A DNA stretch of 64,000 nucleotides, from contig JBLDXI010000073.1 in NCBI GenBank assembly GCA_047495785.1, positions 248,001 through 312,000 on the forward strand. The letters are read 5' to 3'. Position numbers and translations under genes: made by a program. Under the pieces are notes generated by a model. The model saw only the letters and a program-made list of their open reading frames with translations, ran no database searches and was not told the origin of the DNA. Positions 1 to 64,000 of the stretch are shown piece by piece. Position 1 is the first letter of the stretch, and every line of letters begins with the position of its first letter. The DNA is from Lepidodermella squamata (lineage: Eukaryota > Animalia > Gastrotricha).

Positions 1-968
1 CAGTTGATTCGGATTTGTCGCTCCGAAAAATACGCGAACATTATTCTGAGTTCCCGTTTTCGCAAATGACGCGACTAATGCGAGCAAAGTTGTCGGTACA
101 TGGATCCTATTAATACTGGCTATTAAGATTCGAAAAACGTAGGGCAGAACCGAAATGCAAGGCAGCACACGGACTCCGTTTGAAATAATTCAGGGCAATG
201 CCTTAAAATTCCTAAAATACGGTAATTATCATTAACTGACGGGTCCCGTGTCAGAACTCGAAACTATGGTAGTACTACAGCTGAAATTTAGTATTGTACA
301 AAGCTTGCCGGTAAAAATCCCGTTCTGAAAAATACTTCTTGATAGAATAATATACACCTTGGTGAAGCAATAACATATATTATTCAACAAACAACAAGCT
401 ATAGGGCTGTCCATTGACGTCGAGTAGCGCCGCTTTCTAATTTGTACTTGCACTTGTAACTTTCCACCACCAAACATGTGTAAACAAGGTTGAATTCGAG
501 TTTTCATCTCAAAAGTCTCAAAGTGTGTCCAGGGTGCGATCTTGGATCCCGGAGCTGCCAGGGATGGAAAAAAATGTTTTCCTGCATTTGCCAAAATTAC
601 TAGTTATTTTGGCGAATGACCGAGCGAAGCGAGAAAATTTTGAAGATTTTCCACTAAAACACGCTCCAGACCCTTTCAAAATTGACGAAATAAGGGGATA
701 AACTCTCGTTTTGTCGTCTGGCCCAGCTGAGCTGGGGGGGGGGGGGGGGGGGGGGGGTGGGGGGGGATGATCCCCGCCATCAAACAGCCCCCCCCCCCAT
801 CATCAGACAGTGGGTGAAAGTCGCACACTGAGTGTGTCAATTCTCAATCATCCAAGTCCACGTGGTCACGTAGCATGAATAGTTAGAGGCGTTGTTTGTT
901 TTCGTTGCTTCGTCGTTTTGTCATTTCGTCATCTCATATAAAAAACTGACGGAAGAAAAAAGTGGGGT

Positions 969-1038
969 AAAAGGAGGATTCGAACCCGGGACCTTCAGCA
1001 TTAGAACTGCGGACTTGAGCCACTATACTATAGGAGCC
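969..1038 (-). ncRNA. tRNA-derived (SINE-head-like) Pol III unit, not a canonical tRNA
   Basis: Minus strand: A-box-like TAGTATAGTGG, B-box GGTTCGAATCC, then TTTT. No convincing acceptor stem. Confidence 0.5.
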
Positions 1039-1124
1039 TTCCTATCTGCGTCTGGCTAAAAGCGCTTATCTGTAGCGTTCGTTAAGTATATAAAAATGCC
1101 GGAAGAGAATGACTACCGTGACCC

Positions 1125-1193
1125 AGCACTATTGCTCAGTGGTCTCGCCTTATTGGTCAATTCCCAGTGGTCCTGGGTTCGAATCCTCCTTTT
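1125..1193 (+). ncRNA. tRNA-derived (SINE-head-like) Pol III unit, not a canonical tRNA
   Basis: A-box-like TTGCTCAGTGG, B-box GGTTCGAATCC, then TTTT; divergent partner of 969-1038. Confidence 0.5.
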
Positions 1194-2242
1194 ACCCCAC
1201 TTTTTTTCTTCCGTCAGTTTTTTCGTATTTCGTATGAGATGACGAAGTGACGAAACGATGAAGCAACGAAAAAAACAACGCCTCAGAGCTAACTAACTAT
1301 TCATGACACGTGACCACGTTGACTTTGATCCTGCAATACGAAGCATAATGGGGAAACGCTCTGCGAACGAGTGGGTTCTGAATGAGAGGGGATTACGCCG
1401 ACGTGTCTCGCGACGCATGATAAAGATGAAAATTGATAAAGAAGAAAATATTGCTGGCGATGAAATAAATGGGTGATGGCTAACTAACCTATGTGATGAA
1501 TTCGTTTTTCTGAATCTCCGAAAAGGCAGGACTTGCGCACAGGACAGGTACCCTGTGCGAAGTACAGGGGTGCTGGGGTGTCGCGACACCCCAGCTCCGG
1601 GACTCCAGCCAAAGGAAGGCTGAAAAAACAACACCCTTTGGTTCCTTCGTCTGGGTCCTAGAAACCAAGTGAAAAGCACCTCAGCTCCCGAATCCTACTT
1701 CGCACACTGATTAAAAGTAGGAAAATTACAATGGTTGGATAGGGCGATGAGTGAATAAAAATAAAGGTCGCGTGTCCACTTACCCAAGAGAGCCGAAATG
1801 ACATTTCTGTAACAATAAAAGCTGTTTATTATCATCATTCTTCCCTAACCGTTCAATTTTCATGTAGGCTATCTATTGTCTAGTGCAAACATATAATCAG
1901 TTTGCTCGCCTTATCTCTTGCTCGCCTTATCACCTTATCTGCCATACAGACTTATATGAGTCAAACGATTCATTTAGCTACCGAAACTTGTTATTGCTTC
2001 TCTATCTTTTTACGGATTGCATCAGCTACATTATACTGCCGTTTTGCAGGTCGAAGTTCAATGGCTAAAAATAAGTCGCGCGCCGTGAAACGCAGTGAAA
2101 TTGAAACGTTTCAATTTTCAGGGCATTAAGTCACTTCGTCATTTCGTCATTTCGTCATTTCGTAAATTTTACATCGTTTCCATTGTTTTACATCGTTGTT
2201 AATTTTGTTTTACTTTCAACTTTGCTACAATTTTTTATTCTC

Positions 2243-2790
2243 ATGGCTGCTGCTCCGGGGAAAAAGCGGAAGCTCGCTGAAGCTTCGACCAACACCCTAA
2301 CCGACACCGAATTTATGGCCGAGCTCATCAAGGCGATTGCGGAGACGCACCAACCCGAACGCAAGGTGAGCTTGCGGCAAATCTTACATACAGTAAATAC
2401 TTACGAAGGTAAGGTTTCGCGACTTTTTTGATTGCAACTAATTCATGAATTCAAATAGTCAATACTGGTAACTGGTCTCCCTTACAAGTTCAAAAGCTTC
2501 GTCACATGCATTGCTTCATGGCGATGAGCGGCAAGTCAGCAACTGCCCCCGGGTCGGCGTGGAAAGCCTGGATGTTCGAAAACCCCGAAGATGATGACGG
2601 CGTGTTCGAACGCTACGTAGGTCATAAGGAAAGGGCCATTCTGCGAAAAATCGCCGAAATTGATAGGGAAATTAGAAAAGGCTTCTTTGCCTTCGACTAC
2701 TCGACCGACGACTACGAACTGCGTTGGGAAAAAGTTGGAAGATCCTTTAAGTGGAATGTTCTCTCGAAAATACCGGAACCTGCCCGCTAG
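2243..2790 (+). CDS. Orphan 165-aa protein with N-terminal NLS-like PGKKRK (exons 2243-2408, 2459-2790)
   Basis: A 50-nt GT-AG intron (2409-2458, phase 1) joins the two ORF fragments in frame: MAAAPGKKRKLAE...TYE/VNTGNWSPLQVQKLRHMHCF...IPEPAR*. Confidence 0.65.
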
Positions 2791-3011
2791 CAAGAAATTT
2801 ATTATTGAAAATGTGACCATTTCAGCATTGTCATTTTATCAGCCGATTGTTTATTTCATGAATCTTTTAATTTCCTTAATTTTAATTTCCTGATCGACAA
2901 TTTCATCATCGATGATCATCATTTTATCAGCTAATTGTTACTGTCATTTTCTGAATCTTTTTACAGTCAATTCATCACAACATCTCACAGAATAAAGATT
3001 CTCAGGAATTA

Positions 3012-3793
3012 TCACAATGTCATTTTCACATAGAGCTTCCGGTTTTCGTTTTCCATAACTTGCCGCGCTATCGACCTGCTATTCGATGTATTGCTGGTGA
3101 CAAATCGAATATTCTCCTTATTTTTCAGCTCAGTATTCTCGGTTGACAGCGCATATAAATCGAACTCCGTGAGATATTCATAAACATGAGAACTCAGAGC
3201 ATGTGCATATGAGGTGACCTTGCCGACCGCTTCTTTCCACATCTCCGGGTAACGACTGAGTGACTAAATCAATAAAGGTTTAGTTCCAAAATTAAATTTA
3301 CAATTTACTTCGCAAATCGGCAGATATTGACCCATTTTTTTCCGGGTTGAGAAGAATGACTGCTTCGAAACGTCAGAGAAGCCCAAGTCGTCCTTCATGT
3401 CGAATACCTGTTGAGCACCGAATTTATGTTGGAAACCCAGCTTTATCAACCTTAATAATATTAAATTTTTCAAAATGCCAGAATTTTTAAGAGAACATAC
3501 GCAATCGCCCTAGCTAAAGCCGATTCTTTCTCCTTGACGGGATAATGGCTCTCTACTGTTCCGACGCCGACGTATTCAATGCGCAGAGTGACACTGGCGA
3601 TAACAGCCCCGTCCATAACTTTACCGAGATTGGTTTCATTGAGAGTTTTTATTAAAATGAGCTGATGCTTTTCCACTCGAGTCCGAACACTTCTTTTGTT
3701 CATCCCAATCACAGTCGCCGATCTGGGACGCGAACTTCTAATCTCATCATTGATCTCGGCATTATTGATGGGCACCAAATAACTCAGCGGCAT
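3012..3793 (-). CDS. Orphan 228-aa protein (exons 3793-3501, 3450-3309, 3263-3012)
   Basis: Two GT-AG introns (50 nt phase 2; 45 nt phase 0) join three ORF-track fragments into one 687-nt open frame: MPLSYLVPINN...ARAIA/LIKLGF...LPICE/SLSRYPEMWKE...KMTL*. Confidence 0.7.
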
Positions 3794-4186
3794 TACGAAA
3801 TAATGTTATCAAAACCTGAGCGGAAAATCGACGCTTCAAACCTAGCTTGCAATAAAATGCGAAATAATTTCAAAATTTCAATTGAAAACAACACTGATTT
3901 TCAAATTTTTATTTTGTTTTGTTTTGTGATGCTCATTGATAAAACTTGATTTATAACACGCTTTATTTACAACTTTAAAACAACTTTATTTATTTATAAC
4001 AAAAATCAATAAGTAGAATTTCACTACTGTGAAGAAATAAAGAATTGAAGAAATAACGAAATAACGAAATGACGAAATGACGAAATGACGGAGAAAACAA
4101 AACAAAAGCACGCGTTAACTGAAGCACTGATGTTGACGCTGTTGATCACATGGTTGAACTTTGACCTGCAAAGCGGGAGTATAATG

Positions 4187-4712
4187 TATCTCGAGTTCTT
4201 TCTCATGCTCCCACGTGAACCCAGCTTCATCACGCCCAATGTGGCCGTAGCAAGCCGTTCGTCGATAGATAGGGCGCTTCAGATCCAGGTCCCGAATGAT
4301 ACAACCAGGGCGAAGGTCGAAATTACGGCTGATAACACTTCGCAAATCATCGGCAGTCAGCTCACCTTTCGCTGAGCCATAATCGAAAACTGTCACACTC
4401 ACCGGCCCAGAACGGCCTATAGCATAGGAAACCTGAACTAGGCAACGGCGGCAAAGCCCAGCAGCAACTAGCGATTTCGCAGCCCAACGTGCGGCGTAGG
4501 CCCCAGATCGGTCGAATTTGCTGCTCGAGCAGCTCGAGCTTTACGCGGGCAAGTTTCCGGGTCGATGCCTGTCTCAGCATCGATGAGGCCAGCGCTACGA
4601 ATGACGTCACGCACCACTGCGTTGATGTTTACGCGATCAGCGCCGGTCGAGGTGAACTCGCCGAAGACGCAGACCTCATCGGACTTGGCAAGGCCGAAGG
4701 CAATATCCCCGC
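4187..4712 (-). pseudogene. MAT: S-adenosylmethionine synthetase (MAT) pseudogene, internally deleted and frameshifted; last codons displaced to 1991-2028
   Basis: Minus strand encodes DRSGAYAARWAAKSLVAAGLCRRCLVQVSYAIG...NFDLRPGCIIRDLDLKRPIYRRTACYGHIGR...FTWE (MAT C-terminal region), preceded directly by an N-terminal-domain-like piece AKSDEVCVFGEFTS...VVRDVIRSAG...GIDPETC/RVKLELLEQQ. Confidence 0.9.
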
Positions 4713-5330
4713 TTTACACGTAGAGTGGGAAAAACGAAACATTAGCAGCGGAAAGAATTTGCGACATGATGTAGATGGAATAGGATGAAAAGAAAACTTT
4801 GCTACACAAGAAAAAAAAGTGGTCCGAATTCGGGGGATGCATAATTGATCTTTACAAGCAATTCTATCATCCGAATTCATACGCCTCGGGCCTGCTAATT
4901 CGGGGGGTTAACTCTGTATGGAACCGGCCTTTGAATTCGCGATTTTGGCCTTGGCGGAACGCCAACTCACTTTGCACTCGATCTTGTCCTTCCGTGAATA
5001 ATTCTCAAACGATGCGCATATTGCGCCCATAGTCCGAAAAATTGAGGCCATTTTCCAAATAATTCATTAATATTATTGTTAACTCGATTGATAATTATGA
5101 ATTTTTCGGAAAAAGCAGAATCTTCAACTGTGGGGGTGGGTAAGGATTAATTTTCAATCTTTGCCTGCCTTCGCCCTCTTCAAAACCGGAAACGGTTTAA
5201 TGACGCGCAGTCTAGGAGAGGCTAAATAAAACTATTATTATTATATTCATTAATATTAAATTCTGTTGAAAAATCAAATTCATTTAGACATATATATTTG
5301 CTGGAAGTAGCATCTATCACGATCTGTTCC

Positions 5331-5735
5331 ATGACGATCTCTTTTCTCTCAACCTGGGCAGCACTGTTTGTCGTATTCCCAGTTCACTTCTCCACCGCCT
5401 TGGTTAAGCAATGCTACAGGTGCATTCCTAGCGAGACTATCAATTGTGGAGATCCCAAGAACTTCGAGGTTTACAACTGCCCAGCGAACATTAATTACGG
5501 GTGTCTGTACTTCGACAGTAAAATGTGAGAATTTTGTTTTCTATACATTTTTTGTCAATTTTCGCTGCGAATTGGTTTTAGAGAAGCTGGCATACGCGGC
5601 TGCATTGACGAAAGAGGTTGCATACCAAGTCGGTTCGTGCATTGCTGCTCGGAAGACCTGTGCAACAGCCAAACAACTACCCTTAAACCGACTACTGATG
5701 GTGGGCTCTCTACCGCTGTAGCTGTAGCGATGTAG
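5331..5735 (+). CDS. Ly6/uPAR three-finger protein, copy 1 (exons 5331-5524, 5582-5735); TM segment frameshifted
   Basis: Signal peptide, QCYRC...RGC...HCCSEDLCN 10-Cys domain, phase-2 intron. Stops at GLSTAVAVAM*; TM and basic-tail remnants continue out of frame to 5811. Confidence 0.75.
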
Positions 5736-6470
5736 CTGTCGGTGCATTAATGGCAGCAATGGCAGGATTAGTCGTGTGTATTTCATGAAGAAAATGCGCA
5801 GAAGAAATTAGGACATGTTAATGGGCGCGTTTCTTTATTCTAGTTTTTGTGCATTTTATCAAATAAAATCGAAATATAACAGATTTCATTGATCTGTTGA
5901 GTTTATAAAACCAGCTGGTTTTTCCATTTCATTTCTTAAGTGAATTTTAGTTTGTAATATCAAGAGAAAAACGGACGCGTTTCAGTGGAATTTTTGTTTT
6001 TTTCTTCAAAGGAGGCAACAGGGGGTAGGGGTGTTTCGACCTTATTTTTAAATGGAAAAGTGTAATGCAAAAAAATGAGTGATCGTCGTAGACTTGAAAA
6101 AATTATTAGTCATATGCATGACTTGAACGGGATGGGGTCAAGAATCGCAAAAAACCCTTGCGTTTCATGCGTAATTTTGTTTTATCAGCGGCACGCGATG
6201 TTTCAAAAACATTTTGGGTTTGAAAATTGCACGAAAACACGGATAAAGAAATAGCAATTTTTTGGGAAAATAAAATATAAAAAATCAAGTAAAGAAAGGC
6301 AAAAATTTTAATTTTTCAAAATAAATTGATAAAGAAATGTCAGGTTTTTAATTTCATTTTCTAACAGAAAATCGTCGGGAATAAAGAAACGCACCCTATA
6401 TCAGTCCTAATTTGAAATTAGGACTAATAGAAACATGGTCAAATGTAGAAAGCGCTATTATCATAGTTAA

Positions 6471-7406
6471 GGGCGATTCACAAACTCGTGTTTTCCACAT
6501 TAATGATGCAAAAGATTTTTTTCAGGCTCACTTGAATCATGAACGATGAACGAAACCCGCTCACATATTATATGTCATAATTCATGATTCAACAAGCTGT
6601 TTTGCCTTTTTTTATGTGCGCGATTTAGATCTAAAAAGGAGTGCGCCCGCAAGGCGCAGAACCCACGGCACTGGGCATGATAGTTCGAGTTAAACCCACT
6701 GTGCCACCAGTGAGCTTATGCTGATATGAGCGTTAGCGTCATTATCTCCTATTCTTGTTGTTAACTTAGGTAAATTTTCTAAGCTATTGGAAAATTCGAT
6801 TATTTTCCATAAAATCCATTCCATAAATTACATCATTTGACCTTTATCCTCGGCTAGAGCACTCTGATTGGGTCGATTAATTAGTCCAAACCGATACATT
6901 TTTCTGAAGTATGAATCATTGGGCTTAAAACTATTCGATTCAGTCATTTTTGGCGATGATTTATCGGCTATTGCTATGATTCCGAAACTTGGTGTAATGG
7001 CTAACGTTAAAGCGGGCAATGTAGTCTAAAAAATTCGAACATTTAAGCGCTAGTTTTGCAGTTCTGATACTGTAAATCAACAGCAAAAATGGAAGATGAT
7101 GACAGAAACGCTCTCAACCATCGAAGCTCGCTACTGGCATAGTGGTTTAGCTCTGACCATGCTAAACCAGAATACTGGGTTCTGTGCTCGGTGGCGGCGT
7201 CATTTTTTGGATCCATGCGAAGTCGCACACAAAAAATCGCTATTTGTATCATGAATTATGAAAAATAATTTGTGAGCGGGGTTCGTTCATAGTTCATGAT
7301 TCAAATGGCCTTGCGACCGTTTTTTTGCAAAAGATGAATTTTGCGCGTAAGAAAAGAACGATGAATCATGAATGTGTATTTTACACACGAGTTTGTGAAC
7401 CGCACT
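6471..7406. mobile_element. MITE flanked by TTAA (Kolobok-like termini)
   Basis: TTAA-GGGCGATTCACAAACTCGTG ... CACGAGTTTGTGAACCGCACT-TTAA; long imperfect inverted arms (TGAATCATGAAC...CCCGCTCACA). Confidence 0.65.
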
Positions 7407-7882
7407 TTAATAATTCATAATGATCGATTCTATACCAGCTTGCGGCTCAAACTTATGGGATTCTCCACTTTATACAGATTGGAAAGCAACGATCTTTCAA
7501 TAGTGAATAAACTTACACCGAAACGTGAAAAATGGGCACGTGACACGTGACCTTTAGTTTTATTCCCTCAGCGCCCATCTACCCATTGTAATATTTTTCG
7601 ATTTTTAACTATTTTCTAAAATTCCCAGAGAACACCGTTCTCTTCCCGCAAATTCCCAAAAACTTTTCCTGAAAACTAAGAGCGCTGCTCTATCAAATGA
7701 GTCCCATCTCATGAGACGATTCTTTTCTAACTTTTTATAAATTCTCCCAAAGTTGATCACTTTACGAAATATTTTTACAGTCTTAAGGGCGGTAAACTGC
7801 TCGAGTTGGATATTGTTGCAGACCAACTCGGATTCGCAGGTGCCTTACTGCTAGCTCTACACATACTGAAGTCTTGATGAAT

Positions 7883-8107
7883 TATACTTTGTTTTGCAGG
7901 TCAAAGGTCACACGTGCCCACGTTATCAAAACGTGTGATGAAACACACACTAAACGTCCAAAACAAAGGACGATGACAACATGACGAAATGACGAAATGA
8001 CGAAATGACGAAACGACAACGCTAGCAACAACTTGAAAAATTGGTTTGATCTCCCGCTTTGATCGCGTGGGCACGTGAGACCTTTGACCTGCAAAACAGA
8101 AGTATGA
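7883..8107. mobile_element. Short MITE of the same TIR family as 2029-4186
   Basis: TATACTTTGTTTTGCAGGTCAAAGGTC / GACCTTTGACCTGCAAAACAGAAGTATG; internal (GACGAAAT)n. Confidence 0.7.
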
Positions 8108-8667
8108 TCACCATGGAACCAAGGTCGTCTCAAACCGATTACGACCACTGCTTTACGCGAGGTATTTTAAACGTTTGTCTAGCTGTCTAGCTTTGTAAGT
8201 GATCAAACTCTAATAGAACAGAGAAATATACATCGAACGTATGGTTAGACGGCATGTTTTAAACTATTTTGGACGAGGGACGAGCGATGCCTTCGGAAAG
8301 GTCGATTCGCAATTAGCTGGCCAAAGTGCCCTTTAAACCTGGTTTGAACTATAGCTAAGGCCCTAGTTCGAGTATCCTACTTCGCGCAGTGCGGTCTTCG
8401 CAAAATCCTGTCTTCAAACTTCAGAAACAGCGACTGACTACATTGCATTGTTATTTGTTATGTAGTTGCATAGTCATCACATCAGACCCGAAACAAATCG
8501 TTCACTCTTCAAATGTAGCGCGAGTAAACAACGAACTGTTACAAAATTTAGGGATCTTTGTCAACCGGGACTTTGATAACTTCTCAAAGCTTGGCTGGAC
8601 TATCTTTAGACTTTAGACTACCTTCGATTAGCTTATAGATTTGTGTGAAATGTGCAATGCCTATATA

Positions 8668-9202
8668 CGATCTCTACCGTAGTTCTACCGTAGCACTACG
8701 GTACCGTATTTTTCCGATTAAAACTTCTCTTGAAATTTAATATTCGAAAAACTGTCTTGTTTGGAAACTAGAATTCTAAAAGCTAACGTTCAAAAAACTA
8801 ACGCGAAAAACCACTCATGGGACACTTTCGAAAAACTGGCGTGTCCGAAACTGAGCATGATAGCTTTTTCGAAAAACTAGCGTTTTACTAGCTGCACCAT
8901 GTGGCAGTTATTGATTGCGCAACAAGAGTTACCAATAATACCAATGTTGCCAAGTTGCCAATGCTGCAAATGTAGCCAAAGTAGCAAAAGCTAACAACCC
9001 ATAAAAATGCATACATAAGCGCAAAAAATGACCAATATTATATGACAGCCAATGGCTCATGGGAAAGAGTGCCTGTCTTCGTAAGAGATGATGATTAAGG
9101 ATTGAGGGTTCAAATCTCATCACAAACCATCCTTTTTCATTTTCCCACTACGGTACCGTAGAGAGTACGGTAAGAACTACGGTAGAACTGCGCTAGAGAT
9201 CG
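8668..9202. mobile_element. MITE-like inverted-repeat element
   Basis: CGATCTCTACCGTAGTTCTACCGTAG... / ...CTACGGTAGAACTGCGCTAGAGATCG arms; internal GAAAAACT repeats and a tRNA-like stretch near 9053-9118. Confidence 0.6.
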
Positions 9203-11486
9203 GCTTATTGACAACTCGAACACAATCACGCAAAATTGCATCATCGCAATGAATTTTCTCGAGCAATTCCCGTCCACATTGAAACATGAAAGATATAGGA
9301 ATTTTAGTAGATTCGGATCCTCGAGTAGATTAGATACTATTATATGACGTAGGTACCTACCTTATTATATTCTTTTATCAGGCAGCCCTCTGACCTACCA
9401 CGGTGTGTTAGGGGCTAAAAATTGGGGCTAAAAATAGGGAGATAATATCCAGCGATGCCTGCGTGATGATGCTGCGTGCTGTCCATGTGCTTAGGGGCCG
9501 TAAAATTTCTCTTTTAAGAAAATCCACGTTGCAGGGCTGGAAATCGAACCCAGGACCACTGTGCAACCAGTCAAGTCGCTTAACCAATAAGCCACGAGAC
9601 TGGTCACATTCGGCGCTAGTAAAAAGTTGTTTTTGAAGGGCACACGATCTATTTCTTATAAACGACTGCACAGAGCAACGGTTTAGATCGAACCGGTGGC
9701 TCAATCGAATAGATTGGAACTGTTACTTGTGGAGGTCAACAGTTCGAATCCCAACTAAATTCTTGGGACTAATAGCAGTATAGAGTCGAAACTAGCGGGA
9801 AATTCATGCGATCGAGGCAAAAAATACGATTTTTGTGGGTGAAGCAAAATATGCGGTTTTAGCAATATGTAATAACAAGACCTTTGGCTGCATTCTGAAG
9901 TTTCATGAATATGCAAAATTGCGATGAATCATAGCATTGCTGCCCTTTTTATATTTTATATTTTATAAGGCATTTTTCGATCAATGAATTGATGCGACTC
10001 AGATCTTAAAGTTACTTACACCTGAACTTACAGGTACAGGTTCTAAACTTACACCTGAGAAGCAGTTAAGCCGCTAATAGTCGGGTCCACCTGAAAAAAT
10101 GGATGTAATGGGAGAATGCAGCCAAAGGTCTTGTTAGTATTGGTAAAACTGCATTTTTTGCTTAACCCACAAAAATCGTATTTTTTGCCTCGATCAGATG
10201 AATTTTGCATGTGATTGTTAAGAATTGTCGAGTCCATACGGCTAATACAGTGCTCCCCCGTTATCTGCAACCCCGCTATCTGCCCACCCCCGTTAGTAGT
10301 CATCGATTTGTGGACCCTGCTAAATAAATTAGTTGTAAAATTTTAATTAAATAAAAAATAATTATCTGATAAATTAAAAAAATTAAGTGTGAAAAATTTG
10401 CGTTCCTGGAAACCTAGTGACACGTGTTTCAAGTTATTTTCAGTTTCATCAGAGTGGACGCTCTAGTTGACGATAAACGCTTTGCTGAATGATCATGAGT
10501 CTTAAAAACATGCAGTTACGCAACAGAGTGATAAAATTAGAACTTCATTTCCCGCAGTTCGTGTTTTTTCATTCTACTACATTTGTCAAAATTTTTCATT
10601 AACTATTGCCTGTAATTATGTTTCAAATGTCTTTTCTCTCGTTTAATAATATTAATTTTAGAAATTCCTAACCAGCTCTTCACAGTTAGTCGCCAGTCAT
10701 ATGAATATGACCACGCTATGGGAAATGAAACTGATTGTATGTAGTTAATGATTATGGAATAATTTGCGATTTTTGCAGCTGATAAATGAGATTTGTTGTT
10801 TATTTGTCTTTCAATGAGATATTTCGAATTATTAAATCACTTTACTCGGCTAATAAACCCAGGTTACATAGACCTGAGTTAAGTTGATGGCTTTTAGGAC
10901 CACATAGACAGCCGGATGAAGACATTTATCGGCGAAATTTTTCGAAAATTTAGGATGATTTTTTTGCGAGGAAATTGATAAATGTTTCGATTTTTTTCCA
11001 ATTTTTTTACTTCGAATTGTCTCTCTGACCCAGTTAACGTGTTGCGCAATCATTGAAATTATCGGAATGCATCCACTCAATTTTATGACTTTTAATGAAG
11101 CTATTAAAATAAATGTTCCTTTCAAATGGTTTCAATTTTACATTTGGTTTTCCTCTCATTACCAGTGAAGAATTTCACGACGAATTTCGTCTAAATGTCG
11201 CTCGGATCTACTTCACGACCTTGACTTCAGGTTTCCCGGTAATATTTACTCGTTTTTAATTCCTAATTTTGACTTTGAATATTGCAAAATCCCGATGAGG
11301 GGCGGCCGAAGGCTCTGCCAAAATTTTCATGTCTGAATTTTTTCAGCGATCTGTAGCGCTTTTAGCACATTTATTAGATTAAATTCGTTTTGTGAATTGA
11401 AATGCCTACCTATTGCTTCGCCTTTCTGCCTGTTTCGCTTTTAGATTTTACAATCTATACCTTATTTTTTGGAATTGTTGGCAATT

Positions 11487-12251
11487 ATGAGCGTGACACA
11501 AGCCCCGAAATCTGTTCTATCTAATGGCACGAGGAAAAAGCCTGTTGGCCTTAATTTGAAGACTCAGGTTACAGCTATGCAGGCATTGAGAAGTGGGGAG
11601 AAAAACAGGATGCAGCTGGCCCACGAGCTTAACGTTGATCCCGCGACAGTTTCGCGTATGAAGGTATGATTATTTTCCAACATCGTTCTTAATTATTATA
11701 TTTTTTACTAGCGTCGAGAGCCGTTGCTCAATTTAAGTTTGAATCACCTTGGCCCACGCTTGAATGACAGTAAGCGTCTACGTAAATCGCCGTTGGAGCT
11801 AACAAATCGGGCCGTGGTTCGCCTTATAGAGCAGGCCAGGGAGCAACATATTCCTATAAGTGATCATATTGTTCAAAGCCTGGCTCTGAGAGTTCATCCT
11901 AAACTGTACCCTAACGAACAGCCGGGTGCCTTCAAGGCATCAAACGGGTGGCTAGATCGTTTGAAGCGGAATTTCGCTCTCAGATCGAAAACCATTCAAG
12001 GTGAATCTGCGGATGCGGACGTTGAAGGAGCGGCCAAGTTTCGCCTGGAGTTAAAACAACTGATCGTGGATGAGGGCTACTTAAAAAGTGAGCTCTACAA
12101 TGCCGACGAGTTGGCCATGTACTGGCGCTCCGTTCCAACACGTACGATGGTATTGCCCGAGAACGATGCCGGCTCCGGAAAGAAAATGCAAAAAAATAGG
12201 GTAACCCTATTATTTTGCACAAACTGGGACAGCATGCGAAGGAACACGTGA
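11487..12251 (+). pseudogene. Tigger/CENP-B-like transposase, truncated after the first DDE Asp (exons 11487-11663, 11712-~12230)
   Basis: psq-type HTH, CENP-B HTH (FKASNGWLDRLKR), GESADAD, YNADE, RVTLLFCTN motifs; 48-nt phase-0 intron. Confidence 0.88.
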
Positions 12252-12607
12252 AGTGCACCACTGACGATGGCTGCTACTTTGAAAAAGAAAGCGATAATCG
12301 ATACGACAGGCAACTTCTTCCTCACTTCGTTATTTTTGTATTCATTGTTTGCCATATATTCAGGCATGCAGTGCTGGTAAAGCGGACGACTGACGATGCA
12401 ACATTCGGAAGGCTGCCGAAGAAGGGCAGCAAACATTTCCGAGATATGATGGATGCGTGCCTGGCCGTTACAGCAACAATCACTGGTCCACGATACAATG
12501 CGGCTGGTAAAGGGGTGGTGGCTCCAGCTCTTATTACCGTTGTTTTCCAAGCTGATTGTGAACTGAAAATTCGAAAACTAATCCAAAAATTAGGAGTTGT
12601 GCTGTAA
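12231..12607 (+). CDS. 5'-truncated HIRAN-like domain gene inside the Tigger element
   Basis: After removing a putative 54-nt GC-AG intron (12310-12363): FEKESDNRYDRHAVLVKR...FGRLPKKGSKHF...VTATITGPRYN...GVVAP, matching the recalled HIRAN pattern E-x-x-N-x-Y-D-x-x-A-V...G-x-L-P. Confidence 0.55.
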
Positions 12608-13625
12608 TTTATAAGTTGGAATAAAAAATGTCACGGCAACAATGCTTTTCGCTCTATTTTAACTGGGCCATATCTTTCAAAACTTCTATAACTGGTCCAG
12701 GTACAAATCTCCAAGGTGCTTAGCATCGGGAGCGAGAACAAGTAATGAGAAAGAAAAATGGAACAAACAGCACGAAAGACAAATAATGATGCCGCGGTGA
12801 ATACAATACACAAGTAGGAACAAGAGAATAACCCACCTTAACAAATAGCTCGCAAAAGTTTCGGATCTGGTTCAATTTTTAAATTAATTAATAAAGGAAG
12901 ATTTCAATTAATGTAAACCTGATCAGCCTTCTCAGGGCGAACGATTACTTCAAACTTGAACATACTGCCATTCATTCCACTTTTATCAGCTAGCGATTAG
13001 CAGCTAAGCAATAACAACACAGCGTTTTAGTTGAACTAATCGTTGACGCGTTGTCATGTTTACTGTTTGCTCAGCGCCATCTGGCTAGCAACTCGCTCAA
13101 ACTTAATCCCTGACTCATGTACAGCCCCCGTTATCTGTCTCCCTCGATAATTGCACGACCCTGGACCCGGCCCCCATGCAGATAGCGGGGGAGCACTGTA
13201 GTCCCAAGACTGAATTACATTTTTTATTTCACGTTTTTAATTTTTTCCAAGTTCGAATGAAATTACGCAGCTTATAAACGATTCATTTTTTCAAAACGAT
13301 TCAGATTTTTCCAGATGGGTACCTGATGAAACAAATAGTAGTCAGTGAGAGATCGATATGGCCAAACACTCATGCTGGCACGAGCAAAAAACACGCGACC
13401 GCCTACGCTAGCTGTTTTTTTGGCGGTTGCTCGCGTGCCTGTATACGCTTTTTTGCACGTGATTCACTGACAACTATTCATTACAAATTACATTCCAAAA
13501 CTGGGGGTGATAAGTTCGTTCGACCTTATTATCTTAGTTGGCTATCCGAGGCGGCAGACAGTCATAATCCCGCATTAAGGATTTCTGACGAATAATCTAT
13601 TTTCAAATAGCCAGACCTTCAACTG

Positions 13626-14288
13626 ATGTCAATTATATCAATTACAGGATCACGTTTGTTGTCTTGCATTGAACTTGCTCTTTTGGATACTTTGAAAATT
13701 CAATGGAATTCAAAAGCTTTGAGAATCAGATTTCCACGAGTTTCCTCGAAGTTTTCAGTCAAAGCTTCCCTAGCTATACTACTGATTGCAAGCCATGTTC
13801 AGCTTTCGGCTGCAGTTGTTGAGCAATGCTACCTGTGCATTCCAAGCAAGACTACTTATTGCGGAGATGTGAAAAACTACGAGGTGTTCAACTGCCCTCC
13901 AAACCACAATCACGGGTGTATCTTCTTCGACAGTGAACTGTGAGCATTTCATGTGTTTATTTGTTTTTGATGGTTCTTTATTTTTGATTTCAGGGAACCT
14001 GGGATACGCGGTTGCATCGATGAAACCGGTTGCATATCAAGTTTATTCGTGCATTGCTGCACGGAAGACCTGTGCAACAACCAAACAGTAACGCCACTAC
14101 CGACCACAATAAGTAGGATGATGGCGGAGAATGCTAATCCATTGGAACCCAGTCCTCAAGGTCCAAAGCCTTTTGATGAGGGGCTCTCTGGCATTGCAAT
14201 CGGCGTTATAGTTGGTGGTGTGTTACTAGCAGCAGTGGTATGTGGCGCATGTGTTTATGGCATCAGGAGATCGAGGAAGAAAACATGA
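13626..14288 (+). CDS. Ly6/uPAR three-finger type-I membrane protein, copy 2 (exons 13626-13939, 13994-14288)
   Basis: 10-Cys domain ending HCCTEDLCN, Thr/Pro stalk, TM GIAIGVIVGGVLLAAVVCGACVYGI, basic tail RRSRKKT. Start codon uncertain. Confidence 0.85.
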
Positions 14289-16524
14289 GACTGGTTTTGT
14301 TGGAGATTGTTTTAATGAGCTGCACCGATCAACTGACGATGAATGTTGATCAGTCTGAGTCGGGAAGCCACCCACTCGCACTTTCAAGAAAAATTCTACT
14401 GAGTTCAAATAATTCTTTTAAATAAAATAAAGTATGTGTATTTCCGCATTTTTCTTTACTACAGGGCGTCCGCGAAAAAATGCGCAGCTATTTCCAGTTT
14501 TGCATGTGTTTTTTGCCGTGAGGTGAAGCTAAAATGATTATTATTTCGCGAACACACTGTAATTTAACGCCAGTCAATGCATTTATCAATGCTTACTTAT
14601 AAGCTGTAGCCCGAGAAACCACGGGGCGAGGACTCAACCTCAACGCATAAACAGATTTCAAGGCCACTTTGATTTGAGACTTTGATATAATCATTCCATT
14701 AATTGCCCGACATTCTGGGTGAGAAGAGCCGGCAATGCATCCAGGAACCCGAGCTTTTTAACGCGAGCATTTTCGATTCTATCCCTTTTAGATGATATTT
14801 GCAGAGTTGATAGGTTCTTTCGATCAGGTCGCAAGAAACTCGCGGTCGCCCCAGCAGAAATCGTAAAAAAATCATAATATTATTAAAGATGAATCATGGA
14901 TAGTAACATACATATTATTATTTTACTATTACATAACAATTCTTTTACTACTCTTCAAATTCTCATGTTATCATTATTTTTTTCTAGGATAAGTGTTCTT
15001 CAGTATTTGATGGCACGATGCGAGGCAAAAAATCCATTCAGCTTTTTACTTGTAGATAAATAGTGCTTTTTTATGTGCGCCTGTAGCCTGTTGTTGAAGG
15101 CGGAACAGCAAACTTAAACACTCGGGTAAGAATTGGACACTCCTTTCCCCGCCTGATGACAAATGAACAAGCCTAGTCGTTCCTTCTGCCGATTTGCCTA
15201 CGATATGAATTCATAATCGTCAAAAAAGGCATATGAGCCTCCATTGAGATTCTTTGAAGTTTTGTAAAAAGTGCCGCATTCAGAGGGTGTCGTAAGAGTA
15301 AAAAACGAACTTTTAGCGACTCTCGGGATCTTTGCCACCCGATCATTGAGCTTGAAAACTTGCTGAAAGCTGGATTAATCTATCTTTTGCGGCCAAGTAG
15401 GTTCGCGGAGCCAAAAACGCGCCTCTTTCACTAGCTCAGCTTCTTCTCGCTTTGATAAAGAACGTTGGCGAAGGAAAGATCAACGCAAAAAGCCTGCCAA
15501 AAAGCCATACGTTTTCAGCAGCAAACGACACGATTTGTATTCGTTCCGCACACAAATTGGGACATTTAGTCTCGAACGAGTGCCGAACGGGTCCTGGATG
15601 GGCGGGGAACAGGTGCGGGATGAGTGCGGAAGAAGTGCGGAACAGGTCCGGATTTTAGCGAGTGATCAACGCCGAATTTGGTGCAGTGGCATGATTGTCA
15701 ACTCGCTCCAACTTGATCCCAGCTCCCATCAGGTGTCTCCCTCGATAATTGCATGACCCTGAGCCCGAGCTCGAGCACTCTGTTACACTAGTCACACACT
15801 TTTTGAGCGTTATGTGTTGCTGGAGCCAATGAATCATATCTTATCTTTCAACATGTACCACATGCCCCCTTGTTCTCATGCCCAGCCCTCTTCTGCACTC
15901 ACTTTTTTCTTGTTTGCTTATCCAAATATAGGTTTACGATTACGTAATGTTGCATCAGTTTGGCTGATAGCAAGATTTCACAGCTTCTGAATCAGGAAAT
16001 TGTTATGCTGTGTGAAAATTACGATGAATATTATTGCAGGAATCGCAGCAGCGATGAATAACGCAAGACCTTCAGGTGATCCTCTCCTGACTGATCCGAG
16101 CAGCTTACTCTGGGAAACGGAGTTCTCAGAGTTCAAAATGACAATGGTTTTCGTGGGAGAATGTCATGATGGCAAGAAAAAGCCGGATCCCTGGCTGGAC
16201 AATCAGTATTCCGAATTCGATTTAGACTTCCATTTTTCCGGCATATTTCTTGTGGATAGTAAAAATGGAAAAATTAACTTCGCAGTGCCGATTCGTTGTA
16301 TCGATCGAAATAGCGATAATATTTTAGAAGCATCGCAATCAAGCGGAACAAATTCGTTTTTCACAGGAATTTACATGGCAATAATATCAGTACCAATTCT
16401 ATCAATCACAGGATGGCGTTGGTTTTCTAGCATTGCCCTTGCTCTATTGTACGGTTTAAAAATTGAATCGAATTATATCAAAGCTCGGAGCAAGCCATTT
16501 CCACTTGTTTCCTCGAAATCTACA

Positions 16525-17001
16525 ATGAACTTGGTTAAAGCTTCTTTGGCAGCACTATTTGTTGCAAGCCAAGTTCAGCTGTCAGCCGCAGCTGTTAAGC
16601 AGTGTTACCTGTGCATTCCAAGCGAGAGAATTTATTGCGGACATCCGATTAACTATGAGGTGTTTAACTGCCCTTCAAATTTCAATCATGGATGCATTTT
16701 CTTCGACAGCGAACTGTGAGCATTTGGTCATTTTATCTTGTTTTAAATTTTGAATTTCAGGGAACCCGGTATCCGTGGATGCATCGATGAGAAGGGATGC
16801 ATATCAAGTACATTTGTGCATTGCTGCACGAAAGACCTTTGCAACAACCAAACAGTTACGCCGCTTCCGACTACGAGGAAGATGGCGGCAACATTGGAAC
16901 CCAGTCTGAAAGACGCCACAACTTCTGATGCGGGGAACTCTGGTTTAGCTATCGCCGATACAATTTTGGGGGCGTTAATAGTGGCAGTGACATTGGTCTG
17001 A
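16525..17001 (+). CDS. Ly6/uPAR three-finger protein, copy 3 (exons 16525-16715, 16761-17001); stop at the end of the hydrophobic segment
   Basis: MNLVKASLAALFVASQVQLSAA signal, 10 Cys, HCCTKDLCN; ends ...NSGLAIADTILGALIVAVTLV*. Alternative in-frame ATG at 16375. Confidence 0.8.
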
Positions 17002-17695
17002 GGTGTTTTTGCATATAAGTAGATCGCGAAGGAAAAAGTAAGGAAGGAAACATCAAGCAAAATTGTTTTCGCTGGAGATTACTTCAATGACAAGAGTGAG
17101 ACTACAGATTTAACAAATCGATCAACAGACACGGAGGATAGCAAGGAGAAGGAGCGATTATTCATATCTACGCCCTTAACTAACTATTAGCTTGCAATCT
17201 AATTATTGCTTGCAATTATTTTGTTTCCATTCTGATCTTCGAGGGCGATCAGTACAGTGAAAATCAAAAGTTACGCACGGTCGAGAATTTGTTGAGTTGA
17301 AACAAAAAGTATCTCACACGCGCCTAAACTATTTTTAGCTCTATGCTTGGGTTAAACCCATATGAAAATAAAAAGTGTAAATTATTGAGCCTCACTTGTC
17401 TCAATTTTAAGCTCCTTGCAGGCCTTGTTGTAAAGAGGTAAAAACCTTGTTTTTTTAGGTCTGAATTGATGTTGTTTTTAACCGGATGTTTTCAATTTAC
17501 AATCTAGTCCAAAAATTCTACGCCGAGCACTTACCAAGTTAGTCAACGTTGTCTTTGAATATTTCGCTGTAGAAGGTATCTCATCAATATTACAGCATCA
17601 ATTTAAACATGATATACGAAAAATACACTTTGAATAAAGCTGCACGTTTACGCGCACACGAAGAAGGTTTTGTTGGTTTTTCTTAAACTTACAAA

Positions 17696-20431
17696 ATGCG
17701 CCACCCATTAGCTTCAATAATCGCCTTCCTCGGGCTGATATTCAGAGTAGTGGTTTCCCAAGACGATTTCGAATGCGGTGCTTTGAACCCTACTCCTATG
17801 CCGAAAATAAAAGGCCCAGGCAGTCAGCCAGCGGGAGCACATGAGTTTCCGTGGCTGGTTTGTTTCAATTAAACATTAATTCAATTCGAAGCGAACAGGA
17901 TGTATGCCGCAGGTCCTCCTTGAGATCGAGTTCAGCGGCGATACATTACCATCAAATTGCGGAGCGTCTCTCATCTCGAAGCAGTGGCTGATAACAGCTG
18001 CTCATTGCGTTAGGGAGCCCGGAAAGACTCTTATTTCGTTAGTCTTTTAATGAATTCTCCAGTTCGATAGTCTTCGTTCTCTTTGAACAGGATCAAAGCC
18101 AAGCTAGGTCGCCATAATTTCACAGTTCGTTCAGAGGCGGCGTCTCGCGAATCCCAAGTAGCTCTGCCTGCTTTGCTCCATCCACGCTACAACGGGAGTC
18201 AAAATTTGAACGACTTTGATTTCGCTCTCTTGCGACTAGTGAGTCCAGTTCCTGAATTCACTCCGCAGATCAAACCGATATGTCTCACCTTCGCAAACAG
18301 TATGTCTCACCGCCGCACAACCAAAAACTACGCTCTCTGAGCTAGTCAGTGAACGAAGTAATGATGTTACAGTACCTGCCCCTCTCTCACCTCGAAAGGT
18401 CCAAGCAGGAAACCCCTGAAAGCCACAAGGAACACTTTGGTCAGATGAATTCGGGGATAAAAATATTCAAACGAATTCCACCTCGCTAACAGTAAATTTT
18501 GAAGGATTTTCGCTAAAACGCGATCCCAAACCCTAAAAAATCTCTCAATATCCGCGAATTGTTAAATAACCTTTAGCTATAGCCCAAGTGCTTTCTCGTG
18601 TTTCAGCTAAACTATCTGAGATCCCGAGAAAGCTGGATCTCCAGGTACGATCGTACCGGAATTGCTCGCTTGAGTATTCCCGCAGGAGCTCGGATCCGGT
18701 CACTATCACTGACTCGAAGATGTGTTTCGCTGCCGATAAAAGCGACGTTTGCTATGGCGATTCTGGGGGCCCTCTCATGTGTATGAAATCGAGACAGACT
18801 TACCTGCTTGGCGTAATTTCTAATGGCGATGATACATGTAACGGATACTTTCCTGGCCTCTACAGCAGGGTCTGCAAGGTTCTTGATTGGATTTCGGGAA
18901 AAACAGCAGATAATCGCAGCCAGACGGGTACACCAGAGCATTCCTGTCCTGTGCTAAGCATATCGGCGGGAATTGTGACTCGTGTGGATCCGGAGGACAA
19001 TGGCGAAGTTCTAGGGCCTGGGACTGCAGTGGAAAGAGGAGCTGTTAGCGTTAAGTGCAACCCCGGTTACACCTATTCATCCTGCACATTTACGGATCCG
19101 CGGTGGTTTCCTCCGGCCACTAAAACGCCGTGAAAGGCAATTTTTCTCTAACAATTATTTGATTGCACGCTTTTGGTCAATTCAAAAATGAACGCAGGAG
19201 TCGCATTAATGATTCGAGGAAATGCTGTCATAACGTGTCAAACTAACGCTACCTGGTCCCAGCCTGGTTTTTGCGTCCCCAGGCAGCGAAGACCTGTAAG
19301 TTGACAATGAAGATCAGCAAAGTCGAATGTCATTACATTAATACTTGAGTTGAATGGTGAGCGATGCAAAAAGCCGAGTAAGCGTCGCAAATTTTGAGTA
19401 GCAAACTTTAGACTATGCTAGTATAAACCGGACATGTACAGCCCGAGTAAATTGTAGGGCCGAGTATCCGTGTCGCCGATCTATAAAAAGCTCGCATGAG
19501 TTGCATAAGTTGCATGAATCTCAACTCGCTTATGTATGCCTGTTCTGGCGTTTAGGTCCGTGAAGTGTACGAGCAGTTGTGGAATGTAACAGCCTCTACG
19601 GCCGACCTGGCGCAGGTGCGGCAACTCGTTGCGGAGATCGACGAATCCACTGGCGGCAAGTTTGACCCGAACTGGCGCCACCAAAACAAGTATGACTGCG
19701 GTGGTTGGGATGTGGTGAATGGCACCCTGCTTCACAGCGTCACGTGCAATCGGACGCAATCAGACCAACGACTGCAAATTGCTCAGCTGCTCGTAAATCG
19801 TGGAACTGACGTGAATTCCACGGAGAATAGCAATGGCTTAACGGCGTTGATGTATGCAGCTAGGAATGGGCACGTCGAGGTGGTTCGACTTTTGCTGGAT
19901 AGCAACGCTGCAATCGACGCCAAGACTACCTTTGGCAGTACAGCGTTGAATCTTGCTGCTGGGGAAGGGCACGTTGAGGTTGTTCGAGTGTTGCTAGATC
20001 ACAACGCTGCCATCGAGGCCAAGGATAACGATGGCGCAACGGCGTTAGCGAATGCGGCTTGGAGAGGGCAAGCTGACGTGGTTCGACTGTTGCTGGATCG
20101 CAACGCCGCCATCGAGTCAACAGTAAACGCTGGCTGGACGCCGGTTATGTTGGCGGCTGGATCTGGGCAACCCGACGTTGTTGAACTTTTGCTGGATCGC
20201 AAAGCTGACATCGAGGCTAAGAATGCCTACAATGGCTGGACGCCGTTAATGCACGCGGCCTCGATTGGACAGCTGGGAGTAGTTGCGCAGTTGCTGGATA
20301 GAGGGGCAAATAAAGATGCTAGAAGTTCAGACGGCAAGACAGCTCTCGATATTGCAATTTGCTGGAATAAAACCGCGGCGGCCGACTTGCTGAGGTCGCG
20401 AGGAGCAAGTAGAGCAAAGGCATCGTGTTAA
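17696..20431 (+). pseudogene. Serine protease-sushi-ankyrin gene, copy A (probably damaged)
   Basis: Exons 17696-17857, 17913-18037, 18091-18299, 18607-~19080, ~19211-19295, 19556-20431 parallel copy B. TAAHC/DFALL/GDSGG present, but a ~29-aa in-frame deletion removes the GWG region and the sushi1/sushi2 junction is replaced by unrelated sequence with a stop at 19133. The ankyrin exon is intact. Confidence 0.8.
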
Positions 20432-20937
20432 ATTCCCGTTTTTGTTCCAGAATTCAGAATGTATTCTTTTTTTCAAATTACCAAGGGCGACATAAATTTG
20501 TTCTTTATCTTCACTCTGAATTTGATTAATATGTTAGAGAATGCTCGAAGATTGTTTTACTGAGGAATAAATTCAAATTTTGTTATTAGCCATGTGGTTA
20601 ATTGAATTTAGAGGCGACGCAATCTAATAGCCGAAAGTCTTTAGATTACCAGTTTGCCTGAATTGTTTCAGTCCAGCCGTTCAGCGATAATTTCGTGGCA
20701 AAAACAAGGCTAATGGTGTTGCTAGTGCTATTTTTGACCGGGGCGAAAATAGTTTGAGAACCACTGGCATAAAAACTTCACTTCTGAACCGAAGCTGCAT
20801 ACTCACTTAATTGTCGTCCTATTGGCTTCAGACTTCGTGGATTCAAGCGAGCAAAACCTAATCTCACTGTGATTCTTCGTACACTACCTAATTACAGGAA
20901 TTTGGCAGCCCGAAATCGCCCAAATTCTTAACCTATA

Positions 20938-22032
20938 CAGTGTGGTCTGAAAATAGTAAAGAACGCGCATTTCTTCTAATAATTGCGTTTTCAGATAATG
21001 ATCACGAGGCTAATCAATTTTTTCAATCTATTGATCAGCTTCAATTCAATGGCGCACATCTGATTAGCCAATTTCGAGGAAAGAAATAAAATCAGTCCTT
21101 ATAATTTAAAAATCATAAAAACAAAATTGTAATTTGAAATACGGATTAAGAGAGGAGATGCTATGTTAAAGAGAAGGTTTCTGGTTGCACCTGCATGCTC
21201 AATGAAAGATGACCAAAAATATCAAAGACCTTTCCTATATGTATGAAGTTTTCTCCAAGCACAGCCCTGTAAGCGGAAAAGCAAAAGTTAGACTAACCCT
21301 TACGAAGGAGTCATCGTGCAGGTAGATCTTCGCTAAGCGTGTGTCCCTACCGCCAATGTTGCCGAATTCACAAATATTTCAATGATAAAAAAGGAGATTT
21401 GCAGGTCAGGAAATTTTAACAGCGAAAATTTCTCAGGTTTTCAAACTGTTAATAACAAGTTCAACAATACCTTAAAAAAGCTCTTTAAATTCGTCTTCTA
21501 CAGAAGAATTCCAATTAATTTGAAGTTCAAACCTTTCGTAAATACTTTGACATTTACGTAGAATTAGCTCTTTTTTCCTAGATTCGCGTTTTCACCTTCA
21601 CTACTACCTCACCTCAATCACTAACTAGGACAGGTAATTGAAGGTATGAAAAGGCATATTATTTTTCTTGTCACAAAAATAAGTCCTAATCATTGTATTA
21701 GAACATTTCCCTTTTTCAAATTTTCTTCCGGGCTTGGGTAAGGACTCTTCTCTTACTGCGTGTCTCCTTCACGGATATGCGATTCGGGAACTCTGACCCG
21801 CGTTAGTTTATTGCTTCGATAAACTGGTTTCTGAATTCTTTTTAATGAAGTCAATTTCCATTTAAAATAATCTTTTTGAAAATGGAAAAAGCAGATGATG
21901 GAGAAAATGAACTCCAACTACTGCGTAGCTACAAGGTCATGTGCCCATCACATGATAACCATGATTCAATTTAATTTTCAACTACGATTCGCGAATTTTA
22001 AGTCGCAGCTTTACTAGTTTCAGACCACACTG
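20938..22032. mobile_element. Tc1/mariner-type non-autonomous element
   Basis: TA-CAGTGTGGTCTGAAAATAGTAAAG ... CTTTACTAGTTTCAGACCACACTG-TA; no long ORF. Confidence 0.8.
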
Positions 22033-22452
22033 TATATCGTTAGCGACGTTGAATAACTCGGATTTAGGCTTGTTTACATCCGTTTAAAGGTCACGGGTGA
22101 CAAGAAAAAGCTTCATTTTTTAGCGTGAAAGAAGGGACAAAAACAAAAGACTTTTTACTTGTCACATATCACCTTAAAATGGAAGTAGATAAGCCCAAAT
22201 CCGAGTTATTGAACGTCGCCCTGATTTGCTGGGTACCGCGCCGAGCTACAATATAGCCATAGAATTTAATGCCTACTTATGTCTATGCGCTCTTTGAATA
22301 TTATGTTCTACACATAACAATATCTCATCACTATTACAAACAACACGATTTAATCATTATAAACATTTAAACATTGAATAAAGCTGCACGTTAACACACA
22401 CACACACAAAGACGGCTTTGCCTAGATTTTGTTGGCTTTTCTTGAATTGAAA

Positions 22453-25020
22453 ATGCACCACCCAATAGCTTCTATAATCGTCTTCTTTGTGCTGGTATCC
22501 GGCATAGTCGTAGGCCAAGACTATTTCGAATACGTTGCTGTAAACCCTAGAGCAATGGCGGGAATAAAAGGCCCAGGGAGCCATCCAGCAGGACCGAACG
22601 AATACCCGTGGCTGGTCAGTTTCAGTTCCATGCTAAGTTAATTTCAAAGAAAGAGGATGTTTTTCGCAGGTCCACCTTGAGATATACAGAAGCAGCGAAT
22701 CGTCAGCTTCTTATTGCGGAGCTTCCCTAATCTCGAAGCAGTGGCTGATAACAGCTGCTCATTGCGTTTGGGAAGCCGGAGATACCCCTATTTTGTACGT
22801 AAGACTGTTGATTAACCTGTTACAACAAATATTTTGCGTTTGTACAGCATCAAAGCGATGCTAGGTCGCCATAATATCAGTTTGAAGTCTGAAGCGGGCT
22901 CTTACGAATCTGTAGTGTCGCTGCCTCCTTTGGTTCATCCGCTGTACAACGGGAGTCGGAATTTCTATGACTTTGATTTCGCACTCTTGCGACTGACGAC
23001 CCCGGTTCCCAGATTCTCACAGCAGATCAAACCGATTTTTTTACCCGACGCGGTAACCATGTGCCGAGCCAACTCTATCACCGCCAATTCAATCGACGGA
23101 TGTGATTCAGCGGTGGCGGCTGGCTGGGGTCACTTTGCACACAGTATGTTTCGAAGTTTAACATCATCACGGCCTTCTACCTTCCTTATCACTTTCTTGT
23201 ATTTTAGCCAGACTATCTGAGATCCCGAGAAAGCTGGATCTTCATGTTCGATCTTACCAAAACTGCTCGCTGGAGTATTCCCGCGGCCTCTCAGATCCGA
23301 TAACTATGACAGACTCGAAGATGTGTTTAGCCGCTGATGGCAGCGACGTCTGCTTCGGTGATTCTGGCGGTCCTCTCATGTGTTTGCAATCGGGGGTGAC
23401 TTATCTTCTCGGCATAATATCCAACGGCGACGAGACATGCAATGGGTACACTCCTGGAATCTACAGCAGAGTCTGCAAAGTTCTTGATTGGATATCGGAG
23501 AACACTGGTGATGGCAGTCAAACCAGTACACCGAAGCAGTCCTGTTCTGTACCAAGCGTATCCGCAGGATTTGTGACCCGCGTGGATCCAGAAACTTCGG
23601 AAGATACCGGCGAAGTACTAAGGCCTGGAACCGCAGTGGAAAGAGGGGGAGCTGTTAGCGTTAAATGCAACCCCGGTTACTCATATTCCAACTCTGTCAA
23701 TTTTGCCACTTGCCTACCTCCATTCCGACCGGTTATTAATGGAAGGTGTACCCCAGTGGGTAGGTAAGGATAAATAATTATCTGACATTCGCGTCTGGTC
23801 ATCTGTAATACGTGTTGTTGTAGCTGCGGTCCCGTTCCTACAATTCAAAACGGCAGCATATCTTCTGGCCTTGCAAGCATCGGAGCAAACCGAAGCATAT
23901 CATGCAATCTGAATTTTGAGATTCGAGGAAATTCTGTCATTTCGTGCCAAACGAACGTAACCTGGTCACAACCTGGTTTGTGCGTTCCCAGGCGGCGAAG
24001 GACTGTAAGTTTTCCATGAAAACAAGTAAAGCCGGACCAATTTTTTGGATCCCATGTAGACATAAGGAGCTTGCATTAGTTGCGATTTGCGGTTAGCGCT
24101 AAACAGTTGGCCAAGGCACTTCTAAGAACCAAATCTCCTACACTCGACAAATCACAAACTTATGTGTTCAGACTGTTTCCCACTCCGGTTTCCTTAAATT
24201 TTATGCGATCAGTCTCTTGAGGCATTTCAAGCTTTTCTTTTTTCTATTTTAGGTCCGTGAAGTTTACGAGCAGTTGTGGAATGTAACTGCTTTTACAGCC
24301 GACTTGGGGCAGGTGCAGCAACTCGTTGCAGAGATTGACGAATCCACTGGCGGCAAGTTCGACCCGAACTGGCGCAACCCAAAGAATTATGTGTGTCGTG
24401 TCACTATTAAAAATGGCACCCTACTGCACAGCGTTGCGTGCAATCAGATGCAATCAGACCAGCGACTGCAAATAACCCAGCTGTTCGTCGAGCGTGGAGC
24501 TGATGTTAATTCAAAGGAGGATTACTATGACAGGACAGCGTTGATGCATGCGGCTGGGGATGGGCGCGTCGAAGTAGTCCGACTGTTGCTGGATCGCAAC
24601 GCTGACATTGAGGCGAAGGATAAAATTGGCTGGAGTGCGTTGATGCTTGCAGCTTATAATGGGCGAGCCGAAGTAGTCCCAGTGTTGCTGGATCGCAACG
24701 CTGACATTGAGGCCAAGAGTAGCTATGGCTGGACGGCGTTGATGCTTGCGGCCGAGTCAGGGCAAGTCGAAGTAGTTCGACTGCTGCTGGATCGCAACGC
24801 TGACATCGAGGCCAGGGATGACCGTGCCCGGACGGCGCTGATGCATGCGGCAATGACAGGGCATGTCGAAGCAGTTCGACTGTTGCTGGATAGAGGTGCA
24901 AATAAGAATGCTAGAGATTCATTAGGAAAAACAGCTCTCGATATCGCAATTTGCGATACTACAATTGTTGCTGATTTGCTGAAGACGCGAGGAGCAAGTG
25001 GATCAAAGTCATCCTGCTGA
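22453..25020 (+). CDS. Secreted trypsin-like serine protease - 2x sushi/CCP - RRRR - ankyrin-repeat protein, 695 aa (exons 22453-22614, 22670-22794, 22848-23143, 23208-23763, 23824-24004, 24253-25020)
   Basis: Five GT-AG introns (phases 0,2,1,2,0) give one open 2088-nt frame: signal peptide, TAAHC, DFDFALL, GWG, DVCFGDSGGP, a divergent sushi, canonical sushi CGPVPTIQNG...C...C...WSQPGLC, PRRRRT, then ~6 ankyrin repeats (TALMxAA...G...VVRLLLDRNADIEAKD). Confidence 0.88.
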
Positions 25021-25503
25021 CAGTAATAAGCGGTTATATCGTGCTAATGTACTCTCGTCAATTATTTCCACATGTTTCTCACTGCTCTCGATAACTACGC
25101 TGATGAGCAAGGATACATTTTACTAGCACGCGCCTCATGTTCCATAGTATTATTAGAGGGTTATTTTGTCGAGTTATTATGTGTATTTTGTTATTTGGAA
25201 AGAGGACAACAGTAAGGGAATTCTCCATGGTTTGTCATAGAGTAATCCTATTCCCACATGCGCATGACTCTCCTAGGCTCCACAGATGGGTGCTTTTGGT
25301 ACACAGGGGTTACTTTGGGATTATCATTTTGAAAAAATAAAACAACTTGAAATTTCACGAAAATGATCCTTCGTTTAAAAAGAAAATCACTTTTCATTCT
25401 GTGACGGTGTTACCTGCGGCAACACCTTGGTACAAAATAATAAATAATATTCAAAATCAAATTGTACATTTATGGGTATTACAATAATCCAAATTATGAT
25501 TTT

Positions 25504-28500
25504 ATATCGGTATTGCGGCATAATAACTGCCTTTGATTGACCATACATTTTATTATATTATATTGCGCGCGCTAACATTTGTGCTATTATGCGCTGCGCC
25601 AAAGCGCGCGTTCTGTTCATGAATATACTACGCACACATAAGAGTACTACCGTACCACTTTTTTACTTCGAGCCCTAACGAATTTGGTTTAGTTTTATTG
25701 AAATATTTTTAGATTTTCGTGTATGATGCTGGTATTTTATCAGACCATCGTATGCCATAGCCCTTCATTAAAAGTCGGCCTGAGATTCGCTCATTTTCTG
25801 CTGGCTGGTTTTTTCGGAAAACCAGTTTTTTGAGGGAAAACCTGACTTGGCTTGATGCTCGCATCCGTCTTTGAGCAGCTAATTAATTAGTATTTCATCT
25901 TAGGATGAAAGTTCACTCATGTTGGAAGGATAAATGGCACTGAATGGACCAATTAACGCTGAGATGACATCGTTCCAATCGATGACCTGTTCTCCTCCTC
26001 AAAAAATGATTGAAATTCAAGTTTGTCGGTAATTGCTAATGAATCGGTGTAATATGTTAATTTCGTGGATGATTACGCAATTTTTCCACTTAGGATCGAA
26101 GTCGAGGGCCAGACGATTGATTATGTTGGGTTATAAAGAAATTCTTGTGGCTAGGTTTTTTACAATCGCCACATAATTCTATAAAACAGGAGAAATTTTT
26201 ACACATTCGACGGCATTTTCTGTTCATTCGGAAGAATTTAGCCAGCAATTGTTAATGATCAACTCTTAGTTCCATTTGACAGGTCCTTGGCACTGATATT
26301 CAGTGGAAGAATGTAGTAGTCATCCACGAAATCACTTAGCTACACCGATTCCAACTTGAATACTGAAAATCTTGCCTTACTGTCTTTATTCATCGAGGAA
26401 CATGAACCATAGGTTAAAACTATGTCATTTTCTCGTCCATTGCTCTCTTCAGTGCCTGTCATCTTTTCAATAAGCTGAATTTTCATTCAAATATGAAATA
26501 GTAATAATTTAGCGGCTGAAAGACGAATTCGAACATCGCGTGGAGTCAAAACTTTCGTATAAACTCTCGCTTTAAGAAAAATCTAGCCTGTAAAATCTAG
26601 AAATTCTTTGTAAACCAGTTGAACCAGGCCCCAGCCATTCAAAATTCTGAAGAAAATAACTATATAATCCTCGAAATTAAAAAGATATTAATTGAAAACC
26701 CCGCAAATCTGGCCAAAAGCCCAAATTTTCCTACAAAATCTCGCGGAAAGAAAAAACCAACCAGTGAAACGCAGCAGTTTTTCCTCAACCAGTTGAAACA
26801 GACCCTAACCATTCAGAATTCTGAAAAAAATAAATACATCACCCTCGTATTTAAAAAGATATTTGATGAAAAACGCGCCAAATTGGCTATAATACTCGAA
26901 TTTCACGATAAACGCGATATGGTAGAACTCGTGTGTGCGCAAAACAGCGTACCTATAATACGTACATTACGTCTGATATAATAGGAGAAAACCCACGCGA
27001 TTTTTGCTGATGGCTGCGTATGTATCCATATAAATAAGGCGGCGTTGCGGTTTTTATCGCGTTTTCCCATCATTTTCAATTTCGACAAAACCATTGATGA
27101 GATAATTGAGAATTACTACGAATTCTTTTAAATTCTATTGAGCATCTTTGCTTGCGATGCGAGTGTAGAAGCGCTTCCCATAATTATTCAAATCCAAGCC
27201 CATTCGTGAATTGCATTTGCGCAGTGCTCCTCAAACCCGGTTTTTACGGCCGGATGCGGCCGGAAAGATTTTCTCGAATGGTGGCTGGAATGCGGCTGGC
27301 TACCCCGTTTCCTTCGATCATGACGCGAAAATCAGCCTATTCTAGAATATTTTCAGCAAATATTCCTGTGAAATACCGTTAGTCCAAGCTCGATTTGCTC
27401 GCGAATAAAAGCCGCCTCTGGTTTCGTGGGTCCAATTTGCAAGTATTGAGCACTTTTTCTCATCTTAGTTTAATTAGTAAAGCGAAACGGCAAAACAAAT
27501 TGCGTGAATTAAATTAAAGACCGCGGGAGCCATGCGGAGTTATCATTCGCGGGTCAGAACTGTGCTAAGCTAGTAGGATCACTTAGGAAGGAGTCGTTTT
27601 TGTTGACTCAAGTTGTGGCAAATCGTCGGTTTAGGTAGTTGAAGTTTGCTTCTAAGGCCTCTGTTAATTAACTGCCTTCACTAAGCGCATAGAACTCTTG
27701 CGGAAGAAAATTCGTCATGTAAAAAAGTGGCTTGCAGCTAAAAACTAAATTTGCAGCCGATGAAAGGGAATTGCCAATGCCTGTGCGGCCGGAGAAGGGC
27801 CAGTTCGAAACTGCGGCTGAAGCAAGGCTTTCCAGCCGCCAAAACTGCCAGGGGTGAAAAAGTTTGCGGAGCACTGCATTATCGTCCCATTTAATATATA
27901 ATATAGTTGCCAGTAACAAACTGCGAGGTGAACATTCATGTTTTATAACAATTGACTGCTACAAATGGCTCTCCTGAGTCCAACAGCAAGCTTACAGCAA
28001 GCAAGAAACGAATGACGGTGCGCGGACTTGCTAGCGGACTGATTTATCCCCTGATTTATCCGCGTCGTAGAGGAATTGGTTTGCAGGAAACAGGGTTGGT
28101 CATCGAAAACATAGGTCAGCTTCCGTCAAATTCACTTTGCAGTCGCTTGAAGCTTTGCAAAAAGCTGTATCCGAAATAAAAGATTCAAAAGCTGAAAGAA
28201 TTGTTAATTGCCGCTATGAATCCCTACCTCTAGAACAGGCACTAGACAAAAATATACTGATATATTCAAGGCCATAGAATGTTTGAAATTGGGGGAAATT
28301 CTAACCTTCATTATGAAAGAAAATCAAGACTTATTTCACAAAATAAATTAGATATTCGGATTCAGCGTGAAAGGTTGAGCTAGGTAGTATGTTTTAGCTA
28401 CATGCAGAGCCCCAAATGAAATGCAGAGCTTTGGTTTTGATTTAATTTGATTTACGGCTTAAATCACGAACCTCCTTCAATCAATCAAAACCAATCAATG

Positions 28501-29848
28501 TCCCAATTTTCCAGGACTAAATCAATCAAATCAAATCATCGATAACCATAAATCACAATGAATCGGAATTTTCAGGGAGCTGGGGTCTTCGAAGTTTAAA
28601 GAAATGAATAAAATAACGCGAATTTGAAATAACCGTCCCTTTCCAGTGCAAATTTTCATCAAAAAGTAGTAGAAATCTTGGTTTCGCGATATCAAATTTT
28701 TTGATTGCATCACCAAGGCTAAATCAAAATCAATCAAATTAAAATGCTTCCCCGCGTAAATCAATCATTTTAAATCTAAATCAGTGAAAATAGGGTCTAA
28801 ATCAAATCAAACCAAATCAAATCAAATCAAATCCAAAGCACTGATGAAATGGGGAATAAATTGCGGGAAAAAATATGTTTGTTAGCGTGCACGCCTGTGT
28901 GTTTGTGTGGGCTTTTCAGCTTCATTTTATCATTTTCATTTTCTCTAAATCAAGATTTAGACGAGAAAATTCAAACTTGAAACTTATTTCCAATTTTTAC
29001 GGTGGATGATGCAGAACATCTTATGAGACTACCTAAAAGTTAAAATTGCAACCAAGCCTCCTCGATTTTCCCCTGCCTTGGTACCAGTCTTTCAGATTTC
29101 TTGAATGCAAGAAATTGTATACCACGTTACAACATCAGCATGGTTCCAAACATTTAAAATTAATTCCAAGCTTAGTTCAAGATGAACTAAGGGAAATGTG
29201 AAAAAGGTTTAAAGCGCAACTTTTATTGCATGTTGCAGATAGAAAACAGGTCCGAGGTTTATAGAGGACGGAGTGATCAGAGTTAGTGGAAAATCTTTAC
29301 TCGCTTTTCGCTTTCGGTAAAAACTGCAAACAAAATTGTTTCATCCCCCGGCATCCAAGATCACACTCTACTGAGGAGATCTATCTGATACAATGATGAG
29401 TGACCAGTATCTCATTGTGATTTTCGGTTTTCAGGCTGTATCTCAATCTATTTCTCGAGATTTTATTGAATTTGATTTTATTGTCTTACTACTTTAATTG
29501 GCTAGAATGTCAGTATATCAACGGGTTGTCTACATTAGCCGCTTTTTGCCGTATTGTTTCCCCTTTTCGTCGGTGGTGACTGTTATAACAAAATTAAAAC
29601 TACAGTTTTAAATTTTCACTGATTTGGCGTTTTCCCCACTTAATCCGCTCCAACAAAAAGAAAAAAATAATTTCTGGCAATTAAGCTAATAAGCGTAGCT
29701 GTGTTGCTGGTTTATGCTTGTTTATATAAAACAGAAAGCGCGTATTGGGGCATTTGCGCGCATAATAGCAGAAATGTTAGCGCGCGCAATATAATACAGT
29801 AAAATGTATGGTCAATCAAAAGCAGTTATTATGCCGCAATACCGATAT
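25504..29848. mobile_element. 4.3-kb non-coding element bounded by ~90-bp TIRs, with nested inverted repeats
   Basis: ATATCGGTATTGCGGCATAATAACTGC...GCGCGCGCTAACATTT / AAATGTTAGCGCGCGC...GCAGTTATTATGCCGCAATACCGATAT; no recognisable ORF inside. Confidence 0.65.
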
Positions 29849-29939
29849 TGAAAGGAAGTAGATTAAAATATCCTTCTTTGTCCGTCTTCTACTTTGTGTC
29901 TTAACTTCTTTCACTTTGCCTTACCTGCCTACCCCCGGT

Positions 29940-30745
29940 CTACCTGTGTAACCAGGTGCCTCTGGCTGTGACTTGGATGCCTATGCTGATGACCTGACGG
30001 TTGTCGGTTCTGGTTCTGGTGCCTCGTTCCCCGAAGCTGCGATGTGTGCTCAGGCGGAAGTCGATCGCGTCGCCGCTTGGGCCTGCCTGTGGCTGCAGCA
30101 ATACAACGCCGCCAAGAGTGAGGTTGTCGCATTCTCCCGTCGTCCCCCCGGTGTGAGGCTCGTGCTTGGAGGCACTGTCATCCCGCAAGTCTCTGTACTT
30201 CGAATGCTGGGCATTCTGTTCGATGAGAAGTTGACCTGGAAGCCCCATATCGACCATGTGCTCCATCGCTGTGGGAAAAATCTGTCGTGGTTCCGCTCGG
30301 TTGTTAGCCGGCCAGGGCTGTCTTTCCGATGGCGCCGCACCGCCTACCTGGCGCTCGTCCGTTCCATCGCCACCTTCGGCTTCGTTTCCTTTGCGTCTGC
30401 TGCGAAGACACAGCTCCGCCGCCTAGACGTGCTTCAGAATAACTGTCTGCGCGCCATTCTCCATGCCCGTCTCGATGATCGTGTTCGTGTTAGTGCGCTG
30501 GAGCAGCGCTGTCGCCTGCCCAGTCTGTCCTCGCACTTACAAGCCGTCCAATTCCTTCTCAACGCTCGCCTGCCGCCCGGCCCGCTCCCTGTCCCACAAT
30601 GTTAGTATCTCTCCTCTTTCTTCTTCCCCTTCCAGCTTATTTCCTTGTTTCTTCTTCTCCCGTCCTCTACCTTCCGTCTCTGCTGTCCTACCACTAATCA
30701 CTAGTCTTCTGTCTTCTGCTGTGTCTGATAATTCCGCTCCTTGTG
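29940..30745 (+). mobile_element. 5'-truncated non-LTR retrotransposon (LINE) 3' fragment, RT C-terminal part
   Basis: ORF 29973-30605: AYADD, N..KS, LGILFDEKLTWKPHI, QNNCLRAI; followed by a pyrimidine-rich tail. Confidence 0.88.
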
Positions 30746-30754
30746 TAGTATGGA

Positions 30755-31112
30755 TAATAGCAGTATGGATTCGAAACTAGCGGAAAATTCATCTGATCGA
30801 GGCAAAAAATAGGGTTTTATATAAAAATTGCCTCACTGCCTAACTTTAAGATCCAAGTCGAAAAAAGTCATTGATTGAAAAATGCTTCATAAAATGGCAG
30901 CAATGCTATGATTCATCGCAATTTTGCATATTCATGACACTTTAAGCTGATGCCTGAAAAAATATTGGTAAAACTGGAAATGCATAAAATTAAGAAGCCT
31001 TGTTGTTATTGCTCAAACCCTATTTTTTGCATCACTCACAAAAATCGTATTTTTTGCCTCTATCAGATGAATTTTCCGCTGGTTTCGAGTCCATACTGCT
31101 ATTAGTCCCAAG
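30755..31112. mobile_element. MITE, same family as 9762-13208
   Basis: TAATAGCAGTATGGATTCGAAACTAGCGG... / ...CCGCTGGTTTCGAGTCCATACTGCTATTAGTCCCAAG. Confidence 0.75.
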
Positions 31113-31556
31113 CCTAAAATTGGCTATTTACAGTCGTCACTTTTATTTTAGTTCGCTCCGTTTTCTTCCTATTGTCACATTGTTATTTGGCTCAAATAAG
31201 AGCTCTTACGCCACGTGCCACGTCTCAAATGCTTGAAACTAAGAAAAATGTCAAATTTGCCGTTTTTGGAAAGATATTTGAAAAGCTGGCTAGACGCGGC
31301 AATGTTCTTAGTCATAGATTGCGCCAGATCCATTTGCAATGCTGGATTTCTAAGGGTACTGTTTTGGCGCGGTTTCCGAGACGCTTCCAAGATGAGCTGC
31401 ATCTTTGAAGATGAATTCAGATGATGTGACGACAGCATCTGCTCAAAATCATAAGTATCATAAGAAATAATAATAAAGAGACATAATAATAATAATAAAA
31501 AGAGATAATATAATAAAGAGACTCACTCAGACGCCTTTATTGACGATTTGTGAATA

Positions 31557-32843
31557 CTGTATACGTACTAATTTTCGCGGTAATCTTGAATTCGCGAATT
31601 GCCCAAAAATGACCATTTTCTATTTTCGCGAAATTTTAAATTCGCGAGGGCGATCCTTGGATAATTGCGTAATAAAACAGTAATTTTCGCGAAAATCTTG
31701 AATTCGCGAGGATACGGCGATCTCGGTAAAAGTTATGTGCCTTTCGCGTAACAACTACAGTTCGCGCGTGGCGATTACGTTGCGCGTGCGCTTAATTCCG
31801 GCCCGCTGATTGGTTAGCAATCAGGACTTGGCTCGCGCGCACTTGTACTAAGTATTCCTCACAACCGCGCGCATCAGTTCACTTTTCTTAGTCCTGATTT
31901 ATAACAAATTCTAGACCGCGCGCGCGGATTTCAAAGAATTACTTCCAAACACCGCGTCGGTTTTCATACTACAAAATAATTCCAACAATTCGCTATCGAA
32001 TAGATATGGGGTTCTCGCGTGAAAAAATTCATGGAAATAAGTTTTACGCGCACCTCAAAATTTGCGCACAGGATGAGAGCGCACTCTCTCGCCTGAGAAC
32101 GAAATTGAAGTCGCGCGTAAGATTTTCCCATTATTCTTTTCGCGAGAAACCTATATCTATTCGATAGAAAATTGTTTGAATTTTATCAGAGTATAAAAAC
32201 CGCCAAAATAATCAGAATTATCTTTCTGTCAATAGCGCGCGCGGTCCAGAAATGATAATTTGAGTTTGTGTTTTCGCAAAAATCCACATTTACCCTCTGA
32301 TTGCGCAATCTAAGGAGGGCCCGTAATTCTCGTAACTCGTGCGCATGTCGTTCCGGTTATGCGAGCAATAGCGGCTGGTTGCGAAATTGATAGCTGTGTA
32401 GAGAAGAGGAAAGTGCGAAGGCGCGCTTAATCGACTACTCGATCTACAATGGCGCACTAATTACGCGCGCGGCTCGATTGATAACCACTTGATGGACAAT
32501 CGACCACCAGTTAAAAGGCAGTGATTTGATTGGCTTAGTCGTCTCAGCCAATCAGCGGCGCCTCGCAGCGGCATCCACTTTTAGCTCAAGCAGTTTGTCA
32601 CGCTGCTAGGAAATGAGCATGAAATTACCAACTAGTCTCGCAGGTGCCTGGTGCCCAAGACCGCTTTTCAAATCGTTTAGAATTACGTAATCTCTGCGAG
32701 CGATTTTCTTTCACGAGGGATTTTTTTTCGCGTGCGATTAATTTTCGCGAGGGATAAATTTTCGCGAATCTTGAATTCGCGTGCCGAGGTCGTCGCGAAA
32801 TTTCGCGAAAATAAAATTACAGCGAAAATTTGTACGTATACAG
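31557..32843. mobile_element. TA-flanked non-autonomous DNA element rich in TTTTCGCG motifs
   Basis: TA-CTGTATACGTACTAATTTTCGCGGTAAT / ATTACAGCGAAAATTTGTACGTATACAG-TA; internal nested inverted repeat ~31915-32250. Confidence 0.75.
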
Positions 32844-34016
32844 TACATATCGTTAGCTTGTCACTGGAGCTGTTCTCTTGTTTGCCTGTGTATGGATTTA
32901 TTCCAGTAAAGGACGCTAGCGAAAAGTCTTGTTACTCGCCGCAACCCGCAACCACTGCTTTTGGGACGTCAAGCAACAGAGATTAAAGACAAAAATATAT
33001 TATATTGCCTATTTTATACGGGCTCAAGTATATTCTTGCCCGAAGAACGTTACGATTTTATCGCGAGAAGTTCGAGGCATCCTCTGTGTCTCTTCGCTCG
33101 AGCTTGAAACAATTTAAGAAGAAGTGAACATTTTCCCATCCATGGAATTCACCTGAGTTATTAAATGTGTTTAATTTACCGAATTCATCGACTTTTCGAT
33201 TAGAAAATTAGTCTTCGACTTTTCCTCTTCACTTTTTGGCTTTATTGACTTGAACTGTTCCGCTTATGAGACCTAGGCTTGGCAAACTCTGTTACGGAAT
33301 CTCAGAATAGAGTACGGAGAGTTCGAAAATCAATATTAGAAGCTTCCAGCTATTACGGTTAGAGATCGAGAGAGTACTCAAGATCTCAGCAAAGGCGCGA
33401 CGGAGACAAAAACTCGATTTTTTAACAGTTACTAGGTAATTCGACAACGCTGGGTCCAGCGCAATTTACAGAATCGATCTAGCCTTCATTGTTTTTGATC
33501 TACAACATAGGTAACGCTAGGACGAAGCCGCGGCGTCGCGCGCGCTCGTTGCCCAACGAACAAACAAAAACCCAATGCTAATGTAAACAAAATATTCTTT
33601 CAAATTTAAATTTCTTAAAAATATTTTAATATTTTGATTTATTTTTAAACACAAAATCAATTTCCTGTAAACAACAGTGTAACCAAGGCAGCCGGAGCGG
33701 TAGTAGCGCACAATACTAGCCGTAGCTTATTGGTCCCAGATGTGAGAAAATTGCATCATTGCGATGAATTATCAACGAACAGTGCGTTTTAAATCTGCAT
33801 TTTATAGAGCAATTCCCGCCGACATTGATACATGAAAGATGTTGGCTGTAGAAGATACCGAGTAGATTAGATACAATTATCTGACGTTGGTACCAACCTT
33901 ATCATATTCTCATAATATTCTTTTGGATTCATGCCTAATCTGTAGATGAAATGTTCGTTTGCTCTGAGGTTGTCTTTGTTGACTCTCCAGGGCGAGACAG
34001 CCATAAACTCGCCATA

Positions 34017-35763
34017 CACCTTTTTTCAATTGCAATTGCGGAAAATTCAAAACAGTTTGCAGGCACGTGGTTTATGTGTGACGGTTGTTTATCTGAAAAT
34101 TTAAATTTAAATCACGTGCTCACGCCACCATTTCGTGTCATGTTTTGAGGCCAGAGACAACTCTTTCATGAACTTTCGAGAAAAGAAGAACGAAAAATGC
34201 TCTCAATATTCATCTTCATTCAATCATTCATGAAAAAAATTTATTTCCGAAATTTCTACAAAATTTTTGTTCAAAAAAATTATTCTCAAATTAATGCCTT
34301 ACAACAGAACATCAAACGTAGATCGGTTAAGGTTGATACGGGCTTTCAATGACGGTACTGATTACGTTAATTTCGGTAGGATGCTCGGCATCAAAGAGCG
34401 AACGATTTATAACATCATAAGTACTTATAGAGAAGAAAATCGCTCGGAAAGTTTGCATCGAGGGGGGCGACCAAAGGCTTGGCGGGAGGATTTTACCCAT
34501 TTCGTTATTGAGAGGCTTGAGGACAATAGCCAGCTTACCCTGGAACAAATTCAGACAATGCTGCTTGTCGAGTTCGGCGCTGGCCTCTCCATTTCCACTA
34601 TCCATCGTCACCTTGAGTATATCGGCTTTACTGTTAAGAAGGTCTACGCTTGTCCAGCGGATAGAAATCGACCTGATGTCATAGCCCTAAGAATTGTTTA
34701 CGCGAATTGGTTCAACGGGTTTCGTCTGCATAACAGGTATTACTATCAGGACGAGTTCGGGGTCTGCCTTTGGACTCGTCGATCTTGTGGCCGAGCTCGT
34801 CGTGGTCAGCGGGCTGTTGTGCAAAATCCGATGTCCCATGGTGGCAAAAATGTGTCTGTTTCGGTCGTCGTTTCGAGGCATGAGGGGTTGGTCTATTATC
34901 GATTGTACGATGAAGGTATGAAAAACAACATGTTTCGTGAGTTTATGCTCCAGGTATGAGCGGAAAAATTCATCAAATTGACGATTTTTCTGAAAAATTT
35001 GATTTATAGGCGTCAGCAGTGGTTGGCGTTAATAACCCGGCGACTTTCATCATCGACAATTGCCGCTCTCACAATGGCGCCGTCGGTGAACTGCCGCAAG
35101 GCCATACCATACACTTTTTACCGCCGTACTCACCATTTCTAAACCCAATAGAAAATGTTTTCTCTGCTGTCAAGTCTGGCATCAAAAGAGAAATTGCGGC
35201 GAGACGTGTCGAGCTGTTTGAGCTTCTAGCCGCTGCCCGAGAACTTGGTCAACCGATGACGCCAATTTGTCGAAACTTTCTGCACGAAATTGTCGAGCGT
35301 AATCTTCGATCGATCGTTACTCCGGCATTGGTGCGAGCCTGTGACGATCATGTACTGAATTATCTTCCAGCTTGTGCTGCTGGGCAACCGATTATTTATT
35401 AAGAAATTTTTGCAGGAAAAATTGAAGAACCGAAAAAAGATGAATGAAATAAAAGAAACGTTTAATCGCGTGCTTCGCTTTATTGCTCGGTGGTTCCGAG
35501 ACCGAGGCTGATCTTTCTAAAGTGGCCCCACGCTTTCGGCCACTACGATTTCGATTCGGCGACGGATCGGTTGAACTTGACATTTTTATTTGCTTTTCTC
35601 ACGAAGAATTTGAAGAAACTGAAGGGCTGGACAGACATTTAAACTAGTGCAATGCTATTAATAAATGAGTTCAATCCTAGCCAAGATGATACAAGCAAAT
35701 AAACAAAAAGCACGCGATTGCAATTAGTTTTGAATTTTCTGCAATTGCAAATGAAAAAATGTG
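34017..35763 (+). mobile_element. Tc1/IS630-superfamily DNA transposon, apparently full length
   Basis: 37-bp TIRs CACCTTTTTTCAATTGCAATTGCGGAAAATTCAAAAC (3 mismatches) with TA flanks. Confidence 0.92.
34294..35402 (+). CDS. Tc1/IS630-type DDE transposase, 350 aa (exons 34294-34953, 35010-35402)
   Basis: HTH with GGRPK, YQDEFG, IIDNCRSH, LPPYSPFLNPIENVF; a 56-nt phase-0 GT-AG intron joins the two ORFs with no stop. Confidence 0.88.
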
Positions 35764-35848
35764 TATATCTGATGAATAATCAGTTTTCAAATAACCAGAC
35801 CTTCAACTGACGTCAATTATATCAATAATATCAGTTACAGGATTACGT

Positions 35849-38231
35849 ATGCTGTCTTGCTTTGCATTTGCTCTTTTGGATGCTTATAAAATTCAGTCGA
35901 GTTCAAAAGCTTTGAGAATCAGAGCTCCACGAGGATCCTCGAAATTTGCAGTCAATGCTTCCCTAGCTGTACTGCTGATTGCAAGCCATGTTCAGCTTTC
36001 AGTGGCAGTTGTTAAGCAATGTTACCTGTGCATTCCAAGCAAGACTAATTGGCAACAGCAGCAGCATAGCTGCTACAGTAGCGCCGGGGGAACCCACTTG
36101 ACACCTTTCTTTGAATTCCTAAATCCTAAACCTTTAACAGTGTATTGTTTACACGTGGATAAAATTGTTTTTTATGAGTCGTAAGACGAGTAAACTCAAC
36201 AAAAAACTTCGAGTTACGTGTTACTTCCTTAGCTGTTAGTTTCTTGTCGTATAACGAGATCGATAATACTTGATGAGTCAACCCTACACTTTTGTTGTTC
36301 AGAGGTAACTATGGCCTTGGATCAATCCTAATTCCGGATTTGGCTCGATCCAAGCAAAGGTGTCTTCGTCGACGATTTCCTCCACGCGCGTGGAAGTTAA
36401 ACCTAAATTTCCATCATTTCAAATCAACAGCGGCGACGTTGTTCAGGATTTGTTTCACACAAAAGTTTAGGCCTATAGTCATACCGCACTAAAAGTAACA
36501 GTTGCTTCCGATCACTGAGTAAGAGCGAACTCCATCAAAACGAGCGAACATATGAAAAATCGTTCGAAAGCCACATCCTATCACCTGTTGCCATTCTGCC
36601 ATCCGAAAACATCGAAACACCTGATGCTCGCTTACGCTTAAGGAATCGGCAACGCCTGGTAGACGGCGTCGCCTTCAGCGCCCTCAGGATTGTAGGCAAT
36701 GAGGTTGCGCAGGGCAGTTCGTTCAGAAACCGCGGGCTTCCATGCTCCGGAGTCCACGGGTTTTCCGGAGGCTCTGGAGTTTTGGAACAACCATGTAGCA
36801 AGGAAACAAGCCGAATTCTACGCGCCGAATTGCGGCTCCGACTGTCGATAGCCTCATTTGTTGGGATCGAGTCTAATTCGGACCACAAAATTGTATCGTC
36901 GACAACAGACCATCGAAGCACATCGTTTCTGAACGAGCTGCCCTGTACGTAATACAAAGTTTGCCGCAGTTGAACTAGAAGGCACTTTTATTGAGTTTAC
37001 TCGTCTAACCACTCATAAATAACAATTTTATCCACGTAACAGTGTAAACAATACACTGTTTGAATTCAGAGAAAGATGTCAAATTGGTTCTCCCGGCGCT
37101 ACTGTTGCTGCTGTTGCCAATCAGTCGAACCGTGCCGCAGACGAAATCCGAAATATAACCCACGTCCGACGTCGCTTTACTGACTTATATGTCCTGAAAG
37201 GCAGTGCTGATTCACCGAAATAGCCCGACTATGACGTACAGGCGATTGCGGAAAACAAGATCCTTCAAAATTTGCATTATATACGTGCGGGGCAGTAGCT
37301 CGATCGAAACCGTGTGCTTCGATGCTCCGGAGATTTCCACTTTCGTGGCTCTGAGACCACTCATACGGCAGCAGCAACGCAACAAGCCGACTTCCACGCG
37401 TCAACTTTCGGCCACGACTGTCGAGGAAAACACCGTTAAAGCCTCATTGACTAGGACCGAGTCTAATGCATCTTCCGGCGACACCATGGTTGCCTCAGCA
37501 ACGAAAGTGGAAATCGTTGACTCCGGAGCATCGAAGCACACGGTTTCGAACGAGCTACTGCCCCTTATGGTGCGTCCAAAAACTAACTTCGGAGAGGGTG
37601 ACTTCGGAGACCGAACTTTAAACTTCGGAACACTCAAGCGAAACTTCGGTGACGTTATCAGTGGCAATTTCCGCGCGCGCGCGGCATGAGACGGCATGAA
37701 AATTGCATTGTGTATGCGTGTACGCGTGTACGTAGGCGTGTACACGCATTGCACATGTGCGCATACAAACAAACAAACAAACAAAGAAACAAAGAAACAA
37801 AGATGTCCACGACACGAACGGCGACAGTACGGGGGTTCCCCCGGCATTATTGCGGAGATGCGAAAAACTACGAGGTGTTCAACTGCCCTTCAAATTACAA
37901 TCACGGGTGTATCTTCTTCGACAGTGAACTGTGAGCACTTCATGTATTTATTTGTATTTGATGGTTATTTATTTTTTATTTCAGGGAACCCGGGATACGC
38001 GGTTGCATCGATGAAACCGGTTGCATATCTAGTTCATTCGTGCATTGCTGCACGGAGGACCTGTGCAACAACCAAACAGTAACGCCACTACCAAATACAA
38101 GGATGACGGCGGATAATGCTAATCCATTGGAACCCAGTCTTCAAGATCCAAAACCTTCTGATGAGGGGCTCTCTAGCATTGCAATCGGCGTTCGCTCAAA
38201 ACGAAATTACTTGGTGATCGGAAGCAGCTGA
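35849..38231 (+). pseudogene. Ly6/uPAR copy 4, split by a 1.8-kb insertion and truncated before the TM
   Basis: ...VKQCYLCIPSKT at ~36047 resumes as YCGDAKNYEVFNC at ~37847; intron 37931-37984; similarity to copy 2 ends at GLSSIAIGV (~38192). Confidence 0.85.
36048..37846. mobile_element. Composite insertion of inverted-repeat elements in Ly6 copy 4
   Basis: Arms 36048-~36215 / ~36975-37121 (ATTGGCAACAGCAGCA...); second IR ~37289-37356 / ~37495-37564; AACTTCGG and AAAC short repeats. Confidence 0.65.
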
Positions 38232-39415
38232 AGCTTTCCGTCTAGTATGACTATGGAAATGAAAGTGAATCAAGTCTCAAACAACGTCGCCGCTGTTGGT
38301 GATGCAAATGATGCAAATTTAAGGCTGACTTCCGCGCGTCAAGTGCGTCGAAAAAAACGCCGACGAAGTCTCATTTTTCGAACTAGGGACCCTTCTCCCA
38401 TCGACGACGGCGCCATAGTTTCCTCAGAACGTCGACTCGTCAAGCTGATTGTCGACTAACAACTAACTGATAAAGATAATGTTTTGAAATTTATGCGCGA
38501 AAATTCATCATCTCTAAAGGATGCTAGCGATGCGTAAAACCTCTACTTGCGATTCTTTTTTTTCCTATAATTTTCAGCCAACATTGAAGAAGGCTCGTCT
38601 ACTGGTTAGCAATCGTCAATAGTTCTGTTAAGTAGTCCAAATGGTCAATTAAAAGATCCAACGGGGAAAGTGGATTTTACGATTCTTCATTTTTCGATTT
38701 GAATCAATTCCGCAGAGAAACGACTGGTTGGATTTGGATTTCTGGCATTCAGCTAACTTCACTCGAACATCAATTTTGCTTGTGGATAGGCGTTCATTCT
38801 TGCGCATTCTTGCGTTGTTTGAGGATTGAATCCTCTATAGGTTCAGGATTGAATCCTCGGTGGTTTTACTTTGTTTTTCCCGACGGAATTCTTGAAACTT
38901 TAGAAAATCAGGACGAAATAATCTGTTCCAAGTTCAATCTCGTTATCAAAATTCAGCTCTTGATGAGAAGAATCTACTTTCCCGAATAACGTCTTCGACT
39001 TTCTTCGAAGCCGGGTTATCTTGAATACGAAAACTGTTATCCTAATTTGTGGGCTACATGCAACATAGAAAAAAATGCTCTTGATAAGACAAGTCCTATC
39101 TTGTTGTTCATACCTTTTTACCAACATGGAAAAAAATCCCAATTGATAAGACACCTATTTTATGGCACTTTGTAATCTGGCTATTAATAGCTAAGAAATC
39201 GGCAATTTGAATTTTGAATGGTTGTTTTTTTCCCTCTAAGAAGTGATGAATCATCAAACCATCTGGCACCCGTGACGATAAACTCCCTTTCGCGTGCAAT
39301 TATTCTATACTTATTTTATGTCTGTGACATAATCTCATAACTTGAGGGGTAATTCAATATCATGCCTACAATACTTGGATTATTGCCCTCGAAAACATCA
39401 CTTACTATCTGATTT

Positions 39416-39721
39416 ATGAAAATTCGGAATCACTGGATTGTGGCCGTGGCAGCACTGGTAGTTGCATGCATAGTTCAGTTTTCTAATGCCTCGGCTGAGC
39501 AATGCTTCAAGTGCATTCCAAGCGAGACCCCATTCCAATTGCGAAGATCCCAACAACTGCGAGGTATTCCACTGCCCATCGGATTACAATTATGCATGCA
39601 TTTACTTCGACAGCGAACTGTGAGTACTTAATGTTTTTATTCACTTATCACCTTTGTGATTCGCTTTGCTTTTTAGGGAAGCTGGTTCACGTGGTTGCAT
39701 GGATACCAGTAGTTGCAGAAC
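39416..39721 (+). pseudogene. Ly6/uPAR copy 5, frameshifted and truncated by a LINE
   Basis: Signal + EQCFKCIPSET, frameshift, then CEDPNNCEVFHCPSDYNYACIYFDSEL, intron 39620-39676, EAGSRGCMDTSSC, then LINE 5' sequence. Confidence 0.8.
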
Positions 39722-42700
39722 AAATCGAAGGAGTCCACTTCTTTCTGCTCATCATTCCTGTTCGTGCTCTTTTTCTTTTCTTCTGTGATTTAAGTTACTC
39801 TCTGTCATGTTATGGAAAGAACCCGAATGGAAATACGCTGCCGTGACCGGTCATGAAAGCCGGCAAGCCTCTTGGAGATTTCCCGTCCCAGCGGCCGGTT
39901 CCGCTGCTCATCTAACACCACCATGCAGCATCTGTCCAGCACTGATTCAGATGATTTTACGTGAAAAATAGGCGATGCGGCATCTTCAATGTTTCCAGCA
40001 GCCACTGCACAACTACGCCACGCTCGCCGCTAAATGTGAGCTTCCGAAAATGCGTAAATAATGCGTATATTCAAAACGCGAAGAAAAAGCACAAGGCGGT
40101 ACCAACCCCGCCTTCCACGAGGCTGCCGAAGAAGCTCAATGTGAACGGCCTTTCAGCCGATGCGATCGCCGAAGTGCAGGCGCTGATCTCGCAGCACCGC
40201 AGCACGAACGCGTCACCCTCCTCCTCCCACGACAAGATGGATGCCACGGCGGACTTCCCGGCCCTACCTGTGTCGTCTACCGTTTCGCCGGTTCATGCAA
40301 CGTCGCCGCCCGCCCCACGCCCGGCCTCGGCCACGGCTAACCCCGTCAGTAAGCGTGTCGTTATTATCGATAACATCACCAACATGCGTCGATGCGAGCT
40401 TGAGCCCGAGCTTGTGCGAGTGGCACCCTGGCTCGAATATCACTCTGCCGTCGACATGCGGAGCGGCGGCCTCCGGATCATCTGCTCTACGCCTGCTGGC
40501 GCGGATCGATTGCTGAAGAAGGAACTCCCTTCTGGCGCCTTCAAGGGCAGCGCCTATCGGGTTCACCGTCCTAGTGAACCGGATCCTAGTCGCCCGCTCC
40601 CTCCTGCGGTTGACAAGGACAATCGCAGCGTTTTGACATCTCGGCTCTTAAGAAATACCTTAATTTTCTTCAAACGTCTGGAGAAAATAGTTAGCACAGC
40701 CATTCAAACTACTGTCTGAGGATTGGCAAATTACCTTTGACAATAGGGCTTTCCTCTGCCCAATGATCTAATTTGCTTTCTAGGGAACCTGAGGTTCCCT
40801 AGTTATGAGGGCAGGCAGGGACATCTCGGCTCTCGGGTTGCTATTCGGCTGCCGATATCCGTGCCTATCTGCCCCTTGATTATATGGAGGAGGTTCGCGA
40901 CCTGCCGGCGAAGGACCCCCACCGCCCACCCACTCGCGTCATCGTATTCAAGACGAAGGAGGCGTATGAAGATGCCCGCCTCCATGGGATGCAGTGGCTG
41001 AACCGGCGCGTAAAGGTACGCCCCATGCGGCCACCCGTGCCGCCCGCTAAGTGTCGCAAATGTAGTCGTTATGGCCACGTCGCTATCGACTGCCCCCTGC
41101 CTTCTCCGTCACGTGTGGCCGCTGCGGCAAAGCGCACCTCACAGAGGGCTGCGGCGCTACCCGCGAACAAGCGTTTTGTTGCAACTGCCCTGAAGGCGGC
41201 TCCCCGAGACATTTCAGTACCTGGCGCGGCTGCCCTGCTTTCAAAGCTGCGCAGTCGGCCGAAGTCGCGTCCCGACACGCCCGTGCTGCTGCCAAGAGTG
41301 AGAAGATCGCCGCGGCAGCCAGTGTTCACCACGGCCGAGGCCCGCCGTCTCCTGTGACGCCCGGGCGCAGCTATGCTCGCACTGCTGCACCGACGCCGCC
41401 GCCAGCCGCCACCGCCGCCTGCTCACCCATCGGCGCCTGTCTCCGGGCAGCACTCGGCTGCTCAGCTCAGTGTGGCCGTTGCCGGCATATCGTCTCTTCT
41501 CCAAAAAATCCAGCAGCTCCATCACCTCTCTGACGCAGTGGCGGCCGATCGCGCCAAACAGGATGGATGGCGTGAGAAATTCGAGTTGTCTATGGCAGAT
41601 CTGGCGGATGAAGTCTACGACCTGCGCTCTAGCGGCAACAACCAGTCAATGAGTGTCGACCGTGACCGCTATCGCTACGACGACGACAACTGATCTCGTG
41701 GTAATGATGCAGTGGAATCCCCAAGGTGCTAACGGAAAGCCTGTTGAAGTTAGTTACTTGGCTGAAAATGTTGATGCGCTATTTGTTTTTCTCTCAGAGA
41801 CTTATTTCTTCCCCCTCTCCTCTGTCTTTTTCCATCGCTATGCCGTGTTTAGATGTGACAGGGAGCAAGCCCCGGACGATCTGTTGTACCGTGGCTCCTG
41901 TGGCGGCTCTGCTTTCTTAGTCCGTGAAGGCGTCACTGTCGTTCGTGAACGTAAGATGCCGCTGTCTGGCAGGAAGCGCAGTGAGTGGCTGCGCATTGAT
42001 GTCATCCCCGACCCTCGTTCTGCTGTGATTCGATTGGTCACCGGATATTGCCCGCCGTCCTCTGACTTGGATTTGCGGTTTCTTGAGCAGGAGTTTGAAG
42101 AGACAAACACGTCCCGCACGCCCTGTGTTTTCGGCGGCGATTTGAACGCCAAGTCTCCTCTGTGGAGTGAAGCTGACCATTGGAATCCGCATGGCTATCA
42201 CCTACATCACATGGTGGCCCGGCTCGGTCTCACCGTCTTAAAGTCCGCCCCGACTCATATCGATCTCCGCACTGGCTCTCTCTCTCGACCCTGGATGTTT
42301 GGGTGGTCAATGACGCCGCTATGCAATTTCTCAGCGGGGGAGTTACCGTGGGTGACCGCCTCAGTAGCGACCACTTCAGCACCTCGCTCTGCCTCGAAAT
42401 ACCTGTGATCGGAGCTCGTCGCTTGCTGCCTCCTCCTGACCCCGCCCCGCGGTTTGATCTCTCTCGAGCCGATCGTAGAGGCTTTCAACGGACGCTGTGG
42501 GACCTCCTGCCTGCTATTCCTCTTCCGCAGGTTGGCGACCCTCTGGACCGGCTGCTTGCGTACCGCCGTGCCATCAATGCCGCTATCGTCGAGGCGCGTC
42601 GCCTTCATGTACCCCTATGTGACCGCAGTGAACTAAAGAAGATTTCCATGTCTGCCGATATGCGCTTGATCCTGAAGCAGAAGCGTGTTCTAGAGCGCGC

Positions 42701-43635
42701 GATTGGCCCTCATTGTGATCCCCAGTTGGCAGTAGAGATCAAGCGACTGGACGGCGAGTTTCGAGAAGCTAAGCAACAGCACGAGTTCCGCCGCGACGTT
42801 GCGAATCTGCGTATGGTTGAGGCTCTTTCAGGACAACTTCGGTATCGCGAGGCGTGGGTCCGGCTCCGGCGGCTCGACCGTCATCAGCCGCGGCGCCCCA
42901 GTGGGCACATGAAACTGGACGATGGAACTGTTCTGGCACCGTCCGCTTCGCTTGCTGACGAGTTACTTACCCACTTCACTTCGCCGATGACGCCCTACTG
43001 CGACCCGGCCGCCGACGACGCCCTGCGCAAGCGTTGGCTCCAGCTTGAGACCCTGATGGCCACCGATCCTGACCTTCAAAGCAAGGCTACGATTCATCTG
43101 CCAGGCCCTGACGACTTCAACGTAAGCCAACGCATGCTTGCTCAAGAGATCGACCGTCTGCAACCGTTCAAGGCTCCAGGGATCGACGGCGTCGGTAATG
43201 TCTATTACAAGTGGGGCGGCGTTCCGTTGCAAGCTCACCTTCGGCGCCTCTATAATATGTGTCTCGGTAGCCAATTCCCCTGCCCGATTGGAAGGAGGCG
43301 GTTGTTGTCGCTGTTCCCAAGCCGGGTAAGCCGTCTGACGCCGTTAGCTCTCAACGCCCGATTTCGCTATTACCTTCTGATGGTAAGATATTGGAGGCGA
43401 TCGTTGCGCGCTGGATGAGTCGTTTCTTGGAGGATAGACACCTCCTGCCTGACAATCAGTATGGGTTCCGCGAGCACCACTCCGCTGTCGACATTCCCGT
43501 CCAAATCGCTCATCGGGCGTACCAGTGCCGTGCTGACAAGCTCAAGTTGGTCGTTGTGGGTCTTGATGTGAAGGCGGCTTACGACTCCGTATGGCACGCC
43601 GGCCTCGTCCACCGCCTCTGCGGACTTCCTATATA
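39722..43635 (+). mobile_element. Non-LTR retrotransposon (APE-type LINE): ORF1 with CCHC knuckles, ORF2 endonuclease + RT N-half; degenerate and 3'-truncated
   Basis: CRKCSRYGHVAIDC knuckle; MQWN, LSET, GDLNAKS, SDH endonuclease motifs; KAPGIDG, PKPGK, RPISLL, QYGFR, LDVKAAYDSVWH RT motifs; frameshifts; cut by a MITE fragment at ~43635. Confidence 0.9.
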
Positions 43636-44081
43636 CTAAAGGTCACGCGCCCATTTTTCACCTTTCGGTGTGAGTTTATTCACTATTGAAAGATCGTTGC
43701 TTTACAATCTGTATAAAGTTGTCTATGGAGAATCTCATACGTTTGAGCCGCAAGCTGGCATAGAATCGACCAAATTATGAATTATGATGGGCAGCGCCAT
43801 TCGGATTCACCGCCCCAGCAGTGAACTTGATCCCAGTCGCCCGCTCCCACCTGCCACTTGATTTTGTGGTTGCCAACCTGCCGGCGAAGGACGCCCACCG
43901 TCCTCCTCGTGTGAACAACGAAGGAAGCGTATGATGACCGCAATGGGAGTGTATTTTTTCTTCCTCTCCGTCTCCCGAGCTTTTGACATTGCTCTTCTTT
44001 CTTAGTCCGTGAGGTTGTCCCGGTGAAAACAATTGTTTTAATTGTTGCTTATATCGGTTTATGTCGTTCTCAGTTCACGAT

Positions 44082-45108
44082 CATAGACAACTCTATACAG
44101 ATCGGAAACTAGCGATCTTCCTATAGTAAATAAATTCACACCAAAACGTGAAAAAGTGGGCACGCGACCTTCATTTTTATTCACTCATCGCCCTATCCGC
44201 CCATAGTAATTTTTCCGATTTTTAATTATTTTCTAAAATTCCCTGAGAAAATGTTTCATTTCCGACAAATTTCAAACAAATTTTCCGGAATACTAGAAGC
44301 GCTCCTCTATCGAATGAGTCCCGTCTCATGAGACGGTTTTTTTTCTAACTTTTTTAAAATTATCTCAAAGTTGGTCACTTTTACGAAAAATCGCCATTTC
44401 AAGAGTCTTTCAGGAGGTTAAAAGTTTTCATTTTGAGCCGAAAAATTCCGAGAAAAATACTATGATCTTATTCGATTTTTGCTCTATCCAAAGATATAAA
44501 ACTTGAGCTAATCAGAATTTGTTTCGAATTTCGCGAAATTTGCATTCGCTTGATAATACTTTGAGCGAGCTAAAAATAGCTACAAAAAACCTAATAGCTA
44601 TTTTTAGATTTAGCAGTGTCACGCAAAATCCCAATATTACAAGTCAGAAAATTTCGCGAAATTCGAAACAAATTCTGATTAGCTCAAGTTTTATATCTTT
44701 GGATAGAGCAAAAATCGAATAAGATCATAGTATTTTTCTCGGAATTTTTCGGCTCAAAATGAAAACTTTTAACCTCCTGAAAGACTCTTGAAATGGCGAT
44801 TTTTCGTAAAAGTGACCAACTTTGAGATAATTTTAAAAAAGTTAGAAAAAAAACCGTCTCATGAGACGGGACTCATTCGATAGAGGAGCGCTTCTAGTAT
44901 TCCGGAAAATTTGTTTGAAATTTGTCGGAAATGAAACATTTTCTCAGGGAATTTTAGAAAATAATTAAAAATCGGAAAAATTACTATGGGCGGATAGGGC
45001 GATGAGTGAATAAAAATGAAGGTCGCGTGCCCACTTTTTCACGTTTTGGTGTGAATTTATTTACTATAGGAAGATCGCTAGTTTCCGATCTGTATAGAGT
45101 TGTCTATG
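44082..45108. mobile_element. Foldback element with ~460-bp inverted arms and 8-bp TSD (P/Galileo- or hAT-type)
   Basis: CATAGACAACTCTATACAG termini; TTCACGAT at 44074-81 and 45109-16; ~105-bp spacer. Diverged family fragments at ~1712-1780, ~7420-7780 and ~43635-43775. Confidence 0.9.
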
Positions 45109-47508
45109 TTCACGATACTAGCAATGAGTATCAGATGTTACCGGTTTTGCTATTTTTGAACCTCGAAACTGTGAATTTTATGGCCTACTTCAGCCAATAT
45201 CGTCACTATAGGACGCCGCGGCTTGCAGTGTGAATCAGAAAAGCGTGGTATTTTTAAGGCGGAACGGGGTCCAAAGTCCAAATCAACAAATACACAATAC
45301 AATACACAATTTTTAAATTAGCATAAGCATTTTTGCTCACTATCAACGAGATCAACACATCTTTAGAAGCATCTCGCCGATCTATTTCTGCAAATTATTT
45401 TTTAGGTTTTAGTTAGTGAAATTCAAAATTATACGATTTTCCGAATTGAAATTTTGAAATTTTGAAGTTTTGAAGGCATGCAATTTAATCGTATTCACGG
45501 AAAAATTTTCACGGCAGGCAACCTATCGGCCATGAATTAGGCGCTTCGGAGTTCAATGTACTCTTGAACGCCGCGGCTTCGAATATTATATTAGGGTCAC
45601 CGTCGTTCGGCCCTGATTTTATGACCCAAGGGTCTCCCCTGTGGTTTTTTGGGGTTTTTCCACTTTGGCATTGCCGAACTGGGGGTACGATACCCCTCAT
45701 TCCCCCTGTACTTCGCGCCCAGACTCACACGGGATGGCTCGGCCGCATATGCCGCATATGCATTCTTGACCATTTGATCACCTATTCGCAGTATGTGTGG
45801 AGCACCGGCCATTCTCGCCGGTGGCCTTGTTCGCAATGCGTCAACTCAAGCTTCTGGATGTGCTGCAGAATGATTGCCTGCGCTAGTATCCGACCTTGAA
45901 CGTTGCTCCGACGTTAAGATTCTATCTTAGATCATGTGCCCATGCTTTACTTTACTTTCCGTTTTTCAATCGCAACACTCATCGAATATTCGAATCAACA
46001 AAACAATCATTAATCGCGGTTTTTAAGACATCTTCAGTTTCCTCTTTTCAGTATAATAGAAACTGCACATGTTGCTATCCTATTTAATTATTACTCCGAA
46101 GAGGCCGATAATCGGCTGCTAAAGGCTGGGCATGAGTCATTAATATTTGACCTAATTGCTGAGCTTTTCCCTCTTGACTCTTGAGGCCTAAATATGTAGA
46201 TCACACTGAAGTTGAAGAGTTAAGTTTTGATTAAAGATAAAATTGTCGACGTTTGGAGGTGCGTCAGGGGTTCGATTTGACGTGCCGCCTCCCTGATTTT
46301 CGACGACCCGAGCAAAGAAATTACAAGATATGTTTGTTAACTGGTCGGTGTTGCTGGCGGTGAATGTCTTTATCGCTCATAGTCAGCCGCACCGCAGGCG
46401 TACGCACTTTATCAGTATCAAATTCTTTCTCGCCTTTTCCACATGCCTATGCTCTTACTAATCACGGGGCGGGTTTTCGTCAGAGCGAAGCGTGGAGACG
46501 AGGATTTCATCGAGTGAAGCGGGAAAAGTAACTTGAAAAGTTCGGGAGAACATTGCCTTTCAAGTAGGTGTAGGAAATCAAATTTGATTTGACTTGATTT
46601 AATTTAATTTAATTAATTTCTACAGTAAGTTAATCACAATTATTTGTAAATCAATCATTTCAAATCAAATCTTTCGCATAAGGAAACATGAATATCATGG
46701 TACATTATTGAAGATTATTTCACGTTTCGAGCTTGGTTTTGGCAATATGAGTCTGAAAGAGAAGGAATAAGGGAATATTCCTACAAGCGCACCATCTGGA
46801 GCCACTTTTTGGGGTGTTGAAGGGTCAAAGCCTTGTGAAAATAGCGTAAAAATTGAAATAAAAAGCCCGCCTTAAAAAAATAAATTCAACAATAATTTTA
46901 CCATGCGCATGTAGGGATAGAAGCGAGATTGCTTCTTTTGTTTCAGCATGAAATTCGTTGAGAATTCCTTTTTCACGGGAACGGTGAATGATTTGAGAAA
47001 TATCGTTAGCGACGTTGAAAGTCGGAATTAGCCTGGTTTACCACCATTTTAAGGCAGTGTTTGGTTTGATTTTGATTTATTTTGGTATCGGTTTTGCGCG
47101 ATTTGATTTTAAATATTTTGATTTGATTCAGCTTTTCAAAGATTTTGCCGATGATTTTGTAGTCCTAATCAGTAATCATGAGGAATTTTTTGAAGTGGTT
47201 TCCACCATTCGGTAGATCTAGTCTGCGGTAAACATCCCTCAAATTATCATTAGAATCGGGTGCGAGAGAGAAAATTGGTGACAAAAATGCTGGCCGCTAT
47301 TTTTATTAAAAATTCTCATTTTTGAAAAACGGCACTTTACAGGATTAGAGGTTGTATAGCATTATCCTGTGACAAGGCTCCATCGGAATTTATTTAGCTA
47401 TTTTCATATTACTTATCATTTCAAATTATTCAATTTCATGTGTAATTTATTTAGATATTACAGCTGCAAAGTTGCATATCTGTCATCACTTAACTCACAA
47501 TCTGCATC

Positions 47509-48110
47509 ATGTGGACTACTGAAAGCATACAAATAGTGGCGCTGCTCATTGCAATGCTGGCTCCGTTCCCAGCTTCGAGTGTTAAACAGTGCTACAAATG
47601 TGTTCCAAGCGAGACTATCCATTGCGGACATCCGGAAAACCTGGAGGTTTTCGACTGCCCTCCAACTGACAATTACGCATGTCTTTTTTTCGAAAGTCGA
47701 CTACTGTAAGAACTTCATGGCCCCCATTTTGTCAATTTGAGATTCATATCGATTTTAGGCAAGGCGGTGTACGAGGTTGTATCAATAAAATAGGTTGCAT
47801 GACAGGTCGTTTCATTCATTGCTGTACGGGCGAATTATGCAATAACCAAAGAGTATTCTCTCTACGGACTACAAGAGAGTTAAGGATAAGTACTGTTCTA
47901 TCTGTCCCAATTCTGGAACAACCCAAGCTGGACGAGGGACTCCCAAGGGCTGAAATAGCTGGCATAGTTGTTGCTGGGGTGGCAATGGTGGTGGTGGCAT
48001 TGGCCGCTGTCTTTTTCATTATAAGATGGCGCAGAAATCAACTGCAAAAGCAAATTGCTCGCGCCAAAGCAGATCCCGAAAATGTGGAAGAGCCGAATGC
48101 ATCATCTTGA
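47509..48110 (+). CDS. Ly6/uPAR three-finger type-I membrane protein, copy 6, 182 aa (exons 47509-47705, 47759-48110)
   Basis: Signal peptide, 10 Cys ending HCCTGELCN, TM IAGIVVAGVAMVVVALAAVFFII, RWRR stop-transfer, short cytoplasmic tail. Confidence 0.88.
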
Positions 48111-49661
48111 AGCTTGAAGCATCAACTAGCTAATGAACGATCTACAAATCTATCTGGCATAGGATTTTCCATAGATACAAAATACTGAAGGTATTATGCC
48201 AATAGCGCGTGCTTCCTGTTATGCTTGTTTGCAGTCAAATGTTCAGTGATGTAATAATTTCAAAAATTGATTATAAATAAACATCATCCTCCGAAACTTA
48301 CAAGACCTGTGCAACAACCAAACAGTAACGCCACTACCAAATACAAGGATGACGGCGGATAATGCTAATCCATTGGAACCCAGTCTTCAAGATCCAAAAC
48401 CTTCTGATGAGGGGCTCTCTAGCATTGCAATCGGCGTTCGCTCAAAACGAAATTACTTGGTGATCGGAAGCAGCTGAAGCTTTCCGTCTAGTATGACTAT
48501 GGAAATGAAAGTGAATCAAGTCTCAAACAACGTCGCCGCTGTTGGTGATGCAAATGATGCAAATTTAAGGCTGACTTCCGCGCGTCAAGTGCGTCGAAAA
48601 AAACGCCGACGAAGTCTCATTTTTCGAACTAGGGACCCTTCTCCCATCGACGACGGCGCCATAGTTTCCTCAGAACGTCGACTCGTCAAGCTGATTGTCG
48701 ACTAACAACTAACTGATAAAGATAATGTTTTGAAATTTATGCGCGAAAATTCATCATCTCTAAAGGATGCTAGCGATGCGTAAAACCTCTACTTGCGATT
48801 CTTTTTTTTCCTATAATTTTCAGCCAACATTGAAGAAGGCTCGTCTACTGGTTAGCAATCGTCAATAGTTCTGTTAAGTAGTCCAAATGGTCAATTAAAA
48901 GATCCAACGGGGAAAGTGGATTTTACGATTCTTCATTTTTCGATTTGAATCAATTCCGCAGAGAAACGACTGGTTGGATTTGGATTTCTGGCATTCAGCT
49001 AACTTCACTCGAACATCAATTTTGCTTGTGGATAGGCGTTCATTCTTGCGCATTCTTGCGTTGTTTGAGGATTGAATCCTCTATAGGTTCAGGATTGAAT
49101 CCTCGGTGGTTTTACTTTGTTTTTCCCGACGGAATTCTTGAAACTTTAGAAAATCAGGACGAAATAATCTGTTCCAAGTTCAATCTCGTTATCAAAATTC
49201 AGCTCTTGATGAGAAGAATCTACTTTCCCGAATAACGTCTTCGACTTTCTTCGAAGCCGGGTTATCTTGAATACGAAAACTGTTATCCTAATTTGTGGGC
49301 TACATGCAACATAGAAAAAAATGCTCTTGATAAGACAAGTCCTATCTTGTTGTTCATACCTTTTTACCAACATGGAAAAAAATCCCAATTGATAAGACAC
49401 CTATTTTATGGCACTTTGTAATCTGGCTATTAATAGCTAAGAAATCGGCAATTTGAATTTTGAATGGTTGTTTTTTTCCCTCTAAGAAGTGATGAATCAT
49501 CAAACCATCTGGCACCCGTGACGATAAACTCCCTTTCGCGTGCAATTATTCTATACTTATTTTATGTCTGTGACATAATCTCATAACTTGAGGGGTAATT
49601 CAATATCATGCCTACAATACTTGGATTATTGCCCTCGAAAACATCACTTACTATCTGATTT

Positions 49662-49967
49662 ATGAAAATTCGGAATCACTGGATTGTGGCCGTGGCAGCA
49701 CTGGTAGTTGCATGCATAGTTCAGTTTTCTAATGCCTCGGCTGAGCAATGCTTCAAGTGCATTCCAAGCGAGACCCCATTCCAATTGCGAAGATCCCAAC
49801 AACTGCGAGGTATTCCACTGCCCATCGGATTACAATTATGCATGCATTTACTTCGACAGCGAACTGTGAGTACTTAATGTTTTTATTCACTTATCACCTT
49901 TGTGATTCGCTTTGCTTTTTAGGGAAGCTGGTTCACGTGGTTGCATGGATACCAGTAGTTGCAGAAC
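49662..49967 (+). pseudogene. Duplicate of Ly6/uPAR copy 5 pseudogene
   Basis: Same sequence as 39416-39721 at +10246. Confidence 0.8.
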
Positions 49968-52900
49968 AAATCGAAGGAGTCCACTTCTTTCTGCTCATCA
50001 TTCCTGTTCGTGCTCTTTTTCTTTTCTTCTGTGATTTAAGTTACTCTCTGTCATGTTATGGAAAGAACCCGAATGGAAATACGCTGCCGTGACCGGTCAT
50101 GAAAGCCGGCAAGCCTCTTGGAGATTTCCCGTCCCAGCGGCCGGTTCCGCTGCTCATCTAACACCACCATGCAGCATCTGTCCAGCACTGATTCAGATGA
50201 TTTTACGTGAAAAATAGGCGATGCGGCATCTTCAATGTTTCCAGCAGCCACTGCACAACTACGCCACGCTCGCCGCTAAATGTGAGCTTCCGAAAATGCG
50301 TAAATAATGCGTATATTCAAAACGCGAAGAAAAAGCACAAGGCGGTACCAACCCCGCCTTCCACGAGGCTGCCGAAGAAGCTCAATGTGAACGGCCTTTC
50401 AGCCGATGCGATCGCCGAAGTGCAGGCGCTGATCTCGCAGCACCGCAGCACGAACGCGTCACCCTCCTCCTCCCACGACAAGATGGATGCCACGGCGGAC
50501 TTCCCGGCCCTACCTGTGTCGTCTACCGTTTCGCCGGTTCATGCAACGTCGCCGCCCGCCCCACGCCCGGCCTCGGCCACGGCTAACCCCGTCAGTAAGC
50601 GTGTCGTTATTATCGATAACATCACCAACATGCGTCGATGCGAGCTTGAGCCCGAGCTTGTGCGAGTGGCACCCTGGCTCGAATATCACTCTGCCGTCGA
50701 CATGCGGAGCGGCGGCCTCCGGATCATCTGCTCTACGCCTGCTGGCGCGGATCGATTGCTGAAGAAGGAACTCCCTTCTGGCGCCTTCAAGGGCAGCGCC
50801 TATCGGGTTCACCGTCCTAGTGAACCGGATCCTAGTCGCCCGCTCCCTCCTGCGGTTGACAAGGACAATCGCAGCGTTTTGACATCTCGGCTCTTAAGAA
50901 ATACCTTAATTTTCTTCAAACGTCTGGAGAAAATAGTTAGCACAGCCATTCAAACTACTGTCTGAGGATTGGCAAATTACCTTTGACAATAGGGCTTTCC
51001 TCTGCCCAATGATCTAATTTGCTTTCTAGGGAACCTGAGGTTCCCTAGTTATGAGGGCAGGCAGGGACATCTCGGCTCTCGGGTTGCTATTCGGCTGCCG
51101 ATATCCGTGCCTATCTGCCCCTTGATTATATGGAGGAGGTTCGCGACCTGCCGGCGAAGGACCCCCACCGCCCACCCACTCGCGTCATCGTATTCAAGAC
51201 GAAGGAGGCGTATGAAGATGCCCGCCTCCATGGGATGCAGTGGCTGAACCGGCGCGTAAAGGTACGCCCCATGCGGCCACCCGTGCCGCCCGCTAAGTGT
51301 CGCAAATGTAGTCGTTATGGCCACGTCGCTATCGACTGCCCCCTGCCTTCTCCGTCACGTGTGGCCGCTGCGGCAAAGCGCACCTCACAGAGGGCTGCGG
51401 CGCTACCCGCGAACAAGCGTTTTGTTGCAACTGCCCTGAAGGCGGCTCCCCGAGACATTTCAGTACCTGGCGCGGCTGCCCTGCTTTCAAAGCTGCGCAG
51501 TCGGCCGAAGTCGCGTCCCGACACGCCCGTGCTGCTGCCAAGAGTGAGAAGATCGCCGCGGCAGCCAGTGTTCACCACGGCCGAGGCCCGCCGTCTCCTG
51601 TGACGCCCGGGCGCAGCTATGCTCGCACTGCTGCACCGACGCCGCCGCCAGCCGCCACCGCCGCCTGCTCACCCATCGGCGCCTGTCTCCGGGCAGCACT
51701 CGGCTGCTCAGCTCAGTGTGGCCGTTGCCGGCATATCGTCTCTTCTCCAAAAAATCCAGCAGCTCCATCACCTCTCTGACGCAGTGGCGGCCGATCGCGC
51801 CAAACAGGATGGATGGCGTGAGAAATTCGAGTTGTCTATGGCAGATCTGGCGGATGAAGTCTACGACCTGCGCTCTAGCGGCAACAACCAGTCAATGAGT
51901 GTCGACCGTGACCGCTATCGCTACGACGACGACAACTGATCTCGTGGTAATGATGCAGTGGAATCCCCAAGGTGCTAACGGAAAGCCTGTTGAAGTTAGT
52001 TACTTGGCTGAAAATGTTGATGCGCTATTTGTTTTTCTCTCAGAGACTTATTTCTTCCCCCTCTCCTCTGTCTTTTTCCATCGCTATGCCGTGTTTAGAT
52101 GTGACAGGGAGCAAGCCCCGGACGATCTGTTGTACCGTGGCTCCTGTGGCGGCTCTGCTTTCTTAGTCCGTGAAGGCGTCACTGTCGTTCGTGAACGTAA
52201 GATGCCGCTGTCTGGCAGGAAGCGCAGTGAGTGGCTGCGCATTGATGTCATCCCCGACCCTCGTTCTGCTGTGATTCGATTGGTCACCGGATATTGCCCG
52301 CCGTCCTCTGACTTGGATTTGCGGTTTCTTGAGCAGGAGTTTGAAGAGACAAACACGTCCCGCACGCCCTGTGTTTTCGGCGGCGATTTGAACGCCAAGT
52401 CTCCTCTGTGGAGTGAAGCTGACCATTGGAATCCGCATGGCTATCACCTACATCACATGGTGGCCCGGCTCGGTCTCACCGTCTTAAAGTCCGCCCCGAC
52501 TCATATCGATCTCCGCACTGGCTCTCTCTCTCGACCCTGGATGTTTGGGTGGTCAATGACGCCGCTATGCAATTTCTCAGCGGGGGAGTTACCGTGGGTG
52601 ACCGCCTCAGTAGCGACCACTTCAGCACCTCGCTCTGCCTCGAAATACCTGTGATCGGAGCTCGTCGCTTGCTGCCTCCTCCTGACCCCGCCCCGCGGTT
52701 TGATCTCTCTCGAGCCGATCGTAGAGGCTTTCAACGGACGCTGTGGGACCTCCTGCCTGCTATTCCTCTTCCGCAGGTTGGCGACCCTCTGGACCGGCTG
52801 CTTGCGTACCGCCGTGCCATCAATGCCGCTATCGTCGAGGCGCGTCGCCTTCATGTACCCCTATGTGACCGCAGTGAACTAAAGAAGATTTCCATGTCTG

Positions 52901-53882
52901 CCGATATGCGCTTGATCCTGAAGCAGAAGCGTGTTCTAGAGCGCGCGATTGGCCCTCATTGTGATCCCCAGTTGGCAGTAGAGATCAAGCGACTGGACGG
53001 CGAGTTTCGAGAAGCTAAGCAACAGCACGAGTTCCGCCGCGACGTTGCGAATCTGCGTATGGTTGAGGCTCTTTCAGGACAACTTCGGTATCGCGAGGCG
53101 TGGGTCCGGCTCCGGCGGCTCGACCGTCATCAGCCGCGGCGCCCCAGTGGGCACATGAAACTGGACGATGGAACTGTTCTGGCACCGTCCGCTTCGCTTG
53201 CTGACGAGTTACTTACCCACTTCACTTCGCCGATGACGCCCTACTGCGACCCGGCCGCCGACGACGCCCTGCGCAAGCGTTGGCTCCAGCTTGAGACCCT
53301 GATGGCCACCGATCCTGACCTTCAAAGCAAGGCTACGATTCATCTGCCAGGCCCTGACGACTTCAACGTAAGCCAACGCATGCTTGCTCAAGAGATCGAC
53401 CGTCTGCAACCGTTCAAGGCTCCAGGGATCGACGGCGTCGGTAATGTCTATTACAAGTGGGGCGGCGTTCCGTTGCAAGCTCACCTTCGGCGCCTCTATA
53501 ATATGTGTCTCGGTAGCCAATTCGCCCTGCCCGATTGGAAGGAGGCGGTTGTTGTCGCTGTTCCCAAGCCGGGTAAGCCGTCTGACGCCGTTAGCTCTCA
53601 ACGCCCGATTTCGCTATTACCTTCTGATGGTAAGATATTGGAGGCGATCGTTGCGCGCTGGATGAGTCGTTTCTTGGAGGATAGACACCTCCTGCCTGAC
53701 AATCAGTATGGGTTCCGCGAGCACCACTCCGCTGTCGACATTCCCGTCCAAATCGCTCATCGGGCGTACCAGTGCCGTGCTGACAAGCTCAAGTTGGTCG
53801 TTGTGGGTCTTGATGTGAAGGCGGCTTACGACTCCGTATGGCACGCCGGCCTCGTCCACCGCCTCTGCGGACTTCCTATATA
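49968..53882 (+). mobile_element. Duplicate of the degenerate LINE (RT frame open 52426-53886)
   Basis: Same as 39722-43635, with an extra G near 53524 that removes one frameshift. Confidence 0.9.
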
Positions 53883-54328
53883 CTAAAGGTCACGCGCCCA
53901 TTTTTCACCTTTCGGTGTGAGTTTATTCACTATTGAAAGATCGTTGCTTTACAATCTGTATAAAGTTGTCTATGGAGAATCTCATACGTTTGAGCCGCAA
54001 GCTGGCATAGAATCGACCAAATTATGAATTATGATGGGCAGCGCCATTCGGATTCACCGCCCCAGCAGTGAACTTGATCCCAGTCGCCCGCTCCCACCTG
54101 CCACTTGATTTTGTGGTTGCCAACCTGCCGGCGAAGGACGCCCACCGTCCTCCTCGTGTGAACAACGAAGGAAGCGTATGATGACCGCAATGGGAGTGTA
54201 TTTTTTCTTCCTCTCCGTCTCCCGAGCTTTTGACATTGCTCTTCTTTCTTAGTCCGTGAGGTTGTCCCGGTGAAAACAATTGTTTTAATTGTTGCTTATA
54301 TCGGTTTATGTCGTTCTCAGTTCACGAT

Positions 54329-55355
54329 CATAGACAACTCTATACAGATCGGAAACTAGCGATCTTCCTATAGTAAATAAATTCACACCAAAACGTGAAA
54401 AAGTGGGCACGCGACCTTCATTTTTATTCACTCATCGCCCTATCCGCCCATAGTAATTTTTCCGATTTTTAATTATTTTCTAAAATTCCCTGAGAAAATG
54501 TTTCATTTCCGACAAATTTCAAACAAATTTTCCGGAATACTAGAAGCGCTCCTCTATCGAATGAGTCCCGTCTCATGAGACGGTTTTTTTTCTAACTTTT
54601 TTAAAATTATCTCAAAGTTGGTCACTTTTACGAAAAATCGCCATTTCAAGAGTCTTTCAGGAGGTTAAAAGTTTTCATTTTGAGCCGAAAAATTCCGAGA
54701 AAAATACTATGATCTTATTCGATTTTTGCTCTATCCAAAGATATAAAACTTGAGCTAATCAGAATTTGTTTCGAATTTCGCGAAATTTGCATTCGCTTGA
54801 TAATACTTTGAGCGAGCTAAAAATAGCTACAAAAAACCTAATAGCTATTTTTAGATTTAGCAGTGTCACGCAAAATCCCAATATTACAAGTCAGAAAATT
54901 TCGCGAAATTCGAAACAAATTCTGATTAGCTCAAGTTTTATATCTTTGGATAGAGCAAAAATCGAATAAGATCATAGTATTTTTCTCGGAATTTTTCGGC
55001 TCAAAATGAAAACTTTTAACCTCCTGAAAGACTCTTGAAATGGCGATTTTTCGTAAAAGTGACCAACTTTGAGATAATTTTAAAAAAGTTAGAAAAAAAA
55101 CCGTCTCATGAGACGGGACTCATTCGATAGAGGAGCGCTTCTAGTATTCCGGAAAATTTGTTTGAAATTTGTCGGAAATGAAACATTTTCTCAGGGAATT
55201 TTAGAAAATAATTAAAAATCGGAAAAATTACTATGGGCGGATAGGGCGATGAGTGAATAAAAATGAAGGTCGCGTGCCCACTTTTTCACGTTTTGGTGTG
55301 AATTTATTTACTATAGGAAGATCGCTAGTTTCCGATCTGTATAGAGTTGTCTATG
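54329..55355. mobile_element. Duplicate of the foldback element
   Basis: Same as 44082-45108 at +10247, including the TTCACGAT TSD. Confidence 0.9.
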
Positions 55356-57755
55356 TTCACGATACTAGCAATGAGTATCAGATGTTACCGGTTTTGCTAT
55401 TTTTGAACCTCGAAACTGTGAATTTTATGGCCTACTTCAGCCAATATCGTCACTATAGGACGCCGCGGCTTGCAGTGTGAATCAGAAAAGCGTGGTATTT
55501 TTAAGGCGGAACGGGGTCCAAAGTCCAAATCAACAAATACACAATACAATACACAATTTTTAAATTAGCATAAGCATTTTTGCTCACTATCAACGAGATC
55601 AACACATCTTTAGAAGCATCTCGCCGATCTATTTCTGCAAATTATTTTTTAGGTTTTAGTTAGTGAAATTCAAAATTATACGATTTTCCGAATTGAAATT
55701 TTGAAATTTTGAAGTTTTGAAGGCATGCAATTTAATCGTATTCACGGAAAAATTTTCACGGCAGGCAACCTATCGGCCATGAATTAGGCGCTTCGGAGTT
55801 CAATGTACTCTTGAACGCCGCGGCTTCGAATATTATATTAGGGTCACCGTCGTTCGGCCCTGATTTTATGACCCAAGGGTCTCCCCTGTGGTTTTTTGGG
55901 GTTTTTCCACTTTGGCATTGCCGAACTGGGGGTACGATACCCCTCATTCCCCCTGTACTTCGCGCCCAGACTCACACGGGATGGCTCGGCCGCATATGCC
56001 GCATATGCATTCTTGACCATTTGATCACCTATTCGCAGTATGTGTGGAGCACCGGCCATTCTCGCCGGTGGCCTTGTTCGCAATGCGTCAACTCAAGCTT
56101 CTGGATGTGCTGCAGAATGATTGCCTGCGCTAGTATCCGACCTTGAACGTTGCTCCGACGTTAAGATTCTATCTTAGATCATGTGCCCATGCTTTACTTT
56201 ACTTTCCGTTTTTCAATCGCAACACTCATCGAATATTCGAATCAACAAAACAATCATTAATCGCGGTTTTTAAGACATCTTCAGTTTCCTCTTTTCAGTA
56301 TAATAGAAACTGCACATGTTGCTATCCTATTTAATTATTACTCCGAAGAGGCCGATAATCGGCTGCTAAAGGCTGGGCATGAGTCATTAATATTTGACCT
56401 AATTGCTGAGCTTTTCCCTCTTGACTCTTGAGGCCTAAATATGTAGATCACACTGAAGTTGAAGAGTTAAGTTTTGATTAAAGATAAAATTGTCGACGTT
56501 TGGAGGTGCGTCAGGGGTTCGATTTGACGTGCCGCCTCCCTGATTTTCGACGACCCGAGCAAAGAAATTACAAGATATGTTTGTTAACTGGTCGGTGTTG
56601 CTGGCGGTGAATGTCTTTATCGCTCATAGTCAGCCGCACCGCAGGCGTACGCACTTTATCAGTATCAAATTCTTTCTCGCCTTTTCCACATGCCTATGCT
56701 CTTACTAATCACGGGGCGGGTTTTCGTCAGAGCGAAGCGTGGAGACGAGGATTTCATCGAGTGAAGCGGGAAAAGTAACTTGAAAAGTTCGGGAGAACAT
56801 TGCCTTTCAAGTAGGTGTAGGAAATCAAATTTGATTTGACTTGATTTAATTTAATTTAATTAATTTCTACAGTAAGTTAATCACAATTATTTGTAAATCA
56901 ATCATTTCAAATCAAATCTTTCGCATAAGGAAACATGAATATCATGGTACATTATTGAAGATTATTTCACGTTTCGAGCTTGGTTTTGGCAATATGAGTC
57001 TGAAAGAGAAGGAATAAGGGAATATTCCTACAAGCGCACCATCTGGAGCCACTTTTTGGGGTGTTGAAGGGTCAAAGCCTTGTGAAAATAGCGTAAAAAT
57101 TGAAATAAAAAGCCCGCCTTAAAAAAATAAATTCAACAATAATTTTACCATGCGCATGTAGGGATAGAAGCGAGATTGCTTCTTTTGTTTCAGCATGAAA
57201 TTCGTTGAGAATTCCTTTTTCACGGGAACGGTGAATGATTTGAGAAATATCGTTAGCGACGTTGAAAGTCGGAATTAGCCTGGTTTACCACCATTTTAAG
57301 GCAGTGTTTGGTTTGATTTTGATTTATTTTGGTATCGGTTTTGCGCGATTTGATTTTAAATATTTTGATTTGATTCAGCTTTTCAAAGATTTTGCCGATG
57401 ATTTTGTAGTCCTAATCAGTAATCATGAGGAATTTTTTGAAGTGGTTTCCACCATTCGGTAGATCTAGTCTGCGGTAAACATCCCTCAAATTATCATTAG
57501 AATCGGGTGCGAGAGAGAAAATTGGTGACAAAAATGCTGGCCGCTATTTTTATTAAAAATTCTCATTTTTGAAAAACGGCACTTTACAGGATTAGAGGTT
57601 GTATAGCATTATCCTGTGACAAGGCTCCATCGGAATTTATTTAGCTATTTTCATATTACTTATCATTTCAAATTATTCAATTTCATGTGTAATTTATTTA
57701 GATATTACAGCTGCAAAGTTGCATATCTGTCATCACTTAACTCACAATCTGCATC

Positions 57756-58358
57756 ATGTGGACTACTGAAAGCATACAAATAGTGGCGCTGCTCATTGCA
57801 ATGCTGGCTCCGTTCCCAGCTTCGAGTGTTAAACAGTGCTACAAATGTGTTCCAAGCGAGACTATCCATTGCGGACATCCGGAAAACCTGGAGGTTTTCG
57901 ACTGCCCTCCAACTGACAATTACGCATGTCTTTTTTTTCGAAAGTCGACTACTGTAAGAACTTCATGGCCCCCATTTTGTCAATTTGAGATTCATATCGA
58001 TTTTAGGCAAGGCGGTGTACGAGGTTGTATCAATAAAATAGGTTGCATGACAGGTCGTTTCATTCATTGCTGTACGGGCGAATTATGCAATAACCAAAGA
58101 GTATTCTCTCTACGGACTACAAGAGAGTTAAGGATAAGTACTGTTCTATCTGTCCCAATTCTGGAACAACCCAAGCTGGACGAGGGACTCCCAAGGGCTG
58201 AAATAGCTGGCATAGTTGTTGCTGGGGTGGCAATGGTGGTGGTGGCATTGGCCGCTGTCTTTTTCATTATAAGATGGCGCAGAAATCAACTGCAAAAGCA
58301 AATTGCTCGCGCCAAAGCAGATCCCGAAAATGTGGAAGAGCCGAATGCATCATCTTGA
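57756..58358 (+). CDS. Duplicate of Ly6/uPAR copy 6 with a T7->T8 homopolymer frameshift
   Basis: Matches 47509-48110 except for one extra T at ~57931-57938. The spliced frame is broken, but the intron-retained frame is open (200 aa). Confidence 0.7.
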   Translation: MWTTESIQIVALLIAMLAPFPASSVKQCYKCVPSETIHCGHPENLEVFDCPPTDNYACLFFRKSTTVRTSWPPFCQFEIHIDFRQGGVRGCINKIGCMTGRFIHCCTGELCNNQRVFSLRTTRELRISTVLSVPILEQPKLDEGLPRAEIAGIVVAGVAMVVVALAAVFFIIRWRRNQLQKQIARAKADPENVEEPNASS

Positions 58359-59834
58359 AGCTTGAAGCATCAACTAGCTAATGAACGATCTACAAATCTA
58401 TCTGGCATAGGATTTTCCATAGATACAAAATACTGAAGGTATTATGCCAATAGCGCGTGCTTCCTGTTATGCTTGTTTGCAGTCAAATGTTCAGTGATGT
58501 AATAATTTCAAAAATTGATTATAAATAAACATCATCCTCCGAAACTTACAAGAAAATTACAGCTTACTGCTTGATTTTTTTGACACCCGCTGATATAATT
58601 TGCAAGCAGCGAATCCTTTTATAAAGTGGGGTTATAATTTTGGCTTTTGTTATTATTTTTAGCCCTGTTGCCATGGCGTGCGACTTTTGTTTTTTCTCTT
58701 ATATGTCCTTATGTTCTTTCTCATCCACCCTGGAACTATTAAAAATGCTCTGATCTCTGATTTTCTATGCCATAATTGTGGCCGAATGGAAATGGATTCA
58801 TACTACTTACATGTTTATAGCTTCGCCTTCACCACCAATCACTATTACTATTGATCGATGTTTTCAGAGAGCGAAGTACCGCTAGGGATGGTAGGGATCA
58901 TCCCTAAGTTGAGCTCAGCGAAGGACCAAAGGGGGATCCTTATGTCGATTTTTGTAATCTCAACCACTTCCGCGGTCCTACTTCACTCTGTGGATGTTTT
59001 ACCGAGCTTGTATCACTAGGCAATAGGCTTATATTTTTGAAGTTGACTGGTGGTATAATGGAGGGCACGGCAACATATAAAAAGCGGGATAAGTATAATA
59101 TTGGTTTCATAAGATCAGCGATCAGCGACTAGTTTCGTAATAAAGCCCAGCGTAGTCTGATGATATTCAGGTTTATGAGTTGATGGACATGTCTTGTACT
59201 TCGGCAAACAGAGCAAACAAAGTCGGTCGAGTGACTTTCGAATTGCCTCTGGAAAAACTGGGATCGCCTTGAAAAATATATGACTGCCAGAAAGCTTCAT
59301 ATGGGCTATTAATTCCAAGCTATCTCTCCAGAATCAACCGACTAAGAGAATCAGGCATTTTCACTAGTTGCTGAAGCATGATTGCGCCAAGTGAACAAAT
59401 ATGAGCAAAATATTTGCGAGATCGCCCAATTTGGCACGTGCCGATATGAAACTACACAAAAACCGTAGTAGTGAGAAAAAGTGTGAATGAAAAATGTCGA
59501 AATTTTGGTTATTCGACGACGAAACCGCGCGCTTAAATTTCGTCATAAAATCATACGAAAAATTACGTATTTTCCCACCAAAAATCGAGATGGATGTTTT
59601 GGAGAAACAAATTGTCGATGTTTTTTTCCATGCATTTGTATAGGGTATAGGGTCCAAAGGTCGCGTGTTTTTATTTTCACATAACAGGGCTAGATCGTGA
59701 GTGTCATATCTTCTGTATTTTTTTATCTATGGGATTTGCAACTCCGTAATGTGTTGTTCATTTAAAGCAAGTTTTTTCTTATCTTTCTTATCTTTCGCTG
59801 AGAAAAATGAAACCAATGAGTCGTAGCATTCCGA

Positions 59835-60100
59835 GTTGTCGCAGTTGATTCGGATTGTTGCACAGAAAGTACGCGAGCTTTTTTCCGAGTTGTCGTTTTC
59901 GCAAATGACGTGACTTACGCGAGCAAAAGTTCGCACTTGTCGGAACGCGAATCTAGGCACTTTTTATACTGGCTGTTAAGGCTCGAAAAATGTTACGTAG
60001 AACCGAAATACAATGCAGAGCACGGAGACCGTTTGAATGAAATACGGTAATTATCATAAACTGACGGGTCCCGTGTCAGTAACTATGGTGGTACTATAAC
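59835..60100 (+). repeat. Dispersed repeat also present at window start (1-~280)
   Basis: CAGTTGATTCGGATT...CGCAAATGAC...AATACGGTAATTATCAT..AACTGACGGGTCCCGTGTCAG is shared. Confidence 0.7.
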
Positions 60101-61709
60101 TATGGTAGCAGCTTTTCGGTGGAAAGCTCAAGCTTTCGTTTCTGAAAAATACTCATCATTCTGATAAAAACGAATATAAACACTTTAGTGAAGCAATAAC
60201 CGATATAAAGGGGCGTAGTACAGGGGTGCCGGGGTGCCGAGATACCCCGGCTCCGAGACTCCTAACAGAGAAAGGCTAAATAATCCACAGAGGGGACCCT
60301 TTGGTTTCTTAGGCTCTAGAGACGAACCCCCCTGGCGTTCGAAAACTTCTGAAAAACTTAAGGGGATTTGCAATTTCGAGCTGAAAATGGCTCGATTTAA
60401 CCCCCTTACAGCTTGACCTATAGTCAGAACACTGGCTCATTGCAGTGGAATCTTAGCCTGATCGAAAATTAGCCTCGCAAAACGACGACATATTTGCATA
60501 TTGGCTCCGTTGCGAATTTTGAAATGCGATTTCATATTGCTGAGCAGCTCAGGAAATTCGAGATCAAAAAGACTTTATCGACCAGATATGGACATACTTT
60601 TTTGCGCCGACACTTTTTTGCGCCGACGAAGACGCGTTTGCCAGTCTAACGAGTCCTTAAGGAAAGTTTTTTACTTGATTTTTTCTCTATTAAACATGGA
60701 AAGCTAAGATTCAGGTTAAGATTGCTGAATGAGGCTGTCACTCGAATCGACTTTTATATCTAGAAGATCCTAATCGAAATCCCCGCCTATAATTCGAAAA
60801 TTTGCATCTATCGATTTTCAATATTTCTAAACTACGACGCTCAAATCATGATTTGGCGTGACCGGTAATGCGTGTCTAGCAGGTGGCCCCGGAACCTCCG
60901 AAATCAAGAGTAAAATTATAGTAAAACCTCTCATTCGCGTTATTTTACGTTTGGGATGGCGTGCTAAGTAACAAAAAAGATCGAAAAACCGTCGCAGTTT
61001 CGGTTGGCGTGTCATTGTGTCCCTGCAAACTATAGTCGGCTTGACCACTGATTTCACGGCACCACGTTTCTAACGCCACGCGATTTACTCGTGCTTCGAG
61101 CGGCGTATGGGCAGCCAAGTTCGAATTTGAATTGTCCTGCCAGGTCAAAAGCGAGGCATTACCCAGGTATGGACAAGTCGACTGTCCATAGGATAGCCTC
61201 GACAGGAGGCATTTCGGCCTCATCTCGGCGATGCTTGTCATAGTTCGTTGTATTTTTCAGTTGTTGCTGTATCCAAGTCGAACGACATGCAATATTAACA
61301 AGCACTCCTAAGAATTATATGTATATTAGGAAATCTTAGAATTCGAAAATCGATTCGCAAGCGTTTATAATTTTTTACAAATTCGAATTCACAATCCTGT
61401 TGATGTTTCTCAGAAACTCTTAAAATATAGTATGCTATAAGTCGTAGAAAGAAGAGCTAATAGCCTTTTGGCCTAAAAATCTAGATTATTAAGCAATTGC
61501 CCCAAAATCGGATTTTCGAGCAAATTGCTCTAAAATCTATCGATTTTCGACTGGCGGTTACATATAAATCTAGCGTAATGGGCAAAAAATCTAGTGGGAA
61601 GAGCAAAAACCAGTGAAAAGGGCACGCGATCTATTATTTATTATTCATCACAAACTCTTTTTTATTACGACCATTTCGCTGATTTTTGATTTCTTGAACG
61701 CTAATAACC

Positions 61710-62321
61710 ATGCCAAAGCTGCTTTTACCAAAAAACAGCGAGGAGTATGAGCTTTTCATGAAAGTAGTTACCAGCAGACATGGGGAACGATTCGAAGGCA
61801 TATCCCATGACATGAAACATCAACTGAAATTGCTATTAGTCATTTGTTTCCCTACTGTGGTATCGTGGACGAGAATTTTTAAGTGTCAAGGGTAAGTGGA
61901 GGGTAAGTCAGTAAGTCAGGGCTGTAAGGATGTTTGTCCTTGTAAACGCTGCGGTTTGCTTAGCGGCACCAAATGCCATCCCAAATTGCCGGACTGTCAC
62001 AACAAGCTCTCCACTCTGGCTCAGAAGGCCGCAAATTAAGCCGTCGCTAAGCAGTCAAGTCGGGTTGATGAGCAAATCGAAAAATCACAACCGGGAAATA
62101 AGGTTAGCAACGCGAAGAAATCTAAGCGAGCTGTGGTCGTGGATGATGACGATCCGATCGAGCAGAGGCCGTCTGAAAAGGTGGCTAAAGTAGGAGATGA
62201 AATAGGTGGATGCACCTGTAAACAAGGTTGCAAGGCGAAGTCCAAGAGATGCAAGTGTAAGAACAGTGGAAAATATTGTGTTAAAGATTGTCACGGCGGG
62301 AAAAAGGGCCAAAACGTGTGA
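61710..62321 (+). pseudogene. Degenerate gene/TE remnant with two CXC-like Cys clusters
   Basis: QGCKDVCPCKRCGLLSGTKCHPKLPDCHNK, an in-frame TAA at ~62038, then GCTCKQGCKAKSKRCKCKNSGKYCVKDCH. Confidence 0.45.
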
Positions 62322-64000
62322 TTCCGTGTTATAAATTGAGTGTGTTGAGGAGAAACGGAAATAAAATATTCCCCTTGCTTTGAATTTCGTTTTTGTTTGA
62401 AAATCTAGATTTTTGAGGGAGCTTTATAAAAAGATCTAGATTTTTCAGCGATTTGCTCCACTTACGTCAATAATAATAATTTGCCCTTAAATCTAGATTT
62501 TTATGGAGGAATAGAAATGGAGTTGGAACTGCGCTCAGGTTATTTGATGGAGCGCGCGCGCGCAGCCGCTCGCTTACTTACAATAGAGCGTGTTACGCAA
62601 CCGCTGTAGTGCATTGCCGCAAGCCGCAAGTGCTTCTGCGGTAAAACTAACGCCGCGTGCGGTAAAAATTAACATACGCGGCGGCGTTAGTTTTACCGCA
62701 CGAGCATTAAGGTAACCTTATTTGCGTGCTGCGGTAAAATACTTACCGTCAAATGGAGACTTGTACCGAAACGCTAACGAGCTGTAGCCTTCAGCAGGCG
62801 CAATTGATGACGATTCGCAATCAGGTATCAGGAATTACCTGAAAAACCTCCAAACCAAGAAAAATATCAAATTTACCGTTATTTGTAACATCTCTTTCTT
62901 AATCCCAATCCCGATTAGACTTGGCAACTCAAAGGGTGTTAGTCATGGATGTCGCCAGATCCATTATCAGTGCTGTCTTTGTATATCCACTATATTTAAG
63001 GTCGGTGGTCGACCCTTCACCCTTCAATTAGCTGCCGTTGAATAATAAGCGCAGCGAGCTTTACCTGACGGTATTTTTGGAGATTTTTTGTCGGGAGTAG
63101 CCGGAAATCGCTTAAAAAATCCTCCTCCATTGGCCTCATAACGGGATTTCTCTAATCACCGAAGTTCCAAACCAAAATGATGGAAGATAACTATTTTTCT
63201 CAATTCCACTGAAATCATAAAATTTTAAACTGCCCGACCGAGCTGGGGTGTCGCTTCGATAAGGCTGTAATGGCGTTGCACCCTTTTTCTCGTGAGTAAG
63301 CAGTGTATCCTAAATTATGTCTATGGCGTTCGCGCACAAGTCCACATTTACCCACTGGTTACACCATTAATGTTGGGGGCCGCGCGAAAGGGGCCCCGGA
63401 ATTGAGCCTATAAAAATGCTACACCATGAACATGATGCATAATTTCGGAATTCTGGACTGCAGAGATAAAGCGGAACGCAGCTTACATGGGAAGTTTCAG
63501 CACGATAGATAGCAACACGTAGTCTTTTTGCGCAATTATTTGCGAATGGGCTTCATATCAAATTATGCTATCTGCACTTGTCATTTATTAGCTTACTATT
63601 TCGCTTGCTACAGCAAGTTTTGCTCATTTTTGCCAGCAACATTATCAAGCAATAGTTGATTTATTGGCTCCGGAATTTATCCCTGGCAGCTCCACGATCC
63701 AAGACTTTGAGCTTGGATTAAATCGTCAACCCCAATGTCAATGGTACCCGAACAAAACAAAGTTTATCAATTGCGAATTGTTAGAGTTATTTAGCGTTAT
63801 TTCGAATTAGGGTTTTTCGGAATTTAATTTGAAATTAGCGTAATTGATAATGATCATTGATCATGTGTTGTTCGTAAAGTGATTACCAGGCTTTGTACGG
63901 AAAATCACGGATAATTTAATAGTCATCACATAGACAACACTGTAACAGAAAGAGGAAACCAACGATATTTCCATAGTGAAGAGTGGTTTTGATTTGATTT

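Follow-up and report, generated by a model that had tools for sequence, protein, structure and literature searches.

What is a cut-and-paste transposon that encodes no transposase and apparently carries two complete genes, and how does it move? The question is raised by an element of 2,158 bp at 2029-4186 of the window, the stretch of 64,000 nucleotides of Lepidodermella squamata DNA analysed here. DNA transposons that lack an enzyme are usually non-coding, as are MITEs, or contain broken or captured genes. The element described here has terminal inverted repeats (TIRs), is present in many copies, apparently carries two complete intron-containing genes, and expresses at least one of them from its own end. 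We conclude that it is a real transposon without a transposase of its own, and an unusual representative of an already known type.

Results

Ends, insertion site and copy number of the element

A preliminary description of this DNA had proposed TA-flanked TIRs of ~33 bp, and an inverted-repeat search confirms them. The repeat spans 38 nt (2024-2061 / 4154-4191, 89% complementary) and contains a 33-nt core, in which 2029-2061 and the reverse complement of 4154-4186 are 91% identical, with a TA on both sides. The 33-bp inverted ends begin CATTATAC... and the termini of the element read CAT...ATG. A pattern made from the TIR core has four matches in the window against 0.12 expected, these being both ends of the element and both ends of a short element at 7883-8107. 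Inside the ends lie two arrays of the octamer GTCATTTC, inverted relative to each other, and this tandem octamer pattern is matched 14 times in the window against 0.02 expected. The features of the element and its surroundings are collected in Table 1.

Table 1. Features of the 2029-4186 element, its target and its short relatives (window positions)
Feature	Position	Strand	Basis or remark
TA target duplication, left copy	2027..2028	.	read from sequence; single TA at empty paralogous site
Left TIR	2029..2061	+	CATTATACTGCCGTTTTGCAGGTCGAAGTTCAA
Left subterminal array, ~4 GTCATTTC octamers	2130..2164	+	101 nt from terminus
Plus-strand gene, coding exon 1, 55 codons + 1 base	2243..2408	+	ORF; X2 contig 2135-2406, 0 differences
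Plus-strand gene, intron, 50 nt, GT..AG	2409..2458	+	X2 spliced contig
Plus-strand gene, coding exon 2 with stop	2459..2790	+	ORF; X2 contig 2514-2801, 0 differences
Plus-strand gene, 3' UTR	2791..3032	+	AATAAA 2991-2996; poly(A) site 3032
Minus-strand gene, coding exon 3, 83 aa + stop	3012..3263	-	ORF; X2 contigs 3003-3259; weak DUF7833 likeness
Minus-strand gene, intron 2, 45 nt, GT..AG	3264..3308	-	predicted only; without spliced contig
Minus-strand gene, coding exon 2, 47 codons + 1 base	3309..3450	-	ORF; GC 44%; X2 depth ~0
Minus-strand gene, intron 1, 50 nt, GT..AG	3451..3500	-	predicted only
Minus-strand gene, coding exon 1, 97 codons + 2 bases	3501..3793	-	ORF; distant relative P0001
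Right subterminal octamer array, 3 perfect + 2-4 degenerate units	4047..4089	-	97 nt from terminus
Right TIR	4154..4186	-	inverted-repeat search + TIR pattern
TA target duplication, right copy	4187..4188	.	read from sequence; empty-site contig
Target: fragmentary SAM-synthetase pseudogene	4189..4740	-	S-AdoMet_synt_C, Pfam E 1.4e-13
MITE relative, 225 bp, non-coding	7883..8107	.	same TIR core; octamer array 7975-8017
Related element, ~500 bp	854..1350	.	octamer arrays 912-938 / 1241-1259, near both ends

The element is inserted in a decayed copy of a SAM-synthetase gene, 12 codons before its stop, and the last 12 codons and the stop of this pseudogene are found beyond the element at 1991-2026. 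Contigs from two runs were compared with the window: X1, a DNA run, and X2, an RNA-like run whose RNA label is a guess. One X2 contig represents a SAM-synthetase paralogue, 87% identical, which aligns to the window from 4190; upstream of this match it reads ...CTTTTTGCGGATTGCATCAGTTAG, corresponding to the left flank of the element in the window (2005-2028) with one TA. The paralogous transcript has 550 nt in place of 27 in the window. It joins both flanks over a single TA and provides an uninterrupted target for comparison.

Contig depth in X1 is 24-33 in the unique flanks, while summed depth rises to 160-770 within the element and is highest at the two ends (1,000-1,600); summed contig depth, a rough guide to copy number only, thus suggests that the element has many genomic copies. 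Many contigs over the element are 85-99% identical to the window, and the left junction is spanned by one X1 contig with zero differences. The empty paralogous site and the multi-copy depth back the earlier view of a genuine TA-flanked, transposase-less TIR transposon.

The absence of DDE, tyrosine-recombinase and HUH motifs, noted previously by inspection, also stands: Pfam finds no transposase, recombinase or HUH domain on any of the five exons at E values up to 10. Autonomy is judged by an encoded transposase, and here there is no Pfam transposase domain and, for the three exons searched, no PDB sequence match. The features of a class II TIR element are all present, namely TIRs, a TA duplication with an empty site, and repetition, the last by a rough depth measure. 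At 2,158 bp and with two genes the element falls outside the definition of a MITE (a few hundred bp, non-coding), which describes the 7883-8107 element well.

Two convergent gene models

The two genes converge and fill most of the element, as first described, with coding sequence and introns together occupying 2243-3793, or 72% of its length. Both reading frames are open only with the predicted splices, and the predicted coding sequence has 44-53% GC, compared with 28-35% in the non-coding parts of the element. The introns (50, 50 and 45 nt) belong to a small-intron genome, and their size is close to that of an intron of ~58 nt (5524-5582) in a neighbouring host gene. Two cleanly GT-AG-spliced genes had been claimed; both models fit arithmetically, giving proteins of 165 and 228 aa, and a junction was seen for the plus-strand gene only.

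For this gene, an X2 contig joins the exons exactly as predicted, passing from 2406 to 2457 and so skipping 50 nt bounded by GT..AG (cut +2); the shorter arm of this contig measures 87 nt. No such joint occurs in X1, the DNA run. Polyadenylation at 3032 is seen in the loose end of an X2 contig, where 22 A behind this position represent the poly(A) tail. The X2 contigs of the gene are 100% identical to the window, and the transcript begins within ~100 bp of the left end of the element; at its other end the gene overlaps the end of the minus-strand gene, since its 3' UTR runs to 3032 and exon 3 of the latter extends from 3012. The encoded 165-aa protein is basic, and a KKRK motif resembling a nuclear signal forms residues 7-10, encoded in exon 1.

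Random disruption of the reading frames in other copies would, according to the preliminary description, speak against the genes. The two best-supported differences in the plus-strand coding sequence, 2302 C>T and 2544 T>A, are at third codon positions and synonymous when read against the translation, and the indels listed among copies are mostly in UTRs or introns. On the other side, exon 1 has suffered a net loss of 4 nt in one lineage of copies, so that some copies are decaying.

The minus-strand gene is covered unevenly by X2, the one RNA-like run: there is no spliced contig, depth is approximately zero over exons 1-2, and exon 3 is covered.

Searches for relatives of the two proteins

Protein and fold searches used single exons as queries, which limits their sensitivity for both proteins. 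Within this scope the two proteins remain the orphans that they were first taken for, as neither matches a known family and the sole relative is one environmental fragment resembling minus-strand exon 1. Exon 3 of the same gene resembles Pfam DUF7833 with an E value of 4.8e-4 and 20.5 bits, under the gathering cut-off of 24.3, and DUF7833 / PF25200 has no mention in the searchable literature. PDB sequence searches with three exons returned nothing below E 0.17, and word-index protein searches with the minus-strand exon 1 ORF, plus-strand exon 2 and minus-strand exon 3 gave no matches. Nothing similar to either gene is found elsewhere in the 64-kb window.

An exhaustive HMMER search with minus-strand exon 1 against 1.84 billion proteins produced two matches, P0001 and P0002. 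P0001, from environmental DNA, matches with an E value of 6.6e-7 and 38-40% identity over 63-66 aa; this 90-aa ORF occurs on two metagenome contigs, each ~650 nt long, and forms a singleton cluster. P0002, a 1,286-aa ADAR-like model, was rejected because six repeated fragments inflate its score. On visual comparison the metagenome contig also resembles the remainder of exon 1 past a frameshift and then exon 2 past an intron-like gap; tblastn gave no support for this extended likeness to exons 1-2, which is a hint only. Single matches to the TIR pattern occur 22 times in metagenome contigs and were dismissed as chance, as none has the outer TIR or the octamers.

Comparison of ESM Atlas features places minus-strand exon 1 at 0.93 to bacterial hypothetical proteins and EVE-domain clusters, a possible likeness that we treat as a lead, without backing from other results. 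The same comparison for plus-strand exon 2 gave no meaningful match (best 0.80). AlphaFold models of minus-strand exon 1 (pLDDT 40.7, from a 2-row alignment) and plus-strand exon 2 (pLDDT 56.2) are too poor to use. With the latter model as query, Foldseek against the PDB, an Atlas shape search and a VIA-wide search all gave nothing above background, with a best Z of 4.7.

Related short elements and a candidate partner

Two short relatives had been reported in the window, both with similar TIRs. The 7883-8107 element does share the TIR and the octamers, with degenerate ends and without a clean TA. The octamers are also present in the 854-1350 element, in which a TIR can be recognised at the right end alone; its core is palindromic, and neither ARAGORN nor Rfam finds a tRNA there.

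Among TA elements in the window, one alone encodes a transposase: a TA-flanked Tc1/mariner element at 34017-35763, in which HTH and DDE_3 domains are recognised. It was considered as a partner and rejected, because its ends (CACCTTTTTTCAATTGCAATTGC...) are unrelated to those of the 2029-4186 element.

Discussion

Taken jointly, these results are probably best explained by a multi-copy, non-autonomous transposon that is mobilised in trans and carries accessory genes of its own. An enzyme encoded elsewhere in the genome would recognise the ends together with the octamer arrays and move the element in trans. The two convergent genes would be accessory genes belonging to the family rather than captured host genes. 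The earlier suggestion of captured cargo found no backing, as no host parent was found in the window or in protein databases; the many copies and the promoters in the element ends give the genes the appearance of belonging to the family itself. The roles first suggested for them, in anti-silencing, in mobilisation help or as a selfish pair, are guesses. The plus-strand protein would most likely be a nuclear helper or regulator that binds the element ends, and in this it would be similar to TnpA of En/Spm or to the second of the Harbinger proteins. The minus-strand protein may be a second accessory protein, or else a transposase remnant left by an internal deletion, in which case the N- and C-terminal parts of the lost transposase would be fused in it.

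This arrangement has a partial counterpart in MuDR, the autonomous Mutator element of maize, which encodes the transposase MURA, has TIRs of ~215 bp and makes a 9-bp duplication. A further likeness may lie in the second gene of MuDR, mudrB, which encodes a small helper that is particular to its family and has no known relatives. Like MuDR, the 2029-4186 element has two convergent genes, with promoters in or next to the ends and 3' ends that approach each other; unlike MuDR, it has no transposase, TIRs of 33 bp and a 2-bp TA duplication. A second comparison is with the CMC (Chapaev-Mirage-CACTA) elements, with which it shares a 2-bp duplication and subterminal arrays of short repeats. Such arrays are the binding sites of TnpA in En/Spm, and non-autonomous deletion derivatives are common among CACTA and CMC elements. 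The termini, however, are CAT...ATG rather than the defining CAC...GTG, and no CMC transposase is encoded.

A tentative alternative, which overlaps with the explanation that we favour, is that the element is an internal-deletion derivative of a longer two-gene transposon, comparable to Ds, dSpm and the KP variant of the P element. Those elements have kept their ends, have lost the catalytic part and are mobilised in trans, and may encode a truncated regulator. The plus-strand gene would then be the small helper of the parent family, and the minus-strand gene would consist of the N-terminal 145 aa of the transposase spliced to its C-terminal 83 aa, a product that might compete with the enzyme or repress it. 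Contigs from both runs speak for such a deletion: one from X1 (596 nt, depth 195) and one from X2 (468 nt) follow the window as far as 3259, beyond which each has at least 300 nt of sequence unlike the window. The break is only 4 nt away from 3263, where the acceptor of exon 3 is predicted. Contigs that share exon 3 and diverge at its boundary fit descent from a longer element by internal deletion, as does the presence of RNA-like contigs over exon 3 and their absence over exons 1-2. However, the exhaustive search with exon 1 yielded no long protein, and X1 depth is unequal between the halves of the element that hold the plus- and minus-strand genes, a difference that would not be expected after simple deletion from a single parent. 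In comparison with KP, Ds and dSpm, the descent of our element from a longer one is only suggested by the divergence of contigs at 3259.

The element is unlikely to be a large Stowaway-like, non-autonomous Tc1/mariner element moved by a resident DDE_3 transposase. The TA duplication is a hallmark of Tc1/mariner elements, the short TIRs are also shared with these and with Stowaway-like MITEs, the 225-bp relative is MITE-like, and the HTH and DDE_3 element at 34017-35763 lies in the same window. Its ends, however, are unlike those of the 2029-4186 element, which is further set apart by its subterminal octamer arrays and by its two genes with introns. Subterminal arrays of this kind are found more typically in CACTA, hAT or P-type elements. 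Nor is a 2-bp duplication exclusive to Tc1/mariner, as animal CACTA/CMC elements make one as well (PMC6004678).

We consider it improbable that host genes or gene fragments are carried passively by a MITE-like element through transduplication, as in Pack-MULEs. An enzyme-less TIR element with protein-coding content does recall Pack-MULEs, and the 7883-8107 relative indicates that these ends exist without genes. Against capture, no host parent emerged: there is nothing similar elsewhere in the window, and the word-index and exhaustive searches returned no related protein except one environmental fragment. Furthermore, both genes are complete, each has its own start near an end of the element, together they fill it, and the interior that contains them is itself multi-copy.

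It is very improbable that the element needs no conventional partner, with the two small proteins binding and cutting the ends as an unrecognised tiny transposase and the 2.2-kb element thereby being autonomous. In a milder version of this idea, the element would be a hyperparasite, equipped with its own end-binding helper and a competitor protein, that hijacks the enzyme of another family. Finally, that the reading frames arose by chance in a long non-coding MITE is scarcely credible: the missing domain matches and low-confidence fold models would agree with it, but the spliced, polyadenylated transcript contradicts it for the plus-strand gene, and the homologue of minus-strand exon 1 in another sample, the contrast between coding and non-coding composition, and the synonymous variants in the plus-strand coding sequence all argue against it.

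A plus-strand protein that binds the octamer arrays would represent a new family of transposon helpers or regulators. If the minus-strand protein is a fused transposase remnant, the element would be an animal counterpart of KP-type self-regulation. For the family as a whole, the copy at 2029-4186 defines the ends to the base and provides a target site and a transcript.

Results

The left TIR of the 2,158-bp element (2029-2061, CATTATACTGCCGTTTTGCAGGTCGAAGTTCAA) has a near-perfect inverse at 4154-4186; the pair extends over 38 nt with 89% complementarity by the repeat finder and over 33 nt with 91% by local BLAST, and TA stands immediately outside each copy (2027-2028 and 4187-4188). Four copies of a degenerate 16-nt core of the TIR are present in the 64-kb window (0.12 expected), at both ends of this element and both ends of the 225-bp element at 7883-8107, which bears out the TA-flanked termini of about 33 bp in the preliminary description. 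Matches to the subterminal octamer array number 14 in the window versus 0.02 expected. The array recurs in the 7883-8107 element and, in degenerate form, at both ends of the 854-1350 element. Two short relatives with similar TIRs had been proposed: the first carries both TIR core and octamers, while in the second, which shares the octamers, only the right end has a recognisable TIR. Within the latter, the core at 956-1206 is a palindrome whose 38-nt arms are 97% complementary and contain a tRNA T-arm-like GGTTCGAATCC motif; neither ARAGORN nor Rfam called a tRNA there.

Positions of the element's genes and arrays, of its insertion site and of a second transposon in the window
Feature	Position	Strand	Details
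Plus gene, exon 1	2243-2408	+	ATG at 2243; 55 codons plus one base
Plus gene, intron	2409-2458	+	50 nt, GTAAGG...AATAG
Plus gene, exon 2	2459-2790	+	165-aa protein
Plus gene, 3' UTR	2791-3032	+	overlaps last codons of minus gene (stop 3012-3014)
Minus gene, exons	3793-3501, 3450-3309, 3263-3012	-	228-aa protein
Minus gene, introns	between exons	-	50 and 45 nt, both GT..AG, phases match
Left octamer array	2130-2164	inverted relative to right array	tandem GTCATTTC, ~100 nt inside end
Right octamer array	4047-4089	inverted relative to left array	tandem GTCATTTC, ~100 nt inside end
SAM-synthetase pseudogene	4189-4740 and 1991-2026	-	C-terminal domain and part of N-terminal region
Tc1/mariner element	34017-35763		TA-flanked, TIRs ~45-64 nt (CACCTTTTTTCAATTGCAATTGC...)
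Tc1/mariner transposase exons	34267-34959 and 35019-35402		HTH_32/HTH_29 and DDE_3 domains

To the right of the element, the minus strand encodes a SAM synthetase C-terminal domain (Pfam S-AdoMet_synt_C, E 1.4e-13), within a fragment that has an in-frame stop ahead of its first recognisable residues. The contig of an expressed paralogue aligns from 4190 rightwards at 87% identity, and its leftward continuation (...CTTTTTGCGGATTGCATCAGTTAG) corresponds to the left flank at 2005-2028 (...CTTTTTACGGATTGCATCAGCTA); the transcript of the paralogue has 550 nt in place of 27 in the window, and some 520 nt from the middle are missing in the window copy. The insertion point lies 12 codons before the pseudogene stop, leaving the tail (IADAIRKKIEKQ) and stop on the other side of the element. 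The uninterrupted site reads CATCAG-T-TA-G-CTCGAG and the window CATCAG-C-TA-[element]-TA-T-CTCGAG; because the empty site has one TA, the 2-bp duplication is real.

This insertion is present in the DNA sequencing run X1, where one 307-nt contig spans 1752-2058 with 0 differences. Clearly, the element is repeated in the genome over its full length, together with its genes: X1 depth is 24-33 on the unique flanks, but the summed depth reaches 160-770 in the interior and 1,000-1,600 at both ends (summed contig depth being a rough guide only to copy number), and many contigs align to the element at 85-99% identity. None of the contigs appeared to be of human origin. Ends more repeated than the interior are expected if MITE-like relatives exist.

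Run X2, whose label as RNA is a guess only, behaves like RNA: depth is zero on the unique intergenic flank and high on the SAM-synthetase paralogue. One X2 contig begins within the left octamer array, at 2135, runs to 2406-2408, makes a 50-nt GT..AG skip that is exactly the predicted plus-gene intron, and continues for 87 nt. The joined form was not found in run X1 and is therefore not a processed DNA copy. An X2 contig ends at 3032 in 22 A's, 36 nt past the AATAAA at 2991-2996. The start, splice joint and A tail together establish that the plus gene is transcribed, spliced as predicted and polyadenylated, as its clean GT-AG model had suggested. Transcription proceeds from within ~100 bp of the left terminus, and this end of the element demonstrably bears a promoter. 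In the plus coding sequence, the two differences between copies that have the best support (2302 C>T and 2544 T>A) both affect third positions and are synonymous. Most listed indels among copies lie in UTRs or introns, and one lineage of copies lacks a net 4 nt of exon 1. The protein begins MAAAPGKKRKL, which we take to fit a classical K-K/R-x-K/R nuclear signal (predicted).

Support for the minus gene is weaker. Its exon 3 is covered by X2 contigs (3003-3259). Across exons 1-2 (3255-3605) X2 depth is about zero, across 3606-3956 it is low at 2-5, and no splice of this gene was seen in X2 contigs. Both proposed genes have GT-AG introns in the models, and transcripts show the splice of the plus gene only. 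The intron sizes are typical for the host, since a neighbouring host gene has an intron of ~58 nt (5524-5582). The genes are indeed convergent, their 3' ends overlapping around 3012-3032, and GC is 44-53% in the predicted coding parts versus 28-35% in the non-coding parts. Two contigs, one of X1 (596 nt, depth 195) and one of X2 (468 nt), follow the window to the left of 3259, a position 4 nt away from the predicted acceptor of exon 3, and continue past it into 310 and 301 nt, respectively, of sequence unlike the window; their orientation was verified by comparison with how the other minus-strand records behave. A more abundant, expressed variant therefore shares exon 3 and differs upstream.

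Both proteins are orphans, as first described. With single exons as queries, which limits the sensitivity of the protein searches and fold models, Pfam returned no transposase, recombinase or DNA-binding family for any exon, in agreement with the reported lack of DDE, tyrosine-recombinase and HUH motifs; its only match was sub-threshold, minus-gene exon 3 to DUF7833 (E 4.8e-4, 20.5 bits; cut-off 24.3), a family for which nothing was found in the literature. PDB sequence and word-index protein searches with the exons were blank. When 1.84 billion representatives were searched exhaustively with minus-gene exon 1, a single true relative emerged (E 6.6e-7): a 90-aa ORF present on two short environmental contigs, with 38-40% identity across 63-66 residues. 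These ENA metagenome contigs (L001 and L002, 650 and 627 nt), the sole outside relatives of this exon, share 477 identical nt before they diverge, and the frame appears shifted beyond the conserved 65 residues, so that they probably derive from a related element that has decayed in a eukaryote not yet sampled. An ADAR-like model matching exon 1 was discarded, its score being inflated by repeats, and an EVE-domain lead from the Atlas feature search was unsupported. AlphaFold models of single exons were poor (pLDDT 41 and 56), and fold searches with a single-exon model gave background level. All exons are mildly basic (pI 8.0-9.7).

The remainder of the window holds several other repeats. A very high-copy repeat at 1500-1733 has a summed X1 depth of ~15,000-18,000, compared with ~30 in unique sequence; internal skips of 49-95 nt are seen in many contigs, and part of the repeat recurs at 8365-8391. 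At 727-800, a long G run (~40 nt) and the C runs close after it together form an imperfect G/C palindrome. An inverted-repeat element at 6464-7412 (arms 6507-6603 / 7233-7329, 97 nt, 78%; outer arms 6464-6491 / 7385-7412) is probably an unrelated non-autonomous transposon, and 36043-37126 (~1.08 kb) is a foldback-like element in which several inverted-repeat arms are nested (24-52 nt, 86-100% complementary). At 38058-48305 / 48304-58553, a 10.25-kb segment is duplicated in tandem (99.98% identity); each copy contains a 58% GC non-LTR retrotransposon with endonuclease (Exo_endo_phos_2) and reverse transcriptase (RVT_1), and small indels between the copies alter ORF lengths (412 vs 486 aa).

Discussion

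The original observation is borne out and gains strength from three findings: the empty site, the spliced transcript and the poly(A) site. What is shown is a non-autonomous, multi-copy TIR element with a TA duplication. Its superfamily can be framed by comparison. A TA duplication points to Tc1/mariner, which the element resembles in this respect but not in its subterminal octamer arrays; ISL2EU elements also have a 2-bp duplication, and arrays of subterminal repeats are less characteristic of Tc1/mariner than of CACTA, hAT and P-type elements. Duplications of 2 bp are found in CMC elements (Mirage/animal CACTA) as well (PMC6004678). The window's own Tc1/mariner element, whose transposase at first sight looks intact, was rejected as a partner because its ends are unlike those of the studied element.

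We envisage that a transposase acting in trans would bind the 33-bp ends, and that the same enzyme or a helper may bind the octamer arrays. The plus protein would be a nuclear accessory factor of the family, perhaps an end-binding helper or regulator, comparable in this putative role to En/Spm TnpA, MuDR MURB and the Harbinger Myb-like protein. The minus protein may be another such factor, or else a transposase remnant, fused and perhaps competing for the ends.

An origin of the element as an internal-deletion derivative of a longer one that lost its catalytic core is plausible, though less likely than not; X1 and X2 contigs that share exon 3 and then part from the window past 3259 are the pattern expected of such a derivative. 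The interpretation first put forward is thus supported in part, for an element that lacks a transposase and has two orphan genes; the 'cargo' label and the proposed functions are unproven, and this mundane origin may apply. Gene capture as the source of the two genes appears improbable, chance ORFs are very unlikely, and a new kind of minimal transposase, for which there is no positive support, merits hardly any credence. Overall, the element is a non-autonomous DNA transposon that has retained two orphan genes specific to its family.

What the first reader, a model, noticed from the sequence alone, without database searches (positions are those of the whole stretch)
22453..25020. Secreted protease-sushi-sushi-RxRR-ankyrin fusion: candidate undescribed cleavable effector/recognition protein
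Seen: the separate protease and ankyrin ORFs are one gene. A sushi exon missing from the ORF track (23824-24004) and a phase-0 intron (24005-24252) link them into a 695-aa frame with a signal peptide and no TM. The same donor/acceptor (…RR(T/P)|gtaag…ag|VREVYEQLWN) is conserved in paralog A. Established: in complement-type proteases (C1r/s, MASP, factor B) CCP modules lie N-terminal to the protease, and ankyrin repeats are mostly intracellular (latrotoxins being a secreted exception). Inference: this reversed order with a secreted ankyrin module may be an undescribed targeted protease or pro-toxin architecture.
Basis: partly seen in the sequence, partly recalled or inferred. Interest (0 to 1): 0.92.

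Follow-up and report, generated by a model that had tools for sequence, protein, structure and literature searches.

The report
Secreted protease fused to ankyrin repeats
An unidentified small animal genome carries an apparently intact gene, one of at least 46 related copies, that joins an export signal, a trypsin-type protease and two complement-type (sushi) modules to ankyrin repeats, a binding module that normally works inside cells but here looks built to work outside them.

Summary
Six GT-AG exons (22453-25020, +) splice into a 695-aa open frame. It reads: signal peptide, S1A protease (His/Asp/Ser triad, Asp189), a divergent CCP, a clear sushi, an RRRR linker, and a 7-repeat ankyrin domain. 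There is no membrane span.

No RNA data were available, so the sushi-to-ankyrin join rests on comparison:
- At least 46 copies of the protease/sushi exon exist in this 121-Mb genome, and 38 have the family's ankyrin N-cap within 6 kb downstream on the same strand.
- The phase-0 donor and acceptor are conserved in more than 20 copies.
- One copy has only a 57-bp intron there.
- The ankyrin exon never begins with ATG, is under purifying selection, and folds from its second residue.

The ankyrin arrays (about 3 to 25 repeats) carry two cysteines in each cap, conserved glycosylation sequons and almost no internal cysteines. They vary at the canonical binding positions.

The polybasic "cleavage site" is not conserved across the family, and Pro usually follows it. 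Gene B also lacks the family's activation-site lysine and propeptide cysteine.

I found no relative with this architecture in two large protein collections, and no paper among three full-text searches. Other readers of this scan noted the same family on other contigs of this genome. Function is inferred: a protease with a built-in variable binding module.

The parts
22376..22392 (+). Conserved upstream motif (core AAAGCTGCACGTT), about 60 bp before the start codon; candidate promoter or 5'-UTR element of the family
   Evidence: Found 47-90 bp upstream of the protease start codon in gene B, paralog A and at least 10 other copies. It never lies directly upstream of an ankyrin exon.
22453..22614 (+). 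Exon 1: start codon, signal peptide (residues 1-21, predicted cut after VVG), propeptide and the start of the protease
   Evidence: The family consensus has Cys in the propeptide and Lys before (I/S)(K/R)GPGS. Gene B has Tyr and Gly at these two places.
22670..22794 (+). Exon 2: protease, catalytic His (residue 85, 22760-22762) in the motif TAAHC
   Evidence: Pfam Trypsin E 1.8e-7; model. The donor is GTACGT, phase 2.
22848..23143 (+). Exon 3: protease, catalytic Asp (residue 139, 22975-22977) and the GWG strand
   Evidence: Pfam Trypsin. The motif is conserved in paralogs.
23208..23542 (+). Exon 4, first part: protease C-terminal half. S1-pocket Asp189 equivalent (residue 241, 23345-23347); catalytic Ser (residue 247, 23363-23365) in GDSGGP
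   Evidence: Pfam Trypsin E 2.2e-16. SDVC-x-GDSGGP is conserved in nearly all copies.
23543..23749 (+). Exon 4, second part (the exon ends at 23763): divergent 69-aa four-cysteine CCP-like module ('sushi 1')
   Evidence: Alignment A1 has 17 invariant columns including 4 Cys. A profile search of PDB puts complement factor H CCPs first, E 2.3e-4. The AlphaFold model is all-beta, pLDDT 70. Foldseek hits are mostly CCP modules, TM 0.45-0.58, none significant. No Pfam hit.
23824..23989 (+). Exon 5: canonical sushi/CCP module ('sushi 2')
   Evidence: Pfam Sushi E 3.6e-10. Alignment A2 has 4 Cys and the Trp invariant.
23990..24004 (+). Linker RRRR-T at the end of exon 5 (residues 436-440), followed by a phase-0 GTAAG donor
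   Evidence: It is the only run of 3 or more basic residues in the protein and matches R-x-[KR]-R. It is variable in paralogs. The genome encodes about 8-10 proprotein-convertase P domains.
24005..24252 (+). Intron 5 (248 bp, phase 0), GTAAG...TTTTAG
   Evidence: It contains no hydrophobic ORF or AATAAA (read). The equivalent intron is 57 bp in L035.
24253..25020 (+). Exon 6: ankyrin domain, 255 aa, 7 helix-pair repeats, stop codon at 25018-25020. Cys 488/503 lie in the N-cap, Cys 674/695 in the C-cap. Sequons at N450 and N494
   Evidence: Pfam Ank E 1.6e-42. AlphaFold pLDDT 92.7, pTM 0.89, helix from residue 2. Foldseek hits to consensus ankyrins, DARPins and ankyrin-1, TM about 0.8. The 4 Cys are conserved. 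dN/dS is 0.33-0.63.
17696..20431 (+). Paralog A: tandem copy with the same exon order and the same sushi-ankyrin junction. It has lost about 28 codons of protease exon 3 (including the GWG strand). The sushi1/sushi2 boundary is replaced by about 130 bp holding a TGA
   Evidence: Only a weak GTTACA donor would restore a single chimeric sushi.

Best explanation
Gene B (22453-25020, +) is a single six-exon gene. It belongs to a large lineage-specific family of secreted modular serine proteases.

Shown or directly readable:
- an N-terminal signal peptide;
- an S1A protease with an intact His/Asp/Ser triad and Asp at the S1 position, which predicts cleavage after Arg/Lys;
- one divergent and one canonical CCP module;
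- a 7-residue basic linker;
- a 7-repeat ankyrin solenoid that begins at the first residue of the last exon;
- no membrane span.

Inferred:
- The whole chain enters the secretory pathway, so the ankyrin domain works outside the cell. There its N- and C-caps are each pinned by a disulfide and its N-cap is glycosylated.
- The ankyrin array is the binding module. Its framework is near-invariant while the canonical binding-groove positions and the repeat number vary between copies.
- The array brings, or restricts, the covalently attached protease to a target. That would make it a one-chain recognition-plus-protease molecule, used in defence or in attack on prey or microbes.
- In gene B the RRRR-T linker could also be cut by a furin-type convertase, or by the protease itself, separating the two halves.
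- Gene B may be a poorly activatable member, because it lacks the family's Lys at the activation site.

The confidence given is for the whole statement. The single-gene, secreted architecture alone I put near 0.9, and the targeting function near 0.45.
For: Gene model and domains.

Join of sushi to ankyrin:
- 38 of 46 genomic copies of exon 4 have the family's ankyrin N-cap within 6 kb downstream on the same strand, 33 of them within 3 kb. Chance expectation is 0.0017 per copy.
- The last sushi exon ends in a phase-0 GT[AG]AG donor in nearly all of the 40 fetched loci. The ankyrin exon follows a pyrimidine tract plus AG (mostly TTTAG) and starts (V/I)REVYEQLWNVT in about 20.
- The intron is only 57 bp in L035, which leaves no room for another exon.
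- The first in-frame Met of the ankyrin exon lies 43-101 codons in for most copies.
- N-cap dN/dS is 0.14-0.49.
- The model is confident from residue 2.
- The shared upstream motif occurs only before exon 1.

Extracellular adaptation:
- Two Cys lie in each cap: the N-cap pair and the terminal Cys in all 17 aligned copies, the C-cap AIC Cys in about 90%.
- Both C-cap Cys are lost together in L033 and L039.
- Cys frequency in the internal repeats is 0.19%.
- Sequon density is 3.3 per 100 aa in the N-cap.

Binding-module reading:
- Entropy is 3.3 bits at the DARPin-randomised positions 2, 3, 5, 13, 14, 33 against 1.25 elsewhere.
- dN is 4-fold higher there, and pooled dN/dS is 0.78 against 0.32.
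- Repeat number ranges from about 3 to 25.

Protease competence: the triad and Asp189 are conserved family-wide.

Convertases are present in the genome.
Against: - No transcript, peptide or secretion evidence. The only run is genomic DNA.
- The signal peptide was judged by hydropathy and the -3/-1 rule only.
- Disulfides and glycosylation are inferred from conservation.
- Gene B lacks the activation-site Lys and the propeptide Cys that most copies keep, so its protease may not be activated.
- dN/dS at the variable positions is below 1 when pooled. It exceeds 1 only in three small pairs, so diversifying selection is not shown.
- No target is known.
- The polybasic site is not conserved.
Confidence: 0.55

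Rival explanations
1. Cleavable two-part protein. The RRRR site is cut in the secretory pathway or by the protease itself. The ankyrin half is then released as a separate effector or toxin-like cargo, or it acts as a removable inhibitory pro-domain.
For: Gene B has R-R-R-R followed by Thr in a 7-residue linker between two folded domains. The protease should cut after Arg/Lys (Asp189). About 8-10 convertase P domains are in the genome. About a third of the copies have R-x-R-R.
Against: The motif is absent from many copies (TRLP, AKQRP, KRT, IETPS). In most copies that have it, Pro follows, and neither furin-type nor trypsin-type enzymes cut readily before Pro (established enzymology). Cleavage therefore cannot be the family's general mechanism.
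Confidence: 0.2
2. Gene B is a protease-disabled or decaying member. It would act only through binding, or not at all, because its zymogen cannot be activated.
For: Gly replaces the Lys that precedes the (I/S)(K/R)GPGS N-terminus in most copies. Tyr replaces the propeptide Cys. The neighbour, paralog A, is clearly damaged. Other readers reported dead-protease relatives elsewhere in the genome (unchecked).
Against: All six exons are open with canonical splice sites, and the triad and Asp189 are intact. The ankyrin exon is under purifying selection against all 16 compared copies. The family's activation motif is itself non-canonical, so the rules may differ.
Confidence: 0.2
3. Two separate genes: a protease-sushi gene ending by read-through just after RRRRT, and an independently transcribed ankyrin gene.
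For: No RNA evidence for the join. Read-through of the donor gives a stop after 4 codons. ORF tracks show them as separate ORFs.
Against: The ankyrin exon has no start codon for 65 codons in gene B (43-101 in most copies), yet that stretch is conserved, constrained and folded. Donor, acceptor and phase are conserved. The intron is 57 bp in L035. The two parts are linked in 38 of 46 copies. No promoter-like shared motif lies before the ankyrin exon.
Confidence: 0.07
4. A hidden transmembrane exon lies between sushi 2 and the ankyrin exon. The protease would then be extracellular and the ankyrin repeats cytoplasmic, as in ordinary receptors.
For: Ankyrin repeats are cytoplasmic in nearly all known animal proteins (established knowledge). 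A basic run often follows a membrane span.
Against: No hydrophobic ORF lies in the 248-bp intron. The intron is 57-194 bp in several copies and its sequence is not conserved. The basic run lies before the intron, not after it. Paired cap cysteines, sequons and depletion of internal Cys argue for an oxidising compartment.
Confidence: 0.03

Closest known systems
Complement-type modular serine proteases (C1r, C1s, MASP-1/2/3; also factor B/C2)
   Same: Secreted S1A protease with Arg/Lys specificity. Two CCP modules lie next to the catalytic domain. Presumed role in extracellular recognition-triggered proteolysis.
   Different: In those proteins the CCPs lie N-terminal to the protease, preceded by CUB-EGF-CUB (or followed by vWA in factor B/C2). 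Recognition is done by separate proteins (C1q, MBL, ficolins). Here the CCPs are C-terminal, there is no CUB/EGF/vWA, and an ankyrin array is fused in cis. The nearest database proteases are only 35-40% identical and carry no Sushi or Ank.
Limulus factor C and insect modular serine protease (ModSP)
   Same: One chain that combines binding modules (including sushi) with a trypsin-type protease at the head of a defence cascade (from established knowledge).
   Different: Their binding modules are N-terminal (Cys-rich/EGF/sushi/LCCL/lectin, or LDLa/sushi). None has ankyrin repeats. No sequence relation beyond the protease fold was found.
Designed and consensus ankyrin repeat proteins (DARPins)
   Same: Best structural matches to the ankyrin exon (TM 0.77-0.88). 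The framework is near-invariant and variability is concentrated at the positions randomised in DARPin libraries. There are special capping repeats.
   Different: DARPins are synthetic and Cys-free. Here the caps carry conserved cysteine pairs and sequons, and the array is part of a natural secreted protease.
Latrotoxins (spider venom)
   Same: A long ankyrin array that acts outside the producing cell. Maturation is by furin-type cleavage at basic sites (from memory, not tested here).
   Different: No protease or CCP domains. The N-terminal domains are different. There are no cysteine-capped repeats. No sequence relation was tested or claimed.
Extracellular leucine-rich-repeat proteins with cysteine caps (LRRNT/LRRCT; lamprey VLRs, Toll-like receptors)
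   Same: By analogy only: a solenoid repeat array of variable length. Its extracellular versions are flanked by disulfide-bonded capping modules, and its concave face varies for recognition.
   Different: The repeat fold is different and there is no homology. VLRs diversify somatically, whereas here the diversity is in germ-line gene copies.

Membership tests
S1A (chymotrypsin/trypsin) serine proteases, Pfam PF00089 | Sequence match to the family profile above the curated cut-off | tested here: met
   The three exon pieces score 31.6, 23.4 and 60.8 bits against a 20.6 cut-off.
S1A (chymotrypsin/trypsin) serine proteases, Pfam PF00089 | Catalytic triad His57/Asp102/Ser195 in the motifs AAHC, D-x-A-L-L, GDSGGP | tested here: met
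   His85, Asp139 and Ser247 of the 695-aa model. They are conserved in most paralogs.
S1A (chymotrypsin/trypsin) serine proteases, Pfam PF00089 | Zymogen activation by cleavage after Arg/Lys, exposing an Ile/Val-x-Gly-Gly N-terminus | tested here: not met
   Gene B reads ...AMAG-IKGPGS. Gly replaces the Lys found in most copies, and the family motif (K-SRGPGS or K-IKGPGS) is itself non-canonical. Divergent relatives L047, L048 and L051 keep K-IMGG.
S1A (chymotrypsin/trypsin) serine proteases, Pfam PF00089 | Proteolytic activity | not testable with these tools
   Needs recombinant protein and a substrate assay.
Sushi / CCP / SCR module, Pfam PF00084 | About 60 residues with four spaced Cys and a conserved Trp, matching the profile (module 2, 23825-23983) | tested here: met
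   Pfam E 3.6e-10, 40.5 bits against a 20.7 cut-off. The 4 Cys and the Trp are invariant in 21 copies.
Sushi / CCP / SCR module, Pfam PF00084 | The same for module 1 (23543-23749) | tested here: inconclusive
   Four invariant Cys in 69 aa, but Phe in place of Trp and no Pfam hit. A profile search of PDB puts factor H CCPs on top at E 2.3e-4. The fold model's best matches are mostly CCPs, but none below E 0.1. Profile-profile comparison with module 2 gives probability 4.7%.
Ankyrin repeat, Pfam PF00023 / PF12796 | Tandem 33-residue helix-turn-helix repeats matching the profile and folding as a solenoid | tested here: met
   Pfam E 1.6e-42. The AlphaFold model has 7 helix pairs, pLDDT 92.7. Foldseek E 6e-15 to ankyrin repeat proteins.
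Complement C1r/C1s/MASP family | Domain order CUB-EGF-CUB-CCP-CCP-protease | tested here: not met
   No CUB or EGF hit. The CCPs follow the protease.
Furin/proprotein-convertase substrate | R-x-[K/R]-R motif in an exposed linker, with a residue other than Pro after it | tested here: met
   RRRR-T at residues 436-440, between the last sushi Cys (433) and the first ankyrin helix (442). This holds for gene B only. Most paralogs have Pro after the motif, or no motif.
Furin/proprotein-convertase substrate | Actual cleavage at the site | not testable with these tools
   Needs expression and N-terminal sequencing or a blot.
Classical secreted protein | Cleavable N-terminal signal peptide and no membrane span or GPI tail | tested here: met
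   By hydropathy and the -3/-1 rule only. Residues 3-21 score 2.26, the maximum elsewhere is 1.18, and the C-terminus ...GSKSSC is hydrophilic. No dedicated predictor was available.

The most novel reading that the evidence does not exclude
The family is a germ-line-encoded extracellular recognition repertoire built on ankyrin repeats, the counterpart of cysteine-capped LRR receptors. Each variable binder is fused in one chain to its own trypsin-type effector protease. Target binding would then directly place or trigger proteolysis. That would be a one-molecule version of the lectin-pathway logic and the first animal system using ankyrin arrays for extracellular recognition.
Probability: 0.25. 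Interest if true: 0.9.

Novelty: new variant of a known kind. Interest (0 to 1): 0.72.

Why it matters
Ankyrin repeats are among the commonest binding scaffolds in biology, but in animals they are taken to be cytoplasmic. The engineered DARPins show how well they could work outside cells.

This family would show that nature made the same move, if the join and secretion are confirmed. The evidence is a large family of secreted proteins in which ankyrin arrays have disulfide-pinned caps, glycosylation sites, cysteine-free interiors and variable binding faces.

Fusion to an apparently active Arg/Lys-specific protease suggests a new way of aiming extracellular proteolysis. The roughly 3-to-25-repeat diversity across dozens of clustered genes has the look of a defence or attack repertoire.

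It also gives ready-made natural designs for oxidation-stable ankyrin binders. The claim is directly testable by cDNA sequencing and by expressing one gene.

Tried and rejected
1. RNA evidence. The look-up of sequencing runs returned a single run holding 97% of the sampled words, introns included. Laying it showed genomic contigs at about 66x over exons and introns alike. The only 'joint' near an intron (19302 to 19559) does not coincide with the splice sites and has a 24-letter side, so it is cross-mapping from a paralog and not splicing.

2. Orthologues:
- The ankyrin exon against 5.8 billion clusters gave only generic ankyrin proteins at 33-55% identity.
- Exon 4 against 1.84 billion representatives gave only generic or multi-trypsin proteins at 28-46% identity. 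Ten of them carried no Sushi or Ank.
- The family-specific N-cap, searched within a 785-aa paralog frame, gave two irrelevant weak hits.
- Caveat: the lineage is poorly sampled. An ordinary ENPP-type gene of this genome also finds nothing above 36% identity, so absence of orthologues is weak evidence of restriction.

3. Identifying the organism. No COX1 is in the assembly. HSP90 and enolase exons were too short for the length window of the protein search. The ENPP search gave unnamed hits. The organism stays unidentified. Other readers guessed rotifer or nematode (unchecked).

4. I suspected intron-less paralogs when tblastn gave single alignments spanning sushi and ankyrin (L013, L017, L024, L035). 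They were gapped alignments across short introns, not continuous ORFs.

5. Full-length structure prediction and complex prediction were not attempted. The spliced protein has no reference and may not be typed in, and I make no binding claim that a complex job would test.

7. Literature. Three full-text searches found nothing on trypsin-sushi-ankyrin or secreted/extracellular ankyrin architectures in animals.
Full report
**What is there**

The window is eukaryotic DNA with short GT-AG introns. On the + strand between 22453 and 25020, six exons join into a 2,088-nt frame of 695 codons with no internal stop. The exons are 22453-22614, 22670-22794, 22848-23143, 23208-23763, 23824-24004 and 24253-25020.

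Pfam places Trypsin on exons 2-4, Sushi on exon 5 (E 3.6e-10) and ankyrin repeats on exon 6 (E 1.6e-42).

Hydropathy shows one hydrophobic stretch, residues 3-21, followed by VVG|QD. Nothing above 1.18 on a 19-residue Kyte-Doolittle window lies elsewhere, and the C-terminus is hydrophilic. That reads as a signal peptide, no membrane span and no GPI tail.

The protease has His85, Asp139 and Ser247 in the usual motifs. Asp occupies the S1-pocket position six residues before the serine, so it should cut after Arg/Lys.

The protein has 22 cysteines: 10 in the protease, 4 in each sushi and 4 in the ankyrin exon.

**The first 'sushi'**

Residues 307-375 (23543-23749) get no Pfam hit.
- Across 21 copies it is a highly conserved 69-aa module with four invariant cysteines and Phe where CCPs have Trp.
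- A profile of it finds complement factor H, DAF, CD46 and C4BP CCP modules first in the PDB, but weakly (best E 2.3e-4).
- Its AlphaFold model is an all-beta module (pLDDT 70). Its Foldseek neighbours are mostly CCPs at TM 0.45-0.58, none significant.

I call it a divergent CCP-like module, not proven.

**Is the ankyrin exon part of the same gene?**

No RNA could be brought to bear. The only public run that holds this DNA covers introns and exons evenly and is the genomic source. The case is therefore comparative, and it is strong.

1. The genome (121 Mb, 151 contigs) holds at least 46 copies of exon 4 at 57-86% identity. They cluster on contigs C4, C64, C42, C36, C73 and C81.
2. It holds at least 117 matches to the family-specific ankyrin N-cap.
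3. Of the 46 exon-4 copies, 33 have an N-cap within 3 kb downstream on the same strand and 38 within 6 kb. About 0.002 per copy is expected by chance.
4. In 40 fetched loci the exon boundaries fall at the same residues as in gene B.
5. The last sushi exon ends a few residues after its fourth Cys in a phase-0 GTAAG/GTGAG donor in nearly all loci.
6. The ankyrin exon begins directly after a pyrimidine tract and an AG acceptor (mostly TTTAG) with (V/I)REVYEQLWNVT, also phase 0, in about 20.
7. The intron between them varies from about 1.9 kb down to 57 bp (L035). At 57 bp there is no room for a hidden exon, start codon or membrane span.
8. The first in-frame Met of the ankyrin exon lies 65 codons in for gene B and 43-101 codons in for most copies. 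Yet that stretch is the best conserved part of the exon.
9. The same stretch evolves at dN/dS 0.14-0.49. In the AlphaFold model it is helical from residue 2 (pLDDT 92.7, pTM 0.89, seven helix pairs).
10. A shared motif, AAAGCTGCACGTT, sits 47-90 bp upstream of the protease start codon in a dozen copies and never before an ankyrin exon.

I put the single-gene reading at about 0.9.

**Signs that the ankyrin domain is built for the outside**

- The exon carries four cysteines in fixed places: two in the N-cap (48 and 63-68 of the exon), one in the last repeat (A-I-C) and the very last residue. The N-cap pair and the terminal Cys are invariant in 17 aligned copies; the A-I-C Cys is present in about 90%.
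- In L033 and L039 both C-cap cysteines are missing together. In L027 the A-I-C cysteine is replaced by one a few residues earlier. That is the pattern expected of a disulfide pair.
- The internal repeats hold 13 Cys in 6,876 residues, or 0.19%.
- Sequons (WNVT, NGT, CNxT) are conserved in the N-cap, at 3.3 per 100 residues against about 1 elsewhere.

None of this was measured on a protein. I could not read Cys-Cys distances from the model.

**Signs of a variable binding module**

- From 155 distinct internal repeats the framework is nearly fixed (for example L23 100%, LLLDR-NA-IEA). The most variable positions are 13, 5, 14, 10, 3 and 2.
- Mean entropy at the six positions randomised in DARPin libraries is 3.3 bits, against 1.25 for the rest.
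- Over 11 paralog pairs, dN at the variable positions is four times that of the framework (0.43 against 0.10). Pooled dN/dS is 0.78 against 0.32. Three small pairs exceed 1. This is suggestive, not proof of positive selection; gene conversion and repeat mis-registration were not excluded.
- Repeat number runs from about 3 to about 25 (ankyrin ORFs of 200 to 952 aa). Sushi number is two or three.
- The model's best structural matches are consensus ankyrins, DARPins and ankyrin-1/B/G at TM about 0.8.

**The 'RxRR cleavage site'**

Gene B has RRRR-T in a 7-residue linker between the last sushi Cys and the first ankyrin helix. It is the only basic run in the protein. The genome encodes about 8-10 proprotein-convertase P domains. 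Cleavage of gene B there, by a convertase or by a trypsin-like family member, is therefore plausible.

But the motif is not a family constant. The linkers read RQRRP (commonest), SQRRP, KHRRP, RLRRP, AKRRP, AKQRP, TRLP, ARLP, KRT, RQQAP, IETPS, IESAS and KESPS. Where a dibasic pair exists it is usually followed by Pro, a poor site for both enzyme classes (established enzymology).

**Peculiarities of gene B and its neighbour**

Most copies read ...E-C...NPTAMA-K|(S/I)(R/K)GPGS. This aligns with the K|IMGG activation site kept by the divergent relatives L047, L048 and L051. Gene B has Tyr for the propeptide Cys and Gly for the Lys. Its zymogen may not be activated in the family's usual way, although the rest of the gene is intact and constrained.

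Paralog A (17696-20431) keeps the signal peptide, triad motifs, junction and an open 291-aa ankyrin exon, but it is damaged in two places:
- It lacks about 28 codons of exon 3, including the GWG strand and two cysteines.
- About 130 bp with a TGA replaces the sushi1/sushi2 boundary. Only a weak GTTACA donor would rescue a single chimeric sushi.

Its protease is probably defective.

**Comparison with what is known**

The nearest database proteases are 35-40% identical, and ten of the best lacked Sushi and Ank. Neither the ankyrin exon nor its N-cap finds a relative with a protease. Three full-text literature searches found no such architecture.

The lineage is thinly sampled, however. An ordinary ENPP-type gene of this genome also finds nothing above 36% identity. 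'Lineage-specific' is therefore provisional. The organism could not be identified.

Functionally the closest analogues are complement-type and horseshoe-crab/insect modular proteases, which have the reverse domain order and other binding modules. Extracellular LRR receptors with cysteine caps share the solenoid logic but have a different fold. By fold, the ankyrin part is closest to DARPins.

**Relation to earlier notes of this scan**

Other readers and follow-up agents reported the same family on other contigs of this genome (s1-430912, s1-395073, s1-422674, s1-373998). They reached the same architecture and also lacked RNA. Their notes are AI notes; the tests above are my own.

Their note of a 'conserved polybasic cleavage site' (s1-387835) is not borne out family-wide.

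**Verdict**

The single-gene, secreted protease-CCP-CCP-ankyrin architecture is very likely real and undescribed. It belongs to a large diversified family.

The function, a protease aimed or governed by a fused variable extracellular ankyrin binder, is inferred at about even odds. The cleavable-effector reading is a minority possibility for this copy. Transcript and secretion evidence are the missing steps.

Noticed in passing
window 39961-43418 and 50207-53886 (+): Two copies of a GC-rich (about 58%) non-LTR retrotransposon, 10,246 bp apart, with identical ORFs (gag-like, endonuclease, reverse transcriptase). The RT ORF of the first copy is shorter (412 against 486 aa). This looks like a recent tandem or segmental duplication.
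   Followed up: partly
window 57756-58358 (+) and 16000-16719 (+): Two ORFs share a cysteine motif (VKQCY-x-C-x-PSE...YCGHP...F-x-CP). The first has a signal peptide and a C-terminal membrane span. Neither has a Pfam match. Possibly a small Ly6-like surface-protein family flanking the protease genes.
   Followed up: no
window 11724-12251 (+) and 34267-34959 (+): DNA-transposon remnants: a Tc5/pogo-type DNA-binding domain, and an HTH plus DDE_3 (Tc1/mariner-like) transposase fragment.
   Followed up: partly
G000 genome-wide, e.g. C10:362767-369667, C64:609410-640727, C4:1761235-1790230: The ankyrin N-cap has at least 117 matches, well over twice the number of strong exon-4 copies. Further subfamilies with other N-terminal parts or very long arrays (ORFs up to 835 aa or more) probably exist.
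   Followed up: no
L047, L048, L051 (G000 C78:43943-49988, C36:210323-216368, C36:198679-204709): Divergent relatives keep the classical K|IMGG activation site. A second trypsin-like gene lies just downstream of the sushi exons where other copies have an ankyrin N-cap. They may represent the ancestral, ankyrin-less state of the family.
   Followed up: no
L032/L039, L015/L016, L022/L023, L047/L048, L043/L045, L033/L038: Several copies on different contigs, or close by on one contig, are near-identical pairs (for example L032 against L039, dS about 0.06). They could be recent duplicates or uncollapsed haplotypes, so the count of 46 may include allelic pairs.
   Followed up: partly
window 22376-22392 and 17632-17648: The 17-nt motif GAATAAAGCTGCACGTT is identical upstream of gene B and paralog A, and its core is shared by a dozen family members. 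It is a candidate family-specific promoter element.
   Followed up: partly
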